This document shows, piece by piece, positions 1 to 64,000 of a stretch of DNA of 64,000 bases; the first letter of the stretch is position 1, and the number at the start of each line of letters is the position of its first letter. This stretch comes from SAR202 cluster bacterium (lineage in GTDB: Bacteria > Chloroflexota > Dehalococcoidia > Lucifugimonadales > UBA6927), in contig JAKUTX010000005.1 in the NCBI GenBank assembly GCA_022447855.1, forward strand, positions 4,467-68,466. Direction: 5' to 3'. The notes beneath the pieces are model-generated. The model ran no database searches. It had not been told where the DNA came from and worked only from the letters and a program-made list of their open reading frames with translations. The translations under genes were made by a program, and so were the position numbers.

Positions 1-393
1 AGTTAACATGTGAACTTCATCAATAATGTATATTTTAAATTTCCCGATTGCTGGAGAAAAATGGATCTTTTCACTTATTTCTCTGATGCCGTCTATACTA
101 CGGTTACTTGCAGCATCAATTTCAATTAAATCCATTGCAGTACCTTCATTGATTGACTGGCAAAGGTCACACTGGTTGTCTGGTTCTCCATTATTCGGCG
201 ATGTACAATTTAGTGCTTTTGCAAGGATTCTTGCAGTACTTGTTTTGCCGGTTCCTCTAGGGCCACAAAATAAGTATGCATGAGCAATATGATTAATGGA
301 CATTGCACGATGCAAAATTGTAGTTACATGGGTTTGTCCCATGATTTCTGATAGACTGGATGGACGCCATTTCCTATAAAATACGTCAGTCAT
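1..393 (-). CDS. dnaX: DNA polymerase III subunit gamma/tau, N-terminal 131 codons (continues beyond window start)
   Basis: Not in ORF track because it runs off the window. My minus-strand translation from ATG at 393..391: MTDVFYRKWRPSSLSEIMGQ..AHAYLFCGPRGTGKTSTARILAKALNC..CDLCQSI..IEIDAASNRSIDGIREI..KIYIIDEVHMLT. Walker A GPRGTGKT, Walker B IIDEVH and the Cys cluster are laid out as in DnaX. The start overlaps the ybeY stop by 8 nt. Confidence 0.9.
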   Translation of the reverse strand, partial: MTDVFYRKWRPSSLSEIMGQTHVTTILHRAMSINHIAHAYLFCGPRGTGKTSTARILAKALNCTSPNNGEPDNQCDLCQSINEGTAMDLIEIDAASNRSIDGIREISEKIHFSPAIGKFKIYIIDEVHMLT

Positions 394-913
394 TCCCGGA
401 TCCATTCTTTAATGCCTGGTCAATTTTAAGGTTCATTTCATGTTCTTCGTTGGGGTCACGGTGGTCATAGCCAAGTAAGTGTAGCACACCATGTGATAAG
501 AGATGATTTAATTCTTTCTTTGTTGAAATATTTGATGTTTTTGCTTGTCTTTGCGCCTGGGGGAAAGAGATGAAAATCTCACCCAGATCTAGTGCAGTTG
601 TTATATCAGGAGGTAGAATGAATTCCTCGTCTTCATCCCAAAATGAGGTTGGAGAATCTGACCCGTAATAAACACCTTGAGTTTTGAATCCAAATGCAAG
701 CACGTCTGTTGTATTGTCGATTCCTCGAAACTGATTGTTGAGCCTTTGGATTTCTTCGTCATCAGTAATTACTATAATTACTTGAGCATCTGTTGAGGTT
801 TCGCCTTCAACCAAAGTGTCAATTACAACTTTGACTAATTCGCTTTCAGAAATTAAGGCTACAAAATCTGGATCGACATGGATTGTAATATTTGGAGATA
901 AGCTTTGATCCAT
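386..913 (-). CDS. ybeY: rRNA maturation endoribonuclease YbeY
   Basis: 175 aa. C-terminal metal-binding motif HGVLHLLGYDH (HxxxHxxGxxH) is diagnostic of the YbeY/UPF0054 family. Confidence 0.9.
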   Translation of the reverse strand: MDQSLSPNITIHVDPDFVALISESELVKVVIDTLVEGETSTDAQVIIVITDDEEIQRLNNQFRGIDNTTDVLAFGFKTQGVYYGSDSPTSFWDEDEEFILPPDITTALDLGEIFISFPQAQRQAKTSNISTKKELNHLLSHGVLHLLGYDHRDPNEEHEMNLKIDQALKNGSGND

Positions 914-974
914 TTTTTAATCCAAGAAATCCTTAGAATTCAATCAATCCATTGGCTTTTACGAGGTAGCAGAT

Positions 975-1850
975 TTATTTTTCTTGCATTGGTTGAGGAG
1001 ACTGCAGGAATTCGAACAAATCACTTTCAGCAGGAATTACTAAAGTTGAATTTTCTTTAAGTGAACTCGAATATGCTTCCAAGGATCTTTGGAATTTATA
1101 AAAATCAGGGCTTTGGCCAACGGCCTCTGCAAATATAGATATAGATTCTGCTTCACCTGCACCACGAACTATGTTAGCATCACGCTCTGCCTCAGCACGA
1201 ATAATAGCAGTCTGTCTGTCTACAGAAGATCGTATTTCTGCATCCTGCTGCGCACCTTCAGCTCTTTCTCTATCAGCGATCCTTTTACGTTCTGCACGCA
1301 TTCTTTCATAAATACTTTCAGAAATCTCTGGAGGAAAGTCAGCTCGCTTCATTCTTACATCTATTATTACAATCCCAAATTCAGACAATTGCGGGGCAAC
1401 TGCGTCACGAACGTTGTTCATGATTTTTGATCTACTAGTTCGTATGATTTCTGCTTGAGTATCCTTAGCTATTTCCTCTCGGAGTTCGGAAGAGATAATT
1501 GCAATCACACGAGATTGTGCTTGAGCTTCGCTGTTAAGAGTACGGTAGAACCTAAATGGATCCGTAATTTTACCTCTAGCGTAAATATCAATTACCAGTC
1601 GCTTTTTATCTTTTGTTAGAAGCGTATCATCCGGAGGAGCATCGAATAATAACAATCTTTTATCAAAGTATCTTGTTTGGTCCACGAACGGGGCTTTAAT
1701 GTTTAATCCCGGAGTCTTAACAGATCTTAAAGGTTCTCCAAAACGGGTAACGATTGCCATATTTGTTTCGTCCACCACGAAAAAAGCTTGAGGAACAAAT
1801 ATTGCTGCTAGGACTATGATCGCTATAATAATCGAGGCTAAGGCTTTCAT
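975..1850 (-). CDS. hflC: SPFH/band-7 protease modulator HflC
   Basis: 291 aa with an N-terminal TM helix and an SPFH-domain-like sequence. Sits 2 nt downstream of the hflK-like gene, in the canonical hflK-hflC order. Confidence 0.8.
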   Translation of the reverse strand: MKALASIIIAIIVLAAIFVPQAFFVVDETNMAIVTRFGEPLRSVKTPGLNIKAPFVDQTRYFDKRLLLFDAPPDDTLLTKDKKRLVIDIYARGKITDPFRFYRTLNSEAQAQSRVIAIISSELREEIAKDTQAEIIRTSRSKIMNNVRDAVAPQLSEFGIVIIDVRMKRADFPPEISESIYERMRAERKRIADRERAEGAQQDAEIRSSVDRQTAIIRAEAERDANIVRGAGEAESISIFAEAVGQSPDFYKFQRSLEAYSSSLKENSTLVIPAESDLFEFLQSPQPMQEK

Positions 1851-1852
1851 TA

Positions 1853-2884
1853 TTACTCACCTCCCTGCGGATTTGTAATTGTTTGAGTCGATCCATCCAA
1901 TGGCAAGAACTGAAGCATATTTCCACCAACAGTCTCACTAATGATGTATTTGGTAACCCCCGGAAGGATTTTTTCCATTGACTCAAGATATAATCTTTGT
2001 CGTGTAATATCAGGAGCTTTTTCATATTCTTCTAAAACTTTCAAGAATTTTTCTGCCTGACCTGTAGCATCAGCAATTCTTTCTTGTCTGAATGCTTCAC
2101 TAGCTTCTAAAACTCTAGCAGCATCTCCCCTAGCTCTGGGGAGCTGGTCTTCTTGATAAGCTTGAGCAAGGTTTACGATTTGGGATTTTTCTTCTCGTGC
2201 TCTCACTACGTCGTCAAAAGCATCGCGAACTTGCATTGGAGCAGAAACCGATTGTAGCTTTACTTCTCTTATGTTTACTCCAGAGCCATATTGATCAAGC
2301 AGCTGTTGCATTAGTAGCTTTGTTTCAGCTTGTACTGCAGATTTTTCAGTGGTCAGTACATCATCGATGTTTCTAGATCCGACAACTTGTCGAATAGCAG
2401 TTTCAGCAACATCCTTCATAGTGGAACCTTCTGGGTCAACTACTTCAAATAGATAATCTTTTAAGTTTTTAATGTCATACTGTACTACCATCTGGGTTTC
2501 AACGATATTTTCGTCACCAGTAATCATCATTGATTCAGCTAATACGGAAGTGCTTTCTCCGTTGATTTCACGAAAGCCTAATTCAAGTGTTCTAACTTGA
2601 TTGACCTGAACTATGTCACGATTTCCAATTGGTGAAGGGAACCACCATCTTAGACCAGGAGATTCAATTGTCTGAAAGTCACCTAATAATCTAGTAGCGG
2701 CTTGTTCTCCAGGCTGAACCGTGTAAACACCTGATCCAAGCCACAAAAGAGCTACAAGAATAATGCCGCCTATTAAAAGGAATGGTAGAAATCCACCACC
2801 TTTACCAGAAAAGCGTCCACCAAATGAACGAAATTTTTCGGTTAGTTGATCAAAGTTTACTTCTGGGTCATCTTGTCTGTACAT
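1853..2884 (-). CDS. hflK: SPFH/band-7 protease modulator HflK
   Basis: 343 aa. Gly-rich N-terminus followed by a TM helix (FLPFLLIGGIILVALLWLG), an SPFH domain and a coiled-coil C-terminal part. Confidence 0.8.
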   Translation of the reverse strand: MYRQDDPEVNFDQLTEKFRSFGGRFSGKGGGFLPFLLIGGIILVALLWLGSGVYTVQPGEQAATRLLGDFQTIESPGLRWWFPSPIGNRDIVQVNQVRTLELGFREINGESTSVLAESMMITGDENIVETQMVVQYDIKNLKDYLFEVVDPEGSTMKDVAETAIRQVVGSRNIDDVLTTEKSAVQAETKLLMQQLLDQYGSGVNIREVKLQSVSAPMQVRDAFDDVVRAREEKSQIVNLAQAYQEDQLPRARGDAARVLEASEAFRQERIADATGQAEKFLKVLEEYEKAPDITRQRLYLESMEKILPGVTKYIISETVGGNMLQFLPLDGSTQTITNPQGGE

Positions 2885-2946
2885 GATGATTTTCCTTATT
2901 AAGAATGGCTAAATTTTATCATATAGATACAAATTATGTCCAAGTA

Positions 2947-4164
2947 TTAATTAATGCTTGATTTGTGTAAAAGTTTAGAATATTCATTCATGTTATTTAT
3001 TTCCAAGACCGCATCTAAAAACTTTTCTAAACTTGAATAGGAGTTTCTAAGTTGTCTGACTTGAGATCCTATTGGGCTGATTGAAGCTGCACTTTCTCCA
3101 TAGGTTCCATGAAATGCGAACCAAGCTTGATTAAGTTTGCGAATGTTATATCCATTTTCATTGAACAGTTTCTTTCGGATATCCATATATTCTTCAGCAT
3201 CAGCGATTTTGTTTTTTGCAAGAAGAGATTCTGTTTCAAGGCGAGTGATTTTCATCTCATAGTTAAAATCAAATTTATTTGGTGTTTGGATTTTGGGTGT
3301 TTGTGCCAGTTCAAAATTAGATTCAATTGAATCTTTTGCAAGGTTTGCAATTTCCTCTCCAAATAGAGTTGCGATGGTTTCATTAAGAGTTTTCAGTGAA
3401 TTAGAATTATGCATGTTTTGTCCTAGGGGATGAAAAAATGCATAGTGGTGAAACCATTCGTGTGCTGTAATAGTTAAAATCTTGTTTAGAGAAACACCAT
3501 GAGGAATTGCCGATGGATAAGTTGCAATCCCTCCGATTTTAGATACCAGTGCTGATAGATTTTCTTCGCGCATTATGCTTTTTTCCAACATATCTGATTC
3601 TTCATCAGATATGTTCGGGTTTATTAGCACATCATTCAATCGAAAAATTTTATTTCTTGGGGAAGTGATTAAGACATTTGGAGTATCACCAAGATTGATG
3701 TCAACAGGGGGAAAGGTTATCTTCCCCCAAGTAGCCAGATTTTTTTCTGCAAGAACCTTATTTATACGGCTTTCGATGATTTCTTCAACTTCGTTGGTAA
3801 TTAAATCTCTTTCATGGATAGTTGATTTTAAATTAAAATTCGAAGAATCAAGTTTGTTGGTCGATAGGCTAGTGTTTTTGTTGTTGATCTGGCGATTTAA
3901 TTGGATATATTTCAGGACGAGTTGATTTTCGGAATCTTTGTTTTTGGATCCAGGAGATATCGACTTGAGTATTTTATTAGCCCATTTTTTAGGGAAATGG
4001 TTTACTTCCCAAATGACAAGATTAAATCTATTCCCTTTTGCGTTAGATGCTTTGTCTAAAAAAGATTGTTCCATTCCATTTTTTGTATCTTGAGGTATTA
4101 CATGCATTAATGAAACAGCAAAAAAGATTATTAGAGAAAATACGATTTTTTTGTTACTAATCAA
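2947..4164 (-). CDS. membrane-anchored hypothetical protein with HExxH motif (putative zinc metallopeptidase)
   Basis: 405 aa. N-terminal hydrophobic anchor (IVFSLIIFFAVSLMHV) and a single HExxH (AHEWFHH). Family not recognised. Lies 62 nt upstream of hflK on the same strand. Confidence 0.4.
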   Translation of the reverse strand: MISNKKIVFSLIIFFAVSLMHVIPQDTKNGMEQSFLDKASNAKGNRFNLVIWEVNHFPKKWANKILKSISPGSKNKDSENQLVLKYIQLNRQINNKNTSLSTNKLDSSNFNLKSTIHERDLITNEVEEIIESRINKVLAEKNLATWGKITFPPVDINLGDTPNVLITSPRNKIFRLNDVLINPNISDEESDMLEKSIMREENLSALVSKIGGIATYPSAIPHGVSLNKILTITAHEWFHHYAFFHPLGQNMHNSNSLKTLNETIATLFGEEIANLAKDSIESNFELAQTPKIQTPNKFDFNYEMKITRLETESLLAKNKIADAEEYMDIRKKLFNENGYNIRKLNQAWFAFHGTYGESAASISPIGSQVRQLRNSYSSLEKFLDAVLEINNMNEYSKLLHKSSIN

Positions 4165-4296
4165 TAGGCCTACTCGTTAAAAAATTGTAATTTAAAAACC
4201 AGGTGAATTATTTTGGTTTTTGGTGAATAATTATCTTATCAATTTTTTAGGTTTCTATCAGTTGAAGTATAGTGATTTAATTTCGGAGCTAAAATC

Positions 4297-4944
4297 GTGA
4301 TAGTTGTTCAAATGGATTTTGACAATACTATTTCTGTTGGTAATGTTAGTATCGAACTAAGGAATGAATTTGCCCCAGCAATATGGCGTGAAATGGAGAA
4401 AGAATATACCTTAGGGAAATTTTCTGTAGAAGAAAGTAATGTTCGTCAGTATGCTCTTATTCCCTTCGGACAAAGCCAAATCCAGTCTTTTGTTTTAGCA
4501 AATTGTTATTTAAAAGACGGGTTTTCAGAATTTGTAGAAACTTGTTATAGCTTGGGGGCAATTCCTGTGATAGTGAGTAGTGGCCTGGATTTTTATATTG
4601 TTCCTTTGATTGAGAGAGAAGGATTGAAGAACCTACAGATAATTTCTGCTAAAGGCTCGTTCCATAAATCAGGAATTGAAGTAAATTACTTTGGTCCGAA
4701 TGGAAAACAAATTAGTAAAGGATTTAAAGAAGCTTATTTAAGAGATTTCAAAGCTGCTGGACACACAGTGATATATTTTGGTGATAATGAATCCGATTTT
4801 GTAGCGGCATCGGAAGCAGATTTTGTTTTTGCATGCGATAGTCTAGTGGAATATTGCAAATTAAATTCAATTCCTCATAAAGAATTCAGGGATTATTTTG
4901 ATGCTCAAGAGATTCTGGTTGAAAAATTTGACAGTTTTAATTGA
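4297..4944 (+). CDS. HAD-superfamily phosphatase (HAD-IB / MtnX-like)
   Basis: 215 aa. HAD motif I DxDxT at the N-terminus (VVQMDFDNTIS) and motif IV GDxxxD (YFGDNESD). GTG start with GGAG 8 nt upstream. Confidence 0.6.
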   Translation: MIVVQMDFDNTISVGNVSIELRNEFAPAIWREMEKEYTLGKFSVEESNVRQYALIPFGQSQIQSFVLANCYLKDGFSEFVETCYSLGAIPVIVSSGLDFYIVPLIEREGLKNLQIISAKGSFHKSGIEVNYFGPNGKQISKGFKEAYLRDFKAAGHTVIYFGDNESDFVAASEADFVFACDSLVEYCKLNSIPHKEFRDYFDAQEILVEKFDSFN

Positions 4945-4971
4945 AGGGGATTTTATGGAAATTTCTGAAAG

Positions 4972-5685
4972 TTAAGAATTTTTCATCCTAAAGATTCTTA
5001 GGAATCTATCTTGATAATGTTCGAATAATCCCCACCGATCTAGTTCTTGTTTTAATTCTTCGGCGTTGCCGCCTGATTCAACTTTTCTGAAAAGTTTCTC
5101 AATTTGATCTTTTGCTGCTTTGGGCGCTCCTCCCAACTCGGGTATTGGGTCTAGAACGCCAGACAATTGCATTTCATTAATGTTATGCCGAGCTGAAGAT
5201 GAAGTAAATTCGTAAATAAATTTCAAAAGAACTATATCCCAGCAAGCATCAACTCCTACCATTACAACAGCTAAATTTTCTTTTCGATTATCTAAATCGT
5301 CACGGATTTTGTGTGCAATTTCAATAGTGGAGCCGCTTACGATATCGGTTTTGAAAGCTTCGTTACGGTATTTGTAAAGTATTCCGGGACTATTCCCTCC
5401 ATATTGTCTGGATAATTGTCCTAAGAATTCGTATGCCTCGTCACTGAATCCTTCTAAATTCATTCCATAGGTAGGAGTAATAATTGCTGGTTTCTCTGCA
5501 ATTACTCTTCCGGTTCTCACCACACCTTCTGGAGAATTGGTGTTTGAAGGTATCGCATCACTATAAAGTGGTTCTGTCACAACATAGTAGGAAATATTTG
5601 TGACTCCAAAAGTGGTTAAGCTTTGTTTTGGAAATCTAACTATCCATGATTGTTCAATTGCTTGTTTCCATTCATTTGGATTCAT
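4972..5685 (-). CDS. hypothetical protein (no signal peptide, family not recognised)
   Basis: 237-aa ORF. Its ATG overlaps the stop of the upstream peptidase gene by 4 nt (5682..5685), which suggests translational coupling. Confidence 0.5.
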   Translation of the reverse strand: MNPNEWKQAIEQSWIVRFPKQSLTTFGVTNISYYVVTEPLYSDAIPSNTNSPEGVVRTGRVIAEKPAIITPTYGMNLEGFSDEAYEFLGQLSRQYGGNSPGILYKYRNEAFKTDIVSGSTIEIAHKIRDDLDNRKENLAVVMVGVDACWDIVLLKFIYEFTSSSARHNINEMQLSGVLDPIPELGGAPKAAKDQIEKLFRKVESGGNAEELKQELDRWGLFEHYQDRFLRIFRMKNS

Positions 5686-7115
5686 AATAAAGGTTTCTCG
5701 GAAGATCGATTTTTTAATTTGAGTCTCTTTCTTGCCAAAGGAATTAATCCAACAATTAGCAGGATTGGTAATTCCATGGAATTTAACCCATTAGAAGATT
5801 TTGATGGGTTGCATCCTGGTGATGTTAGTTGTTGAGGTTCTTCTTGGATCTTTTCATTAACAACTTCAGTAGAGTTATCTAATTGGGTTGATTGACCCGA
5901 TGTTGACAAGTTTGCAACAGTATAAGGAGCGATTGTTGATATTGGGATAGGAGTTGGAAGCAATTTCTCTTTGTCGAGCAGATGATATTCTGGTGCTCCA
6001 ACAGAATTTCTCCATAAATTTTCTGCTTCAAGCAGGGAAATATCATAAACAATTTTAAATGATGTTTCAGCATTTTTACCGCTTTTAATTGTTGCCATTA
6101 ATTCGGTTATCGATTTTTCACCAAAGGTTTCAATTATGAAAGATATAAAACTTTTTGACTGACCATAGAAAATCATTATGTCATCAGCAGTTCCAGGCAT
6201 TCCTTGCATTGTAGTTATTGGAAGAAGTCTGTTAGTTTCTATTGCAAAATCTAATGCGGCATCGTAAGAAAATCCTGAATTTAGATTCCCGTATTCTGCG
6301 AGTCCTTCATGTAACCATGACGGGACGGAACGGGCACGTTTTTCGGCAGCTCTATGAATTAATATGTGGGTTACTTCGTGGGAGGCGGTTCCGAGAGCTA
6401 ATGAACCACCAGCCTGCATGAGTATGGTTCCCATTGTAGTGTATGCTTGACCTTCTGTGATTAGCTCAGTTCTAATCGATTTACTTCCGGGTGGTAATGC
6501 TCCTAACATTTCTCTGTTGTTATTGTATATGGTGATTCTTATAGGCACTGAAAGATCGGATCCAAGAATTGGTCCCATACGTTCAACAGTTTTGAACGTA
6601 ACGTCTAATACGGCTTTTGCACGTCTTTTTATCGGCCCATGATATCCTACTGTGACGGATCCATTTGATACATAGTCCCAAGAGTAATTTGGGTCTTCAT
6701 AAACAAATTCTTTTTTTGGAGTAGTAAGTTTTTGATTTGTATCGTCTAAAATTTCAAAAGAGTAAGTGATAATCGTTCCTGGTGGGATATGCCTTGAAGC
6801 GGTGTTGGTACGCCAAAAGAAATTTGCGTGAGTTGTACCGCTATTTTCGAGTTCCATGTAGTCGTAAACCATAGTGGCTTGTTGACCAATCCTAAATCTT
6901 ACAATTACTTCTTCAATTCTGTTGGCGGAATCAATTTCTAATTTGTATCTTATGCCTTGAGGGAATTCGGTTTTTACTGACTCTTCTATGATTTTAATCT
7001 TATTTTCAGCGTTCAAAATTTGTGGCTGAATTATACTGGCGAGAATATAAGTAAATATCGGAAAAAATAAAATAAAAAGTAAATGAAGCCGATAGGAAAT
7101 TTTGATGTTCGTCAT
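5682..7115 (-). CDS. gluzincin-type (peptidase MA-like) metalloprotease, N- and C-terminally anchored
   Basis: 477 aa. HEVTH followed 19 residues later by E in WLHEGLAEY (HExxH-x19-E gluzincin pattern). N-terminal signal/anchor, plus a C-terminal hydrophobic helix followed by a basic tail (ELPILLIVGLIPLARKRLKLKNR). Confidence 0.55.
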   Translation of the reverse strand: MTNIKISYRLHLLFILFFPIFTYILASIIQPQILNAENKIKIIEESVKTEFPQGIRYKLEIDSANRIEEVIVRFRIGQQATMVYDYMELENSGTTHANFFWRTNTASRHIPPGTIITYSFEILDDTNQKLTTPKKEFVYEDPNYSWDYVSNGSVTVGYHGPIKRRAKAVLDVTFKTVERMGPILGSDLSVPIRITIYNNNREMLGALPPGSKSIRTELITEGQAYTTMGTILMQAGGSLALGTASHEVTHILIHRAAEKRARSVPSWLHEGLAEYGNLNSGFSYDAALDFAIETNRLLPITTMQGMPGTADDIMIFYGQSKSFISFIIETFGEKSITELMATIKSGKNAETSFKIVYDISLLEAENLWRNSVGAPEYHLLDKEKLLPTPIPISTIAPYTVANLSTSGQSTQLDNSTEVVNEKIQEEPQQLTSPGCNPSKSSNGLNSMELPILLIVGLIPLARKRLKLKNRSSEKPLL

Positions 7116-7196
7116 CAGAGATAATCTTTTTGGAATAATTTCTTGAATGTATATTCAGAATAACTTTGCTAAATATTTCATTTAACTAAATGAAAA

Positions 7197-7224
7197 TTGA
7201 CATAAACCATATTCGCATTATAGA
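7197..7224 (+). promoter_or_regulatory. candidate sigma70-type promoter for bioY
   Basis: TTGACA (7197..7202), 16-nt spacer, TATAGA (7219..7224), about 55 nt upstream of the bioY start. Pattern match only. Confidence 0.35.
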
Positions 7225-7277
7225 CTCTGGCAGTTGTCGTAGCAATCTAACTTGGTTGTTAAATTTTTAAGAATCCT

Positions 7278-8009
7278 ATGGAGAAATTTATGATTGCAGG
7301 TGTTAGAAGGAACGTTTTAATAGACGAAGTAATTCCTGAAAGATGGACTCTAAGAGTACATCCGATTCTTTTAGATGTAATTGTAATGTCGGCATTTGCA
7401 TTTTTTGTTGCAGTTTTTGCACAGATAACTTTTTATGTGCCTTGGACCCCAGTTCCGGTTACAGGCCAAACCTTCGCAGTTTTGGTCACAGGCGGAGCTT
7501 TGGGCTTTTCGAGAGGCGTTGGGGCATTAATAATTTATATGATTATGGGACTATTAAGTTTGCCTGTGTTTGCTCCTGTTTCTGCTGATTTGGCTCTCAA
7601 TGTAGATTCAGGATGGGCCGTTCATTTGATTTTTCCTTGGCATGGCTCTGCTGCAGAATTTTGGGAAATAACTACGAAAGCTAGCTTTGGATATATAGTT
7701 GGATTTGTATTTGCTGGTGCATTGGTTGGACATTTCGCTCACCATGCATGGGATCGAAAACCAATGGGTATTTTAGTGATGTTCTTGGCAAACATTTTAA
7801 TTTATGTTCCTGGATTAATTTGGTTGTGGATTGTGTTAGGTCCGATGAAGGACGAGACTCTTAAACTGTCTCAGGTATTGCAATGGGGATTGTATCCATT
7901 CATAGTTGGCGATTTGATGAAGCTTTATTTGGCATTTTTGACGCTGCCTATTGCTTGGACATTGGTTGAAAAAATTAAAAGAAATAATTCTATAGATCAA
8001 GACAAATAA
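7278..8009 (+). CDS. bioY: biotin transporter BioY (ECF S-component type)
   Basis: 243 aa, multi-TM. The conserved BioY block PVPVTGQTFAVLVTGGALG resembles the family motif PVPxTLQTFAVxLxG. Confidence 0.8.
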   Translation: MEKFMIAGVRRNVLIDEVIPERWTLRVHPILLDVIVMSAFAFFVAVFAQITFYVPWTPVPVTGQTFAVLVTGGALGFSRGVGALIIYMIMGLLSLPVFAPVSADLALNVDSGWAVHLIFPWHGSAAEFWEITTKASFGYIVGFVFAGALVGHFAHHAWDRKPMGILVMFLANILIYVPGLIWLWIVLGPMKDETLKLSQVLQWGLYPFIVGDLMKLYLAFLTLPIAWTLVEKIKRNNSIDQDK

Positions 8010-8293
8010 ATTTTAGTTTCTGCGTGAGGAAAAATTACTTCTAAATTTGCTTGTCTTTCTCGTTGTAGAGTTTCTGAGTAGCTAATGTATTCTGGAGATT
8101 CTAACGGTAGATTGTGTGGACAAGATTGATTCCTCTCTTCCTGAGGACACATATGCATTTCGGGATTGTTAGTCCATAGTCCAACTAATTTCATTGGATA
8201 GAAAAGTGTTTCAGCCACATTTCTTAAATCTGCTGGAATCTCGCTTGCCCTTGTTTCGGATTGAGTTTCTAATGCAATGATTATTTGATCCAT
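7997..8293 (-). CDS. hypothetical protein
   Basis: 98-aa ORF starting 2 nt after the thiL stop. Its 3' end overlaps the convergent bioY 3' end by 13 nt. No motif recognised. Confidence 0.35.
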   Translation of the reverse strand: MDQIIIALETQSETRASEIPADLRNVAETLFYPMKLVGLWTNNPEMHMCPQEERNQSCPHNLPLESPEYISYSETLQRERQANLEVIFPHAETKIYLS

Positions 8294-8294
8294 T

Positions 8295-9335
8295 TTACCC
8301 TTCCTGTGATTTAAAATGGTCCCATCCGTTGTAGGTGGGGACGACAGATTTTCCTGTAGAATCTACTAATGTCACATTGTTTTTTTCCGAAGTAATTTTC
8401 CCAATAATATTGATTTGAGTATTTAAAGTTTTTTGAGCGAGAGAAATTATTTTTTCATTACCTGAAAAAAGTAATTCGTAGTCTTCTCCACCGCTAACTG
8501 CAAATTCTATCCAGTCATTTGGAAATAAAATTTTCAAATCAGGACTAATTGGTATTTGATTTAGAAATATGTTGGCTCCAACATTACTAGATGAGCACAT
8601 TTTTTTTAAATCAGTCATTAACCCATCACTTATATCCATTGCAGCTTTCACTCCTAATTTAGCTAATTTAGCTCCTTCAGATACTCTAGAGGATGGGTGA
8701 AGATGTGATTCAATCAAATTTTTTACCATACTTGAATTAAAGTCCATTAGATTTGGATTTTTCAAAATATGTAATCCCGCAGCAGAGGATCCCAAAGTTC
8801 CAGTAACGCATAAGAGATCACCAGGTAGTAATTTATTTCTATAAAGGATTTGTCTCTCGGTATGATCTATAGGCAGTGAACCATTCATTGTTACGGAGAT
8901 GAAAAAAGTTTCTGATGCAACAATGTCTCCACCAATTATTGTGCCGCCAAGTTCGTGACAGGCTTTGGACATTCCTTGATATAGTTGCAAGATTCCATCG
9001 ACTGGCAAATCAGGTCTCAATCCTAAAGTAATGGTAGCAAATGTTGGCTTACACCCCATGGATGCAATATCGCTTTGAGAAGATATGATGGATTTCCATC
9101 CTAGATCTTGGAAGGTTGTCCACTCTAAGTTGAAGTGGACATTTTCTACTAGAGCATCAGTAGTAATAACATTTGATGTGTGCGAACTTTTAAAAACTGC
9201 AGCATCGTCATCAATTGATAAAATTAAATCATGTCCTAGTTTTTTTATGGATTCGATAGAAGTTTCATTTTGAGGAGAAACAATTTTTTGTATTCTGTTG
9301 ATTAGTTCAAATTCACTTATTTCTGAAACCAACAT
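8295..9335 (-). CDS. thiL: thiamine-monophosphate kinase
   Basis: 346 aa. PurM/AIR-synthase-like fold signature with an N-terminal DDAAV block (SIDDDAAVF) and a GGD block (IIGGDIV), typical of ThiL. Confidence 0.85.
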   Translation of the reverse strand: MLVSEISEFELINRIQKIVSPQNETSIESIKKLGHDLILSIDDDAAVFKSSHTSNVITTDALVENVHFNLEWTTFQDLGWKSIISSQSDIASMGCKPTFATITLGLRPDLPVDGILQLYQGMSKACHELGGTIIGGDIVASETFFISVTMNGSLPIDHTERQILYRNKLLPGDLLCVTGTLGSSAAGLHILKNPNLMDFNSSMVKNLIESHLHPSSRVSEGAKLAKLGVKAAMDISDGLMTDLKKMCSSSNVGANIFLNQIPISPDLKILFPNDWIEFAVSGGEDYELLFSGNEKIISLAQKTLNTQINIIGKITSEKNNVTLVDSTGKSVVPTYNGWDHFKSQEG

Positions 9336-9426
9336 TATGTAATCCTCTAAAGATCTTATAAATAGTTTTAACGTTGAACTTATGTTATTATACCGCTCAA
9401 CTCAATTAAGAGTTTTTTGAGGCGTT

Positions 9427-10566
9427 TTGCACATGGCTATTAAAAAGAATTCTAATTCAAAGTCGTTGGTTGTGGTTCAGTTAGCTGGTGGAAATGATGC
9501 TCTCAATACTATTATCCCCTATACGGATTCAAGATATTTTGATAATAGGCGTAATGTAGCCTTGTCCCAAGAAAGTGTGATCAAGCTTAATGATGAGCTT
9601 GGCATGCGGCCTGGAATGGATACGTTTAAGAAATTTTGGGATTCTGGGCAATTAGCAATTATTAATGGGATTGGCTATCCAAACCCAAACAGGTCACATT
9701 TTCGCTCAATGGATATTTGGTATACAGCTGATAATGAAAATTTAGGGCAAGAGGGATGGTTAGGAAAGACGATTCGTGACCTTGACCCTTATGCGGAGAA
9801 TGTTCTTACAGGAGTGAATTTTGGTCGATCTCTCCCCAGAGCAATGTATGCCAAAGATGTTCCGGTTTCTTCTGTTGGAAATTTAGATACGTATGGATTA
9901 TTTCCTGACATGGAGTCAGAGCTGGATCGAGAGAATACGGTGAATGCATTTTCTAGGATGTATGGTGGTAGAGGGAAAGATCTGATCAAAGATTTTATTT
10001 CACAAACTGGAGTGAACGCACTAAAAGGTGCAGATGTTATTCGAAGTGTTTCTGGCAAATATTCGAGTCCTATTGAGTATTCCTCAAGTGCAATTGCTCA
10101 GCAATTACAATCTATTTCAAAGGTTATATGTGCTGATATTGGTACTCGAATTTACTATACTACCTATGGTGGTTTTGACACTCATTCTGGGTTAGTTGAC
10201 ACACATAGCAAGCTTTGGAATGGTCTCTCCTCAGCTATAGGGGATTTTATGGATGATCTTCAATTTCATGATAAGCATGAAGATATAATGGTTCTTATTT
10301 GGTCCGAGTTTGGTAGACGAGTAGCAGATAATGGTGCTGGTTCAGACCATGGTGCTGGAGGAGTAGGCTTTCTTTTGGGATCTGCTGTAGACGGTGGGTT
10401 TTATGGGGAATATCCATCATTGGAGCCCAAATATTTAGATGAAGGGGATTTGAAGTTTAATAATGATTTTCGAGGAACGTACTCTTCGATTTTGGAACAA
10501 TGGTTTGAATTGGATCCAGTTTCGATTGTAGGTGGAAATTACGAGCAATTTTCTATAGTTAAATAA
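9427..10566 (+). CDS. DUF1501 family protein (sulfatase/alkaline-phosphatase-like fold), leaderless
   Basis: 379 aa. Clear paralogue of 27203..28363, sharing blocks QL(A/S)GGND, GxGYP(N/S)PNRSHFRSMDIW(Y/H)TA, GWLGKTIR(D/E)LDP, SEFGRR and DHG. No Tat or Sec leader. The start could be TTG 9427 or ATG 9433. Confidence 0.8.
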   Translation: MHMAIKKNSNSKSLVVVQLAGGNDALNTIIPYTDSRYFDNRRNVALSQESVIKLNDELGMRPGMDTFKKFWDSGQLAIINGIGYPNPNRSHFRSMDIWYTADNENLGQEGWLGKTIRDLDPYAENVLTGVNFGRSLPRAMYAKDVPVSSVGNLDTYGLFPDMESELDRENTVNAFSRMYGGRGKDLIKDFISQTGVNALKGADVIRSVSGKYSSPIEYSSSAIAQQLQSISKVICADIGTRIYYTTYGGFDTHSGLVDTHSKLWNGLSSAIGDFMDDLQFHDKHEDIMVLIWSEFGRRVADNGAGSDHGAGGVGFLLGSAVDGGFYGEYPSLEPKYLDEGDLKFNNDFRGTYSSILEQWFELDPVSIVGGNYEQFSIVK

Positions 10567-10588
10567 ATTCAACTTTCAGTATTACTTG

Positions 10589-11092
10589 TTACCATTTTAT
10601 GACACTTTCATAGTCTATAGAAAGTGTAGATTTTATAGAACGAATCTCCACTAAGAATAATGCGGCGATAGGTGAGTATCCGGCTTCTGTGAGTAGATCT
10701 ACAGCTCCTTGAGAAGTCCCTCCAGTGGCTAAAACGTCATCGAATATTAGTATGCTCCCACTTCCAGTTTGAGCTTCTAGTTGGGCCTTTCCGTATTCTA
10801 ATTCATGATCAATTTTTTTAGTTTCACCTGGTAATCTACCAAGTTTGTTTCGAAGTTGGACAATTCCTTTATTCAGTCTATCTGCCAAGATTGAACCTAT
10901 TAAAAACCCTCTTGCTTCAATTAAACCAAAGTAGTCAAATGATTCTAAATATGGGTGGATTGTCTTGATACAATCTTCTACTAAATGATCACGAGAAGAA
11001 TTGTCTAAGTATATTCCGTTCAAGTCTAGATAGTTGATTCCTTTGATTGGAAAGTTTTTATAAGTACGGATCTTCTTGATGTAACAAGTCAA
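10589..11092 (-). CDS. apt: adenine phosphoribosyltransferase
   Basis: 167 aa. PRPP-binding motif ILIFDDVLATGGT. Confidence 0.85.
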   Translation of the reverse strand: MTCYIKKIRTYKNFPIKGINYLDLNGIYLDNSSRDHLVEDCIKTIHPYLESFDYFGLIEARGFLIGSILADRLNKGIVQLRNKLGRLPGETKKIDHELEYGKAQLEAQTGSGSILIFDDVLATGGTSQGAVDLLTEAGYSPIAALFLVEIRSIKSTLSIDYESVIKW

Positions 11093-11105
11093 AGTTTTAA
11101 ATCCA

Positions 11106-11351
11106 TTATTTGTAAAAATTCTTTACATAACCATTACAAAGAATAGTTATAGGTATCAGTCCTTCTTGTAGAACAACAAATTTTTCTATGTATTGATTTA
11201 GTTTTTCTGTAGGTATGTATTCTAGATCTTCTAATAATTGAGTAAATTTTTCTTTTGGCAATTCTAATTCTGCTCTTCGTATATTTGCTTGAATTTCAAC
11301 AGAAAGAGAAGTTAGGTTATTCTGTTGAGGGTTCTTTTGTATGTTAGTCAT
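11106..11351 (-). CDS. hypothetical protein
   Basis: 81-aa ORF upstream of and co-oriented with apt. No motif recognised. Confidence 0.3.
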   Translation of the reverse strand: MTNIQKNPQQNNLTSLSVEIQANIRRAELELPKEKFTQLLEDLEYIPTEKLNQYIEKFVVLQEGLIPITILCNGYVKNFYK

Positions 11352-11604
11352 TCATACTCCGTATTAGTTAAGTATTTGGAATCTCAGTTTTCTTCTAGAA
11401 CAAGGGTAATTCTAGTGTTTGACTAAAGAACTTTATTTTGGATTTCATCGGATGTCAACTATAAAGTCAATTTGTATTCAGGGATATTGTTTTTGAATAA
11501 TTTTCTGGTTGGACTATTCGACTTAGAGCATTGATCAATGTATGCTTTGTCATCGACATATAATTTAATTTGTTAGATTTTACTTAATATTGGGAGATAG
11601 GAAA

Positions 11605-12570
11605 ATGACGAAATTTATTTTTATGCCCCCTCAAGATGGTTTGAAACCTCAGTTTTCTTTACAGCTGGCTGATTCGTTTCCAGAATTGGAAGTTGTATCT
11701 CCTAAAACAGATGAAGAGGCTCTTGAAGCTATAAAAGATGCTGATGCGGCAATGGGATGGATTCCTCCAGAAGCTTTGAAGGTTGCCGAGAAACTAAAGT
11801 GGTTACATAATCCTGATGCAGGTCCATTTTATGGATACTACTATGATGAATTAATAAAACATTCTCTAACTATTACAAATCCAAGAGGGATTTATTGGGA
11901 TCATATTTCCCACCATGTATTGATGTTTTTATTTGCTTTGTCTAGAGGATTACCCTGGTTTGAAACTGCTAAGAGAGAAAAATTATGGAAAAAAGATGCT
12001 AGGAAAACGCCGTATATTTTTCTGGGAGAAGCAACTGTGTTAATCAATGGAGTAGGAGGTATAGGTCATGAAACTGCAAGATTGTGTTTGGAACTAGGAA
12101 TGAATGTGATTGGAATTGATCCTAGACCTGAATACAAATTAGAGGGTGTAGAAATTTATTCCCCAAATGAAATTGCTACACATTTGCCTAAAGCAGATTT
12201 TGTTGTTTCTACAGTCCCGCATACTCCAGAAACTGAATTGATGTTCAACACCAATACATTTAAATTAATGAAAAATTCAGCTTATTTCATTAATGTGGGA
12301 CGTGGTAAGGTATGTTCAATAGATGATCTTGCAGATGCAATTGAACATGGTGAAATTGCAGGTTGTGGGTTAGACGTATTTGAGATCGAGCCTTTACCTA
12401 GTGATCACAGATTGTGGGTTTTGGATAATGTGTTGATAACTCCTCATATTGCTGTAGCGGATGCTGAGAACTTACCCAATCGAAGATATCAAGTGCTTGT
12501 TGATAACGTAAGAAATTTCCTTAATGGAAATGAATTAAATAATATTGTTGATAAAGAAAAATGGTTTTAA
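11605..12570 (+). CDS. D-isomer-specific 2-hydroxyacid dehydrogenase family protein
   Basis: NAD-binding GxGxxG (NGVGGIGHE), NVGRG and ITPHIA catalytic-His blocks. The track starts at TTG 11590; ATG 11605 (MTKFIF) with an upstream GGGAGATAGG RBS is more likely. Confidence 0.8.
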   Translation: MTKFIFMPPQDGLKPQFSLQLADSFPELEVVSPKTDEEALEAIKDADAAMGWIPPEALKVAEKLKWLHNPDAGPFYGYYYDELIKHSLTITNPRGIYWDHISHHVLMFLFALSRGLPWFETAKREKLWKKDARKTPYIFLGEATVLINGVGGIGHETARLCLELGMNVIGIDPRPEYKLEGVEIYSPNEIATHLPKADFVVSTVPHTPETELMFNTNTFKLMKNSAYFINVGRGKVCSIDDLADAIEHGEIAGCGLDVFEIEPLPSDHRLWVLDNVLITPHIAVADAENLPNRRYQVLVDNVRNFLNGNELNNIVDKEKWF

Positions 12571-12607
12571 GAGAAGATTGTGTAAATATTTTAAATTTTT
12601 GAGATAT

Positions 12608-13501
12608 TTATACGTTTAGCTTCCAAGAATTGATAGTTGATTGTTTTTCAACTGAAATCCCTGGCTTTTCAGGATTTATTTGTTTAATTAAGCTTTCGAT
12701 AGAATTTAGTTTTGAAATCATGTCTGTATAGTTTTTGTGAGTGCTTTTGCTGTTAGTAAATGGCTGCGGAGAATATTCTCTTTTTTGGTCATAGAACCAT
12801 TTAAAGTGAGGCATTATTTCGAAGAAAAATTTTCTATACTGTGGATCGATTTGATTTATCCAAGGTTTTGCATTGAATTTATTTGCCAAATCATTAAATC
12901 CGGAGGTTTCTAGCTCTTCGCCTCTCATTTCCCAGGTTTTAAATTGTAGTTGAAGCTCTTCATAAAGGGTATTGTAATAGTTTTTAGTTGTCGAATATCC
13001 ATTTAATATTTCCGCACACCAAAAGATCTCTGCTTTCAAACATTTTTGTTCAATGTCGTTCCATATATCTGTAGCATAGGAGATTCTTAAATACCATTTA
13101 ACTATGCCTATAGAAGGAGCACAGGAGAACTTTTTTACATACCACATTGCACAATCCAGGGCATTTCTTGATTGATCCCATGGGATTATATGTGAGAATT
13201 TATTTATGGATGTAGGCCACTCAAATTTTTCTCGTTCTTCAATATTAGGTATTAGATTTTCCGTTTTGATTTTTCTAATATATTCACGGGTGGTTCTAAA
13301 TGTTGGGTAATTATTATATATATTTTGGGTAATTTTATCGTTATTTGTGTAATCATGATTTTCTGAAGATATTTCAGCTGCTTTTGTTAGTGACCAGTTT
13401 TTTATTTCATTGAAAATTTCAGGCGCTTTTTCCTTTTTGTTATTTATTAATAGATCAGCTATCTTTTCTATGAATATTATATTTATTGGTTGTCTAGGCA
13501 T
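12608..13501 (-). CDS. hypothetical protein (orphan, Trp/Tyr/Asn-rich)
   Basis: 297-aa uninterrupted ORF in a very AT-rich segment. No signal peptide, TM helix or recognisable motif. Confidence 0.45.
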   Translation of the reverse strand: MPRQPINIIFIEKIADLLINNKKEKAPEIFNEIKNWSLTKAAEISSENHDYTNNDKITQNIYNNYPTFRTTREYIRKIKTENLIPNIEEREKFEWPTSINKFSHIIPWDQSRNALDCAMWYVKKFSCAPSIGIVKWYLRISYATDIWNDIEQKCLKAEIFWCAEILNGYSTTKNYYNTLYEELQLQFKTWEMRGEELETSGFNDLANKFNAKPWINQIDPQYRKFFFEIMPHFKWFYDQKREYSPQPFTNSKSTHKNYTDMISKLNSIESLIKQINPEKPGISVEKQSTINSWKLNV

Positions 13502-13659
13502 GTTTTATCCTTTTATGTAATTCATCATATTATAACAGTGAATTATTAAATTAAAACCGTTTTTATTAATTTAAACTGTTTTAATATCAATTTTTATATC
13601 ATCATAAATTTGAATAATTTTTTTAATTAGATATAATTTTCATGGTTTAGGAGTTCAAA

Positions 13660-14760
13660 ATGAAAATTACTGATATATCCGTCCATAGAGTTTCAATTTC
13701 TCAGAATTCTAATACTCGATTGCTACTTCAAGTACATACTGATGAAGGTGTGACTGGCATTTCGGAGGCTGGCAGAAATTTGCTTGTTACGCGTGCTTAC
13801 CTTGAGGAGTTGATTAAACCACTCTTGCGTGGAGAGGATCCGTGTCGTCCCAAAAGGATTTGGGAGTTGTTATCTTTGGGTGATTCCGACAAGGCTACGC
13901 GTTTTCCTTCTGCAATAGTTGGAGCTATAGATGTTGCTTTGTGGGATATTACAGCCAAATCTGCTGGGCTTCCGTTGTATTCTTTTTTGGGTGGAGCTTC
14001 ACGTATTGAAATCCCATTATACTGGAGTATAGGTAGCGGATGGAGAAAGTCACCTGAACAAATGTTAGATGATGTTCAGCAAGGTTTTGATAAAGGCTAT
14101 AGAGCATTTAAAGTACGTATGGATTGGCGTGACTATCGACAAGATTCTAATCCGATTCAAGATTTTGCTATTTTTCAAAAATGTAGAGAATGGCTTCCCG
14201 ATGATTGCCCGCTTAGTTTTGACGCAAATTGTGGGTATTCTGTTCCAACTGCAATTGAGCAGGGCCGTCGTCTAGAGGAATTAGGTGTAGCTCATTTTGA
14301 GGAGCCTTTACCTCAATATGACTATCCGGGCTTAAAACAAGTTGTTGATGCCTTAGATTGCGCTGTTTCTACGGGAGAGAATGATATTTCTTCATGGAGA
14401 TTTCGAGATTTAATTACTTTGGGGAATCCAGATATTCTTCAGCCTGATATTTTAAATGTAGGTGGGTTGTCAGAGATGATGAGAGTCTATGAACTCGCAG
14501 TTGTTCATAACAAAATTGTGATGCCTCATAGCCCAAGTGTGGGAGCTAATTCAATGGCCAGTTTGCATTTGTATTCCACAATAAAAAATGCTGTAAGGCC
14601 GCATGAATTTTCTGAAGAATTTACTGGACCTGCTGAAGAAGTATCACAATTATTCATTGATCCAGTTTTACCACATAATGGCAAAATCACTTTGCCAGAT
14701 CGTCCAGGTTTAGGTTTAGAGATTGATCCAGTAGAATTAAAGAAGCGTATTTTAGAATAA
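13660..14760 (+). CDS. enolase-superfamily enzyme (mandelate racemase/muconate lactonizing enzyme family) 1
   Basis: 366 aa. N-terminal capping-domain block AIDVALWDITAKSAGLPLYSFLGG. Barrel blocks FDAN.., HFEEP.. and STGEN fit the three metal-ligand strands. Confidence 0.85.
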   Translation: MKITDISVHRVSISQNSNTRLLLQVHTDEGVTGISEAGRNLLVTRAYLEELIKPLLRGEDPCRPKRIWELLSLGDSDKATRFPSAIVGAIDVALWDITAKSAGLPLYSFLGGASRIEIPLYWSIGSGWRKSPEQMLDDVQQGFDKGYRAFKVRMDWRDYRQDSNPIQDFAIFQKCREWLPDDCPLSFDANCGYSVPTAIEQGRRLEELGVAHFEEPLPQYDYPGLKQVVDALDCAVSTGENDISSWRFRDLITLGNPDILQPDILNVGGLSEMMRVYELAVVHNKIVMPHSPSVGANSMASLHLYSTIKNAVRPHEFSEEFTGPAEEVSQLFIDPVLPHNGKITLPDRPGLGLEIDPVELKKRILE

Positions 14761-14766
14761 ATAGGA

Positions 14767-15084
14767 GTGAATTTGGAACCTATAATTAAGAACTTTGCTA
14801 ATTTTCAAAACCCTATCCTCTCGAAAGAAGACGGTGCTAGGAAATATGTGATGCTTTATGTTCAGCACGAACCCGGAGAGAATTCGCCTTTACACATACA
14901 TCCTTGGGAGCATCAAGCTTTTATCACTGAAGGATCTGGGAAGCTTTTTTGTGATGGTGTTGAGTATCCAATTTCTAAAGGAGATTGTATTCGTGTTCCT
15001 GAGAATACCGAACATCAATTTCGTAATACTGGGGAAGTTAAATTGAGTAGGGTAACAGTAAATCCCATTAGTTCGGTCGAATAA
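14767..15084 (+). CDS. cupin-domain protein
   Basis: 105 aa. Cupin motif-1-like PGENSPLHIHPWEH and motif-2-like PENTEHQFRN. 6 nt downstream of enolase paralogue 1. Confidence 0.7.
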   Translation: MNLEPIIKNFANFQNPILSKEDGARKYVMLYVQHEPGENSPLHIHPWEHQAFITEGSGKLFCDGVEYPISKGDCIRVPENTEHQFRNTGEVKLSRVTVNPISSVE

Positions 15085-15087
15085 GAA

Positions 15088-15438
15088 TTAAGATGGTACG
15101 TCGATTTTGACTATCACAGCAGCATTTACTATAAGACTGTAATCCCCTGAACCTTTTCTACCTTCGATTTCTAATCCCCCGTCGACGATATTTATTTTGC
15201 CGTTTCCGTGTGGCAGTTCATCTAATAAAACTTTTTGATCTATTTCTTTTGGTCTAGTAGTTGCTACAGTAACTTCTACTATCATGTTTTTAGAAGTATT
15301 TGGTCCAAACAATCCTAAGAACATCAAACTACTTTGGTGGATTGCATTCCATACGGCTCTTCTAGCAGCTTCTGTGACATTTTGACCATGTAAATCAATT
15401 CCTGTTCCAAATTCAATTATTGCTGGTTGTAGAGACAT
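15088..15438 (-). CDS. small conserved hypothetical protein (possibly Lin0512-like family)
   Basis: 116 aa. The N-terminal block IEFGTGIDLHGQNVTEAARRAV resembles my recollection of the Lin0512 family. Assignment is tentative. Confidence 0.4.
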   Translation of the reverse strand: MSLQPAIIEFGTGIDLHGQNVTEAARRAVWNAIHQSSLMFLGLFGPNTSKNMIVEVTVATTRPKEIDQKVLLDELPHGNGKINIVDGGLEIEGRKGSGDYSLIVNAAVIVKIDVPS

Positions 15439-15457
15439 TTTTTCTCCTTCAAATCTT

Positions 15458-16498
15458 TTAATTCTTAAAGTATCGAGCTAGGAACTCCCATGCTCCGTCT
15501 TTGTAATAGCGATGAGCTCCATCGCCAATGTACAATTGACAGTGCTCTGATGCATTAGCGAATTTATATATTGATTTAAGTTTGGAAAAAGCAAATTTTA
15601 CACATGTAATAGGAAATATTGGGTCAGTTCTACCCGCAATAACTTTGAATGGCCTTGGAGTGATTAGGCCTGCGATGTCATACATTTCTCCAAGCCTTAA
15701 GATTCCAGGGACATAATTGCAATCACAATGTCTCATAGCCCCAATACTTCCTTTGAAAGTGCAAAAATAACAACTGGGAATTGCAATCGCAATTCTAGTA
15801 TCAATTGCAGCTGTGAATAAAGTAATTGTCCCACCGCCTGAATTTCCAGTCATAGCAATTTTGGATTGATCAATTGGTAGATTCTCTATCGCCCAAGAGA
15901 TTATACATTGCATGTCCCAGACTCTTTCACCAATTGGAGTACGGCCTACCAAAAGACCGTGCATTAATTGTTCTCTACAAGAATAAGTTTTGTCCTCTTT
16001 TATATCTGCAGCGGTTCTTGTTTCACCGAATGCTCTTGTTGTAGGAGCAATTGCTATGTAACCTTCTTTTACTGCCTGAACTGCAATATCACGATCACCT
16101 CCATACATTTTCTGGTAATCTTCTTCATTTTTTGCAATACCTACATACATATCAGGCGGGTTATGTCCGTGAGGAGTAATTACTAAAGGTAATGATTTTT
16201 GATTTGATATTGGTTTAAGTAAGTAAAACGGCAGAGGCACGGTTGGTTCAACCAAAATAGTCCATTCTTCGCGTATGTAATTATCTATTTCTATGGAATT
16301 ATGGCAGATAGCTGAGGGAACATGTTTTTCTAGATCACTTCCCAATAGGTCAAGACCAAGGTGAGATCTTAATTTTGATCTAAATTGATTTTGCCAATAT
16401 GAAAGGTTTTGAATTTTATCGGTGTTAAATTCAAATTCTGATTCGAAGATCTCAAATGTTTTGTTGAAATGGACTGTAGAATTGTAAGTCATGATCAT
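15458..16498 (-). CDS. alpha/beta-hydrolase esterase (acetyl-xylan-esterase/CE7-like)
   Basis: 346 aa. Nucleophile elbow GxSxG (TGNSGGG) and a C-terminal His region (GDGAHRYY). No signal peptide. Confidence 0.6.
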   Translation of the reverse strand: MIMTYNSTVHFNKTFEIFESEFEFNTDKIQNLSYWQNQFRSKLRSHLGLDLLGSDLEKHVPSAICHNSIEIDNYIREEWTILVEPTVPLPFYLLKPISNQKSLPLVITPHGHNPPDMYVGIAKNEEDYQKMYGGDRDIAVQAVKEGYIAIAPTTRAFGETRTAADIKEDKTYSCREQLMHGLLVGRTPIGERVWDMQCIISWAIENLPIDQSKIAMTGNSGGGTITLFTAAIDTRIAIAIPSCYFCTFKGSIGAMRHCDCNYVPGILRLGEMYDIAGLITPRPFKVIAGRTDPIFPITCVKFAFSKLKSIYKFANASEHCQLYIGDGAHRYYKDGAWEFLARYFKN

Positions 16499-16602
16499 CT
16501 CTCTTGATATACGAAGTGTAAATTAAATGATTATATAATATTGGAGAAATTAAATTACTTGGGTTATAGTCATTTCAGTTAAATTACCTAGGAGATATTG
16601 TC

Positions 16603-18192
16603 ATGGATAGACGTCCGAACATCCTTTTTGCATTTGCTGATGATTGGGGAAGATATGCGAGTATATACCGTTCATTTCAGGCAGAAAATTCTCTTAATAA
16701 TCTAATTGACACACCTAATTTTGACAGAATTGCGACTGAAGGAGCATTGTTTTTGAATGCTTATGTGCCAGCACCAAGTTGTACTCCTTGCAGGAGTTCT
16801 ATTTTGTCTGGAAGCTACTTTTGGGAGACTGGACTTGGAGCAATTTTAAGAGGAGCAGTCTGGGATGAAGAAATTCCAACATATCCATTAATTTTAGAAG
16901 AAAACGGATATCACATTGGTTACACATATAAGGTTTGGTCTCCAGGAAAAGCAATTAATGCTCCATATGGAGGAGAAAGAACGAGATATGAAGCATTCGG
17001 CAGTGATTTTAATCAGTTTTCGCATGTGGTGACTGAGATTTCTAAGAATATGGGCATTGATGAAGCTAAAAAGATTCTATTTGACGAAACCGTTGAAAAT
17101 TTTAAGAGTTTTTTGTCAGACCGACCCAATGGAAATCCATTTTGTTATTGGTGGGGTCCCACGAATACTCACCGTACCTGGGAGAGAGGTTCAGGTAAGC
17201 ATCTTTGGGGAATAGATCCTGATAGCTTGACAGGTAGATTGCCGGAATTCCTACCTGATGTACATGAAATTAGAGAGGACGTAGCCGATTATTTAGGAGA
17301 ATGCCTTGCTTTTGACGCTGGGCTTGGAAAGATTATAGAAACTTTAGAAGAATCTGGTGAATTAGATAACACTTTAATTGTGATTAGTGGTGATCATGGT
17401 ATTCCTGGTATTCCTAGGGCAAAATGTAATCTTTATGATATTGGTACTGAGGTAGCACTTGCCGTCAGATGGCCTGAAAAAATTCGTCCTGGAAGAGTAG
17501 TAGATGATTTTGTAAATCTTATGGACTTAGCTCCGACGTTTTTGGAAGTTGCCGATGTGCAACCTCCTACGTCGATGAGTGCTAAAAGTTTAATGAATGT
17601 ACTAATTAGTAATCAAAGTGTTGGTCAGATAGATTCCGATCGAGATTGGGTTGTTACTGGTCGTGAAAGACATGTAGAAAATGCTAGATCTGGAGGGTTG
17701 CCATATCCTATGAGGGCAATAAGGACTAAAGATTTCTTATATATACGTAATTTCAAACCAGATCGTTGGCCTATGGGAGACCCTAAAGGATTAGATGATT
17801 TAACGGTAGATGCCCCTAAGTGGGAAGAAATTTCAACTGATACTCGTTGTGCTTATGGAGATTTGGATGCTAGTCCTACTAAGGCCTGGATGATTCATAA
17901 TCGAGCTGATCGCCATGTAACCGATTCTTTCGAACTTGCTTTTGGGAAAAGATCTTTGGAAGAACTTTATGATGTCCAGAACGACCCTGATCTTATGATT
18001 AATTTGGCAGAAGATTCTGCATTCAATGATATTAGGGTAGAGCTTGCTTCAAAATTGGATGAAATTTTAATTAAAAATAATGATCCACGTCTCTGTGAAA
18101 CCAATTGTAGATTTGAAAACGCTCCTTTTGCGGGTCCATTAAGTGACCATTATATTTCGCTTCGCGATTCCACTAATTATTTTGGAGCTTAA
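16603..18192 (+). CDS. Cys-type sulfatase (arylsulfatase family), leaderless
   Basis: 529 aa. N-terminal metal-binding block ILFAFADDWG, formylglycine motif C-x-P-x-R (SCTPCRSSILSG) and SGDHG block. No signal peptide. Confidence 0.85.
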   Translation: MDRRPNILFAFADDWGRYASIYRSFQAENSLNNLIDTPNFDRIATEGALFLNAYVPAPSCTPCRSSILSGSYFWETGLGAILRGAVWDEEIPTYPLILEENGYHIGYTYKVWSPGKAINAPYGGERTRYEAFGSDFNQFSHVVTEISKNMGIDEAKKILFDETVENFKSFLSDRPNGNPFCYWWGPTNTHRTWERGSGKHLWGIDPDSLTGRLPEFLPDVHEIREDVADYLGECLAFDAGLGKIIETLEESGELDNTLIVISGDHGIPGIPRAKCNLYDIGTEVALAVRWPEKIRPGRVVDDFVNLMDLAPTFLEVADVQPPTSMSAKSLMNVLISNQSVGQIDSDRDWVVTGRERHVENARSGGLPYPMRAIRTKDFLYIRNFKPDRWPMGDPKGLDDLTVDAPKWEEISTDTRCAYGDLDASPTKAWMIHNRADRHVTDSFELAFGKRSLEELYDVQNDPDLMINLAEDSAFNDIRVELASKLDEILIKNNDPRLCETNCRFENAPFAGPLSDHYISLRDSTNYFGA

Positions 18193-18216
18193 GCAGATCA
18201 TAAGTTGGTGATATGT

Positions 18217-18293
18217 TGGTGGGCCACCCTGGAATCGAACCAGGGACCTCAGTCTTATCAGGACTGCGCTCTAACCGACTGAGCTAGTGGCCC
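18217..18293 (-). tRNA. tRNA-Ile (anticodon GAU), CCA encoded
   Basis: Reverse complement folds as GGGCCAC-TA-GCTC-AGTCGGTT-AGAGC-G-CAGTC-CTGATAA-GACTG-AGGTC-CCTGG-TTCGATT-CCAGG-GTGGCCC-A-CCA. All four stems are fully paired. Confidence 0.95.
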
Positions 18294-18307
18294 AAGAAAC
18301 GAAATTT

Positions 18308-18721
18308 TCACGAAAGTTCACTTTCTGCAGGGTTATATTCTACTACAATTTCAACTGGAGTGTTTCGAGCTACAACTAGTTCCATTACTTCTGAATTGCT
18401 TTCATTTATTGGTTGATGGACTGAGTTGGCTGGAACATAAATGCAATCACCTGGACCAATATCCATAGAAATTTCCAGATTTGGACCTGTTAAGAATTTA
18501 CCACTGCCACTCGAGACGTAGATAGCGGTTTCACAATTTTTGTGATAGTGAGGACTTGCAGATGAATTCGGTTGAATTGTAGAGATTGCTAGATGTATAC
18601 CTGATGCACCAGTAAGAGATTCTGATACGCCAGCAATTCTAGACATTGCACCTGAAGAGATTTCCACTTCACGTTCATTTTGTCTTATAACTTTGCATAA
18701 CGGTGTTAGATCAGTTTTCAT
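18308..18721 (-). CDS. cupin-domain protein
   Basis: 137 aa. Cupin motifs SSASPHYHKNCETAIYV and PANSVHQPINES. Confidence 0.7.
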   Translation of the reverse strand: MKTDLTPLCKVIRQNEREVEISSGAMSRIAGVSESLTGASGIHLAISTIQPNSSASPHYHKNCETAIYVSSGSGKFLTGPNLEISMDIGPGDCIYVPANSVHQPINESNSEVMELVVARNTPVEIVVEYNPAESELS

Positions 18722-18869
18722 AAACTAACATTACAATTGCTCTACTTTATGGTCAAGTAAGGAATTAATTTATTCTTTCAAGAGTTGAGAGCTAAGTCTC
18801 TTCCTGTTAGAATCGCTCGTCTAGGAAGGTTGTTTTCAAATTACTTTTCGGGGGTAATTGAAACCGATT

Positions 18870-18944
18870 GCGGGAGTAACTCAGTGGTAGAGTATCTGCT
18901 TCCCAAGCAGAATGTCGCGGGTTCGAACCCCGTCTCCCGCTCCA
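18870..18944 (+). tRNA. tRNA-Gly (anticodon CCC), CCA encoded
   Basis: GCGGGAG-TA-ACTC-AGTGGT-AGAGT-A-TCTGC-TTCCCAA-GCAGA-ATGTC-GCGGG-TTCGAAC-CCCGT-CTCCCGC-T-CCA. Cloverleaf fully paired, with one G:U in the T stem. Confidence 0.95.
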
Positions 18945-18976
18945 TTAATCTTAGGGAAATAACCGCGGAGAGGATT

Positions 18977-19726
18977 ATGAATATTCTATTAACAGGTGGT
19001 TCTGGGATGGTTGGATCGTTTATTACTCCTTATCTTTTAAAAGATAACAATGTAAAAGTTTTTGATTTGACTCCTCCTGAGAACCAGGAAGTGGATTTTA
19101 TTCAAGGATCTATGCTGAATCCAAATGACATTAAAGAAGCTTTGAAGGATGTGGAAATTTTCGTTAACGTGACTATGAAGAGTCCACAGGGTGGTAGTGA
19201 GACAACACAGTCGATAAAAGAGATTACTGAGAATTATGAATTGAATACAAGGGGATTACATCTATTCTTATTTCATGCTCAAGAGATGGGAGTTTTAAAA
19301 GGAGTTCACACGAGTACTATGAGCGTTCATTATAGAGAAAGGGATTTTTTTAATGCAGAAGAAGAAATTCCTTTGGATACTCCTTCGGTTTATGGGCTAA
19401 CAAAAGGCTTTGGTGAGTTGATCTGTTCATATTTTGCAAGATGGTTTGATATGAACATTTTGGCATTGAGGATTACTGGGCCAAGAACTGCACAAAAGTG
19501 GGATGAGGAAACTACGAAGATGGGTAACGGATTGATGGATCGAAGATTATGGATAACACATGAGGAAGATTTAGCCAATGCTTACTTAGCTGGAATGGAT
19601 TATGTTTCTACGGGGCATGGAAGATTTGAATCAATATTTATCGCAGGCGATCCTAATGAAAATGAACACAATTTAACAAAGGCAAAACATTTACTAAACT
19701 GGACCCCGAGGTCAATAGGGATTTAA
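18977..19726 (+). CDS. NAD-dependent epimerase/dehydratase family protein (short-chain Rossmann)
   Basis: The track ORF 18785..19726 reads through tRNA-Gly. The plausible start is ATG 18977 (MNILLTGGSGMVGS, GxxGxxG at the N-terminus), preceded by GGAGAGG. Confidence 0.75.
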   Translation: MNILLTGGSGMVGSFITPYLLKDNNVKVFDLTPPENQEVDFIQGSMLNPNDIKEALKDVEIFVNVTMKSPQGGSETTQSIKEITENYELNTRGLHLFLFHAQEMGVLKGVHTSTMSVHYRERDFFNAEEEIPLDTPSVYGLTKGFGELICSYFARWFDMNILALRITGPRTAQKWDEETTKMGNGLMDRRLWITHEEDLANAYLAGMDYVSTGHGRFESIFIAGDPNENEHNLTKAKHLLNWTPRSIGI

Positions 19727-20872
19727 ATGAAAATAGAAAAAATTGAAACACATTTGGTTCGGGATTTATTTCTTGTTGAAATAATTACAGATAATGGCAT
19801 TAGGGGTTTGGGTCAATCAGCTTGCTGGGGATTCCCTGAAGCAGTAAGTGCTATTGTGAAAAAAATGATTCCACTTTTGGTTGGTCAAGATCCTACTAAT
19901 ACCGAACACATTAGCCAATTACTTTATCGATCGGCTCCTTTCAAAGGTTCTGTGTTGTCAGGAGCTTTGTCGGCGATTGATATAGCACTTTGGGATATTA
20001 AGGCAAAGAAGTTTCAAATTCCAGTATGGGAATTATTGGGCGGGAAGGTTCGTGACAAAGTGAGACTTCATTTATTGCTAGGTGGTTGGGATAATCAATT
20101 GCCAAAAGAAGAGGGGATTTTTGGGGCTGCTAAAAAAGCTGTCGCACAAGGATTTACAGCTTTAAAAATCGATCCACTTCCAGACAATTATTTTGATCTT
20201 TCATTGGAAAAACTTGTTAAACAAACTAGGGAATATGTTGGTGCTTTGAGGGAAGGCGCAGGTGATGAAGTTGATATTATTTTAGAAATCCATCGTAAAT
20301 TAACACCGATGGTTGCCATTCACTTGGCTGAAAATCTAAAGGAATTCAATCCTATGTTTTATGAAGATCCAATTCAAATTGACAGTATTATTTCACAGGG
20401 TGAAATAGCCCAGAAAGTTTCTATACCTGTAGCAAATGGAGAAAGGATGCATTCTATTTGGGAATTCCGAGAACTTTTAACTCACGGAGGTCCTCAATAT
20501 GTTAGGCCCGATGTAGGATTGGCTGGCGGATTAACCCATACAAAGAAAATTGCAGCAATCGCTGAATCTTTTCATTCTGCTGTTGTTACTCATAATTTCC
20601 TAGGTCCCATTTTAACTGCAGCATCTGTACATCTTGATGTTACTATTCCCAATTTCATTACTCAGGAATATACATTGGCTGATGAATCTGAGAAACATGA
20701 TTTTGTTAATTCTACTCTTAAGCGAGAAGGTGGGTATATCCTTCTTCCAGACGAGATTGGTTTAGGTGTAGAAATTGACCAAGAAAAAATTTCTAAAACC
20801 CCTTATTCTCCCCGTGAATTGCAAGATGCAGTTCCTTTTCGGAATGATGGGTCTGTCGCTTTTTCTGTTTAA
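19727..20872 (+). CDS. enolase-superfamily enzyme 2 (acid-sugar dehydratase-like)
   Basis: 381 aa. AIDIALWDIKAKKFQIPVWELLGG, barrel blocks ILEIHRK, FYEDP and ANGER. The start abuts the stop of the upstream epimerase gene (TAAATG). Confidence 0.85.
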   Translation: MKIEKIETHLVRDLFLVEIITDNGIRGLGQSACWGFPEAVSAIVKKMIPLLVGQDPTNTEHISQLLYRSAPFKGSVLSGALSAIDIALWDIKAKKFQIPVWELLGGKVRDKVRLHLLLGGWDNQLPKEEGIFGAAKKAVAQGFTALKIDPLPDNYFDLSLEKLVKQTREYVGALREGAGDEVDIILEIHRKLTPMVAIHLAENLKEFNPMFYEDPIQIDSIISQGEIAQKVSIPVANGERMHSIWEFRELLTHGGPQYVRPDVGLAGGLTHTKKIAAIAESFHSAVVTHNFLGPILTAASVHLDVTIPNFITQEYTLADESEKHDFVNSTLKREGGYILLPDEIGLGVEIDQEKISKTPYSPRELQDAVPFRNDGSVAFSV

Positions 20873-20891
20873 ATATTTTTAGGAGAATATA

Positions 20892-22010
20892 TTGAAAATT
20901 ATATCTGTTGAATCTGCAACTTGCGTTGTTCCATTGGATTCAGGTGTTGCTTTTGCGACTAGGTCCGTTCAGGAGCGACATTATACGTTGGTTAGAATCC
21001 GTTCAGATTCTGGAATTGAGGGGATAGGATTTTCATATACTGGTCATAAGGCAGGTGGTGTGACAACGATGGCAATAAGAGAATTGTTGTCGGATGTTGT
21101 TATTGGACGTGATCCTCATCAGATAGAATCAATTTGGGATGAAATGTACAAGGAATCTATTTTGCACGGACGCAGAGGGTCGGTTTTGAGAGGAATCAGT
21201 GCAATTGATATAGCTTTATGGGATTTAATTTCAAAAGATGCAGGGCTTCCACTATATAAGATGTTAGGAGCATTTCATGAAGAAATTGTTCCAGCATATG
21301 CTAGTGGTGGATATTATCAACCAAATAAGACTCCAGAAGATTTAGCGAATGAGATGCGAAGTTATTTAGATTTGGGACTTAGGGCTGTTAAAATTAAAGT
21401 AGGTAGAGTTTCCACCTCTGAGGATGTTACTAGGATAGGATTTGCACGAGAGGCAGTAGGGAACTCAGTCCCTTTATTTTTGGATGCAAATAATGCTTGG
21501 AGTGATGCAAGTTCAGCAATTCAGGCCTGTAGGGAATTTGAGGTTCATTCACCTGATTGGATTGAAGAACCATTAATGCCGGATGATATTTTAGGTCATG
21601 CAAAAATTGCTCAGGCAATAAATATACCTGTTGCTACGGGAGAAATTCATCAAACAAGATGGGATTTTGAACAGATTTTAGATAATAATGCTGCAGATAT
21701 TTTACAATCAGATGCAGGTGTTTGCGGAGGCATAACTGAATGGAGGAAGATTGCATCAATGGCAGCAGGACGTGATGTAATTGTTGCTCCTCACTGGTTA
21801 GCTGATATACATGTTCACTTAGTTGCCAGTACTCCTAATGCATCTTGGGTTGAGTTCTTTACGGATCATTCAGTTCTAAATATTGGTAGATTGTTTTCGA
21901 CATCGCTAGAGATCAAAGATGGAGGCTTAAAAATTCCTCAGAGTCCTGGGATAGGTGTGGATTTTGATGATGAAGCAGTGCAAAAATTTTCTTTAGATGG
22001 TTGGCTATAA
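20892..22010 (+). CDS. enolase-superfamily enzyme 3 (mandelate racemase family)
   Basis: 372 aa. AIDIALWDLISKDAGLPLYKMLG, LDANNAW, WIEEP and ATGE blocks. TTG start with an AGGAG RBS. Confidence 0.85.
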   Translation: MKIISVESATCVVPLDSGVAFATRSVQERHYTLVRIRSDSGIEGIGFSYTGHKAGGVTTMAIRELLSDVVIGRDPHQIESIWDEMYKESILHGRRGSVLRGISAIDIALWDLISKDAGLPLYKMLGAFHEEIVPAYASGGYYQPNKTPEDLANEMRSYLDLGLRAVKIKVGRVSTSEDVTRIGFAREAVGNSVPLFLDANNAWSDASSAIQACREFEVHSPDWIEEPLMPDDILGHAKIAQAINIPVATGEIHQTRWDFEQILDNNAADILQSDAGVCGGITEWRKIASMAAGRDVIVAPHWLADIHVHLVASTPNASWVEFFTDHSVLNIGRLFSTSLEIKDGGLKIPQSPGIGVDFDDEAVQKFSLDGWL

Positions 22011-22024
22011 TACGAGGAGTGTAA

Positions 22025-23008
22025 ATGCGTGCAGCAGTTATTACGAAACCAGGCGGACCTGAAGTTTTCGAAATTCAAGAAATTGACGACCCAAAATGTG
22101 GTAACGAAGATGTTTTGGTACAGGTTAAAGCATCCGCTTTAAATAGAGCTGATACTTTACAACGAAAAGGCAGATATCCTTCTCCCGTAGGTATTCGATC
22201 TGATGTTCCCGGTTTGGAAATGTCGGGGATAGTTTTAGATGTTGGGTCATTAGTTCAGGGATTTAATCCAGGTGATAGGGTGTTTGGATTGTTGGGAGGG
22301 GGTGGATATGCTGAAAAAGTAGTGACAAACCAACATATGATTGCACATATTCCGGGTAATTTAAACTTTGAAGAAGCGGCTTCGATTCCTGAAGTTTTTA
22401 TTACCGCTTTTGATGCAATAGTTAATCAATGTCAGCTTGAGATGGGTGAATCTGTATTAATTCATGCAGTCGGGAGTGGTGTTGGCACAGCGGCAGTTCA
22501 GATTGCAAAGTCTCTTGGTGTACGAACATTTGGGACGAGTGGGTCTGATGAAAAGTTAAGCTATGCGAAAGATTTAGGATTGGATGTTCCAATAAATTAT
22601 CATAAGGATGATTTTTCCGAAGTCATTAGTAAAGATACAAATGATCAAGGTGTTGATGTAGTTTTGGATGTGATTGGAGCTCCATACTGGTACAAAAATA
22701 TTCAATCATTATCATCTCAGGGGCGATTAGTTTTGGTAGGTACAATGGGAGGTTCAACTCTAGAAATAGATTTTGGCCAATTAATGCAAAAGAGACTCAA
22801 GATATTTGGAACAGTTCTTCGAGCAAGGTCTATGCCTGAAAAAATGGCATTGAATCAGCAGTTTATTAAAAATTTGTTGCCTTTGATTTCAAGCGGGAAG
22901 ATTCGACCAATAGTTGACAAAATTTTCCCATTAGAAAAAGTTTCTGATGCTCATATATATATGGAAAGCAATAAGAATTTTGGGAAGATTGTTTTGTCTA
23001 TATCCTAA
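22025..23008 (+). CDS. NADPH:quinone oxidoreductase / zinc-independent MDR family
   Basis: 327 aa. GroES-like N-terminal domain and Rossmann block IHAVGSGVGTAAVQIAK. Ends in NFGKIVL, typical of the Qor-like family. Confidence 0.85.
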   Translation: MRAAVITKPGGPEVFEIQEIDDPKCGNEDVLVQVKASALNRADTLQRKGRYPSPVGIRSDVPGLEMSGIVLDVGSLVQGFNPGDRVFGLLGGGGYAEKVVTNQHMIAHIPGNLNFEEAASIPEVFITAFDAIVNQCQLEMGESVLIHAVGSGVGTAAVQIAKSLGVRTFGTSGSDEKLSYAKDLGLDVPINYHKDDFSEVISKDTNDQGVDVVLDVIGAPYWYKNIQSLSSQGRLVLVGTMGGSTLEIDFGQLMQKRLKIFGTVLRARSMPEKMALNQQFIKNLLPLISSGKIRPIVDKIFPLEKVSDAHIYMESNKNFGKIVLSIS

Positions 23009-23337
23009 AATTTCCAAACGTGTTTTACATTTTGGAGTGTAAAAGAAACTTCTTCGGATATTTCGATTAATGGATTGAAGACTTGGTCGTGAATTGGTTT
23101 AGCAACCCATGAAAGTCTTTCCTCCTCAGAGTTCCAGTATGATATTACTTCGAAAACATTCTCAGGTATTTTACCTCCAGCTTTTATAAGACTAGAGTCT
23201 TCGAATTTTTTAAGTAGTACTGCTTTCAAAAACCCTTTTTGTTTGGCCATTGCGGCTATCCACTTTTCAGAAATGCCGTTTTCTAGAGATTTTTCATGGC
23301 CACTTTTTGGGTTGAAATATACATGTAGTGCAATCAT
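23005..23337 (-). CDS. small ferredoxin-fold protein, possibly ABM (antibiotic biosynthesis monooxygenase-like) domain
   Basis: 110 aa. The pattern (GFLKAVLL...ISYWNSEEERLSW) resembles ABM domains. Tentative. Confidence 0.4.
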   Translation of the reverse strand: MIALHVYFNPKSGHEKSLENGISEKWIAAMAKQKGFLKAVLLKKFEDSSLIKAGGKIPENVFEVISYWNSEEERLSWVAKPIHDQVFNPLIEISEEVSFTLQNVKHVWKF

Positions 23338-23341
23338 TTGA

Positions 23342-24232
23342 TTAGTTCCATATTGTATTTCCTGGAATTAAGGTGCGAATCTTGTAAAGTGATGTTGAGG
23401 CAGTAATGTACATGGTCTGCATGTCCTCATCTCCCCAAGTAAAATTTGAGACTGATTCGGGTATTTTAATTACACCAATCGATTTTCCGGAAGGATCGAA
23501 ATAGTGGATTCCTCCAGGTCCAGTAGTACATATATTTCCTAAAGAATCTATTTTCATTCCATCTGGAACGCCTTTTCCTTCACCAAATACTGTAGTCCAA
23601 ACCTTTCCCTCAGATAATGATCCATCATCTGAAACAATGAACGAACGAATATGTTCCCTTGCAGAGTCATTAACAAATAATTTTTTCTCGTCGAGAGAAA
23701 AACATAATCCATTTGGTTGGATGAAATCATCTGATAAAAGAGTAATTTTTTTGCTTTCAGGTTCAATGTTATAGAGACCACAAAAGTCTAGTTCCTGTTC
23801 TCTCGGTACTCCGTAGTATTCCATTCTTCCAAATGAGGGATCCGTAAAATATATAAGGCCGTTTTTACTAATAATTAAATCGTTGGGGCTATTTAATTCT
23901 TTCATGCCATAGTGAGAGGCTAAAATAGTGATTGAACCATTTAATTCAGTTCTCACCACTCTGCTAGTGGCATGTTCACAAGTAATAAGACGCCCTTTAG
24001 AATCAAAAAAATTTCCATTTGCCATGTTACTTGGTTGTCTAAATGTTTCGACCCCATTTTTGACTGTCCACTTACGCATGATATTTCCAGGCATATCGCT
24101 GAAAATTAAAGCATTTTCAATAGGATTCCAAACTGGTCCTTCGGTGAATTCAAATCCAGTTGCCAGTTGTTGGATTGAGACGTTTGGATCGACTATTTTT
24201 TTGAATGTATCGTCACGAATTTCAATGTTCAA
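23342..24232 (-). CDS. SMP-30/gluconolactonase/LRE-family lactonase
   Basis: 296 aa. TEGPVWNP, SPNDLI, QPNGLCFS and VPDGMKID blocks, characteristic of the six-bladed lactonase propeller. Confidence 0.8.
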   Translation of the reverse strand: MNIEIRDDTFKKIVDPNVSIQQLATGFEFTEGPVWNPIENALIFSDMPGNIMRKWTVKNGVETFRQPSNMANGNFFDSKGRLITCEHATSRVVRTELNGSITILASHYGMKELNSPNDLIISKNGLIYFTDPSFGRMEYYGVPREQELDFCGLYNIEPESKKITLLSDDFIQPNGLCFSLDEKKLFVNDSAREHIRSFIVSDDGSLSEGKVWTTVFGEGKGVPDGMKIDSLGNICTTGPGGIHYFDPSGKSIGVIKIPESVSNFTWGDEDMQTMYITASTSLYKIRTLIPGNTIWN

Positions 24233-24261
24233 TTTAATCGCCTTTAATATTTAAAATATTG

Positions 24262-25647
24262 TTATTGAATAGTTTTTGTGGGTTCTGGCGAGGGTTCCTT
24301 TTTTGGAGATGCTAGCCGAAGAATTAAGTATCCTCCAATTCCAGCAATAATTGATCCGATAACTACTCCAATTTTGGCTTGGACAATTGATTGTTCGTCA
24401 GTCAAAGCTAAACTGATTATAAATAGAGACATAGTAAAACCGATCCCACCAAGCCACGATACTCCATATATATGGATCCATCGTATACTAGGTGGAAGTG
24501 ATGCTAAACCAAGACGTACTGCAATCCAAACACAACCGAAAATCCCTATTTGTTTTCCTAGGACCAAGCCAAGGATTATTCCTATGCTGACGTTATTAAA
24601 AATATTTTCAGATAGATTATGTCCTAAATAAACTCCTGCATTAGATATTGCAAAGAGTGGAATTATTATAAATGAAACTATTGGTAGCAAATTATGCTCA
24701 AGTTGAATTAGTGGGGAAGTAATATTGCTGGCAGCGGTTTTTAGTTGTTTTAGATGTTCGTTTTGTTCGTCAGAAAGAATGTCAGATTCAGAAGTTTTGT
24801 CGTTTAAAGATTCTTTTTTAAATGAATTTAAAATGTTTTGTACATTGGTCGCGAATGCTGCTTTGTTTACTCTCATATTTAATGGAATAGTCATGGCAAT
24901 TAAAACGCCTGCGATGCTGGTATGGATTCCTGAGGTTAAAACTGATAGCCAGACTAATGCTGCCATCGTACCAAAGAACCAAGCTGATTTAACATGAAGT
25001 TTAATTGAAGCAGTAATCATAGAGGCCAACAATAAGCCAGAAACTATAATTTGCGTTAAGTTAATGGTGTCAGTGTAGAAAATCGCTATTACTATTACTG
25101 CACCAATATCGTCTACTATAGCAAAAACAGAAAGGAATAATTTCAAACTGATTGGTGCTCTTGTTCGGAGTAATGCAAGTACTGCCATACTAAATGCAAT
25201 GTCAGTAGCCATTGGGATTCCCCATCCATTGGCTGCGTTAGTATCTTTATTGAGAATATAGAAAAGTATTGCCGGTACAATCATTCCACCTAATGCTGCA
25301 TATACTGGCAAAGAGGCATTACGCCAGTTTTTTAATTCACCTTCTAAAATATTTCGTTTTATCTCAAGGCCTATTAAGAAAAAGAAGATTGCCATTAGAA
25401 AATCATTTATCCAAAAATGAATGGTTCCATTCAATGAAAAACCAGCAATGCCAATTTCAAAATGGTTTTCCCAAAATTGTTCATATGAAATATGGGCGAT
25501 ATTACTCCAAATGAAAGCGACAATTGCACAAATTACGAGTAATATCCCACTAATAGTTGCATCTTTAATCCAAACATTGAACATGCTTTTGATTGGACCA
25601 GTGATGTCTTCAAATAATTTGTCAATAATTGTAAAAAAACTTTTCAT
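24262..25647 (-). CDS. nhaA: Na+/H+ antiporter NhaA
   Basis: 461 aa, polytopic. The conserved NhaA block AIVDDIGAVIVIAIFYT contains the double-Asp site. Confidence 0.85.
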   Translation of the reverse strand: MKSFFTIIDKLFEDITGPIKSMFNVWIKDATISGILLVICAIVAFIWSNIAHISYEQFWENHFEIGIAGFSLNGTIHFWINDFLMAIFFFLIGLEIKRNILEGELKNWRNASLPVYAALGGMIVPAILFYILNKDTNAANGWGIPMATDIAFSMAVLALLRTRAPISLKLFLSVFAIVDDIGAVIVIAIFYTDTINLTQIIVSGLLLASMITASIKLHVKSAWFFGTMAALVWLSVLTSGIHTSIAGVLIAMTIPLNMRVNKAAFATNVQNILNSFKKESLNDKTSESDILSDEQNEHLKQLKTAASNITSPLIQLEHNLLPIVSFIIIPLFAISNAGVYLGHNLSENIFNNVSIGIILGLVLGKQIGIFGCVWIAVRLGLASLPPSIRWIHIYGVSWLGGIGFTMSLFIISLALTDEQSIVQAKIGVVIGSIIAGIGGYLILRLASPKKEPSPEPTKTIQ

Positions 25648-25789
25648 TTAGATCCCGAAATTCATTTGTTGTAAAAGTGATGTTATAGGCATTTAACCCT
25701 ATTTTATCACATGTTTCGAATTTATTTGTAATGTGATATATTCTAATCCATAGTTCTATGAGTTACCCAGTATTTCGGTAGGGGGAAAG

Positions 25790-27163
25790 ATGGCATTATT
25801 AGAGCAAAGAACAAGTATTGCACAAGTTGCGCATTTACTTAGGAGGGCGGCATTTGGAGAACCAGCTTCCAAATTGGAGAGCAGGTTGTCAGAGTCATAT
25901 GAATCAATTGTTGAAGATCTGATAAATGTTGGCAATTATCCTAGGCTTGAGGAAGATCTTTTAGAAAGACATAATTTACAACACGCTGATGAAGAAGTTC
26001 GTTATTGGACTAGAGCTAGATGGATATATCGGATGATTAATTCACCTAGGCCTCTTGAAGAAAAAGTTGCATTGATGTGGCATGGGGTTTTTGCTACTGG
26101 AGATTCAAAAGTCACAAATAATCCAATGATGAGGACCCATTATGAGATGCTTCGGGATAAAGGACTTGGGAATTTTCAGGATCTACTTGTCGCATTGGCA
26201 AAAGATCCTGCAATGATCTTTTGGTTGGATAACCAAATGAATCATGCCGACGCTCCGAATGAAAATTTTGGTAGAGAATTGCTTGAGTTATTTAGCATGG
26301 GCATTGGCAATTATAGTGAAGAAGATGTTAAAGAGTGCGCTAGAGCATTCACAGGATGGACGAAATCGCAAACAATTCCTAGATATCCTAATGGGTTTTA
26401 TGATAGTCAGTTTATATTTAGATCAGAAGATCATGATTCTGGAATGAAAACTTTTTTGGGTGAAACTGGCCCATTTGATGGTGAAGATATTATAGATATC
26501 ATTGTGAAGCAACCAGCTACAGCAAAATTTGTTGCGTCTGAAATCTATTCTTTTTTTGTTTCTGATGATCCCGTTGAAGAACATGTTGAATTAATTGCTG
26601 AGGTTTTTGTAAATTCGAACTATATGATCTCGGAAGTTTTGCGCTACGTTTTCAATACCGATTTTTTTAAAAATGCAATATTTAAGAAAGTTAAGAGTCC
26701 TCCTGAAATTGTAGTCGGAACGGCAATACTTTCTGGAAGACATCAGACACCATACGAATTTGGACTTTCTAGGATGGCAGATGCTACAAAGAATATGGGT
26801 CAAGACTTGTTAAATCCTCCTACTGTAGAAGGATGGCATACTGGTAGAGAATGGATTGATTCGTCATACTTAATAGAACGAGTGAATTTTTCAGCTCAGA
26901 TGATATCCGATATTTCTGCTCCAGGAACAGAAGCAATAATTAATAGGATCGCTTCTAAAAAATCTAAGTTTCTTGCTAGGGAATTATTAGATGAGTGCTT
27001 GTATGAAATGGGATCAATTCATCTTAAGCCTCGATCTATTGAAGTGTTATTTGATGAATTAGACATACCAGATTTTATAGATACTGAATCCAAAGAATTC
27101 TTAGAAATTGTATCGGGGATGCTTAGGTTAATTGTATCTTCCAGAGAGTATCAATTTGCGTAA
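25790..27163 (+). CDS. DUF1800 family protein, leaderless
   Basis: 457 aa. N-terminal AHLLRRAAFG block, HWHGVFAT-like (MWHGVFAT) and ENFGRELLELFSMGIGNYSEEDV blocks as I recall for DUF1800. Immediately precedes a DUF1501 gene, the usual pairing. Confidence 0.8.
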   Translation: MALLEQRTSIAQVAHLLRRAAFGEPASKLESRLSESYESIVEDLINVGNYPRLEEDLLERHNLQHADEEVRYWTRARWIYRMINSPRPLEEKVALMWHGVFATGDSKVTNNPMMRTHYEMLRDKGLGNFQDLLVALAKDPAMIFWLDNQMNHADAPNENFGRELLELFSMGIGNYSEEDVKECARAFTGWTKSQTIPRYPNGFYDSQFIFRSEDHDSGMKTFLGETGPFDGEDIIDIIVKQPATAKFVASEIYSFFVSDDPVEEHVELIAEVFVNSNYMISEVLRYVFNTDFFKNAIFKKVKSPPEIVVGTAILSGRHQTPYEFGLSRMADATKNMGQDLLNPPTVEGWHTGREWIDSSYLIERVNFSAQMISDISAPGTEAIINRIASKKSKFLARELLDECLYEMGSIHLKPRSIEVLFDELDIPDFIDTESKEFLEIVSGMLRLIVSSREYQFA

Positions 27164-27202
27164 TGTTTTTGATTTTGAATTTGTAAATTCTGAGGAGAAA
27201 AG

Positions 27203-28363
27203 ATGGTTGAACAATTAAATGAAACATTAGACTCTGGAAAACCACCCGTATTTGTTGTAATTCAACTTTCTGGTGGGAATGATTTTATGAGTACAGTAAT
27301 TCCGTTTAGGGATTCCCATTATTTTGAGTTTCGTAAGACTGTTGGTATTTCTGAAGAAGATGCACTGCATATTGATCAAGGATTTGCCTTTCATCCTGCT
27401 ATGGGAGCTATTAAACGACTTTGGGATGAAGGTAAGGTAGCGCTTTTCCCAGGATCGGGATATCCTTCTCCCAACAGATCACATTTTAGATCGATGGACA
27501 TTTGGCATACCGCTAATCCAGAAACTTTAAGTTCCGATGGTTGGTTAGGGAAAACGATAAGAGAACTTGATCCACAAAAAGAAAATGTTGTTACAGGGGT
27601 AAGCTTTGGTTCAGGACTCCCAAGGGCAATGTATTTGTCAGGGACTCCTGCAATATCTGTGACTGAATTAGAGGGATATGGGTTGTTGACTGATCTTGCA
27701 GGAAAGAAACAACGCCAGGCAGTAAAAGCTTTTACCAGGATGTATGCCCCAGAAGAATTTGAAGAAGCTAGCGTAGTATGGGACCATTTAGGACAAACAG
27801 GTATTGATGCTCTTAATGGAGCAGATATGCTTAGCACTGCTCCTCCTATTTATAAATCTAGTATTGAATATGCTGAGGATTCACTTTCTCAAAGTCTTAA
27901 AGGTATAGCTCAAGTTCATCTTTCTGGCATAGGTACAAGAGTGTTTTATGCTCAATTAGGTGGTTTTGATGTTCATGGAGCTCAGATTCAAACGCAACAA
28001 AAATTACTGTCTTCTGTATCTAGAGCAGTAGGTGATTTTATTGATGATCTTAGAGAACATGAGGCTTCAAATGAGGTTGTGGTAATGATTTTTTCAGAAT
28101 TTGGTCGCCGAATTCGAGATAATGGAAATGGTACAGATCATGGTTCTGGGGGAGGCACTTTTTTGATTGGCGATAGAGTAAAGGGTGGTTTCTATGATAA
28201 TTATCCTTCTTTAGCTCCAAAAGACCAACTTGATGGAGATATGCATTTTACTCATGATTTTAGGTCAGTATATGCAACAGTTTTAGAACAATGGATTGGA
28301 ATCAATTCTAATCCAATATTAGATAGCAAGTTTGATCAATTTGAGGGTGTATTTTCTCGTTAG
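27203..28363 (+). CDS. DUF1501 family protein, leaderless
   Basis: 386 aa. QLSGGND, GSGYPSPNRSHFRSMDIWHTA, SEFGRR and GTDHG blocks. The mature-domain motif begins at residue ~16, so there is no Tat/Sec leader. Confidence 0.85.
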   Translation: MVEQLNETLDSGKPPVFVVIQLSGGNDFMSTVIPFRDSHYFEFRKTVGISEEDALHIDQGFAFHPAMGAIKRLWDEGKVALFPGSGYPSPNRSHFRSMDIWHTANPETLSSDGWLGKTIRELDPQKENVVTGVSFGSGLPRAMYLSGTPAISVTELEGYGLLTDLAGKKQRQAVKAFTRMYAPEEFEEASVVWDHLGQTGIDALNGADMLSTAPPIYKSSIEYAEDSLSQSLKGIAQVHLSGIGTRVFYAQLGGFDVHGAQIQTQQKLLSSVSRAVGDFIDDLREHEASNEVVVMIFSEFGRRIRDNGNGTDHGSGGGTFLIGDRVKGGFYDNYPSLAPKDQLDGDMHFTHDFRSVYATVLEQWIGINSNPILDSKFDQFEGVFSR

Positions 28364-28399
28364 ATTTTTAAATTCAGTCTTTATAATTAGGAACTCAAT

Positions 28400-29494
28400 A
28401 TGAGCACATTCACAGATAACCAAATTTCCCATGATCCTAGATATCCGACTTTACTTAGAAGGGGACATAGATATGAATTTTGCTTGGGGCAAAGAGTTCC
28501 TGTAGGCGGGTTTTATGGACCTTTGGATGTTTCTATTGGGGATGACGGATGGTTTTATGTATTAAATAGGTGGGAACAATTTCAAAATGTTCCTCGGAAT
28601 AGATACGTTCCAGTTACTATTGATGATGAATATGGAGAATTTATTTTCCCTACTATTGACGGGAAACCAGAAATTCAAGGGAAAGAAAAGTTTCCTTCCC
28701 CAGTAATGTGTACTATTGATAATGAAGGGGTTTTGTACTCTACTGATGAGCATGCAAATGTAGTTTTGATGCTTAGTACGTCTGGCGAAACTATCGGATG
28801 GTGGGGTGAGTTTGGATCTCAGGAAGGTCAATTAAATGGCCCATCTGGCATTACATTGGATTCAGATCAGAATCTATGGATAGTTAATTGTAATAATCAC
28901 AAAATCCAAAAGTTTACTCGCGAAGGTCAATTTGTCGATAGTTGGGGGGATTTTGGGACTGAGCTACATCAATTAAATCATCCATGGGGAATTACTATTG
29001 ATCCAATAGATAATTCTCTTCTGATTGCTGATTGGAGGAATGACTTAGTAAAAAGGTTTTCAACTGAAGGGGATCTTCTCCAGGTAATTGGTAGTCCAGG
29101 GAATGGGATAGGAGAGTTAGATAGACCAAGTTCTGTTGCGGTTGATCAACATGGGGACATCTATGTTGTTGATAGAGGAAACAACAGAGTGTTAATTTTT
29201 AATCATAGAGGAATGTTTTTGGAGTCGTTGATTGGTGATGGTACTGTAACTGACAAGGGTGTTCAAAAATTATTGGCAAATCCGGATGCCCTTAGACTAA
29301 GAGATAATGTGGTTAATTTTGACCGTGAAAAAAGGTTTGCTGCTCCAACCTCAGTTAAAGTGGATTTACAAGGGAGAGTATTTGTTGTTGATACTGGTAG
29401 GTGGAGGATTCAGGTTTATCAAAAATTATGGAGGGTTCTAGAAAATCATGAGATCGACTCCCCAGAAATGCATTTGGACCCGGAGATTTATTAA
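28400..29494 (+). CDS. NHL-repeat beta-propeller protein
   Basis: 364 aa. Repeated ~45-aa units with G.F..P.Gi..D..g.iyV.D..N.ri..F (e.g. LNGPSGITLDSDQNLWIVNCNNHKIQKF, LNHPWGITIDPIDNSLLIADWRNDLVKRF, LDRPSSVAVDQHGDIYVVDRGNNRVLIF). Confidence 0.75.
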   Translation: MSTFTDNQISHDPRYPTLLRRGHRYEFCLGQRVPVGGFYGPLDVSIGDDGWFYVLNRWEQFQNVPRNRYVPVTIDDEYGEFIFPTIDGKPEIQGKEKFPSPVMCTIDNEGVLYSTDEHANVVLMLSTSGETIGWWGEFGSQEGQLNGPSGITLDSDQNLWIVNCNNHKIQKFTREGQFVDSWGDFGTELHQLNHPWGITIDPIDNSLLIADWRNDLVKRFSTEGDLLQVIGSPGNGIGELDRPSSVAVDQHGDIYVVDRGNNRVLIFNHRGMFLESLIGDGTVTDKGVQKLLANPDALRLRDNVVNFDREKRFAAPTSVKVDLQGRVFVVDTGRWRIQVYQKLWRVLENHEIDSPEMHLDPEIY

Positions 29495-29514
29495 AAGGAA
29501 TAGTGTGAGAGAAT

Positions 29515-30057
29515 ATGATTTTAGGATCTGAAAAATTACTAGAAATGGTCAAGGAATTTCATTTAGTTGAAGGGCTGTCAGAAAGGGAGATAAAAAACCC
29601 CGAAGGCGCTGGGTTTGATCTTCGTTTAGGAGAAGTGTTCAAGATTGAAGGAGAAGGATTCCTAGGGGTTTCTGAGAGAGAAACCCCCTCAGCTATACCA
29701 ATAGCTGGAGGTGAAAAATGTAAGGACATCACTGAGGTCCAAATTCACCCGGGTGAATTTTATTTATTTAAGACTATCGAAACAGTGAATATTCCTGAGG
29801 ATATTACTGTAAATATTAAACCAAGGACTACCACATTTAGATCTGGGATTTATATTCGTTCAGGGAATGTTGCTCCAGGATATTCTGGAGAGTTAACATT
29901 TGCAGTAAAAAATGAAGGACCAAGTATTGTTCGTATAGAAATAGGAGCGAGGATTGTGCATGCTCAATTTTATAGAGTTGAAGGTTCGTCGAACACCTAT
30001 CGGGGTCAGTGGCAAGGAGGACGAGTGTCTACGGAATCTAGAGAAATCCAAGTTTAA
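29515..30057 (+). CDS. dCTP deaminase / dUTPase-fold protein (divergent Dcd-like paralogue)
   Basis: 180 aa. N-terminal GAGFDLRLG block and PGYSGELTFAVKNEG block correspond to Dcd/Dut-fold motifs. Clearly distinct from the canonical dcd at 33343..33924. Confidence 0.6.
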   Translation: MILGSEKLLEMVKEFHLVEGLSEREIKNPEGAGFDLRLGEVFKIEGEGFLGVSERETPSAIPIAGGEKCKDITEVQIHPGEFYLFKTIETVNIPEDITVNIKPRTTTFRSGIYIRSGNVAPGYSGELTFAVKNEGPSIVRIEIGARIVHAQFYRVEGSSNTYRGQWQGGRVSTESREIQV

Positions 30058-30092
30058 ATTTCTATTTTCTCAATAGAGGAACATACTATCAG

Positions 30093-31592
30093 ATGAAAAT
30101 TTTCCCTTTTAGAGTTTTTGGCCAATTAATTCTAATATTTGTAACTGTGATATTCGTTGGATGTGCGAGTAATAATCAAAGTTTGGTTAAACCCACACCT
30201 AAACCAAATCCATTGTCTATAGAAGATGATTATTCTATTAAGCTTCATGTATATCCAACTCCCATTTCAGTTGGTGATATTCTTTCTGATTCGACAAAAG
30301 CTTCGAATAATGAATTAAATGTTTCTGTAAAACCAGTATCCTCTAATTCTTCCAAAAATGTTGAGAACCAATTGGAACCACCAAAAACTGTTAGAATTCC
30401 GACTAATGGGGAACATATTAAATTGCCCTCAATTCACATTTCTGGGAAGAGACAAACAAAAGATTTAGTTACACTTGAGACCACCCCTTTTACAGAAATC
30501 CCTTTCACGGAAGATAGCTTTAGCCGTCCGATGCTTTTCACAGATTTGGTAAGAAAGGATCATCAATGGAAATTTACTTCCAGTGCTGTTAATGCTCTTG
30601 GAGATGATTTTGGCTCTTTGGTTGGTGCAATGGATGCGACATGGTCACCTGACGGGAAAAAATTGGCTTATGTTTCTGAAGATCAATTTGCACTTGCCAT
30701 TGCTAGTGATCAAGGAGAGATTTTTTTAGGGATTAATAGTTTTGTTCATTATCCTATTTTTGAATGGTTATCTTGGTCGCCAAATAGTCAATTTCTCGCG
30801 GTTATGGTTTTTAATTGGTGTGCGGTCGGATCGAATATCGCTGAACTAGTTATTATTGATGTTGATAACAAGACGCTTAAAAGATATGACTATTATGAAT
30901 TTTGGCAATCTGAAGGCACGGAAGATGGCCCTACAAAATTTTCTAAGCCTACTCAGTTTCGTTGGTCACCAGACGGAAAAAAACTATTAATTTCTTGGGA
31001 TTATGTCATGGTCTTAGATGTGTTTAATAACAAATATGAATATATTTTGAAAGAAGGGATTATCCCAGATTGGTCTGCTGATAGCGAAGGAATTTATTAT
31101 CTTAAATATCAAGAGCCCAATAATAGGACCTCAAATGATTCAGTTACTGGGATGTATTTTTTGTCGATAGAAGACGATTCCTATCCAAAGTTAATTGCAA
31201 GCGAAAACGATTTAAAAACATTGTTGGGCGTTTCTCAGAATCAAAAGATTTCTGGGATTATTGATCAATCTAATGATGGATCACAGTTGGCTTTGAGTAT
31301 TTCTAGCGGATCTAACGCGAGTGAATATATGAGCAAAGTTTTTGTATTTGATATTTTGTCTGAAAGATTAATGCATTTGGAACAACCGCAGGGTGTTTAT
31401 GAGATTAGCAAAAGAATTGAATCAATTCAATGGTCTGTTGATGGAGGAAGTATTTCAGCAATTATTTCTTCCGACAAAATTTCCTTGGAGCTATTAAATT
31501 TGTCAAATGGAGCATGGACTTTGTTGAAAAAATTGGAGATCCCTCCAGCATTTTTGCCATCATTAAATAAACGAATAAGATGGGGATCTTAG
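30093..31592 (+). CDS. lipoprotein with TolB/DPP-IV-like beta-propeller repeats
   Basis: 499 aa. Signal peptide plus lipobox (VIFVGC|ASNN). Recurrent WSPDGKKL / WSPNSQFL / WSADSEGIYY / WSVDGGSI blade motifs. Confidence 0.6.
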   Translation: MKIFPFRVFGQLILIFVTVIFVGCASNNQSLVKPTPKPNPLSIEDDYSIKLHVYPTPISVGDILSDSTKASNNELNVSVKPVSSNSSKNVENQLEPPKTVRIPTNGEHIKLPSIHISGKRQTKDLVTLETTPFTEIPFTEDSFSRPMLFTDLVRKDHQWKFTSSAVNALGDDFGSLVGAMDATWSPDGKKLAYVSEDQFALAIASDQGEIFLGINSFVHYPIFEWLSWSPNSQFLAVMVFNWCAVGSNIAELVIIDVDNKTLKRYDYYEFWQSEGTEDGPTKFSKPTQFRWSPDGKKLLISWDYVMVLDVFNNKYEYILKEGIIPDWSADSEGIYYLKYQEPNNRTSNDSVTGMYFLSIEDDSYPKLIASENDLKTLLGVSQNQKISGIIDQSNDGSQLALSISSGSNASEYMSKVFVFDILSERLMHLEQPQGVYEISKRIESIQWSVDGGSISAIISSDKISLELLNLSNGAWTLLKKLEIPPAFLPSLNKRIRWGS

Positions 31593-31712
31593 ATTCAGGT
31601 TTTATTTAACTAAATCTTTCTTACTTACCTTTTACAATAGACTACTGCATGTAATATAGTTGGATATATAAAGCTCATTTGAGTTTACTAAGGTTCATAG
31701 TGAGGAATTCTT

Positions 31713-33302
31713 ATGCCAGAAAATTTTGACCCTCAGGAAAGTACCCTGATTGGGCGTTATTTCACCAATTTAGATAAAGATATATTTTGTTTAGTTAATT
31801 TGCCTGAAGTTGTTAAAGGTACATTGTTTTCAAGATATAGTCGTACAGAGAAAACTCTTCGAAGGGTTCTTTTGGATGAGTTTATTAATGCTCCGGAAAT
31901 GGAATTTGACGAAATTGTAGGATCTCCAAATCAAAATCAATCGGATCCTTTATTGGCAATAGAAAAGGCTGAACGCTTTTATGATCGAGTATTGGTAGGT
32001 TATGGTGATGATTCTGTGGCAGAATTAGCCGGGGTACATATTGCTTGTGAGAACATTTCGAGTTTGGCAGCCGATTATCTAACTAATCCCAGAATAGGTA
32101 TTTCCCCACTCGAAAAATCTGCTAGATATGTAATGTTTGATGAGAAGGTTGATGGAGATTATTTGTACTATAAAGACCCATCAATTATGGCTTCAAAGTA
32201 TTCCCAGAATTTTATTGATTCAATGCGTAATTTATTTGAATCTTATAGATCTTGGATCTATGAGGCTATGGATTATGTTCGCGAAGTATCGCCACAAGAT
32301 TCTGATACTTCTGATCGTGCTTATGCAAGTGCTGTTCGAGCAAAAGGCTGTGATATAGTTAAAAATATTTTACCTGCATCGAGGTTGACTAATGTTGGTT
32401 TGTTTGGCAATGGTCGAGCGTATGAATATTTGATTAGCTCTTTGTATTCTACTGAACTTTCTGAGACACAGGAGATTGGTAATGCAATGCACAATGAGAT
32501 GCGGAAAGTTATTCCTAGTTTTGTAAAAAGGTCTCAAAGGAATGAATATTTGGTACATCGTAGGAGTCCTGTGCAAAATGCCAAATTAGCATCACCACAA
32601 GGATTATCCAAAGAGAATTCAGTAACATTGGTGGATTTTGATGATGATGCAGAAAAAATTGTTGCATCTGCGATTTTATATCCACATGCCCAAACAAATA
32701 TGGGAGAAATAAAGACTTTAATTGATTCTGAATCGTCAGAATATATAGAAAATGTAATTAAAGAATATGTAAATAATCGATCATCTCGCAGAGATAGGCC
32801 CGGTAGACCTTTTGAGAACGTTTTTTACACATTTGAATTTTTAAGTAGTTACGGTGTATATAGAGATTTTCATAGGCACAGACAACTAACTCAAGAAGCT
32901 CAAATTTTAACCCCTGATCTTGGTTATGATATTCCTATAGAAGTAGAGGATATGGGCTTAGAAGATGAATGGAATAGTCGAATGGATGAGGCTGCAGAAG
33001 TGGCTAAGAAAATTGCTGATAGTGGATTGCTATTAGAGTCGCAATATGCGCTCCCCAGGCAATTTAAAGTTCGATGGTATATGAAAATGAATTTGAGAGA
33101 AATTTTCCATATGGTTGAGTTGAGGTCTGGTCCACAAGGGCATCCAGACTATCGCAAAATTGCTCAATCAATTTATCATGAAGTACAAAAAGTACATCCA
33201 GTTTTAGCATCAGGGATTTCGTTTGTTGATTTAAATGAATATGCTCTTCCAAGACTTGACGCTGAAAAAAGATTGGATGTTAAAAGAGCCAGATTAAAAT
33301 AA
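31713..33302 (+). CDS. thyX: flavin-dependent thymidylate synthase ThyX family, double-length form
   Basis: 529 aa, about twice the usual ThyX length. ThyX-like signature FHRHRQLTQ at 32871..32894 in the C-terminal half. The N-terminal half (GTLFSRYSRTEKTLRRV) looks like a degenerate copy. Confidence 0.65.
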   Translation: MPENFDPQESTLIGRYFTNLDKDIFCLVNLPEVVKGTLFSRYSRTEKTLRRVLLDEFINAPEMEFDEIVGSPNQNQSDPLLAIEKAERFYDRVLVGYGDDSVAELAGVHIACENISSLAADYLTNPRIGISPLEKSARYVMFDEKVDGDYLYYKDPSIMASKYSQNFIDSMRNLFESYRSWIYEAMDYVREVSPQDSDTSDRAYASAVRAKGCDIVKNILPASRLTNVGLFGNGRAYEYLISSLYSTELSETQEIGNAMHNEMRKVIPSFVKRSQRNEYLVHRRSPVQNAKLASPQGLSKENSVTLVDFDDDAEKIVASAILYPHAQTNMGEIKTLIDSESSEYIENVIKEYVNNRSSRRDRPGRPFENVFYTFEFLSSYGVYRDFHRHRQLTQEAQILTPDLGYDIPIEVEDMGLEDEWNSRMDEAAEVAKKIADSGLLLESQYALPRQFKVRWYMKMNLREIFHMVELRSGPQGHPDYRKIAQSIYHEVQKVHPVLASGISFVDLNEYALPRLDAEKRLDVKRARLK

Positions 33303-33342
33303 ACAGTATATTTTCAATTTCTCGGTACAGTTTATTGGAATT

Positions 33343-33924
33343 TTAGGGATTTTCTTGTGAAAATTCGGCCCATAACTTACTAGGTGCTGGAGTTTTTTGG
33401 TCCATGTACTTTGGGTTAATAGTATCTCCATATGGGCGACTACTCGAATCGGTTAGTTTGTGAAATGTGAATGTGCATATTTTCATCATTGGATATAGAG
33501 CAACGGCCATTCTGCCCAAATTAGCTAATTCTAGTGTGGGTTTGCCTCGCCATCCTGGATGGAACAATCCTGCGGTGCCGTGGACAATTATGCCCAATCT
33601 TCCTAAACTGCTGCGTCCATCTAGTCTTGCTAAAAGGTCAGGAGGGATTTCCAAGGATTCGAAAGTGTTGGCCAACACCAATTCTCCCGGTTGAATTACG
33701 AAAGGTTCATTATCTTTGATATTAATAGTTCTAAATAAATCTTCAGGCACCTCTTCTCGTGTGTCTATATATCCCCTACGACCATAATCAAAGACGCGTA
33801 ATTCATGGCCCAGTCGGAAATCTAGCGAGGCTGGCCCTAGCTGTGAATTCAAATCAGGAAGTGGATCGACTTTAATATGTTGGGATTTTAAGCTCTCCCT
33901 CAAATCGTTATCTGATAGGATCAT
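33343..33924 (-). CDS. dcd: dCTP deaminase
   Basis: 193 aa. MILSD.. N-terminus, ASLDFRLG, DGRSSLGRLGIIVH and PGWRGKPTLELANLG blocks are canonical Dcd. Confidence 0.85.
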   Translation of the reverse strand: MILSDNDLRESLKSQHIKVDPLPDLNSQLGPASLDFRLGHELRVFDYGRRGYIDTREEVPEDLFRTINIKDNEPFVIQPGELVLANTFESLEIPPDLLARLDGRSSLGRLGIIVHGTAGLFHPGWRGKPTLELANLGRMAVALYPMMKICTFTFHKLTDSSSRPYGDTINPKYMDQKTPAPSKLWAEFSQENP

Positions 33925-34002
33925 ATTTCACCTTTAATTGTTTTATTAGATACGTAAATTATAAATAGTTTTTGAGAAATTTTCTTTCGAGGAATTCTGG
34001 GT

Positions 34003-34602
34003 TTATTTTAGTGATTGTATTTCATTTTTTAGTAGATTTGCTGAATTTATTTCATTTTTATGCCTGATAGGGTGCAAAAACTCTAAAGCTTTTTGTAAAT
34101 CTTGAGTTGCTAGATCCGTTTGTTTTTTCTTCAGGTATAGCCTTGCGCGGTCAACATACACTGGACCAAATTCTGGATCGATTTTTATTGCGCTTTCAAA
34201 ATCATTTAGTGCATATTCGTAAACATCTTTGTTTAGATAAGCTTTGCCGCGCCCATGGAATCCGTGTGGCATGTTTGGAAGCATAGCTATTACTGGACCG
34301 AAAGCCACAATTGATTCATCCCATAATTCCATTTCTAATAGCCTGAAAGCTCGCGAATAATAAAACAAAGCGGCAGGAGCTGTCGTGGGAGTCGAGATTG
34401 GATTAAGCACCTTGTTTTCATTTGGTTTTGTTGTAGGTATTGGACTAGGAACATTTTTTGTTTCTATAGGTTCGATGGGGTTTGGAAATTCAGTAGAGTT
34501 ACTTTTCACAGAATCACATGCTGATAAAGCCAAGATAAAAAATGTAGCTACCAAGAAATATTTGATGTAAGGACTATGAATCGTTTTCAACAGATTTTCC
34601 AT
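34003..34602 (-). CDS. TPR-repeat lipoprotein
   Basis: 199 aa. Lipobox LALSAC|DS, a Pro/Thr-rich linker, then TPR-like units (GRGKAYLNKDVYEYALNDFESAIKIDPEF..). Confidence 0.6.
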   Translation of the reverse strand: MENLLKTIHSPYIKYFLVATFFILALSACDSVKSNSTEFPNPIEPIETKNVPSPIPTTKPNENKVLNPISTPTTAPAALFYYSRAFRLLEMELWDESIVAFGPVIAMLPNMPHGFHGRGKAYLNKDVYEYALNDFESAIKIDPEFGPVYVDRARLYLKKKQTDLATQDLQKALEFLHPIRHKNEINSANLLKNEIQSLK

Positions 34603-34734
34603 TATAAGTTAGTTCATACATTTAAACATATGACAGTAGACAAAAATAGGGACATGTTTTTTTGGAGTGAGTAAAGAAGTGAAATTACTAAAAATATGTA
34701 TTATCCTTCAAAGATAATCGTTTAGGAGGATCAA

Positions 34735-35247
34735 TTGATACGAAGTCTCAATAAGAAAACGCCTCAAATTCATCCAAATGCATTTGTAAGTGAAGCTGCT
34801 TATATTGTGGGTGACGTTCAAATAGATGAAGGCGCAAGCATATGGCCTGGAACTGTAATTCGTGCTGATTCAGGATATATAAAAATCGGTAAAAATACAT
34901 GTATACAAGATAATTCTGTCCTACATGGTGATGATGATGTTGTAATTGGTGAAAATGTGGTTATTGGGCATAGAGTTTTGTGCCATGCAAAAAATGTTGG
35001 TGACCGTTCTCTAATTGGTAATGGAGCAACAGTAAATGATGGTGTGATTATTGGAGAGGATAGTCTTTTAGCATCTGGGACTGTTGTTTTAGAAAATCAA
35101 CAATTTGAAGCTAGGAGTATGGTTGTAGGAGTTCCAGGTAAGAGGATAGGTAAGGTTCAGAATAGACATATTGAGTTAATTAAAAATATTGCTGAAATGT
35201 ACAAGGATCGCGGGGAATTGTATAAATCTGAGGGGAATTTAGAATAA
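34735..35247 (+). CDS. gamma-class carbonic anhydrase-like / hexapeptide-repeat (LbH) protein
   Basis: 170 aa. Left-handed beta-helix hexapeptide repeats. The N-terminal block P.IHPNAFVSEAAYIVGDVQIDEGASIWPGTVIRAD is typical of the YrdA/PaaY family. Confidence 0.8.
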   Translation: MIRSLNKKTPQIHPNAFVSEAAYIVGDVQIDEGASIWPGTVIRADSGYIKIGKNTCIQDNSVLHGDDDVVIGENVVIGHRVLCHAKNVGDRSLIGNGATVNDGVIIGEDSLLASGTVVLENQQFEARSMVVGVPGKRIGKVQNRHIELIKNIAEMYKDRGELYKSEGNLE

Positions 35248-35262
35248 GAATGTATTGTGAAT

Positions 35263-36951
35263 TCACATTGAAGTAGGAGATCGCATACCCATTAATTCTA
35301 GACAGCGTGATAGGACCATCATTGAAGCACTGACAAGTTTTAGACGTGCCATTGTTAAATCGTTATCGTTCTCTAAAATAACCCTGCATCTATCATAAAA
35401 TCCGTGAAATGATGTTGCTAACTCAATAGAATAATATGGTAAATGATGAGGCTCTAATGAATCAGATGCTATCTCGATTATTTCTGGCAACTTAAGCATT
35501 GATTTTATTAACTTTAATTCGGATTCAGTATTTAAAAAAGAAACTTCCGCATCCGCAAACTTAATATTTTGTTCTTTAGCTTTTTCGATAATATTGTAAG
35601 CTCTAGCAAATGCGTATTGTATATAATAAACAGGATTTTCATTCGATTGTTGCTTGGCTAATTCTAGGTCGAATTCCATTTGACTTCTTGATGAATGAGA
35701 TAAGAAAAAATAGCGACATGCATCGGGTCCAACATCATTTATAAGTTCGCTTAAAAGGGAAATATTCCCAGACCTTTTTGAAAGGCGTACTGATTCACTG
35801 CCTACTTTGAAAGTAACGATTTGAGTAATCAAGATTGTCAATTTTTCGGGGTCAATATCCAATGCTCCCATTGCTGCCTTCATTCTCGAAATATGTCCCT
35901 GGTGGTCAGCTCCCCAAACATCTATTACTTGATCAAATTTCCTATTGGCAAATTTATCGTGATGATATGCAATGTCAGACGCAAAATAAGTTGGGGAACC
36001 ATTTTTACGTACTAGAACATTGTCTTTTTCTTCACCCAATTTGGTGGAGGAAAACCATAATGCCCCATCCTTGGAATTTGTATGTTTTTGGCTTTCTAAA
36101 ATTTCCAGAGTCTTTTTGTATTGACCAGAAGTAAAAAGAGTCCGTTCGCTAAACCATTCGTCGTAGTGAATATTCAGTTTGCTTAAATCCTCTTTGATTT
36201 CGGCGAGCATTTTAGTAAGACCGAAATCGATTGAAAGTTTTAAGGATTCTTTCTCGTCAAGAGTTAGTATAGTGTCACCAAATTTTTCCCGAAACTTGTT
36301 TGCAATTTCTCCAACGTATTCTCCCTTGTATCCTCCATCAGGTACTTCTTTAGGTTTTCCACTAATTGTGAAATAGTTTGCTAAAATACTTTCCCCAAAC
36401 ATTTTTATTTGACTGCCATAATCGTTTATATAATATTCTCTATGCACCCGATATCCCGCAGCTTCTAGTATGTTAGCCAATGTACTGCCGAACACTACAC
36501 CTCTACCATGTCCAACGTGGAGTGGTCCTGTTGGATTATTACTTCCAAATTCCAATTGAATAGTTTTCCCTGAACCATTTGAGAGATTTCCGAAATTGTG
36601 TCCCGATTTGATGATTTCATTGACCTGATCTGTATACCACTCATCTGAGATGTGGAAATTAATAAATCCAGGTGCTGCAGGTACTATTTCTTTGATTGTG
36701 TTGCCAGGGGGATGAATTTCTTCAATTAGTGCTTTAGCAATTGCCATGGGGGACATTTTTAATGGTTTTGCAAGTCGTAGGGGCAATGTGGAGCAGATAT
36801 CTCCATGTTCGGGGTTTTTAGTGCGTTCAATTGTGATTTCAATATCTATAGAGTGAATGCCATGAGGAGGTAAAGCCCCTTTTTTTTGTGCATCAGAAAA
36901 AGAGGATTTTAATAGTGAAACAATGTCTTTTTTGAGATTACTTTCTAGCAT
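35263..36951 (-). CDS. argS: arginine--tRNA ligase
   Basis: 562 aa. Class-I HIGH motif variant (NPTGPLHVGHGRG) and a DALR anticodon-binding C-terminus ending ..RSPTSM. Confidence 0.95.
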   Translation of the reverse strand: MLESNLKKDIVSLLKSSFSDAQKKGALPPHGIHSIDIEITIERTKNPEHGDICSTLPLRLAKPLKMSPMAIAKALIEEIHPPGNTIKEIVPAAPGFINFHISDEWYTDQVNEIIKSGHNFGNLSNGSGKTIQLEFGSNNPTGPLHVGHGRGVVFGSTLANILEAAGYRVHREYYINDYGSQIKMFGESILANYFTISGKPKEVPDGGYKGEYVGEIANKFREKFGDTILTLDEKESLKLSIDFGLTKMLAEIKEDLSKLNIHYDEWFSERTLFTSGQYKKTLEILESQKHTNSKDGALWFSSTKLGEEKDNVLVRKNGSPTYFASDIAYHHDKFANRKFDQVIDVWGADHQGHISRMKAAMGALDIDPEKLTILITQIVTFKVGSESVRLSKRSGNISLLSELINDVGPDACRYFFLSHSSRSQMEFDLELAKQQSNENPVYYIQYAFARAYNIIEKAKEQNIKFADAEVSFLNTESELKLIKSMLKLPEIIEIASDSLEPHHLPYYSIELATSFHGFYDRCRVILENDNDLTMARLKLVSASMMVLSRCLELMGMRSPTSM

Positions 36952-36971
36952 TTAAAAACTCTCTGGAGTAA

Positions 36972-38030
36972 TTAGGAATGGACTATAATTAATGGGGAAT
37001 TGTTATTTTCTTTATTTGAAACTTTACCAATAACAATTGGATCTGGACAGTCTCTTTTCTTCATTTCTTCTAAGAGAAGCGGCAAATTTTTTTCTGAAAT
37101 TGATATTAAAAGTCCACCGGATGTTTGAGCGTCACTAAGTAACAATTTTTCGTCTTCTTTTACGTGTTTGTCCCAATCAACAGTAGATGAAATTGAATCT
37201 AAATTACGAAATGTGCCACCGGGAAGAATTTTCTTTTTAATTAAATCCCATACACCCTGTATTACAGGTATTTTATTGACTTCAATGGTTGCTGTTTTGT
37301 TGCTTGCTTCCATCATTGATTTTAAATGTCCTAGTAACCCGAATCCTGTAATGTCAGTGCAAGCATTTGCTCCAGCAGAGACCATAGATAAGGATGCATT
37401 TTGATTTAGGGCTTTCATATGTGATGTCGCCAAGTTAAGCGTTTCCAGATCATCTAACGCTGATTGTTTTGCTGCTGTTGTAATGATACCAGTCCCTAAA
37501 GGTTTGGTTAAAACTAATAGGTCTCCATCCTTTGCATTTGCATTAGATATTTGCTCTCCTGGTTTAACAATGCCCAAAATTGCTAATCCATATTTTGGTT
37601 CTGCGTCATCGACCGTATGTCCCCCAGAAATTATGGCTCCAGCTTCTTGGATTTTGTTGGCTCCCCCTTTTAGGATGCTAGTTAAGATTTCTTTTGGTAA
37701 ATCAATAGGAAATCCAACAATGTTAAGGGCCAAAATTGGTTTTCCTCCCATTGCATATATGTCACTTAAAGCGTTAGATGCAGCAATTTCGCCGAAAGTG
37801 TATGGATCATCAACTATTGGGGGAAAAAAATCTACTGTAAATATTAATGCAGTATCGTCAGAAATTTTGTACACAGCTGCATCATCTTTTGTGTCAGATC
37901 CAATTAGAAGGTCTGGATGAGACATGATGGGTAGCTGACTCAGTACCTGAGCCAGGTCTTCAGGACTAAATTTTGAGGCTCAGCCTGCGCAACTTGCAAG
38001 TTCAGTCAAACGAACTGAATCAGAATTCAT
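36972..38030 (-). CDS. selD: selenide, water dikinase (selenophosphate synthetase), Sec-containing form with in-frame UGA at codon 17
   Basis: The track ORF (36972..37925) starts at MSHPDLL and lacks the catalytic N-terminus. Upstream in frame: ATG 38030..38028 (GGAG 6 nt upstream) gives MNSDSVRLTELASCAG-U-ASKFSPEDLAQVLSQLPI. TGA at 37982..37980 aligns with E. coli SelD Cys17, and Lys20 is conserved. The body has PurM-like blocks (DDAAVY). Confidence 0.9.
37935..37955 (-). promoter_or_regulatory. candidate bacterial SECIS hairpin within selD
   Basis: mRNA CUGGCUCAG-GUA-CUGAGUCAG: 9-bp stem with one G:U and a GUA apical loop. Begins 24 nt after the UGA. Confidence 0.5.
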
Positions 38031-38278
38031 CTGAATCTCCTAGTGTTTGGTAGTTCAAGTATATTTCAAATAAATGCTATTTGAAACTGATTTGGTTCAG
38101 AATATTTTTAAAAACAATCTCTGTTTGATATTAAATCCATTCTAAATGTGTGGACGCAATTTCCTTGCAAAAAACAGTCTCATATGAAATTTTGGCAAGT
38201 GTCCAATTTATTTTTATTATATGAAAAAATGCTATTGTTAAGTAGAAAATGTAGAATGCATTCAGCATAGGAGAAAAT

Positions 38279-39025
38279 ATGGAAATTCGTGAGAACATTA
38301 TCAAACGGAAATTATCATCAGGTGAAATTGCTACTGTCGTCAGTGGATTTAACTCTCCCGACATTATAGACTTTTTAGGACAGTTTGGATTTGATGGGGT
38401 TTGGATTGAAGCTGAACATGGTCCCATAGATTTTTCTGACATACCTAATCTTACTCGAGCTAGTGACTTATGGGGAATGTCCAGTATAGTTAGAGTCCGT
38501 GAGAACAACTACAGTCTAATTTATCGAACACTTGATTTGGGGGCGCAAGGTATCGTTGTTCCCCATGTAGATACTGCAAAAGATGCAAGGGATCTTGTAA
38601 GAGCCACAAAATTTTCTCCGATTGGTGCTAGAGGTATGTTTAGTGGTAGGCAATCTTGGGGAGTAGAAAATTACTTAGAAAATGCGAACTCGCAAGTTCT
38701 TTCAGTAGCATTAATTGAGGATATAGTTGCTATTAATAATTTGGACGAAATTTTGTTAGTAGATGATATTGATGTGTTTTTTGTAGCACCAAGTGATTTA
38801 GCGCAATCAATGGGTCATTTTGGGGATAATAATCATGAGGAAGTTAGGGCTACAATTGCTAATGCGATTGCAAAGATTAATGATCGAGGAAGATGTGCTG
38901 GTGCACTTGTGGCTGATTCGAATTTGGAAGAATACATTGATTGGGGCGCAAGGCTAATAATGGTTTCTTGGAACTCGTGGTTGTCAGAGGGGGCTAAGAA
39001 ATTTGTTGAACGTATTCCTAAATAA
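38279..39025 (+). CDS. HpcH/HpaI-family aldolase (2-keto-3-deoxy-acid aldolase)
   Basis: 248 aa. N-terminal block LGQFGFDGVWIEAEHGP and VRV/PHV blocks are typical of the HpcH/HpaI aldolase/citrate-lyase family. Confidence 0.8.
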   Translation: MEIRENIIKRKLSSGEIATVVSGFNSPDIIDFLGQFGFDGVWIEAEHGPIDFSDIPNLTRASDLWGMSSIVRVRENNYSLIYRTLDLGAQGIVVPHVDTAKDARDLVRATKFSPIGARGMFSGRQSWGVENYLENANSQVLSVALIEDIVAINNLDEILLVDDIDVFFVAPSDLAQSMGHFGDNNHEEVRATIANAIAKINDRGRCAGALVADSNLEEYIDWGARLIMVSWNSWLSEGAKKFVERIPK

Positions 39026-39070
39026 AAAGCTTGATAATTAGAATCACTTAATAGTGTCAAATTAAGGTTA

Positions 39071-40321
39071 ATGTATATGAGTAATTTGACAAAAATACTC
39101 CAAAAGAATTTTGATGTCAGTTATTATCAACACTTAATAGTGGCGGGCGAACTTGCCGATTGTATGAATTCTAAAGTGTATTTGGTTGGCGGTGCAGTCA
39201 GAGACGTATTGCTAGGAAAATCAGTTAATGATATTGATTTGGTGGTTGTTGGAGATTCAGAGGATTTTGCTAATCAATTGGCTAGTAGGCTGGGTGGAGA
39301 AATTACAGCTAGGTCTCAATTTTTAACAGCAAAGATTTCGTTTTCAGATTTTAGCATTGATGTGGCTTCTGCTAGGAGAGACTATTATTCCTATCCAGGA
39401 TCTTTACCGCAAGTAAATCTGGTTAAGACAATAGATCAAGACTTGGTAAGAAGAGATATTTCGATAAATGCTATGGCGATTAGTATTAATCGAAATACTT
39501 GGGGAGATTTAATCGATCCAATGAATGGTGAAGAAGATTTACATCAACGGAAAGTACGAATTTTGTATAAGCGTAGTTTTCGAGATGATCCTACTAGAAT
39601 GCTTCGAGTCGTTCTGTATTCCCAGCGTTTAGGATTTCCTGTAGATGAATCTTCTAAAGATCTTATTTCAAAAAACTTAAAGTATTTAAAGCGTATGGCA
39701 GGGTGGAGGATTTTTATAACATTTAAACATATTTTGAGAGAACCTAACCCTCATAAGATCTTGTATGAAGCGCATGCAACAGGCATTCTACAAGCAATGC
39801 ATTCTTCATTAGCATTGAAGGATTCAGATATTGAAAAGTTGAAACTTATTACAAAATTTGATGGTGAAAATTCTCATTTTGTAATGCTTTCTATTTTGGT
39901 TGAGTCATTGACAGAATCAGAAGCTAAAAAGTTGATACGGCGTTTAAAAATGACTGGAAGGTGGGTAAGAGTAATTAATGATACCCAGTCAGTAAAGAAA
40001 GTTTTGAAAGTTTTGGCAAAAGGGGAGATTCGAAATAGCAAGATATTTCATTTGTTGTCACATTTAGATGTTGCAACTCTTGAAGCAATGTGTTTGATTT
40101 CGAATTCAAACACATTGCGGTCTAACTTAAGGTTATTTCTAGATAATTTGAGATTTGTTACTCCACGATTAAAAGGTGATGATTTGATTCAATTGGGATT
40201 TACTGAAGGTCCCATTATTGGCAAAGTTCTTGAAAGATTAGCAAATCTTGTGATTGACGGATTGGTAAAAACTAAAGAAGATGAGATGAATGTTGCTAGA
40301 GAGATTTTAAAAGATATCTGA
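39071..40321 (+). CDS. CCA-adding enzyme / poly(A) polymerase-family tRNA nucleotidyltransferase
   Basis: 416 aa. Nucleotidyltransferase signature YLVGGAVRDVLLGKSVNDIDLVV (GGxVRD..DxD) and RRD block (SARRDYY). Confidence 0.75.
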   Translation: MYMSNLTKILQKNFDVSYYQHLIVAGELADCMNSKVYLVGGAVRDVLLGKSVNDIDLVVVGDSEDFANQLASRLGGEITARSQFLTAKISFSDFSIDVASARRDYYSYPGSLPQVNLVKTIDQDLVRRDISINAMAISINRNTWGDLIDPMNGEEDLHQRKVRILYKRSFRDDPTRMLRVVLYSQRLGFPVDESSKDLISKNLKYLKRMAGWRIFITFKHILREPNPHKILYEAHATGILQAMHSSLALKDSDIEKLKLITKFDGENSHFVMLSILVESLTESEAKKLIRRLKMTGRWVRVINDTQSVKKVLKVLAKGEIRNSKIFHLLSHLDVATLEAMCLISNSNTLRSNLRLFLDNLRFVTPRLKGDDLIQLGFTEGPIIGKVLERLANLVIDGLVKTKEDEMNVAREILKDI

Positions 40322-40367
40322 TGCAAATTTGTTAGATGTGAATTTTTGAATTAGTTTTAGGTGCAAA

Positions 40368-40967
40368 TTGAAATTTTCCAAAGATGATTCCAATCTCAAA
40401 TTTGTTCCATTATCGTTCCCATTAAAAAATAAGATTTTTATTTGTGGTGCGGGGGGTAAGTCTTCATTAGCTAGATCTATTCAGGAAAAACATGGAAATG
40501 TACACATTGAATTGGATGCTTGCAAATTTCTCCCAAATTGGAAAGAAAGAACTGTTGAAGAATTTCGAGATTTTACTGTAGAAAAGATAAAAGAATCCCA
40601 AGATCGGTGGGTCATTGAGGGGAATTATACCGAGAAATTAGGAAATTTTATTCTAAAAGATTCCAAATTGATTATATGGTTGGATCTTTCTTGGGAAGTA
40701 GTTTTTTGGAGGATTTTTCTTAGATCCATAAGACGTTGTTTTACAAAACAATCGGTTTGTGGAGGGAATCGTGAGACTTGGAGGCAATTCTTTAGTAGAG
40801 ATTCGATATGTTGGTACTATATTGTTAGACGTTTTAGAATTCTCCAAGGGCATAGGGAATTTCTGCAATTAGTTCCCCCTGAGATTCCAATCTTGAGGAT
40901 TTCTAATGCCAGGCAATTACGTTCTTTTTATAAGATCCATGAGTTAATTTTGATTAGAGAGAATTAA
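40368..40967 (+). CDS. P-loop kinase-like protein with degenerate Walker A (topology-modulation/adenylate-kinase-like)
   Basis: 199 aa. KIFICGAGGKSSLA sits where AAA/kinase-like proteins carry GxxGxGKS. The C-terminal half is Arg/Trp-rich. Weak call. Confidence 0.35.
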   Translation: MKFSKDDSNLKFVPLSFPLKNKIFICGAGGKSSLARSIQEKHGNVHIELDACKFLPNWKERTVEEFRDFTVEKIKESQDRWVIEGNYTEKLGNFILKDSKLIIWLDLSWEVVFWRIFLRSIRRCFTKQSVCGGNRETWRQFFSRDSICWYYIVRRFRILQGHREFLQLVPPEIPILRISNARQLRSFYKIHELILIREN

Positions 40968-42404
40968 CTATCCAACTGATATTCCATCACCATTTCCAGG
41001 CTCGGTCATGGAAAATGCATCTAAAATTTTATCTAGTTCATCTGAGGGTATATCTGTTCTAATTAAGGAAATATCTTTAATTGTTTTACCCGTTTCTTGT
41101 GCTTCTTTTGCAATTGAGGCCGCTTGATCATATCCAATGTAGGGAACAAGAGTTGTAACAATTGCGAGGCCTCTTTCGACCATGTCGGGTCCAGCATTAG
41201 TGGCTTTTAAGCCAGATATGCACTGCGAGGATAGATTTAACGAAGAAGTGGATAGCAATTCAATTGATTGGAGAAGATTGAATGCACAAATTGGCATCAT
41301 AACATTAATTTCGAAATTTCCTGATTGGCCACCAATTGATATAGTTGTATCATTCCCAATTACTTGAGCAGCTGCCATACAAACAGATTCAGGAATTACA
41401 GGGTTAACTTTGCCTGGCATTATTGAACTACCTGGTTGCACTTCTGGTAGAGATATCTCTCCAATTCCTGCTCTAGGTCCAGAGCCTAACCATCGGATAT
41501 CATTAGCAATTTTCATTAGGCTTACTGCAATTGTTTTTAAGACACCACTTGTTTCAACTATTGAGTCTAAACTGCTTTGAGCCTGAAAATGGTTTGAAGT
41601 TTCTGAGATATTTATATTTAGCTTTTCAGAAAGCATTTTGCAAACTTTCTCAGCGAATTCTGGGTGAGTATTTACTCCAGTACCTACTGCGGTTCCACCA
41701 AGAGCGACTTCTGACAATTCGGATTTTGCATGCTCAAGTCGTTCTATGCCTTTTTGTATTTGTCCAGCATACCCTGAAAATTCTTGTCCTAATCTAATTG
41801 GGGTTGCATCTTGTAGGTGGGTACGCCCAGTTTTAATTACATCAATGAATTCATTAGATTTTTCAGTTAGAGAGTTTTTCAAATTGATTAATGCTGGAAT
41901 TAAAGTATGAGTGATCTCTACGTTTGCAGCTACGTGAATTGATGTTGGGATAACATCATTTGATGATTGCCCCATGTTTACGTGATCATTAGGATGCACA
42001 GGGGTTCTTGATCCTAAATCGCCGCCTAAAATTTCAATTGCCCTGTTGGAGATTACTTCATTTGCATTCATATTTGTCGACGTTCCAGAACCTGTTTGGA
42101 AAATATCAACTAGAAATTGATCATGCAGTGACCCGTCAGTGATTTCTGTTGCTGCTTGGATTATTGATTTGGATAATTCATCTTCTAATAAGTTAAGTTC
42201 ATTATTCACTTGCGCTGCGCAAAGTTTTATATTAGCAATTGCTTTAATAAAGGCAGATTGAAAACGTAAATCGCTTATTGGGAAATTTAAAATTGCACGC
42301 ATAGTATTTGCTCCATAATATGCGTTTAAGGGAACTTCAAACTCTCCCATGGAATCTTTTTCAGTTCTAAAGTTGCTTGAATCGGTCATTGAAGATTTCT
42401 CCAT
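40968..42404 (-). CDS. aspA: class-II fumarase/aspartase family lyase, most like aspartate ammonia-lyase
   Basis: 478 aa. Family signature GSSIMPGKVNP. The N-terminal TEKDSMGEFEVPLNAYYGANTMRAILNF (AYYG) is more aspartase-like than fumarase-like. The subfamily call is inference. Confidence 0.8.
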   Translation of the reverse strand: MEKSSMTDSSNFRTEKDSMGEFEVPLNAYYGANTMRAILNFPISDLRFQSAFIKAIANIKLCAAQVNNELNLLEDELSKSIIQAATEITDGSLHDQFLVDIFQTGSGTSTNMNANEVISNRAIEILGGDLGSRTPVHPNDHVNMGQSSNDVIPTSIHVAANVEITHTLIPALINLKNSLTEKSNEFIDVIKTGRTHLQDATPIRLGQEFSGYAGQIQKGIERLEHAKSELSEVALGGTAVGTGVNTHPEFAEKVCKMLSEKLNINISETSNHFQAQSSLDSIVETSGVLKTIAVSLMKIANDIRWLGSGPRAGIGEISLPEVQPGSSIMPGKVNPVIPESVCMAAAQVIGNDTTISIGGQSGNFEINVMMPICAFNLLQSIELLSTSSLNLSSQCISGLKATNAGPDMVERGLAIVTTLVPYIGYDQAASIAKEAQETGKTIKDISLIRTDIPSDELDKILDAFSMTEPGNGDGISVG

Positions 42405-42429
42405 TGTAAAAATTTCGTAGAATTTTGGT

Positions 42430-43080
42430 TTATTTAAATACAGAACCTACAAGGTATTGGATTACTTGTTCCGCAACAACATTCCCTTCAGCTTCCATTG
42501 TATGACCAACGTTTGGGATTTCGGAAAATTTTACTGGCTGTTTGATTTTGTCTAATTCGCGTTGGATTTCAACCGATGGTGAGATTGTGTCATTTTGTCC
42601 GGCGATGAACAATTTTGGTCGTTTGTCTTTTTGGATTCGAGAATTTTTTAAAGATGATATGGGGGGGGCTATCAGAATGAAGCAACGAGCATGTTTGAAT
42701 TGTTTTATATTGTCTAAAATCACTCCAGCTCCGAATGAATATCCTACTAATACGATGTTGTTTTTATCAAATCCAGAACCCTTCCATGATCTAGTAAGAT
42801 TTATAGCAGCTTTAATATCCTCATTCGAATCTTTTCCGTTTTCAAAATCACCTTCACTACCTCCAATGCCTCTAAAATTAAATCGCAAAGAAGCAATTCC
42901 AGACTCACTTCCAAGCTTGCTAATAGAAGTGATCAATCCATTGTGCATACTGCCACCAAGAGAAGGATGAGGATGGCAAAGAATCATTCCAGGGCTGGAC
43001 CCTAGTGATTCTGTAGGCGAAGTAATTAGTCCTATGAGGGAATGTTTTTTAGAGTAAAAATCTATTGAAAGTTGGTGCAT
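42430..43080 (-). CDS. alpha/beta hydrolase (dienelactone-hydrolase-like)
   Basis: 216 aa. Nucleophile elbow VGYSFGAG and a C-terminal His (VGHTME). Confidence 0.6.
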   Translation of the reverse strand: MHQLSIDFYSKKHSLIGLITSPTESLGSSPGMILCHPHPSLGGSMHNGLITSISKLGSESGIASLRFNFRGIGGSEGDFENGKDSNEDIKAAINLTRSWKGSGFDKNNIVLVGYSFGAGVILDNIKQFKHARCFILIAPPISSLKNSRIQKDKRPKLFIAGQNDTISPSVEIQRELDKIKQPVKFSEIPNVGHTMEAEGNVVAEQVIQYLVGSVFK

Positions 43081-43186
43081 TCTATTCTCGCATTTTTCAT
43101 TTCATTGAATAAAAGTATACAACAATGAAGTTGTTTAAATGAAATGTTCGTGATGGTTCCAATAACTGATACAATAAGCGCTGATT

Positions 43187-44248
43187 ATGATTTCGAGGGA
43201 TGCAATGAAAATAATTGATTTAAGAAGTGATACGGTTACGCATCCTACTCCTGACATGAGAAAGGCTATGGCTGATGCAGAAGTTGGAGACGACGTATTC
43301 CGTGATGATCCAACTACTATTAGATTGGAGCAAAAGGCTGCTGAATTATTGGGTATGGAAGCTGCATTATTCGTTTCTAGTGGGACGCAAGGAAACCTTG
43401 TTGCATTATTATCGCATGTTCAGCGGGGGGGCGAAGTCCTTCTTGGAGACAAATCACATATATATTTAAATGAAGGCGGTGGTGCATCCGCTTTGGGAGG
43501 TATTGGTTATAATGTAGTCAATAACGACTCTCGTGGGATGATTTTCCCTGAACAAATTCTTGATGCGATAAAGTCAGTTGATGTACATCATTCAAGATCA
43601 TCGTTAGTTGCTTTGGAAAACACTCATAATGTTTGTGGTGGATTACCTTTGAGCGCTGCGGATATTGATTCAGTTGGTGAGGTGGCTCATAAAAATAATA
43701 TGCCTTTACATATTGATGGTGCAAGGATATTTAATGCGGCAACTGCACTTGAAACGTCTGTATCAGATTTGGTTTCTGCAGCTGATAGTGTCACATTTTG
43801 TTTGTCTAAAGGTTTAAGTTGTCCAATTGGATCAATACTTTGTGGCTCGAGAGATTTTATTGAAGAAGCGAGGCATTGGAGGAAAATGCTCGGTTCTGGG
43901 ATGAGACAAGTAGGAATTATTGCCGCTGCAGGTATAGTTGCCTTGGATACAATGATCGAAAGATTGTCAGAAGATCACGAAAATGCACGCAAATTGGCGC
44001 TAGGTCTTGCTAATATTCCTGGGATTTCTATTCAACCTGATTTAGTACAGACGAATTTAGTGTTCTTTGAAATTAAAGGTGTTGATCCTGTTCGATTGAA
44101 AGATAGGATCAATGAGAATGGGGTATTAGGGGGTAATATAATCCCGCGATGGAGATTTGCTACTCACTATGGGATTAATGGCGAAGATATTGAAAAGACA
44201 CTTGAAGTGATGCGCATAGCGATGAAAGTGGAGCAAGAAGCACTTTAG
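43187..44248 (+). CDS. ltaE: low-specificity L-threonine aldolase
   Basis: 353 aa. N-terminal IDLRSDTVTHPT..DDVF..DPT block, typical of the threonine aldolase/beta-eliminating lyase family. The likely true start is the internal MKIIDL (43205). Confidence 0.85.
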   Translation: MISRDAMKIIDLRSDTVTHPTPDMRKAMADAEVGDDVFRDDPTTIRLEQKAAELLGMEAALFVSSGTQGNLVALLSHVQRGGEVLLGDKSHIYLNEGGGASALGGIGYNVVNNDSRGMIFPEQILDAIKSVDVHHSRSSLVALENTHNVCGGLPLSAADIDSVGEVAHKNNMPLHIDGARIFNAATALETSVSDLVSAADSVTFCLSKGLSCPIGSILCGSRDFIEEARHWRKMLGSGMRQVGIIAAAGIVALDTMIERLSEDHENARKLALGLANIPGISIQPDLVQTNLVFFEIKGVDPVRLKDRINENGVLGGNIIPRWRFATHYGINGEDIEKTLEVMRIAMKVEQEAL

Positions 44249-45603
44249 CCTTTTTCCCGATTGATATTTTGGTCTTTCGAATCATCTTGATTCCAAAGAC
44301 TTTGCAATCTTTTTGTTATTTCTTTTTCGTATCCGTAGGATGTGGGTTTGTAAAATTGAGTTCCTTGAAGGTTTTTTGGAAGGTTTTGCATTGGATGGAA
44401 GGCATCATCATAGTTGTGAGAATACTTGTAATCTTTTCCATATCCTATATCTTTCATTAACCCTGTCACAGCGTTTCTTAAATGCATTGGTACAGGTTCG
44501 CCAGATGTATTGTGGGCAGAATCTAATGCATTGTTAATAGCTGAATATGCGCTGTTACTTTTTGGTGCGGCTGCTAAATAGATTGTTGCTTCAGCTAATG
44601 GGATTCTGCACTCAGGCATTCCTATGAAATGTACTGCTTGCTGAGCTGCCATGGCAATGGATAAAGCTTGTGGATCTGCGAGACCAATGTCTTCTGCTGC
44701 TAAAATGACAATTCTCCTTGCGATAAACATTAAATCTTCCCCTGCATCAAGCATCCTTGCAAGCCAATAAATTGCTGCATCAGGGTCAGATCCTCGCACA
44801 GATTTAATGAACGCTGAGATCGTGTTGTAGTGATGTTCTCCAGATTTATCGTATGCTGCGGATTTGTGCTGTATAACTTGGTTAATGGTTTCATCATCTA
44901 TGACACATTCCCCATTCTGGTTAGGCTCAGTTACTGAAACTGCAATTTCTAAAACATTTAGAGCTGTTCTAGCATCACCATTTGTGATTTCTATGATCTT
45001 CTCCATCGCTTCATTTGTTAGACTTGCGTTATGCGAGCCTAATCCCTTTTTTGGATCTTTTACTGCATGATTAATTATTTTCGCAATTGATTGATTAGTT
45101 AATGGATTAAGAATGTATATTTGAGTTCTAGATAACAAAGGTGGAACTATCTCAAAAGACGGATTTTCAGTAGTCGCTCCCACCAGAATGAAAGTCCCAT
45201 TTTCAACAAATGGAAGTGCGACATCTTGCTGCGATTTGTTGAGTCTATGGATTTCATCGACAAACAAAATTGTGCGTTTTTGGTACATACCTAACCTGTT
45301 TTTTGATTCAGAAGCGATGTTTCTGATTTCAGCAACACCACTGGTTACTGCGCTAATTCTTTCAAAATGACTCTTTGTGGTTTCAGCTATGATTTGTGCT
45401 AGTGTGGTTTTCCCAGACCCAGGGGGGCCCCATAGAATGAAACTTGGGATTGAATCAGCTTCTATACTTCTTCTTAGAATGGCGTTGTTTGATGTTAGAT
45501 GTTCCTGTCCAAAATATTCCTCAAAAGATCTTGGCCTCATTCTGTCAGCTAATGGTGAGGAATTATGTCTTTCTTTCTCACTGGAATGTTCAAATAGATT
45601 CAT
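44245..45603 (-). CDS. rarA: replication-associated recombination protein A (MgsA/RarA AAA+ ATPase)
   Basis: 452 aa. Walker A WGPPGSGKTTLA, Walker B LFVDEIHR, and a MgsA C-terminal domain (YDKSGEHHYN..SAFIKSVRGSDPDAA). Confidence 0.9.
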   Translation of the reverse strand: MNLFEHSSEKERHNSSPLADRMRPRSFEEYFGQEHLTSNNAILRRSIEADSIPSFILWGPPGSGKTTLAQIIAETTKSHFERISAVTSGVAEIRNIASESKNRLGMYQKRTILFVDEIHRLNKSQQDVALPFVENGTFILVGATTENPSFEIVPPLLSRTQIYILNPLTNQSIAKIINHAVKDPKKGLGSHNASLTNEAMEKIIEITNGDARTALNVLEIAVSVTEPNQNGECVIDDETINQVIQHKSAAYDKSGEHHYNTISAFIKSVRGSDPDAAIYWLARMLDAGEDLMFIARRIVILAAEDIGLADPQALSIAMAAQQAVHFIGMPECRIPLAEATIYLAAAPKSNSAYSAINNALDSAHNTSGEPVPMHLRNAVTGLMKDIGYGKDYKYSHNYDDAFHPMQNLPKNLQGTQFYKPTSYGYEKEITKRLQSLWNQDDSKDQNINREKG

Positions 45604-46999
45604 TGTTTTTTTGTGAAGCTTTTAAAGCGTATGAAATGGATTGTAAAAGAATTTCATCTTGATTGACGAAAACTGTACGTGGATCAAAAAGTATGTGTTC
45701 ATTTTCAATTTTACCGATTACGGGAGTGGGAGCATTTCGTAGATGTTGTGATAGTGAATTTGCTCCTCCATTAATCGATTTGCAATTGATTCGAAGAGAC
45801 TTTGACTGGATTGTTTCTCCTGGTAAACTTCCTCCTCCTATTGTAGAAAATGAATCTGTTACTGTGGCAATTTCTCCTATTTCTTTTGCCAGGTAATATG
45901 CTCTCTTTTCAATTTTTTCTAATGGCATTGAAATCATCTTCCAGATAGGAATTTTTTCTTCAACCTCTCCGTTAACATAGTGTAATAAAGTTGAATGAAG
46001 TGCTGCTAGGGTAATTTTGTCAACTCTTAGAGCCCTTGTGAGGGGATGTTTTTTAATCTTAGAAATGAAATTGTTGGTTCCTGATATAATTCCACATTGC
46101 GGTCCACCAAGTAATTTGTCACCAGAAAAGCAGGTGATTGGAATACCTGATTCAACAGAATCTTGGGGGGTGGGCTCTTTAGAGAGTCCGTATTTTGATG
46201 TGTCTAGAATACATCCGCTGCCCAAATCTTGAATTACAGGCAAATCATATTTCTCACCCAAAGTAGAAATCTCTTCTGGCGTAGGATTGGAAGTGAACCC
46301 TATAACTTTAAAATTGCTTAAATGGACAGTAAGAATTGCACCAGTATTCTCATTTATTGCCTCTTCATAATCCGAAATGTATGTCCGATTTGTAGTTCCT
46401 ACTTCAACTAATTTCGCCCCGCTTTGGTTAAGTACATCGGGGATCCTAAATCCTCCACCAATTTCTACTGATTCACTTCTAGAGATAATAACTTCTTTTC
46501 CGAAAGCAATGCTAGCTAGTGATAGCATTAAGGCACTGGCGTTGTTATTAACAACTAGAGATTGATCAGCACCAACAAGTAAATTGAATATTTCCGATAT
46601 TTTGTTATATCTATCACCTCTGGCACCAGTTTCGAGATCGATTTCTAAAGCATTATAATTTTGTAAAACACTTTTCACTGAAACCTGTGCTTCTTCACTC
46701 AAAGGAGACCTTCCAAGATTTGTATGGATTATTACTCCTGTACCATTGATTACTTCTGGAGGCCATGTATCCTTTCTAATACGATTTAACTCACTTAGTA
46801 ATCTTTTCTGAATTTTTTCATATGTTAGAGGTTCTTTACCTGAGGAGATTATCTTTCTGGCTGAATTGATAGTTTTTCTTGCGACCTCTAGAGTCACTTC
46901 TTTTGGTAATGTTTTTGTTTTTACTAATACTTGTGGGTCTGAAAGCAACCGTTCCACAGAAGGTAATTCCCTGTATGGGTTTGATAGGTCTTTGCTCAA
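45590..46999 (-). CDS. selA: L-seryl-tRNA(Sec) selenium transferase
   Basis: 469 aa. N-terminal LPSVERLL block and PLP-lysine block FSGDKLLGGPQCGII, near-identical to the E. coli SelA motif. Its 3' end overlaps the rarA start by 14 nt. Confidence 0.9.
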   Translation of the reverse strand: MSKDLSNPYRELPSVERLLSDPQVLVKTKTLPKEVTLEVARKTINSARKIISSGKEPLTYEKIQKRLLSELNRIRKDTWPPEVINGTGVIIHTNLGRSPLSEEAQVSVKSVLQNYNALEIDLETGARGDRYNKISEIFNLLVGADQSLVVNNNASALMLSLASIAFGKEVIISRSESVEIGGGFRIPDVLNQSGAKLVEVGTTNRTYISDYEEAINENTGAILTVHLSNFKVIGFTSNPTPEEISTLGEKYDLPVIQDLGSGCILDTSKYGLSKEPTPQDSVESGIPITCFSGDKLLGGPQCGIISGTNNFISKIKKHPLTRALRVDKITLAALHSTLLHYVNGEVEEKIPIWKMISMPLEKIEKRAYYLAKEIGEIATVTDSFSTIGGGSLPGETIQSKSLRINCKSINGGANSLSQHLRNAPTPVIGKIENEHILFDPRTVFVNQDEILLQSISYALKASQKNNESI

Positions 47000-47131
47000 A
47001 TTAACCTCCTAATTGTTGGATTATTTTACAATACCAAATGCTTAGAGTCTCCCATTGATTTTCTTTAATCAATTGTTGACCATATAGCAAGCCTAATATA
47101 GAATACATTCAATAGCCGGAGACGGGGTATT

Positions 47132-47746
47132 ATGCGAGTGATAGGAATTACCGGCGGTATCGGGGCCGGAAAAAGCACAGTTTCTGAAATATTGGCTTCT
47201 CTAGGTCTTGATGTAATCAATGTTGATGAATTAGGACATCAAGTCTATTTGCCTTCTACGAGTGGTTGGGATGAAGTTGTGAAAGAATTTGGTAAAGAAG
47301 TTCTAACAGAAGATGGAGAAATAAACAGATCGAAATTAAGGGCAAAAGTGTTTGATGACTCTAGGGCACTTGGTAGACTTAATCAAATTACTCATCCTAA
47401 GATTCGACAACTCTTGAGTCAATCTATTTTGGATAGAAAAAATGCTGGGAGCCGCATTATTGGATTTGAGGCAGCATTGTTGATTGAAGCGGATTGGAAA
47501 GAATTAGCAGATCAGATATGGGTTGTTACAGCGCCAAAATCAGTAATTATTGATCGCGTTGCACGTCGTTCTCCTGCACTTGATAATCAGACTATTCAGT
47601 CGATGATTGAATCCCAGATGTCTCAATCAGAACGAGAAAAATTTGCAGATATAATTATAGAAAACTCTGGTACAGTAAATGAATTAAAAAAAATAGTTCA
47701 AATGAATTATAATCATACGTTAGAAAATCTTTTTAGGGAGAAGTAA
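47132..47746 (+). CDS. coaE: dephospho-CoA kinase
   Basis: 204 aa. P-loop [13 protein letters not shown] at the N-terminus. Confidence 0.9.
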
Positions 47747-47750
47747 GAGA

Positions 47751-48644
47751 ATGACGTCATCGACGCAAACACTTTATAGAAACTTTATTATTGAAGAATA
47801 CAGTATCGACGAGGAACCATATTATGTTCCGGTAAGCGATGAAATAGAGATATGTGAAGCTGCATATAAACAAAAGATCCCTCTACTTTTTAAAGGTCCT
47901 ACTGGATGTGGTAAGACTCGATTCGTAGAGTATATGTCTTGGAGACTATCTCAACCATTAACTAAAATAAAATCTAAATCGAAAAGTAGCGATGAAGATA
48001 GCTCATCGTCAATGCCTCTTGTTAGCATTGCATGTCATGAAGATTTAACAGCTAGTGATTTGGTAGGTAGGTATCTTTTAGAAGGAGATAGCACTGTATG
48101 GCTGGATGGTCCTTTAACTAGAGCTGTAAAGGCTGGAGGCATATGTTATTTAGATGAAATAGTGGAAGCAAGAAAAGATACTACTGTCCTTATTCATCCT
48201 CTAACAGATCATAGAAGAATCCTTCCAATTGAGAAACGGGGAGAATTGATTGAAGCTGCTGAAGGTTTTCTTTTGATTCTTTCCTATAACCCTGGTTATC
48301 AGAGTGCTTTGAAGGATCTTAAACATAGTACTAGGCAGAGATTTGTGGCAATTGATTTTGACTATCATGCTCCTGAAATTGAAGCCTCAATTATCGCTCA
48401 TGAATCTGGTTGTGATGAAAATTCTGCTGATAAATTGGCGAAACTTGGTGAGAAAGTTAGAAATTTGAAAGAACATGGGTTAGGTGAGGGTGCTAGTACT
48501 CGATTGTTAATTTATGCTGGTAAATTGATAGCTCAAGGTATTCCGCCTCGTAGAGCTTGTCAGGTGGCGGTCAATTGGGCAGTAACTGATGATGTTTCAG
48601 TTCAAGAGAGTATTGGCGAAATTATTTTATCAATATTTGAATAA
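47751..48644 (+). CDS. CbbQ/NirQ/NorQ/GvpN-family MoxR-class AAA+ ATPase
   Basis: 297 aa. YYVP...E.CEAAYK...[19 protein letters not shown] (Walker A at 47895..47918), [17 protein letters not shown], Walker B YLDEIVEA. Ser/Lys/Asp-rich insert ([18 protein letters not shown]) after the P-loop helix. Starts 4 nt after coaE. Confidence 0.85.
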
Positions 48645-48684
48645 ACCACGATATTACTATTTTTAGCCTAAGAGATATAATTCT

Positions 48685-51600
48685 ATGTCAAAATTTGAAA
48701 TTGAATTTGAGAAATATCCTGAACAACTAAATATTTCTTATAATGAAGCCCTGTCAAAAATGCCAGATACATTGAATGAAGTTCAACTGAGAACTTGGAC
48801 AGAGTCTGGTTTGATAATTGCAGGGCAAAGCGCTAGATCTTGGGAGGCAGCGGAAAGTTTTTTTAAGGCTAGTCCTAAAGTTGTTAGGTCAATCCCATTC
48901 AATTATTTCGTAAAATGGAAAGAATGTGGAAGTGATTTGTGTGATAACTCTTCAGCAATCGCAAACGTTTATTTTAATGTGAGTCCTTTAGTAGTTCCTA
49001 AGCTTAGGACAAGATACATAGAGAGTTGGGCGGCGCTTGGTAACACCCTCTACAAAGGTACATGGAAATCAGGTTCTTTATCATGTGAGCTATTTGAAAA
49101 GTCTCAATCTTTACTGGATGTTTTAACTTTTCCTGAATTGGAACATTTTGTTGCGTTTTTAGAACTTCTTTCTAGGCGGTCGTATGATCTTTCTACAGAG
49201 TGTTTGCAGATTGCAAGTGAAATTTTTCCAATGCTTGATGACCAAAAAATCGAATTTATTGATTTGGCTTCTGGTTTGGTTGAATCGTCATGGAGAGAAG
49301 TCAAAAGTTTTTTTGAAATTACAACGCGTGCTTTGTCACGCATAGATTCTCCCAACCGTATGAGATTTTTGAAATTATCAGAAGGGTTAGTCCAAGATGG
49401 GCGTTCGAATATGCCTGGGGTAATGCTTGAGATGTCTAATGCCTTATCCAATATTGATCGAGAATTTCATGGAGATGTTTTGGAACTGTGTGAAGAATTG
49501 ATTGTGGTACATCCTGAATCTGTACCTGATTTAGTTTCTAATCTTCCACACGTGCTTGAGCGTGCTAATAATATCCAGATGCGTAGATGGTTTGAGACCG
49601 GTATTGAGATAATGAGAGACAATATCGATGGCGGGTCAGCATATTTTAAATTAGAGTCAAACCGAGCAGAGCAGGCATTAGCTACCGTCTCTTCAGGCGT
49701 TGAGTTTTCTAGAGTTAAAGATGTGATGCAGATGTATTGTAGAGGTCTTGCCGGCTCAGAGATTCAATTAGCGCCCACAGATGAACTGGTTGAAAAAAAT
49801 ATTGGATGGGTTTCACTAGAATCTCCTGCTACTGAGGGTTCAACCGTTTATTTACCTTCCATGGTTGATATGTATGCGACAAAAGATAAGAATTTTGCTT
49901 GGTTGAAAGTTGTATCTACTCATCAAGTTTCTCATTTAGAATTTAATAGTTTAGGGTTTGAGTTTGAACGCGAAGCTGAATTTTTTGAAAACATGAGATC
50001 ACAAGTTGAATCAAGGAAAACGACTAGCGACGAATCATTAGATACTACTGTGGAAGATATTTCTGATGATTCAGATAAGAGTCAATGGATTACAGATATG
50101 CAAAGATTCTTCAATCTGTTTGAAGATCGAAAACTTGCATTGGATGTATTTACAGTTGTAGAAGATAGTAGGCTGGATGCTAGAGTTAAGAGCGAGTATT
50201 CTGGCTTGTCCAAGGATTATGTTGCTGTTCAATTGGATTCATTAGCTTCTAGGCCAGAAATTAAAGATAAGCCGGCTCAAGAGGCTTTAGTAGAATTTTT
50301 GGTACGCCTTAGTTTGCATCAATTTAAAGATTTACCAGTTCCGAGTAAATATATTGATCAGGCTAAAGAGATTTCTGAAATTTCTAGAAGGCTTTTGAAT
50401 GTTGAATCTTCGGTTGAGGATACGGCAGAAGCCACATTAAGGATTTATGCGGTAATTAGTAGTATTCCAAATGAAGAAGTTGAGGAAGATGATTGGGAAA
50501 ATATGGATACAGATGAAGAGGATTCTCTGGAAAATTATGAGGACTCCGACCAGATGACTCAGTTGATGTTAGATATTGCTCAAGGAATGCAAATTGGTGC
50601 TGAAGGTGAATCTGAAGGTCAAGATTATGAGCCTGTAGAAGATTTTGGTTATAGAGGTGATTTCAAACCAGAGTTAGCTCAATTGATGATGCAAATGAGA
50701 GATCAAGGCGAAGGAGGTCAATCAGGAGGAGATCAATTTTCTCAAGATGATTTAGAAGATTTGTTAAATCAGAGTGCTGAGATAGATTCCTCGGAAGGGG
50801 ATATTGAGAATTCAACTGGTCAATTTGCTAATAACTTGATTAAAGAAGCTTCCGTTAATCAACAACCATCACAAGAATTTGGGCAAGGGCCTGTAGTTCA
50901 TGTAGATGAAGATGGAGGTGAATTGGAATCGTCAGAGCCTGAATCTTTCGTATATGACGAATGGGACTTTCGAGCCGATGATTACAAACCTAGATGGTGT
51001 ATTGTTAGGCAACAGACAATGCCTGAAGGAGAGGCTGAATTTTATGAGCAAACCGTGCAGGGATATGGATCATTAGTTACTAGGATTCGTCAACAATTTG
51101 AAATGCTTGTTCCTGAATTATTCCGAAAAGTTAGAAGGTTAGAATTCGGTGAAGAAATTGACATTGATGATCTTATTGAATTTATGATAGATATTAAAAC
51201 TGGTGCTAGTCCCAACGATAAATTTTATTGGCGTCGTAATAAGGTTCAGAGGGATGTGGCATCTGCGTTTTTGCTTGATACATCTGCTTCTACTGCGGAA
51301 GCAATTAATGATTCTCGTAAAACGAATGATGATTGGGATGCTCCTGAAGATCCAGTTGAATATATGGTTTGGTTGCGTACTAGAAGGACTCAATCAGCAA
51401 GACGCACTTATAAGCGAATAATTGATATTGAAAAAGAAGCGGTTGTTTTAATAATTAATGCTCTTGAGGCTATTGGAGACTTCTATGGTATTTATGGATT
51501 CTCAGGATATGGTAGGGAAAATGTTGAGTTTTATACAGTTAAAGATTTAAATGAAACTTTTAATGACCGTGTAAAAAGAAGAATTGATAGAATTGCTCCT

Positions 51601-51939
51601 TTGCATGCTACTCGAATGGGTCCTGCAATTAGACATGCTGCATATAAATTAAATCAACAGGAAGCTAGAACAAAGTTACTTTTTTTGATAAGTGATGGTA
51701 GGCCTCAAGATAGAGGGTATAGTAGGGAAGGTGTGGAAAAGGAGTATGCGGTGCATGATACTAAAATGGCTCTAAATGAGGCAAAACTACAAGGTATTGA
51801 TGCATTTTGTTTAACTGTAGACAAGAACGGCCATGATTATTTAAAGACAATGTGTCAAGATATAGGTTATGAAGTACTAGAAGATATTAATGATTTGCCG
51901 AGCCGACTACTTTATCTTTATAAAAGACTAACTATGTAA
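48685..51939 (+). CDS. NorD/CbbO-like protein: long helical N-region, acidic linker, C-terminal VWA domain
   Basis: 1084 aa. YDEWDFRADDYKPRWC block (NorD/CbbO-like as I recall it). VWA MIDAS DxSxS (LLDTSAS, 51277..51291), with later SDGRPQD. Highly acidic low-complexity segment at about 50.48-50.96 kb. Confidence 0.7.
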   Translation: MSKFEIEFEKYPEQLNISYNEALSKMPDTLNEVQLRTWTESGLIIAGQSARSWEAAESFFKASPKVVRSIPFNYFVKWKECGSDLCDNSSAIANVYFNVSPLVVPKLRTRYIESWAALGNTLYKGTWKSGSLSCELFEKSQSLLDVLTFPELEHFVAFLELLSRRSYDLSTECLQIASEIFPMLDDQKIEFIDLASGLVESSWREVKSFFEITTRALSRIDSPNRMRFLKLSEGLVQDGRSNMPGVMLEMSNALSNIDREFHGDVLELCEELIVVHPESVPDLVSNLPHVLERANNIQMRRWFETGIEIMRDNIDGGSAYFKLESNRAEQALATVSSGVEFSRVKDVMQMYCRGLAGSEIQLAPTDELVEKNIGWVSLESPATEGSTVYLPSMVDMYATKDKNFAWLKVVSTHQVSHLEFNSLGFEFEREAEFFENMRSQVESRKTTSDESLDTTVEDISDDSDKSQWITDMQRFFNLFEDRKLALDVFTVVEDSRLDARVKSEYSGLSKDYVAVQLDSLASRPEIKDKPAQEALVEFLVRLSLHQFKDLPVPSKYIDQAKEISEISRRLLNVESSVEDTAEATLRIYAVISSIPNEEVEEDDWENMDTDEEDSLENYEDSDQMTQLMLDIAQGMQIGAEGESEGQDYEPVEDFGYRGDFKPELAQLMMQMRDQGEGGQSGGDQFSQDDLEDLLNQSAEIDSSEGDIENSTGQFANNLIKEASVNQQPSQEFGQGPVVHVDEDGGELESSEPESFVYDEWDFRADDYKPRWCIVRQQTMPEGEAEFYEQTVQGYGSLVTRIRQQFEMLVPELFRKVRRLEFGEEIDIDDLIEFMIDIKTGASPNDKFYWRRNKVQRDVASAFLLDTSASTAEAINDSRKTNDDWDAPEDPVEYMVWLRTRRTQSARRTYKRIIDIEKEAVVLIINALEAIGDFYGIYGFSGYGRENVEFYTVKDLNETFNDRVKRRIDRIAPLHATRMGPAIRHAAYKLNQQEARTKLLFLISDGRPQDRGYSREGVEKEYAVHDTKMALNEAKLQGIDAFCLTVDKNGHDYLKTMCQDIGYEVLEDINDLPSRLLYLYKRLTM

Positions 51940-51940
51940 G

Positions 51941-52990
51941 TTACTTTTTGATAATCGGGTCATTCATCAAATCTAATATTGATTCGGTCCAATCAGGGTC
52001 TAAAACCATAATATGCTGAACAGCAAGTTGAGGATTTGTATCGTAACGGGCGTAATATCCACTCCCGTCACTCAATTTTGAACCAATTGTGAATTTGAGT
52101 CCACCAGGGAATTGTTTTCCTGTTTGAGTTGTCTCTGAGAAGACGATCCAGACCGAAGGAGAATCGAATACAACTCCCCATTCATCATAATTTTTTCTGG
52201 CTTCACGGGCTTTTGCTATCCCAATGACAGGAGTTATTCCAAGATTTTGATAAAAGGGTTCCCATTTGTCTTGGTCTATATCTAGAGGCTCGGGACCTAT
52301 TTGACTGTCTCTTATTGACCAGGCAAATGGATTAACTAAAGGATCATATAAAGGTGAAGGAAAGTAGATTACATCTGGACTTGTTGCATATACGTCAAAT
52401 GATGTGTCTTTATATAAATGTATACCGTTGATTTCGTTTGGTTGTTTAGATATGGCCCATTTTGGTACAGGAGGTTCTACGATTAATTTTGCAACTACGT
52501 TTCCCCAAAGAGCTGGCAATAGAACCAATTGTGGAAATCCAGTAACTTGGGCATAATAGTGTTGCCCATCAGTTGTTGCATCTCCGAGAACGAATTGTAA
52601 ATTCCTACCACCTTTTAGTCCCAAATCAACAATCAATGTGGGATTGTTTAATCCGTACTCATCCAAGTTCTCTACAGTATCTAATTCAGTTACTAATTCT
52701 CTTGTTGCTCGTGGCCCAGCCAATAGGAACGGTATTCCACCCCACCTAGCTTCTGAAACCATTATTCCTGCGGGTTCTTCAAACCACCAAACTTCATCTT
52801 CAGTTTTGAAGAAGGTGATTTTCGCTTTTTCCTGTTCAATTGATACGCGTTCTAAATCTTCCCATGCAACTTGGTAAAACCATGGAGCTTCTTCAATAAT
52901 TTCCGGGGTAGATTTCCATGGATTAATGATAGCTACTGTCGTAACTACCAAGGCTATGAAAACTAATAAAGCGGTGATTCGAAGGCTCAT
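51941..52990 (-). CDS. DUF4340-like membrane-anchored protein (last gene of ABC-2/GldG module)
   Basis: 349 aa with an N-terminal TM anchor. Its position directly after a GldG-like gene matches the commonly seen DUF4340 arrangement. The domain call is from context and recollection. Confidence 0.5.
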   Translation of the reverse strand: MSLRITALLVFIALVVTTVAIINPWKSTPEIIEEAPWFYQVAWEDLERVSIEQEKAKITFFKTEDEVWWFEEPAGIMVSEARWGGIPFLLAGPRATRELVTELDTVENLDEYGLNNPTLIVDLGLKGGRNLQFVLGDATTDGQHYYAQVTGFPQLVLLPALWGNVVAKLIVEPPVPKWAISKQPNEINGIHLYKDTSFDVYATSPDVIYFPSPLYDPLVNPFAWSIRDSQIGPEPLDIDQDKWEPFYQNLGITPVIGIAKAREARKNYDEWGVVFDSPSVWIVFSETTQTGKQFPGGLKFTIGSKLSDGSGYYARYDTNPQLAVQHIMVLDPDWTESILDLMNDPIIKK

Positions 52991-53005
52991 CTATAATTTG
53001 TCCTA

Positions 53006-54676
53006 CTATCTCCTACGCCACCAAACTAAAAATGCAAGAACCATCATGGTTGCTGGAGGGAGTAACCATCCTGACCATTTTATGAAATCTCTTTCAAGCT
53101 TGTTTACTATCAATTCACGCATTGGGAATAGTCTAGGTCTTATAGATATTAGTTCGTAATCATCGGTAAGCCAATTAACTGAGTTTAAAAATAAATTTGC
53201 GTTGTCAGAAAAATTACTCCATTCATTTGTAATAAAATCTGAATCTCCAAAGACTGCAAATTTTGCGGTTGGGTGAGTTGTTTGGCCATCAACGGTTCCG
53301 CTAGCTTCTACAACTACAGCTATTGGGAAAGCTCCTTGCAAATCCGATCCTCTGTCAAATTCAGTATTAGTAGGATTCGTTTCTAGCCAACTAGCGGGAG
53401 TGGTAAATGCTAATGGGACAAAACGAATGATTTCTGCAGGGAAAAGGTCTTTAGCAAGTGTAGGGCTTAGTGCAGTAACACCTGTGAAGAAAGTTGTATC
53501 TAGTGGAGCCGCAATTTGTATGTCAGCCTCATCTAAGTTGTATTGTCCATTAGCTTTTTGTACAACTGGAGTAATCGAAGATCCTCGGTTACTTACAGGG
53601 TCAGCGACAGTAATATTTGTACTATCTATGCCCCAAATATTTAGGAATTCTATATAGGATCTTGGGGATCCTGGATCTAGAAGCATTACCAAGCTTCCAC
53701 CATTCTGCATATAGTTCGTTAGCGCATCGAATTCGGTTTGATCCATATCGGTTTTTGGCCCAGCTATCATTACAAGGGCTGCGTCATCAGGGATTTGACC
53801 TGCTTGCTGTAAACTTAATGATAAGACTGCATAATTGTCAGAAAGCATTCCGATCACTATATTGCTTAAGTCATTTGGGCTGGTCGTTTCATTTTCATCT
53901 GAGGGTAAGTTAACAGAAGATTCTCCGTGTCCAGTTAAACTATAAACTACTTTTTGCTCTTTTCCTGTGGCAATCAGAATTGCGGTATGAAAAGATTGCT
54001 CTGAATAACGGTTGATTGGTTGAAGTATTTTCTCGTCACCATCTCGTAGGTTTTCAAATACAATTACGGGGAAATTTCTGACGCCATAGGCTTCTGCGGT
54101 ACTCTTGTTTAGTTGAGGGTCGATAAATTCGTAATCAAATTTAGAACTATATCTATCGAATTCGTTTAGCAGACCTTCTGCTTTTTGATAATCTATATCA
54201 GTTGTAGGATTGTTAGGTACGAAAAAGGCGTTAGCTTTGATAGGTTCATCCAAATTATCAAGTAGAGCTAGAGTTTGGGGAGCTAATGTAAATACCCTTG
54301 TTGCTGTTACATCTATTCTAGTAGGATTTCTATATAGCATCAAATAGACAATTACTATAATGGCTAAAAAGGCCAGTGTCATTATAATAGTTGTACTGCC
54401 ATATCTACCATATCTACTGAAGATTCCTCTGGCGATAGTTTTTGGGGCTAGAAGTACCGATAATATTAATAGAGCTATTCCAATTAAGCTAACTGTTTCT
54501 CCAGAATCTTTAAGACTATCAGCCAGAAGATATGTAATCCCGCCTATTATCAAAATCAGAAAACCTATGCTTGCAGATGCAGCACTCCAGAATTTTAATG
54601 ATTTGCAGGCTTCCAAAATTGTTGATGAAATAGTTTCTTGATTACCAGAGTTTTGTGTACTCATGTTTAACGCCAC
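53006..54676 (-). CDS. GldG-like ABC-transport auxiliary component
   Basis: 556 aa. N-terminal multi-TM region, a large extracytoplasmic domain and a C-terminal TM (WLLPPATMMVLAFLVWWRRR). The architecture and position after an ABC-2 permease are typical of the GldG family. Confidence 0.65.
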   Translation of the reverse strand: MALNMSTQNSGNQETISSTILEACKSLKFWSAASASIGFLILIIGGITYLLADSLKDSGETVSLIGIALLILSVLLAPKTIARGIFSRYGRYGSTTIIMTLAFLAIIVIVYLMLYRNPTRIDVTATRVFTLAPQTLALLDNLDEPIKANAFFVPNNPTTDIDYQKAEGLLNEFDRYSSKFDYEFIDPQLNKSTAEAYGVRNFPVIVFENLRDGDEKILQPINRYSEQSFHTAILIATGKEQKVVYSLTGHGESSVNLPSDENETTSPNDLSNIVIGMLSDNYAVLSLSLQQAGQIPDDAALVMIAGPKTDMDQTEFDALTNYMQNGGSLVMLLDPGSPRSYIEFLNIWGIDSTNITVADPVSNRGSSITPVVQKANGQYNLDEADIQIAAPLDTTFFTGVTALSPTLAKDLFPAEIIRFVPLAFTTPASWLETNPTNTEFDRGSDLQGAFPIAVVVEASGTVDGQTTHPTAKFAVFGDSDFITNEWSNFSDNANLFLNSVNWLTDDYELISIRPRLFPMRELIVNKLERDFIKWSGWLLPPATMMVLAFLVWWRRR

Positions 54677-55377
54677 CTTCTAGATTCGAGTGAGCGCACC
54701 GCAAAGAATAGAAAAATTGCTGTCATTGCTATGTAATATGCTATATGAGTAGTATCTAGTACTCCTCTTGTGAAGTCACTGAAATGGATGTTCATAGATA
54801 GGTTGTTGAATAACTCAATTCCTCCTGGTAATCGATCTCCAAGTAAATTAATGAAACTCAAAAGTAAAACGATTACAAATCCAACTACGCCTGCAACGAG
54901 TTGATTGCTAGATAGAGATGAAGCGAAGATTCCAATAGCTAATGCTGTCATCCCATATAGAATCAATCCAAGATATGCTGAGAAAACTGGACCAGTATCT
55001 GGGTTTCCAAACCAGTAAAGTAAAACAACATAGTATAGAGTTAGTGCATAGGTGCTCATTAGTGCTGTGAAAGCTGCTAAGAATTTTCCAACAACAACTT
55101 CCCAATCACGGACAGGGGCTGTTAGCAGAAGTTCCATTGTGCCTAATTTTTGTTCTTCAGATAATAATCTCATTGTTAACAACGGAGCTAACAGTATAGA
55201 GAAATTGGTAGCACGGACTACAAACCCAGTTACACTAGCTTGCGCGAAGGCACCTGTAGCATCAAGGACAAAGAATATCCCAGTTAATATTAAAAACATC
55301 GCTCCTACAACGTAGGCTGTGGGAGTTTGAAAATAAGCCTTGATTTCCTTCCAGGCAATAGCAATTGTATTATTCAA
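54667..55377 (-). CDS. ABC-2 type transporter permease
   Basis: 236 aa with about 6 TM helices. Overlaps the ATPase gene by 8 nt and the GldG-like gene by 10 nt. Confidence 0.75.
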   Translation of the reverse strand: MNNTIAIAWKEIKAYFQTPTAYVVGAMFLILTGIFFVLDATGAFAQASVTGFVVRATNFSILLAPLLTMRLLSEEQKLGTMELLLTAPVRDWEVVVGKFLAAFTALMSTYALTLYYVVLLYWFGNPDTGPVFSAYLGLILYGMTALAIGIFASSLSSNQLVAGVVGFVIVLLLSFINLLGDRLPGGIELFNNLSMNIHFSDFTRGVLDTTHIAYYIAMTAIFLFFAVRSLESRRWR

Positions 55378-56329
55378 TTGATTCCTCTTCTGAGTCTAAA
55401 GCAGTTGTAACTTCTACGAAGATTTCTTCCAGAGACATGGTGATTGACTCCATATGCACCAGCTCCCATTTTCCCTCTACGATTGCGGAAGAAATTCTAG
55501 ACCTAACGTCATCACCTCTTTTGGTGTCGATTTGATAACTTCTGATTCCATCACCTAAGTCGGCTAGGAATGTAACATTTTCAACTCCTCTTATTGCAGA
55601 GAGGGCAGTTGATACAGTTTCTTCTGGACCCTTGATGTGAACCTCGATTCTTCCCACATTACGTAATCGTCGTTGAAGGTTTTCAGGAGTGTCTTCAGCT
55701 TTGATTGATCCATGATCAATTATGATTACTCTACCGCACATTCTCTCAACTTCATCAAGTAAATGACTACTTACCAATACCGTTCTGTCACCACCTAGGC
55801 TTTCAATTAAATCCCTGGTCTCAATTACTTGTCTAGGATCAATACCTATGGTGGGTTCGTCAAGTATTAGGACTTTTGGCTCATGTAATATTGCTTGAGC
55901 TATCCCAACTCTTTGACGAAATCCTTTTGACAGTTTGCTTATATGAGAATTTCTATAGTCTACCAGTCTGCAAAGATCAACCACTTCGTCTATACGAGAA
56001 CGAATTTTGGATCTAGACATTCCACGTATTTTACCCATGAAAGTCAAATAGTCTTTTACGGTCATTTCAGCGTATAAAGGTACTGTTTCAGGTAAATACC
56101 CTATGTTACTTCGGGCCGCCAATGAATCTGTTACAACATCATGTCCTGCGACAGAAACTTTTCCTGCTGATGGAGGCAAGAATCCAGTAATAATTTTCAT
56201 GGTAGTCGATTTCCCAGCACCATTTGGACCAAGGAAACCTACAATTTCACCTTCATTAACTGTAAAGGAAATGTCTGTTATTGCTGGGTAGTCACCAAAA
56301 TATTTAGTTACGTTGTTTAGCTCAATCAT
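55370..56329 (-). CDS. ABC transporter ATP-binding protein
   Basis: 319 aa. Walker A GPNGAGKST, signature LSKGFRQR, Walker B VLILDEPT. Confidence 0.9.
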   Translation of the reverse strand: MIELNNVTKYFGDYPAITDISFTVNEGEIVGFLGPNGAGKSTTMKIITGFLPPSAGKVSVAGHDVVTDSLAARSNIGYLPETVPLYAEMTVKDYLTFMGKIRGMSRSKIRSRIDEVVDLCRLVDYRNSHISKLSKGFRQRVGIAQAILHEPKVLILDEPTIGIDPRQVIETRDLIESLGGDRTVLVSSHLLDEVERMCGRVIIIDHGSIKAEDTPENLQRRLRNVGRIEVHIKGPEETVSTALSAIRGVENVTFLADLGDGIRSYQIDTKRGDDVRSRISSAIVEGKWELVHMESITMSLEEIFVEVTTALDSEEESIE

Positions 56330-56523
56330 TCTTTAATTTTCATCTTTAGATACGAATATAATTTTATATCAATTGGTATTACCAATCAATCGACTGACGG
56401 ATTGTATATCACCACTGTTCAAGAATTCAATATAATTGGTATATTAAATTTGATATAACTGTCATAGCTTATGCTAAAATATCGCGATTAGATAACATGT
56501 CATAACAAATTACAAGGTGAAAT

Positions 56524-57708
56524 TTGGATTCAACAACGGCAATATATTTAGATCATGCGGCCACCACTCCAGTTAGGAAAGAAGTGCTAGATGAGATGAT
56601 GCCTTATTTTTCTACTTTTTTTGGCAATCCATCAGGGATTTATTCTCTTTCACAGTTATCAAGAGCTGCTTTGGATGATTCAAGAGAAATTGTTGCAAAT
56701 GTTTTGGGTTGTTCTGCTAAAGAAGTTGTATTTACGAGTGGTGGAACAGAGTCAGATAATATGGCAATTAAAGGGGTAGCGTTAGGATTAAAACAATTTG
56801 GGAATCACATCATAACAAGTAATATTGAGCATCATGCAGTTTTACACACTTGCAAGCAGTTAGAAAATATGGGATTTGATATTACATATCTTCCAGTTGA
56901 TGAATATGGGCTATTACATTTGGATCAAGTCCGTGAGGCAATGAATGAAAGAACAATTTTGGTCAGTGTAATGCTGGCGAATAACGAAATTGGTTCTATT
57001 ATGCCTATAAAGGAAATTTCAGAAGTTGTTAAAAGTAGGTCTTCAGAATTGGGAATAAGGACATTTCTTCATACGGATGCTGTGCAAGGTGCAGGTTACT
57101 TGGATATAAATACTGATGAACTTGGAGTGGATTTAATGAGTTTGTCAGGTCATAAGATTTATGGCCCAAAAGGTGTCGGGGTTTTATTTATGAAGCAGAA
57201 TACTCCGTTTGAAAATTTGATTAATGGAGGAGGTCAGGAGAAAGATAGAAGATCTGGAACCGAAAATGTTCCCGGAATAATAGGGATGTCTAAAGCATTA
57301 GAATTGGTTCAGGATGAAAGAGAGCAACTTAGTGCAAATGCTGTGAAATTGCGGGATCGTGTTATATCTGGAATATTTGATTCTTTAAGTGACGTATACT
57401 TAAATGGTCATCCTACATTGAGACTTCCTAACAATGCTAATTTTTCGTTTAAGAATATTGAAGGTGAACCTATTTTGCTGGGACTGGATTTTGATAATAT
57501 TTGTGTGTCAAGTGGTAGTGCATGCTCTACTTCATCTTTACAACCTTCACATGTGCTTACTGCAATTGGAAGATCACATGATCTCGCGAGAAGTAGTTTG
57601 CGAATAAGTTTTGGAAAAGATAATTCAATCGAGGACGTAGATAAGTTATTATCTAGTTTAATAAAATTGATTAATAGACTTCGATCGAATTCAAATTTCA
57701 TTAAATAA
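56524..57708 (+). CDS. class-I cysteine desulfurase (NifS/IscS-like)
   Basis: 394 aa. PLP-lysine block [12 protein letters not shown] and active-site Cys loop [10 protein letters not shown] start with an AAGGTGA RBS. No IscU/NifU gene adjacent. Confidence 0.9.
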
Positions 57709-57723
57709 TAGCGGAGAGTATAA

Positions 57724-58320
57724 ATGATTGGTATAAATCCTGGGTGGTTGTCCGTTCGGAAAGATTTATTTTTGTTGTTGGCAAGTTCAATCCTGATATT
57801 TTCTATGTTTGGATGTTCTTATATTCCTCTATTAAATAATACGGAAGACGCTCCACCTGAAGAAGGCTATTGGCCTGGTAAAGTTTTGGAGATGTATACA
57901 GGTTTGATGGAGGTAACTCCAAGCATTGCATTTCGTGATGAAAATGGTGAAACCAGGGTTTTAACTCCTTCATCTTCAAAGAATGCATTGGTTGCTATTA
58001 ATATGACATTTGTTAATAGAAATACTGTTGTTGTGCCAATGTTAGTAAATGAAAATTCAGTTGAAATTGGCAATCCATACGATGAGCGGTTCAGACCAAT
58101 TGATCCTTTTGAGAATGCAATGTATGCAGATGTCCCAGAAGAAGATTTGAGTCATATTAAGCCATTTTTATGGGGTTCTATGGATTTAGTAAGAGATTTT
58201 CAAATAGAAGGATATTTGATTTTTGAAATTCCGCAAGGTATGCCAATAACAACTCTATGGTGGGAAGAGGTTGATAGTATCGTTGCTTTGCTTTACTTGA
58301 AACCCGATCCCGTGGAGTAA
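57724..58320 (+). CDS. putative lipoprotein (Ig-like, possibly DUF4352-like)
   Basis: 198 aa. Signal peptide with a lipobox-like SMFGC|SY. The family guess is weak. Confidence 0.4.
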   Translation: MIGINPGWLSVRKDLFLLLASSILIFSMFGCSYIPLLNNTEDAPPEEGYWPGKVLEMYTGLMEVTPSIAFRDENGETRVLTPSSSKNALVAINMTFVNRNTVVVPMLVNENSVEIGNPYDERFRPIDPFENAMYADVPEEDLSHIKPFLWGSMDLVRDFQIEGYLIFEIPQGMPITTLWWEEVDSIVALLYLKPDPVE

Positions 58321-58351
58321 GTAGTTATATAGAATTTTGAAAATAATATTT

Positions 58352-58449
58352 GGGAGCGGATAGGCTCGGGTGGGTCTCGCGGACTTCAAATCCGTTGTCT
58401 CCTGACCTTCGTTAGGAGAGGTGGGTTCGACTCCCTCCCGTTCCCGCCA
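58352..58449 (+). tRNA. selC: tRNA-Sec (anticodon UCA), CCA encoded
   Basis: 98 nt. 8-bp acceptor stem (GGGAGCGG / CCGTTCCC), 6-bp D stem with a 4-nt loop (AGGCTC-GGGT-GGGTCT), anticodon loop CTTCAAA (UCA), about 9-bp extra arm (TCTCCTGAC-CTTC-GTTAGGAGA), T loop TTCGACT, discriminator G, then CCA. This is the bacterial tRNA-Sec architecture. Confidence 0.9.
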
Positions 58450-58544
58450 CCGATTACAGCGGATGGCAGTATTTCACAGGGAGTCATACATACTACTTAC
58501 TTCTCGGCATAGATGTCGAGATTAGCCACCATTGCTCAATTATA

Positions 58545-59972
58545 TTACCTCTTAATTGGTCCTCTTCTAAATGTAACAGCTTTGTTTGAAAAATTGGTAT
58601 ATTCATCAAAATCTTGTTTCTTAAAAACCTCAAGAGTTAAAATGTCATCTAATTGATTTTTTGAATTGGATTTCACTTGGTATTTAACGTATAAAAATTC
58701 ATTATCATTGAAATAATTACTCTTTTTTCCAATTCCAACAGAATCATCTCCCGATACGATGAAAAACTTGTTTTGCCCTACTGGACTATCATTATACAAA
58801 GGCTTTCCAATTAATTTATTCATTTTGCTTTCTATCAATATTCCAGAAATATCAGGGTTTTGATCTAAAATTTCCCAAAATGTTTCTTTACTCAAATCAG
58901 CTGTTTTTGTTAGATGAATGATTGACCACTCAGACCCAAAATTCTGATCGAATGCATCTGTAATATCATCTTTAAACCATGTCCCCCATATCTTTCCGAT
59001 TTCATTAATATTTGGTCGACTATCTTCTAAATTAGTAAAAGGATGTGTTCCCTCATCAACCATTTTTTGATAAACAGGTTGGTATTGAGACAAGATGGAA
59101 TTTTTTAGTTCTTCAGTAAAATAATCTAGTGGATTAGCTCTCACGTTCCACCAATGGGTTTTGTTTTCAGTCAGATCAGCGTCAAAACTTCGATCTTCAA
59201 CACCAAAATCAATTACATGATATTCTTCAGGGCGGTTGTTCGAATTATTTCCATCTATGAAATCCCAATCCGTTTTGATGTAACCTATGTGAGTGCCAGC
59301 CTCCAGGACAATTTCTTCAGTTTCAGATTTTTCAACTAGAGATTTGATTTTGTCCAACAACGCTAGATGCATGAAAAATACTGTGACATCTTCTGATACT
59401 CTCATCCATATTTGAGCGTCAAATAACACTTCTTCTTCATTAATGGTGGATTTGCGATCACTATAGATTCGTATACTTCGTTTGTCTAATATTGATTTCA
59501 CTGGCAAAAAAACCTTTATGGGTTCCTTGGAGCATGTAGCGAGATACCATTTTTTTGGACCTTCAGTATGATTTACAACAAAATGGTTGAAATATGGTTG
59601 TATGGAAGGATAAGTTCTACATACTGAATCCTCAGAAAATAATTTTTCAAAATCTACAGGAGTGTGGGTAAATCCAACAAATTCTTCAAATTCATCCTTT
59701 TGTTTTGATGTGGAATCATTCTCGTCGTCATCATGATCATTCTCGTCGTCATCATGATCATTCTCGTCGTCATCATGATCATTCTCGTCGTCATCATGAT
59801 CATTCTCATCGTTATTGTTACTATCTTTTGCATTATTTTTAGGTTCTTCAGTGATTTTAATTTCTTCAACTTCAACTGGATTTGCAGGGTTTAAAGAATT
59901 GTTGTTTCCGCAAGCAATGAACAAAACCAACATAAATGTAATTAATAGTATCTTTATTTTTGCTAGGGTCAT
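58545..59972 (-). CDS. lipoprotein with N-terminal acidic His/Asp heptad repeats; C-terminal domain unrecognised
   Basis: 475 aa. Lipobox VLFIAC|GNN, then (NDHDDDE)x4 flanked by related sequence. The remaining ~380 aa has no motif I recognise. Confidence 0.6.
   Translation of the reverse strand: MTLAKIKILLITFMLVLFIACGNNNSLNPANPVEVEEIKITEEPKNNAKDSNNNDENDHDDDENDHDDDENDHDDDENDHDDDENDSTSKQKDEFEEFVGFTHTPVDFEKLFSEDSVCRTYPSIQPYFNHFVVNHTEGPKKWYLATCSKEPIKVFLPVKSILDKRSIRIYSDRKSTINEEEVLFDAQIWMRVSEDVTVFFMHLALLDKIKSLVEKSETEEIVLEAGTHIGYIKTDWDFIDGNNSNNRPEEYHVIDFGVEDRSFDADLTENKTHWWNVRANPLDYFTEELKNSILSQYQPVYQKMVDEGTHPFTNLEDSRPNINEIGKIWGTWFKDDITDAFDQNFGSEWSIIHLTKTADLSKETFWEILDQNPDISGILIESKMNKLIGKPLYNDSPVGQNKFFIVSGDDSVGIGKKSNYFNDNEFLYVKYQVKSNSKNQLDDILTLEVFKKQDFDEYTNFSNKAVTFRRGPIKR
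59715..59813 (-). repeat. 21-bp perfect tandem repeat x4 plus a degenerate fifth copy, in-frame within the CDS
   Basis: ATCATTCTCGTCGTCATCATG repeated at 59715, 59736, 59757 and 59778 with no mismatches, then ATCATTCTCATCGTT. Encodes NDHDDDE units on the minus strand. Confidence 0.95.
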
Positions 59973-60044
59973 AATTGCAGATTGTACATCGCTTTTTGTA
60001 AAAATTAAATTGTCACGCGTATCAAATACTAATATCTATATTAC

Positions 60045-61286
60045 TTACTTGTCGACAGAGATGTCGGAATTAGTCCCAAAATTTTCCTCTTTTGCTCTAT
60101 GTTGGCTGTATTCTTGGACTGTTAATATTGCTCGTCGTCGAAATATGGCATTGATGACTATACCTATTCCGCCTGCAGTGATCATGACAGGGACTCCAAC
60201 AATGCTTCCAATTCCGCCCATAATGAATCCTCCAAGTGCTGTAAAAGATATGGCCAAGCTGTGCAGGCTAACTGCTCTGCCTCTCAAATTTGGAGGTGCC
60301 ACTAATTGGAGAAGTACGCCTAGGGTGACATCGTAGGCATATAAGAATGCCATAACTGCGCCTGCTAGGAATATTGATAAAGGTAGTGATCGGGAGAGCG
60401 CAAATGCAATGAGGGCAATACCTCCACAAAATGCGTTTAGGAACACTACGCGTGGTTTGTGAAGAGAATCACCTTTCGTAGCCATAAACAACGTCGATAC
60501 AAACATACCAGTCCCTATACCCGCTTGTAGAAATCCCATTCCCAATGCATCCACTTCTAGTACATTTTTAGCCATTACTGGTACCATGATGAGGAACGCA
60601 AACCCCAATGTCTCCATTACAATGCTGAAAGTGAAGAGTATTCTGAGGGATGGATTTGTGGAAGTATATTTGAGCCCTTGTATTGTTTGCCGTAGAAGGT
60701 GACCTGATGAAGAATCGATGCTTCCTTTAATGTTCATGAGTGAGAGGAATGGAAGCGAAATAGCTAAGCTAATTGCAATTAGTGCGTAGGCTGCCCATAG
60801 TCCTGACCATTCAATCAATGCCCCTGCAAGCATCGCACCACCAATCATCATTGGTGTGTTGGATATACGCCAGAGTGAGACTCCGTTCACTAGACGCTCT
60901 GGACCGACAATGTCATAGATGAACCGGTTTACAATAGTAAACCGTGTGGCACGTAGGCCGCCGACGATAAACGCTACTGCTAAAGCCATCCATAGTTCCA
61001 TTACTCCAATGTAGATTGTCACTGACATCAATATGGCAATCGATGTGCTGATTATTCCCTCTGTCATCAGTAGATTTCTACGTTGAAAACGATCAGCGAG
61101 AGTACCAGCTAGGGATGAGAATAGAAACTGTCCGGCGCCTAATAATAGGGCATAGATACCGATCCAAAATTCAGAATCGTTAGATAGCTCCAGTACTAAC
61201 CAGCCGTGTACAGCCATACGTACGGTCATGTCCACTGCTGCAAAGGTGCTGCTTGCATAGAATAGCTTGAATCCTGGCAATTTCAA
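60045..61286 (-). CDS. MFS transporter
   Basis: 413 aa with about 12 hydrophobic helices. MFS-like loop motif (LADRFQRRNLL) between TM2 and TM3. Confidence 0.8.
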   Translation of the reverse strand: MKLPGFKLFYASSTFAAVDMTVRMAVHGWLVLELSNDSEFWIGIYALLLGAGQFLFSSLAGTLADRFQRRNLLMTEGIISTSIAILMSVTIYIGVMELWMALAVAFIVGGLRATRFTIVNRFIYDIVGPERLVNGVSLWRISNTPMMIGGAMLAGALIEWSGLWAAYALIAISLAISLPFLSLMNIKGSIDSSSGHLLRQTIQGLKYTSTNPSLRILFTFSIVMETLGFAFLIMVPVMAKNVLEVDALGMGFLQAGIGTGMFVSTLFMATKGDSLHKPRVVFLNAFCGGIALIAFALSRSLPLSIFLAGAVMAFLYAYDVTLGVLLQLVAPPNLRGRAVSLHSLAISFTALGGFIMGGIGSIVGVPVMITAGGIGIVINAIFRRRAILTVQEYSQHRAKEENFGTNSDISVDK

Positions 61287-61465
61287 TGAAGCTAATAGGT
61301 TTTTTGAAGTAGAATCGTTCAGAAGAAAACCTCCAGTAGAGCTTCACATTATTGAAATTGTATTGAAATGGTAGCAGAAACATTGTTTCTCTTATTTCAT
61401 TCTACAAAATATAGATGTTGACTTGAGGGGTAAGCCTTTATATTTTAATTAACAATAATTTCTTT

Positions 61466-62596
61466 TTAAAACCTTGAAACCCTGAACATTTCTATATCTA
61501 GATCTATTTCAGATTCAGTTACTAATGAAGCAATAATTTCACCGATGACGCTACAAAATTTGAATCCATGCCCTGAAAAACCAGCAGCTATAATTATTTG
61601 AGGGAATTCTGGAATTCTATCTACTATAAAATCCTCATCAGGTGTATTAGTAAACATGCATACTTTCCCATGGATCATTTGATTGTTAGCATCAGGGAAA
61701 TATTCTGAGACACAATTTCGTAGTACTTGTTCGTCTTTTTCCGTGATTAATGAATGATCTAACTCATCAGGATCCACATTCTCAAATAAATGGTGGTATA
61801 AACCAATTTTAAACCCAGGGTATTGGAATTCTGGGAATCCGTAGAAACGTCCTTCTGGAACCAGCATTGTCCAAACAGGAAATTGTTCGGGTAGAAACAT
61901 AGATGACTTTTTTGTGTCAAACCAACCCATTACCTGTCGTTCAGGTATTAGTTTGTTTTGAAAGGAGGGTAAGATTTTGCCTGTCCATGCTCCGGTTGTG
62001 AAAATCAAATTATCAGCTTCATATTCACCTAGATTTGTTCGTATTCTCACACCCCCTTCAGTGGTAGGATTCCAGTCTAGCAATTTTTCATGATAGTGTA
62101 ATTCTGCTCCGAAGCTTGAGGCTAGTTTCACGAAAGATTCAATGGATTTTTCAGGGTTTAAGAAACCCCCATCAGGTTGAAACACCGACAAAATATCCTG
62201 AGGGAGTTTGAATGCAGGAAAACGTTTCGAAATTTCTTTTCCATTTAGGATTTCATGCCTTAAATCATGAAATTCGCAAGATTCTTTGGATCCAATAAAG
62301 ATCTTACTATCCTTGAAGCCTATGTGAATAGATCCAGTGACATGAAGAATTTTTTCACCAGACAGATCTTCCAGGTTTTGCCATAATTTGTAAGCTCGTT
62401 GGACGAGAGGGACATATGATGGATGTTCTGAATATGCTAGCCTTATGATTCTCGAAGCTCCATGAGAAGATCCTAAGTCATGAGCTAGTCCAAATTGTTC
62501 TATGCCCAAAACCTTTTTCCCAGATTTGCTTAATTCAAATAAAGCTGCACTTCCCATACCCCCAATACCGACAACTATTGCATCAAACTTGTTCAT
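61466..62596 (-). CDS. solA: monomeric sarcosine oxidase / N-methyltryptophan oxidase family FAD enzyme
   Basis: FAD-binding FDAIVVGIGGMGSAA and a C-terminal GFSGHGFKF block, typical of the MSOX/MTOX family. The track ORF extends to 62674, but the dinucleotide-binding fold starts right after the internal MNKFD (ATG at 62596). Confidence 0.8.
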   Translation of the reverse strand: MNKFDAIVVGIGGMGSAALFELSKSGKKVLGIEQFGLAHDLGSSHGASRIIRLAYSEHPSYVPLVQRAYKLWQNLEDLSGEKILHVTGSIHIGFKDSKIFIGSKESCEFHDLRHEILNGKEISKRFPAFKLPQDILSVFQPDGGFLNPEKSIESFVKLASSFGAELHYHEKLLDWNPTTEGGVRIRTNLGEYEADNLIFTTGAWTGKILPSFQNKLIPERQVMGWFDTKKSSMFLPEQFPVWTMLVPEGRFYGFPEFQYPGFKIGLYHHLFENVDPDELDHSLITEKDEQVLRNCVSEYFPDANNQMIHGKVCMFTNTPDEDFIVDRIPEFPQIIIAAGFSGHGFKFCSVIGEIIASLVTESEIDLDIEMFRVSRF

Positions 62597-62813
62597 ATTT
62601 TGCCAACTTAAGAATTTCGCATGGTGTGAATATAGATAAGAAAATACTTTTGCAGACTTTGGTTTAATTTTCACTCAATGATTGTCATATTTTACATTCT
62701 GAATTAATTTAATTCTATCTGAAATAGTTAGGCGAACGAAATTTTTACATATAGTGAACGTATTAAAAAATTGAGTTAATATGTTGCATAAAATAGATTC
62801 TGGAGAATACCAA

Positions 62814-64000
62814 ATGGTTAAACCGATTCAAGCCGTTTTGTTAGGTGCAGGTGGGCGAGGGTTATTTACTTTTGGAGATTTTGCCACCCAAAATCCAGAC
62901 CAATTAAAGTTTGTAGCTGTAGCGGAGCCGGATGATTATAGAAGAGAAAAGTTTGCTGAAATTCACGGTATCTCGTCCCAAAATTGTTTTACTTCTTGGG
63001 AAGAATTAATGAAGGTAGATCAGGTTTCGTCGGTATTATTTAATACTACTATGGATAATTCTCATTTTGCATCATCTATGGCTGCTTTAGAAAAGGGATA
63101 TGATGTTGTATTGGAAAAACCTATGGCCCCAACTCCGCAAGAATGTAGTCAATTAGTCGCGAAATCTACACAATTAGGGAAAAAACTAATAATTTTCCAT
63201 GAAATGAGATATACGAAGTTCTTCAAGACGGTTTTTGATATTGTTCAATCTGGTAAATTGGGGGAACTTGTGAATGTGGAACATCGTGAAAATGTTGTCT
63301 TTTGGCATTATGTGCATAGTTTTGTAAGAGGTAATTGGAGAAATACTAAAGATTCAGCTCCATTTATTTTAGCAAAATGCTGTCATGATCTTGATTTGTT
63401 GTATTGGATTATAGGCCATAAAGTAAAGCGATTATCTTCTTTTGGAAGTTTGAAGTATTTTAAGCCATCTAGTGCACCTAGGGAAGATTTACCTGAAAGA
63501 TGTACTGATGGTTGTCCAATTGAAGAGACTTGTATATTTTTTGCACCCAGATTATATTCTGGTCCTGCGAAAAAGTGGCGTAGAATTCTTGAATTCGGTG
63601 AAGATACTGCAAAGAAATCTTTAGATGAAATTCTAAAGGTAAGTGATTATGGTAGATGCGCTTATAAATGTGATAATAATGTTGTTGATAACCAAGTAGT
63701 GAATTTGCAATTTGAAAATGGGATTTTAGCAAATTTTGTTACTACCGCATTTGCAAATGAACCGAGTAGGTATGTGAGATTAGATGGTACTAAAGGAACA
63801 TTAATAGGAGAACTATCTGGCACTAATTCACAATTGATTGTTAGTGATCATCTCAGTGGGAATGAGGAGTCGATAGATTTGGAAACAAAGTATGACGAAG
63901 GACAACATGGTGGTGGTGATTCCGAAATGTTGTTTGATATTGTTAACAATTTAAAGGTGGATCAGTCAATTGTTCATTCTGTGGAAGATGCATTGGAAAG
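62814..64000 (+). CDS. Gfo/Idh/MocA-family oxidoreductase (3' end beyond window)
   Basis: Not in ORF track because there is no stop in the window. My translation: MVKPIQAVLLGAGGRGLFTFGDFATQNPDQLKFVAVAEPDD..GYDVVLEKPMAP..ENVVFWHYVHSFVRGNWRN..AKCCHDLDLLYWI.. Open to 64000. Rossmann GAGGRG and EKP motifs; GGAG RBS at 62802. An alternative in-frame ATG lies at 62781. Confidence 0.8.
   Translation, partial: MVKPIQAVLLGAGGRGLFTFGDFATQNPDQLKFVAVAEPDDYRREKFAEIHGISSQNCFTSWEELMKVDQVSSVLFNTTMDNSHFASSMAALEKGYDVVLEKPMAPTPQECSQLVAKSTQLGKKLIIFHEMRYTKFFKTVFDIVQSGKLGELVNVEHRENVVFWHYVHSFVRGNWRNTKDSAPFILAKCCHDLDLLYWIIGHKVKRLSSFGSLKYFKPSSAPREDLPERCTDGCPIEETCIFFAPRLYSGPAKKWRRILEFGEDTAKKSLDEILKVSDYGRCAYKCDNNVVDNQVVNLQFENGILANFVTTAFANEPSRYVRLDGTKGTLIGELSGTNSQLIVSDHLSGNEESIDLETKYDEGQHGGGDSEMLFDIVNNLKVDQSIVHSVEDALE

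Follow-up and report, generated by a model that had tools for sequence, protein, structure and literature searches.

DUF1501 and DUF1800 are very large protein families of unknown function; for DUF1501, HMMER reaches over 12,000 clusters (50% identity). A predicted operon made up of Tat-exported DUF1800 and DUF1501 (COG5267/COG4102) has been reported before, without an assigned function (PMC5122149). The Tat-type pairs considered here come from Proteobacteria, Bacteroidota, Acidobacteriota, Actinomycetota, Thermus and other bacteria. In Planctomycetes and Verrucomicrobia, DUF1501 occurs with PSCyt1/PSCyt2/PSD1 modules, and planctomycete genomes contain DUF1501 copies in large numbers (Kamneva et al. 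2012, PMC3542564). The SAR202 cluster consists of monoderm cells, and isolates now exist (PMC10444878). According to the list given by Saw et al. (2020, PMC6946804), the 50 most abundant SAR202 COGs include COG3391 (the 11th entry), COG4102 and COG5267, and the COG correlation-matrix passage of that paper names the three together as uncharacterised. These parts of the paper deal with abundance and correlation only; a physical unit, gene orders, loss of the Tat leader and an exported ancestry are not mentioned there. The co-variation of the three COGs in SAR202, as described in that passage, was already known. In the literature searched, we found neither the operon nor the loss of the leader nor a connection to an NHL protein, nor any other paper naming the three COGs together.

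The locus analyzed in this study is part of a 64,000-nt stretch of DNA from a SAR202 cluster bacterium, hereafter called the window. SAR202 ranks among the dark ocean's most abundant groups of bacteria. The GC content of the window is 36.9% and its closest named relatives are SAR202/Chloroflexota MAGs. An initial annotation, made from the sequence alone, had proposed a DUF1800-DUF1501 pair followed by an NHL gene, and a second DUF1501 gene elsewhere. All four ORFs are found where it placed them and are supported by Pfam (Table 1).

Table 1. The DUF1800-DUF1501-NHL genes and the solo DUF1501 paralogue in the window
Gene	Position	Strand	Length (aa)	Pfam match
DUF1800	25790-27163	+	457	PF08811, 335.3 bits (cut-off 26.1), E = 8e-100
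DUF1501 (operon copy)	27203-28363	+	386	PF07394, 75.8 bits (cut-off 27)
Six-bladed NHL beta-propeller (predicted)	28400-29494	+	364	PF01436, 89.9 bits (cut-off 20)
Solo DUF1501 paralogue	9427-10566	+	379	PF07394, 73.6 bits (cut-off 27)

The genes of the trio are separated by 39 nt (DUF1800/DUF1501) and 36 nt (DUF1501/NHL), the latter being exactly the spacing noted initially. Shine-Dalgarno-like sequences (GGGGGA, GAGGAG and AGGAA) precede the starts, GGGGGA being that of DUF1800. The JGI product names of close homologues match the COG names given above, and the NCBI names include 'SAR202 cluster bacterium'. By these product names, the trio proteins are members of the SAR202 COG3391/COG4102/COG5267 expansion.

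None of the four ORFs can be extended at the N-terminus, because in-frame stops are located 39, 12, 12 and 9 nt upstream of the DUF1800, DUF1501, NHL and solo DUF1501 starts, respectively. This leaves no alternative upstream start that might supply a Tat motif. Our definition of a Tat leader was an S/T-R-R-x-F-L-K motif with a hydrophobic region and a cleavage site after it. A motif and hydrophobicity scan revealed no Tat motif, signal peptide or membrane helix in any of the four proteins, and the three trio proteins do not contain a hydrophobic segment anywhere along the chain (maximal Kyte-Doolittle 19-mer value at most 1.15). Both controls behaved as expected: the neighbouring NhaA reaches 2.42, and the lipoprotein gene at 30093 codes for a clear signal peptide and lipobox, so the organism does use classical signals. 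The DUF1800 and NHL proteins are therefore leaderless, as initially stated. The DUF1501 copies had been described as starting directly at the mature-domain motif; they are indeed leaderless, but 13–17 polar residues, with neither a twin-arginine motif nor a hydrophobic region, come ahead of the first beta-strand motif. The N-terminal HLLRRAAFG helix of DUF1800 was considered as a possible Tat motif and rejected, since it is a conserved part of the domain. Judging by sequence, we predict that the trio proteins are located in the cytoplasm.

For comparison we used a set of 85 non-redundant related loci, 80 of which come from named Dehalococcoidia, SAR202 or Chloroflexota MAGs. The same leaderless N-terminal layout recurs in these 85 loci, which are independent of one another, and metagenome proteins of 375–391 aa show it in their hundreds. 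Such recurrence, together with the stops 9–39 nt upstream of each start, argues against leaderlessness being an annotation or assembly artefact (a wrong start or a frameshift). Nor do the genes look like decaying relics, as all the invariant DUF1501 residues (see below) are kept and the proteins are still 57–82% identical despite saturated synonymous sites (dN 0.14–0.36, dS saturated). We consider the artefact and decay explanations refuted by these observations.

A Tat signal is typical of the DUF1501 family, though not a defining feature. The RRxFL motif followed by a hydrophobic stretch is present in 125 of the 136 full-length representatives of the nearest DUF1501 50%-identity clusters, in contrast to the leaderless window copies, and one Tat-type relative matches the Pfam TAT_signal family. 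The view that DUF1501 is normally exported by the Tat system thus holds. A convincing Tat leader is absent from all 87 DUF1501 ORFs (the 85 related loci and the window). Likewise, no signal was detected in the 82 NHL and 79 DUF1800 ORFs checked, except for two DUF1800 proteins flagged by the hydrophobicity screen. As judged from these N-termini, the DUF1501 copies of the SAR202/Dehalococcoidia lineage have lost the twin-arginine leader. The missing DUF1800 leader is unremarkable, because about 35 of the 48 DUF1800 partners of Tat-bearing DUF1501s are also without a signal; what is derived is therefore that DUF1501 lost its Tat leader and that NHL was gained. Since no convincing Tat signal was found in the ~1.2 Mb of Dehalococcoidia DNA examined, the leader may have been lost because Tat use was abandoned in general, and not through a relocation specific to this module.

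Hitchhiker export is known for Tat complexes, and the many DUF1800 proteins that have no signal but a Tat-type DUF1501 partner probably leave the cell in this way; their frequent lack of a signal of their own suggests that in these relatives DUF1800 is co-exported as part of a pre-formed complex. By the same token, the SAR202 proteins might still leave the cell, either by a non-classical route or as passengers on an unlinked protein with a Tat or Sec signal, and two Tat-type loci (L096 and L149) have nearby an NHL protein of ~600 aa with its own signal peptide. However, apart from the two flagged DUF1800 proteins, none of the DUF1501, NHL and DUF1800 ORFs counted above is a partner bearing a signal, and there is no fourth conserved gene that might supply one. 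We therefore regard continued export as improbable.

The third gene of the unit codes for a protein in which six NHL-like blades are readable and whose best PDB match is the six-bladed NHL domain of TRIM71 (E = 3e-45), so that it is most probably a six-bladed propeller. Among solved NHL structures, those closest to it are domains that bind ligands. Additional Pfam matches are to SGL, Vgb_lyase and DUF5128. Three more specific identities were considered and rejected: the ScyF type (122 bits, cut-off 350), Vgb lyase (Vgb(A) 18.6, cut-off 600; Pfam Vgb_lyase 31.7, cut-off 50) and an SMP-30 lactonase type, for which the SGL score exceeds the cut-off (40.6 versus 26.3) but the match covers only 74 residues.

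We considered NHL as linked if it was found within 3 kb on the same strand. By this definition, NHL is linked to DUF1800/DUF1501 in 72 of the 85 related loci compared to 2 of the 81 Tat-type loci (Fisher p = 1.2e-30), and the three-gene unit suggested by the initial annotation is clearly not confined to a single genome. Using 8, 5 and N for DUF1800, DUF1501 and NHL, the arrangements include 8-5-N (45 loci), 5-8-N (12) and 8-N-5 (7), along with 5-8-N-8-N (4), representing co-duplication of DUF1800 and NHL. NHL thus stays with the pair whichever of the three gene orders is present, and it is duplicated along with DUF1800. The trio is kept amid unrelated flanks, down to 45% NHL identity, and no other gene is conserved around it in the related loci. 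Enolase, amidohydrolase_2 and SDR genes, all representing SAR202 catabolic families, occur near trios. Neighbouring genes give no clue to the substrate. Seven plasmid-borne DUF1800-DUF1501 pairs from six phyla all have a Tat-bearing DUF1501, and none has NHL.

It might be argued that NHL is a frequent neighbour merely because NHL/YncE-type propellers are abundant in SAR202, the real unit being the pair. COG3391 is indeed the 11th entry in the list of Saw et al., making chance adjacency likelier than in other genomes; moreover, NHL is absent from 10 of the 85 loci, and the unit is interrupted by an AbiJ gene in one locus and by an SDR gene in others. This explanation nevertheless fits poorly with a linkage that survives three gene orders, co-duplication and otherwise unrelated flanks, on the same strand and with short gaps. 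In addition, the NHL, DUF1800 and DUF1501 subfamilies track one another: all are of the window type in L001–L014 and of the other type elsewhere. A chance association therefore seems rather improbable.

The second DUF1501 gene of the window starts at either TTG (9427) or ATG (9433) and is flanked by an AIR-synthase-family (ThiL-like) gene and a phosphoribosyltransferase gene, both assigned by Pfam. The two copies are 47% identical over 368 residues; the long identical blocks initially reported, PNRSHFRSMDIW, GWLGKTIR-LDP and SEFGRR, are indeed common to both. In a neighbor-joining tree without support values, the solo copy groups with the copies of the 5-8-N and 8-N-5 types. It belongs to a different subclade than the operon copy, one whose members usually adjoin a DUF1800-NHL pair of their own. 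Solo DUF1501 genes also constitute 10 of the 85 related loci, and hence the trio partners are not always adjacent.

The family-invariant columns of DUF1501, as seen in an alignment of 71 sequences with Tat-type relatives among them, are GGxD, S-H-F, D-x-H, EFGRR and DHG, and both window copies have all of them. In the operon copy they correspond to the candidate active-site residues D27 (GGND), S93-H94 (NRSHF), D256/H258 (FDVH), E299-R303 (SEFGRR) and D312-H313 (DHG). Foldseek matched the DUF1501 model to LtaS, sulfatases, EptC/MCR-1 and autotaxin (E = 3e-6 to 1e-3, probability ~1.0). The best match was LtaS (3e-6, probability 1.0). The TM-scores are 0.3–0.4, and the model has a mean pLDDT of 61.5. 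Altogether, 53 PDB chains match at E <= 1e-3, and all 50 among the matches listed belong to the alkaline-phosphatase superfamily. The sulfatase/phosphatase-like fold proposed earlier is thus supported by the model, the core apparently being that of the alkaline-phosphatase superfamily. However, pLDDT drops below 50 exactly around the candidate nucleophile (residues 85–124) and the DHG loop (301–315), and the putative active site is therefore assigned from residue conservation and by analogy with the superfamily. The mapping of metal ligands is uncertain, because a weak profile alignment of DUF1501 with a sulfatase, the single one obtained (E = 0.08), puts SEFGRR rather than DHG on the sulfatase metal-ligand motif. 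A type I (formylglycine) sulfatase identity was rejected: the C/S-x-P-x-R motif is absent from both copies and PF00884 scores only 11.7 bits (cut-off 25, E = 0.16).

By analogy, we infer that DUF1501 is the catalytic subunit of a metallo-hydrolase. The cytoplasmic trio might instead contain a DUF1501 acting as a phosphomutase or transferase (similar to iPGM, phosphopentomutase, LtaS or EptA) or lacking catalytic activity. Cytoplasmic members of the superfamily are typically mutases, the top Foldseek matches are transferases (LtaS, EptC/MCR-1) as much as hydrolases, and the absence of the formylglycine motif points in the same direction. The strict invariance of Asp, His, Ser and Arg residues argues for some catalysis and thus against a non-catalytic role, yet it does not separate the possible chemistries. 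We consider this group of alternatives unlikely, though worth keeping in mind.

The DUF1800 protein matches PF08811 over nearly the full length (residues 15–455, profile positions 1–418 of 419). Its AF2 model is of good quality (pLDDT 86.9, pTM 0.89) and all-alpha. Neither Foldseek (best E = 1) nor sequence and profile comparisons match this protein to a PDB entry.

Taken together, these data are best explained by a cytoplasmic three-component module that is specific to Dehalococcoidia/SAR202 and descends from a Tat-exported DUF1800-DUF1501 pair; we assign this reading a probability of roughly 0.6. The chemistry of the module is inferred to be that of a metallo-hydrolase. DUF1501 would be a metalloenzyme of the alkaline-phosphatase superfamily with Ser93 as the nucleophile and D27, D256/H258, D312/H313 and possibly E299 as candidate metal ligands. 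Its reaction may be the hydrolysis or transfer of a phosphoryl or sulfuryl group, with small organic compounds imported by the cell as substrates. DUF1800 would serve as its obligatory all-alpha partner, and the propeller either as a substrate-binding/specificity module or as a follow-on module of the lyase/lactonase type. A move to the cytoplasm would fit a planktonic monoderm cell, in which a soluble enzyme, once exported, would not be retained by a periplasm. Many paralogous trios would be in line with the expansion of catabolic enzyme families that is usual in SAR202.

A further, more tentative possibility is that the trio forms an unrecognised cytoplasmic complex, with a DUF1800 fold absent from the PDB, whose paralogues strip phosphate or sulfate from, or transfer groups on, many imported compounds of dissolved organic matter. 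If so, the trio would represent a lineage-defining catabolic expansion beside the enolases and flavin monooxygenases, and also the first tractable, signal-free entry to DUF1501/DUF1800 function. Expression and assays should be simpler with a signal-free version than with Tat-dependent forms. The module reading would also mean that three of the 50 COGs listed by Saw et al. as most abundant in SAR202 form one genetic module.

With type I sulfatases, LtaS, the phosphoethanolamine transferases EptC/MCR-1 and NPP/autotaxin, all of the alkaline-phosphatase superfamily, DUF1501 shares the predicted core fold; it also has a conserved Asp where strand one ends, Asp-His pairs, and a Ser at what would be the nucleophile position. 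It shows no sequence-level similarity to these enzymes, has no formylglycine motif and comes with a presumably obligatory partner gene. The PSCyt/PSD modules resemble the SAR202 trio in combining an enzyme-like DUF1501 subunit with a large partner of unknown function and in their massive duplication within one lineage. However, that partner is a PSCyt/PSD protein with a cytochrome-c motif instead of DUF1800 and NHL, and Tat or Sec signals are present in these modules. The one hint of PSD2, below the threshold, came from a Bacteroidota DUF1800 (E = 0.017). The Tat-type pairs have the same two adjacent Pfam families, the same invariant DUF1501 residues, a DUF1800 that is often signal-less, and the character of an autonomous unit in variable surroundings. 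In contrast to these pairs, with their fixed 8-5 order, SAR202 DUF1501 lacks the twin-arginine leader, a six-blade NHL gene joins the unit, gene order varies and DUF1800-NHL is in some cases duplicated. The leaderless, NHL-containing variant is found only in loci of the Dehalococcoidia/SAR202 type and, unlike the Tat-type pairs, is predicted to be cytoplasmic. On this reading, the case illustrates how an exported two-component system can move into the cytoplasm of a planktonic, monoderm cell and acquire a new partner.

The three-gene unit proposed in the initial annotation, a DUF1800 gene followed by a DUF1501 gene and a gene for an NHL-repeat protein, proved to be real, and its interpretation is supported by the analyses described here. 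We consider the trio to be a conserved, signal-free module of Dehalococcoidia/SAR202 derived from a Tat-exported two-gene system (probability of roughly 0.85). All three ORFs, as well as the solo DUF1501 paralogue, are present in the window as described (see the table). The gaps inside the trio are 39 and 36 nt, each of its genes is preceded by a Shine-Dalgarno-like sequence, and no terminator-like site was found between the genes on the plus strand. The two DUF1501 copies share the long identical blocks noticed initially and are 47% identical. The GC content of the window is 36.9%, and the nearest relatives that have a name are MAGs listed as ‘SAR202 cluster bacterium’ or ‘Chloroflexota bacterium’. 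The window also carries three enolase-superfamily (MR_MLE) paralogues in a stretch of 9 kb, two of which are direct neighbours, a clustering typical of the SAR202 enolase expansion reported by Saw et al. 2020 (PMC6946804) and Lim et al. 2023. In addition, it encodes a selenocysteine tRNA, which implies the use of selenoproteins in this genome.

Features of the window, with positions, strands and domain or family matches
Feature	Position	Strand	Description
Second DUF1501 (solo)	9427-10566	+	379 aa; PF07394, 73.6 bits
MR_MLE paralogue	13660-14760	+	
MR_MLE paralogue	19727-20872	+	
MR_MLE paralogue	20892-22010	+	
SGL gene	23342-24232	-	SMP-30/gluconolactonase-like six-blade propeller
DUF1800	25790-27163	+	457 aa; PF08811, 335 bits
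DUF1501	27203-28363	+	386 aa; PF07394, 75.8 bits
NHL protein	28400-29494	+	364 aa; PF01436, 89.9 bits
dCTP-deaminase/dUTPase-like gene	29515-30057	+	Pfam DCD; starts 20 nt after NHL stop
Lipoprotein gene	30093-31592	+	499 aa; PD40/WD40-like propeller repeats
Selenocysteine tRNA	58352-58445	+	Rfam RF01852, 68.3 bits (gathering score 47)

A hidden leader is impossible in any of the four proteins, because the reading frame is closed by a stop 39, 12, 12 and 9 nt before the respective starts. A Kyte-Doolittle scan found no hydrophobic stretch fitting a signal peptide or a membrane helix in the three trio proteins (maximum 19-mer value ≤1.15; the same script gave 2.42 for the neighbouring NhaA), in line with the original description of the trio as leaderless and predicted to be cytoplasmic. 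Classical export signals are nevertheless in use in this genome, as is clear from the textbook signal with a lipobox (MKIFPFRVFGQLILIFVTVIFVGC) in the lipoprotein encoded downstream. To place the DUF1501 proteins within their family, 1.84 billion cluster representatives were searched, yielding 12,506 relatives at E ≤ 1e-3. Among the best 150 of these, 136 were full-length, and 125 of the 136 have an RRxFL motif with a hydrophobic region behind it; such Tat leaders lengthen the protein by about 30–45 residues. The family norm, from which the window copies deviate, is thus Tat export, as had been stated from the outset. Among the 136, leaders are missing only from the few clusters closest to the query, and a look-up of the other leaderless representatives returned one named cluster, from Chloroflexota. 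The Pfam TAT_signal model matches one Tat-type DUF1501 relative and none of the window proteins. A convincing Tat leader was found in none of the 87 DUF1501 ORFs of the related loci and the window, and a scan of about 1.2 Mb of Dehalococcoidia DNA likewise revealed no convincing Tat-type signals. In one related locus (L079:6956-8125, Dehalococcoidia MAG JAPYUX010000007.1), the maximal ORF of a leaderless DUF1501 starts with MLNSNPNRRDFLIEQKERSL. Its ‘NRRDFL’ contains the twin-arginine consensus (RRDFL) without a hydrophobic region after it and is possibly a remnant of a Tat leader carried by the ancestor.

The trio recurs outside the window. The order DUF1800-DUF1501-NHL (8-5-N) with unrelated flanks was found around DUF1501 homologues of 84% and 67% identity, and again around NHL homologues of 50%, 46% and 45% identity. 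Scanning GTDB with one genome for each species provided 80 loci, taken from at least 596 matching stretches; among the matches listed, all of them come from Dehalococcoidia, SAR202 or Chloroflexota MAGs. Related loci were annotated with HMMs made from the homologues gathered in this analysis. In the non-redundant set of 85 leaderless-type loci, the order of the window is the most frequent (45 loci), followed by 5-8-N (12), a solo DUF1501 (10), 8-N-5 (7), compound architectures (5), 5-8-N-8-N (4) and 5-8 in loci cut by a contig end (2). A same-strand DUF1800 gene lies within 3 kb in 75 of the 85 loci and a same-strand NHL gene in 72, so the NHL gene, whose synteny had been taken as decisive for the unit, is indeed syntenic with the pair in other genomes. 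As for constraint, orthologues at 57–82% protein identity gave dN of 0.14–0.36 with dS saturated. No dN/dS ratio can therefore be stated, yet low dN at saturated dS indicates genes under purifying selection rather than relics.

The DUF1501 subclades agree with the gene orders in a neighbour-joining tree (no support values). In the same tree, the solo DUF1501 of the window falls into the 5-8-N and 8-N-5 subclades and not with the operon copy. It is flanked by housekeeping-type genes and might work by itself or in trans with the only DUF1800-NHL pair of the window. Four loci (L035, L039, L046 and L048, about 8100-13800 in each) have one DUF1501 gene and then two DUF1800-NHL pairs in succession. 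DUF1800-NHL thus seems to duplicate as a unit that shares one DUF1501. Such loci fit a scheme in which DUF1501 would be a common catalytic subunit and DUF1800-NHL would form exchangeable specificity modules. Insertions also occur: a short-chain dehydrogenase (SDR) gene lies between DUF1800 and DUF1501 in one subclade (L057, L060, L061, L068 and L071, about 5900-6900 in each), and an AbiJ_NTD4-domain gene between DUF1501 and NHL in another locus (L006:5044-5895).

When all ORFs neighbouring the trio were clustered, no further gene proved to be conserved and no hint of a substrate emerged; SDR, MqnA-like, amidohydrolase_2 and enolase-superfamily genes are sporadic neighbours. The dCTP-deaminase-like gene directly downstream in the window was rejected as a trio member, because none of the related loci examined had it next to the trio; its product scores below the NCBIfam cut-offs for dCTP deaminase (81.5 versus 92.8) and for dUTPase. 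Clusters of long antisense ORFs on the minus strand under DUF1800, DUF1501 and NHL (33–64 loci) turned out to be shadow ORFs of coding sequence in high-GC loci (e.g. L036, L074 and L040), not genes. Upstream of the trio, past the divergent NhaA gene, the window has an SGL propeller gene; a similar gene lies directly 5′ of DUF1800 in L006 (1353-2225), and L007 has a lactonase gene near its trio.

The sulfatase/phosphatase-like fold attributed to DUF1501 in the initial annotation agrees with its predicted structure. The model is poor (pLDDT 61.5, pTM 0.72), and its core matches only alkaline-phosphatase-superfamily structures in Foldseek (E = 3e-6 to 1e-3), namely LtaS, type I sulfatases, EptC/MCR-1 and autotaxin. 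Sequence and profile searches against PDB gave no match. In an alignment of 71 sequences, including Tat-type relatives, the invariant positions are G24-G25-x-D27, S93-H94-F95, D256-x-H258, E299-F-G-R-R303, D312-H313-G314, D352, R354 and Y357, and every one of them is kept in both window copies. By analogy, D27, the D/H pairs and possibly E299 are candidate metal ligands, and Ser93 is the likely nucleophile; the model is unreliable in exactly these candidate active-site loops. The match of the DUF1501 profile to one SAR202-type sulfatase in hhalign was weak (E = 0.08), with SEFGRR aligned to the sulfatase metal motif, so that it gave an ambiguous assignment of the metal ligands. DUF1501 is not a type I sulfatase, since neither window copy has the formylglycine motif. 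As to the chemistry, we tentatively suggest that the enzyme would be a metallo-hydrolase or a transferase and that its substrates would be phospho- or sulfo-esters of imported organic compounds.

The DUF1800 model is confident and all-alpha (AF2, pLDDT 86.9, pTM 0.89). No match in PDB was found for it with Foldseek (best E = 1, TM-score 0.13) or for its sequence in sequence and profile searches. Similarities of DUF1800 proteins (that of the window, P0494 and L091:3446-4822) to phycobilisome linkers (Pfam PBS_linker_poly, E = 0.034; PDB Glr1262, E = 0.029) and, for one Bacteroidota protein, to the planctomycete PSD2 domain (E = 0.017) are all below significance. A 2026 paper connects DUF1800 proteins with ApcE. 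Long DUF1800 proteins of other phyla, considered as possible propeller fusions, have TIG/Ig domains instead.

The NHL protein reads as a canonical six-blade propeller. Among solved structures it is closest to NHL domains that bind ligands (TRIM71, 3e-45; PknD sensor domain, 7e-15), structures of Vgb lyase and peptidyl-hydroxyglycine lyase match far more weakly, and NCBIfam scores for ScyF and Vgb are well under the cut-offs. Across 82 trio-linked NHL proteins, conservation is mostly that of the blade motifs. These observations make a role in binding or specificity somewhat more likely than catalysis.

One paper (PMC5122149) presents DUF1800 and DUF1501 as a predicted operon whose function is not known and in which DUF1501 bears a Tat motif, and the function of the DUF1501-PSCyt modules of PVC bacteria is likewise unknown (PMC3542564). 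SAR202 isolates are monoderm and now cultivable (PMC10444878); the supplements of the cultivation paper do not list COG3391, COG4102 or COG5267. The abundance data of Saw et al. 2020 (PMC6946804) place these three COGs among the 50 most abundant in SAR202, and its correlation-matrix passage notes that they ‘all represent uncharacterized conserved proteins’; to judge from that passage, co-variation of the three families is already in print. No other paper naming the three together was found in the searched literature. Within the same literature, including these passages, we found neither the operon nor its alternative gene orders, nor any mention that the Tat leader was lost or that the trio derives from exported pairs. 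The trio would gain in interest if it proved to belong to the catabolic expansions defining SAR202, or if it gave access to the function of the DUF1501 and DUF1800 families.

For comparison with exported pairs, metagenomes were scanned with the nearest Tat-type DUF1501 proteins as seeds, which yielded 80 loci. Two leaderless Dehalococcoidia-type loci were taken out, seven annotated plasmid loci (Thermus, Miltoncostaea, Chondrinema, Agarilytica, Acidisarcina, Vibrio and Sphingomonas) were added, and 81 loci were scored. The 8-5 pair is near-universal in this set, almost all loci have the RR motif, and no conserved surroundings were found. In each of the seven plasmid loci, a Tat-bearing DUF1501 comes after DUF1800 and an NHL gene is absent. 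DUF1800 starts 8–47 residues (median ~20) before the ‘HLL-R-GFG’ helix, with no signal, in about 35 of 48 cases from Tat-type loci; a minority have their own Tat, Sec or lipoprotein signal. We infer that in many lineages DUF1800 would be carried across as a Tat ‘hitchhiker’ while bound to DUF1501. This would imply a stable DUF1800-DUF1501 complex, and the absence of a leader on the window DUF1800 would then be ancestral for this branch, not new. Relative to Tat-type representatives, the Dehalococcoidia DUF1501 copies form one clade (neighbour-joining, no support values). A nearby NHL gene occurs in 72 of the 85 leaderless-type loci versus 2 of the 81 Tat-type loci (odds ratio 219, p = 1.2e-30); in these two (L096 and L149), the product is a ~600-aa propeller with its own signal peptide, in one case encoded 2.7 kb away. 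NHL is therefore an addition specific to this lineage, and its occurrence matches the leaderless clade.

Follow-up and report, generated by a model that had tools for sequence, protein, structure and literature searches.

A selD gene of a SAR202 cluster bacterium with a probable UGA-encoded selenocysteine in its catalytic loop

The window analysed here, a stretch of 64,000 nucleotides from a SAR202 cluster bacterium (GCA_022447855.1 JAKUTX010000005.1:4467-68466), contains on its minus strand an open reading frame, 36972..37925, that is called as a SelD of 317 aa. Does this call cover the whole gene, or does the gene begin further upstream and run through an in-frame UGA that is read as selenocysteine (Sec)? 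The original prediction, made from the sequence alone, favoured the second possibility and held that the called frame, starting at Met 37925, is deprived of its catalytic N-terminal loop. Minus-strand reading and translation bear out this truncation, as well as the coordinates and sequences that had been given for the upstream part: a GGAG at 38040..38037, an ATG at 38030..38028 and a TGA at 37982..37980, the latter being codon 17, 16 codons past the ATG. The features of the gene are the following.

36972..38030, minus strand: predicted full coding sequence of selD, 352 codons plus stop, Sec at codon 17 (TIGR00476, NF002098, alignment to E. coli SelD)
38058..38085, minus strand: promoter-like TTCAAA-16-TATACT, 5' of selD (consensus match only)
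38037..38040, minus strand: Shine-Dalgarno-like GGAG, 6 nt 5' of the ATG (sequence, conserved in relatives)
38028..38030, minus strand: ATG, probable true start codon, the first start following the in-frame TAG
37980..37982, minus strand: in-frame UGA, probably read as Sec17, on Cys17 of E. coli SelD and invariant in 78 sequences

The upstream frame joins the called ORF into a SelD of 352 aa. Raw translation across the TGA gives MNSDSVRLTELASCAG-stop-ASKFSPEDLAQVLSQLPIMSHPDLL, continuous with the ORF called from 37925. With the UGA decoded as Sec, the peptide becomes MNSDSVRLTELASCAG-U-ASKFSPEDLAQVLSQLPI, followed by the called ORF from Met 37925, and the extended protein begins with MNSDSVRLTELASCAGU. 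Three codons 5' of the ATG at 38030 lies an in-frame TAG, and this ATG is therefore the earliest possible start. It is also the furthest in-frame start from the Sec codon, at 16 codons, which is the commonest distance among relatives. The GGAG that precedes it is conserved in relatives with 77-84% protein identity, and the promoter-like block at 38058..38085 is conserved in sequence in close relatives; no Shine-Dalgarno sequence was found before 37925.

The identity of the extended protein was assessed by profile scoring with the UGA replaced by Cys. It scores 381.8 bits against the SelD equivalog TIGR00476 (cut-off 125) and 360.8 bits against NF002098 (cut-off 299), and both matches begin at profile position 1-2 only when the N-terminal extension is included, so that the protein of 352 aa aligns to the family as a full-length SelD. 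Of the solved structures, E. coli SelD 3u0o scores highest (255 bits, residues 1-312 aligned). The first 30 residues align to it without a gap, which places U17 on Cys17 and Lys20 on Lys20, exactly as had been claimed. In E. coli SelD, Cys17 binds selenide and a C17S variant is inactive (PMC3956282). A product starting at Met36, the Met of 37925, would be without the residue 17 loop and without Lys20. Furthermore, the motifs DDAAVY, TVDFF, SDIYAMGG and TDITGFG align to E. coli SelD, and the AIRS and AIRS_C domains (PF00586 and PF02769) are recorded for the same protein in other assemblies. Asp residues of the SelD motifs bind metal and ATP. The gene product is a predicted selenide- and ATP-dependent selenophosphate synthetase. 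The window also contains a second gene of the AIRS fold, thiL, encoding thiamine-phosphate kinase (8295..9335, minus strand; TIGR01379, 268 bits). This gene cross-matches the SelD model at only 63 bits and was rejected as a second selD.

The best 120 database homologues are all 312-329 aa long and cover 80-91% of the query; therefore, they are truncated like the called ORF. A locus scan with one genome per species yielded 80 loci, mostly from Dehalococcoidia, SAR202 or Chloroflexota MAGs, at 51-62% identity. In-frame upstream translation finds the TGA in the same column in 77 of these, inside the motif RLT-x-L-[AS]-x-C-A-G-U-A-[SAG]-K. The remaining three, outgroups from Zixibacteria and Eisenbacteria MAGs, have a Cys codon, TGC or TGT, within the motif G-L-G-C-A-C-K. 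With the TGA and a conserved N-terminus kept in 77 of 80 loci, close and distant homologues alike do not start at the equivalent of Met 37925. Relatives have M, V, T, F, I or other residues at this position, and Met 37925 is therefore no conserved start. Across 78 aligned sequences the TGA column is invariant. In the ten codons that precede it, column entropy is 0.63 bits for first, 0.38 for second and 1.45 for third codon positions; variation thus falls mainly on third positions, which argues that the stretch is translated.

A separate observation concerns the Cys at codon 14 (37989..37991, minus strand), which stands three residues before the Sec position, so that the stretch C-A-G-U makes up a C-x-x-U motif. 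Of the 78 Sec-type sequences, 76 share this Cys, the exceptions coming from a Deltaproteobacteria MAG (L070) and a Chloroflexota MAG (L078). The Sec-type sequences are without the Cys that E. coli SelD carries two residues past the active site. The Cys of the C-x-x-U motif could act as a resolving or protective selenenylsulfide partner.

Past the UGA, the mRNA had been proposed to fold into a bacterial SECIS-type hairpin, starting 24 nt past the UGA and made up of a 9-bp stem and a GUA loop. The element, CUGGCUCAG-GUA-CUGAGUCAG, is found as described.

37935..37955, minus strand: SECIS-type hairpin, 9-bp stem 37955..37947 with 37943..37935, apical loop GUA 37946..37944

The hairpin has a folding energy of -11.5 kcal/mol and a distance from UGA to loop of 33 nt. 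For bacterial SECIS elements, PMC13188914 gives a loop of 3-9 nt, a stem of 4-16 bp, a UGA-to-loop distance of 16-37 nt and an energy of -7.5 kcal/mol or lower; within the first two positions of the loop there must be a G, as a rule with G or U after it. The hairpin lies within all of these limits, as applied by a custom script that accepts perfect stems only and is not bSECISearch itself. When the same peptide was recoded synonymously with the window's own codon usage, 0.16% of 5000 draws gave a hairpin as good (-11.5 kcal/mol). Dinucleotide shuffling of the 31-nt hairpin segment gave z = -2.35, with 4 of 200 shuffles as good; for 71 nt around the site the result was not significant (z = -1.23, 24 of 200 folding at least as well). 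The tests against null models are therefore mixed, synonymous recoding being the more appropriate null and the dinucleotide shuffles weaker evidence.

Throughout the window, 2739 TGA trinucleotides occur on both strands, 15 of which are followed by a hairpin passing -7.5 kcal/mol and 5 by one reaching -11.5 kcal/mol, selD being one of the five. The strong SECIS-like hairpins at the TGA sites 29646 (plus strand), 3634/3638 (minus strand) and 44068 (plus strand) were set aside, as these TGAs are out of frame with the overlapping ORFs. A search of 37850..38080 against Rfam at a permissive threshold returned only chance-level matches to unrelated families; we know of no generic bacterial SECIS model in Rfam.

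A hairpin that passes the constraints is present in 72 of the 78 Sec-type sequences (median -11.6 kcal/mol), and the loops of these 72 all begin with G or NG, followed by U or G. None of the three Cys-type outgroups has a passing hairpin (best values -2.1, 0 and -1.4 kcal/mol). The hairpins occur in two registers, 6 nt apart, which are set by the residue at codon 28; in alignment columns numbered from the U of the UGA, they lie within columns 23-48, corresponding to 37960..37935 in the window. With Ala or Ser at codon 28 (32 sequences, the window included), columns 28-36 pair with 40-48 at a spacing of 33 nt, and 96.9% of the cells are paired. With Val or Gly (45 of the other 46, the last one having Met), columns 23-30 pair with 34-41 at a spacing of 27 nt, and 94.3% of the cells are paired. 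The window sequence itself pairs at 9 of 9 positions in the proposed hairpin and at 6 of 8 in the alternative register.

For both registers, the paired percentage and the covariation score over the whole alignment exceed those of all 500 column shuffles and of the slid controls, with the caveats that the sequences are related and coding and that the split by codon 28 is partly dependent on the structure. Compensatory combinations are seen at pair 33-43 (G-C 28, U-A 11, A-U 2) and pair 32-44 (C-G 32, U-G 18, U-A 10) as well as at pair 30-34 (G-C 63, C-G 6) and pair 27-37 (C-G 72, U-A 4). RNAalifold finds no consensus structure on all 78 sequences, because two mutually exclusive registers coexist. 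Given the Ala/Ser sequences and two further close relatives, it recovers the window hairpin de novo, with compensatory pairs 31-45, 33-43 and 36-40; on the Ala/Ser subset it also gives a 3-bp helix, columns 17-19 with 25-27. In the relatives with 77-84% identity, the window hairpin is nucleotide-identical save for the third loop base, and the flanking codons change. In the window's register, a base pair links the third position of codon 28, where this encodes Ala, to the first position of codon 32, in the combinations GCU-AGY (Ser), GCG-CGN (Arg) and GCA-UGC (Cys). Therefore, the RNA structure constrains the protein sequence at residue 32.

Decoding of the UGA as Sec also calls for a dedicated machinery, and two of its components are encoded in the window.

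45590..46999, minus strand: selA, L-seryl-tRNA(Sec) selenium transferase (TIGR00474 equivalog, 527 bits against a cut-off of 268; PF03841 in other assemblies)
58352..58449, plus strand: selC, tRNA-Sec with anticodon UCA (ARAGORN; Rfam RF01852, 68.3 bits against a gathering score of 47)

Together with selD these genes lie within about 21 kb, scattered among unrelated genes and not in an operon. NCBIfam and Pfam scans found no selB among 41 ORFs of the window (every ORF of at least 300 aa and several shorter ones), nor in the flanks on longer contigs of the same organism, which extend 10 kb to the left and about 7.8 kb to the right, up to the contig end. In a genome with selA, selC and a UGA-type selD, selB is expected.

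The surroundings of the tRNA-Sec gene have some further features. On its 5' side, 56524..57708 (plus strand) encodes a NifS/IscS-type cysteine desulfurase (TIGR03402, 491 bits, below the cut-off of 531) with weak similarity to the selenocysteine lyase SclA; it is a candidate for delivering selenium to SelD or for serving it as a Sec lyase. Alongside it and directly 5' of the tRNA gene is a 198-aa ORF without an assigned family (57724..58320, plus strand). The adjoining 475-aa ORF at 58545..59972 (minus strand) has no NCBIfam or Pfam match. The ORF beside the tRNA gene is called as 318 and 496 aa in other assemblies (L092 11150..12106; L093 10503..11993), and these differing lengths suggest a variable region. 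Elsewhere in the window, a 529-aa ORF (31713..33302, plus strand) matches the ThyX model, of about 211 positions, only at residues 443-499, although other assemblies list it with Pfam Thy1. ThyX is much shorter than 529 aa, and this ORF may be a fused or duplicated form. The window further contains three enolase-superfamily sugar-acid dehydratase paralogues, DUF1800/DUF1501 genes and one sulfatase-like gene, a content typical of SAR202-type marine Chloroflexota and in agreement with the taxonomic signal of SelD.

13660..14760, 19727..20872, 20892..22010; 25790..28363; 9427..10566; 16603..18192, plus strand: enolase-superfamily paralogues, DUF1800/DUF1501 genes and sulfatase-like gene

A crude scan of the six frames and the intergenic gaps of the window gave no convincing UGA-interrupted gene besides selD; the other matches were wrong frames over real genes or had implausible, short leaders. 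Some Dehalococcoidia MAGs encode 46-49 selenoproteins, which places them among the richest known (PMC13326102). The warning, part of the original prediction, that other UGA-containing genes of this genome will be mis-called is reasonable, because the Dehalococcoidia are among the selenoprotein-richest bacteria.

Beside its frame and its homology, the locus thus has a conserved UGA with coding sequence on both sides, a conserved and covarying hairpin, and selA and selC in the neighbourhood. In all likelihood, 36972..38030 (minus strand) encodes a full-length SelD in which the catalytic residue 17 of the glycine-rich loop is a UGA-encoded Sec. It could be objected that every gene caller picked 37925 or a nearby start, and that the true product is a truncated protein from Met 37925, or the gene a decaying pseudogene, the upstream frame being an untranslated leader. 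Such a product would miss the catalytic loop with residue 17 and Lys20 (PMC3956282). Moreover, the ten upstream codons have third-position wobble and conserved amino acids in the 78 sequences, and it is the ATG at 38030, not the variable Met 37925, that is preceded by a Shine-Dalgarno-like sequence; we regard a truncated product as extremely improbable. A sequencing or assembly error that created the TGA in an ordinary Cys-type selD can practically be dismissed, since 6 independent metagenome assemblies of the organism agree over all 181 nt of the region, the TGA is found in 77 other loci, and both TGA and hairpin are kept in marine-metagenome relatives at 77-84% protein identity. Finally, the UGA might be read through as another residue, either as Cys or Trp by near-cognate decoding or by reassignment of the codon. 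This would be in line with the failure to find selB in the scanned ORFs and flanks. However, TGA terminates 5 of the 38 long ORFs of the window (TAG 5, TAA 28), and therefore UGA is not reassigned and the code is standard. Furthermore, tRNA-Sec and selA are encoded nearby, the SECIS-type hairpin is conserved in Sec-type homologues and absent in the Cys-type outgroups, and Sec occupies the same position in about a fifth of prokaryotic SelD genes (PMC4561486). Read-through as anything other than Sec is accordingly very unlikely.

A different matter is whether Sec is inserted with the help of another or larger structure than the 9-bp hairpin at 37955..37935, for example the Val/Gly-type register, a small helix near 37966..37956 or a fold that involves the UGA itself. 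The existence of two registers 6 nt apart among relatives and the 3-bp helix reported by RNAalifold for the subset (columns 17-19 with 25-27) would speak for this, as would the minimum-energy fold of a 75-nt segment of the window sequence. In this fold, UGAGCC (37982..37977) pairs with GGCUCA (37953..37948), which belongs to the 5' arm of the hairpin. Extension by hand with C 37983 and G 37947 results in a 7-bp helix, CUGAGCC/GGCUCAG, in competition with the SECIS stem. Most relatives have this helix disrupted; it is not conserved outside the GCU-type sequences and is therefore probably incidental. The alternative register leaves two of its eight pairs unformed in the window, as opposed to nine out of nine formed in the proposed hairpin. 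The latter is moreover preserved to the nucleotide at 77-84% identity despite changing flanks, and the Ala/Ser subset is almost completely paired in its register, with compensatory changes. A functional SECIS other than the 9-bp hairpin is consequently rather unlikely, and the hairpin at 37955..37935 is the preferred candidate.

On the basis of the Sec reading and this hairpin, a sequence of events can be proposed that follows the standard bacterial mechanism. Translation would start at ATG 38030. With the ribosome at the UGA, the hairpin would be positioned just outside the mRNA entry channel, and the 24 nt between UGA and stem base should allow it to stay folded while the UGA is in the A site. 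SelB, carrying GTP and Sec-tRNA(Sec), would presumably bind the apical part of the hairpin. SelA would turn the serine on the selC tRNA into selenocysteine, using selenophosphate from SelD itself. Sec would then be inserted at residue 17 of the selenide-binding loop and translation would go on. The synthesis of SelD would depend on its own product, because SelD makes the selenium donor for charging tRNA-Sec. The autoregulatory dependency that was part of the original prediction is thus a reasonable idea. This circularity is a long-standing notion in the field, which goes back to the first descriptions of Sec-type selD genes.

It could further be imagined that the SelD of this marine, Dehalococcoidia-like lineage is a distinct Sec-type variant, characterized jointly by a lineage-specific C-x-x-U motif, the shifted SECIS registers and a switch between the UGA region and the 5' arm of the hairpin. 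Taken as a whole, such a variant is doubtful. If it existed, the C-x-x-U motif could form a protective selenenylsulfide in oxic seawater, and the identity of residue 32 (Ser, Arg or Cys) would be dictated by RNA pairing with the third base of the Ala28 codon. Pairing of the SECIS 5' arm with the UGA region, in the window's clade, could switch or tune SelD synthesis.

The practical consequences are of a more immediate nature. The catalytic N-terminus of SelD is missing from all public protein calls among the best 120 homologues (312-329 aa). Therefore, the automated annotation of these abundant marine and groundwater Chloroflexota systematically misreports a key enzyme of selenium metabolism. 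The combination of a Sec-type selD, selA and tRNA-Sec marks the genome as Sec-decoding, and other UGA-interrupted genes should thus be sought in it with selenoprotein-aware tools. The biology as such is already established, including the dependence of the Sec pathway on its own product.

How does this gene compare with known systems? Among the selenoprotein families of prokaryotes, only one is more widespread than SelD (PMC13188914). In a reference set of prokaryotic genomes, about 19% of the SelD genes carry a Sec codon, whose position is always the same, and bacterial SECIS elements are recovered by RNAz in the Sec-type genes (PMC4561486). As in the Sec-type SelD of other bacteria, the UGA of the window gene lies in the catalytic N-terminal loop with a Lys three residues on, a hairpin in the coding sequence follows just past the UGA, and expression would depend on selA, selB and selC. 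Examples of the Sec type are found in Haemophilus influenzae and Aquifex aeolicus; the second-best solved-structure match of the window SelD, 2yye (239 bits), is presumably, like 2zod, the Aquifex aeolicus protein. The window SelD differs from these in coming from an uncultured marine bacterium, with its closest relatives in Dehalococcoidia/SAR202 MAGs at about 60% identity, and in its local motif C-A-G-U-A-S-K. It shares the motifs DDAAVY, TxDFF, SDIxAMGG and TDxTGFG with E. coli SelD 3u0o. The E. coli gene has Cys17 where the window gene has UGA, and therefore needs no SECIS. The SECIS of E. coli fdhF contains a bulged U, and the window stem is without it. In comparison with the bSECISearch consensus, as quoted in PMC13188914, the window element conforms in its 3-nt loop beginning with GU, its 9-bp upper stem, its spacing of 33 nt and its energy of -11.5 kcal/mol; it is distinguished by its perfect stem and by a spacing close to the permitted maximum of 37 nt. 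The Sec-type selD described here is thus a correct call and an ordinary one: the arrangement is common, well documented and known to be misannotated, and the lineage is already known for its heavy use of Sec.
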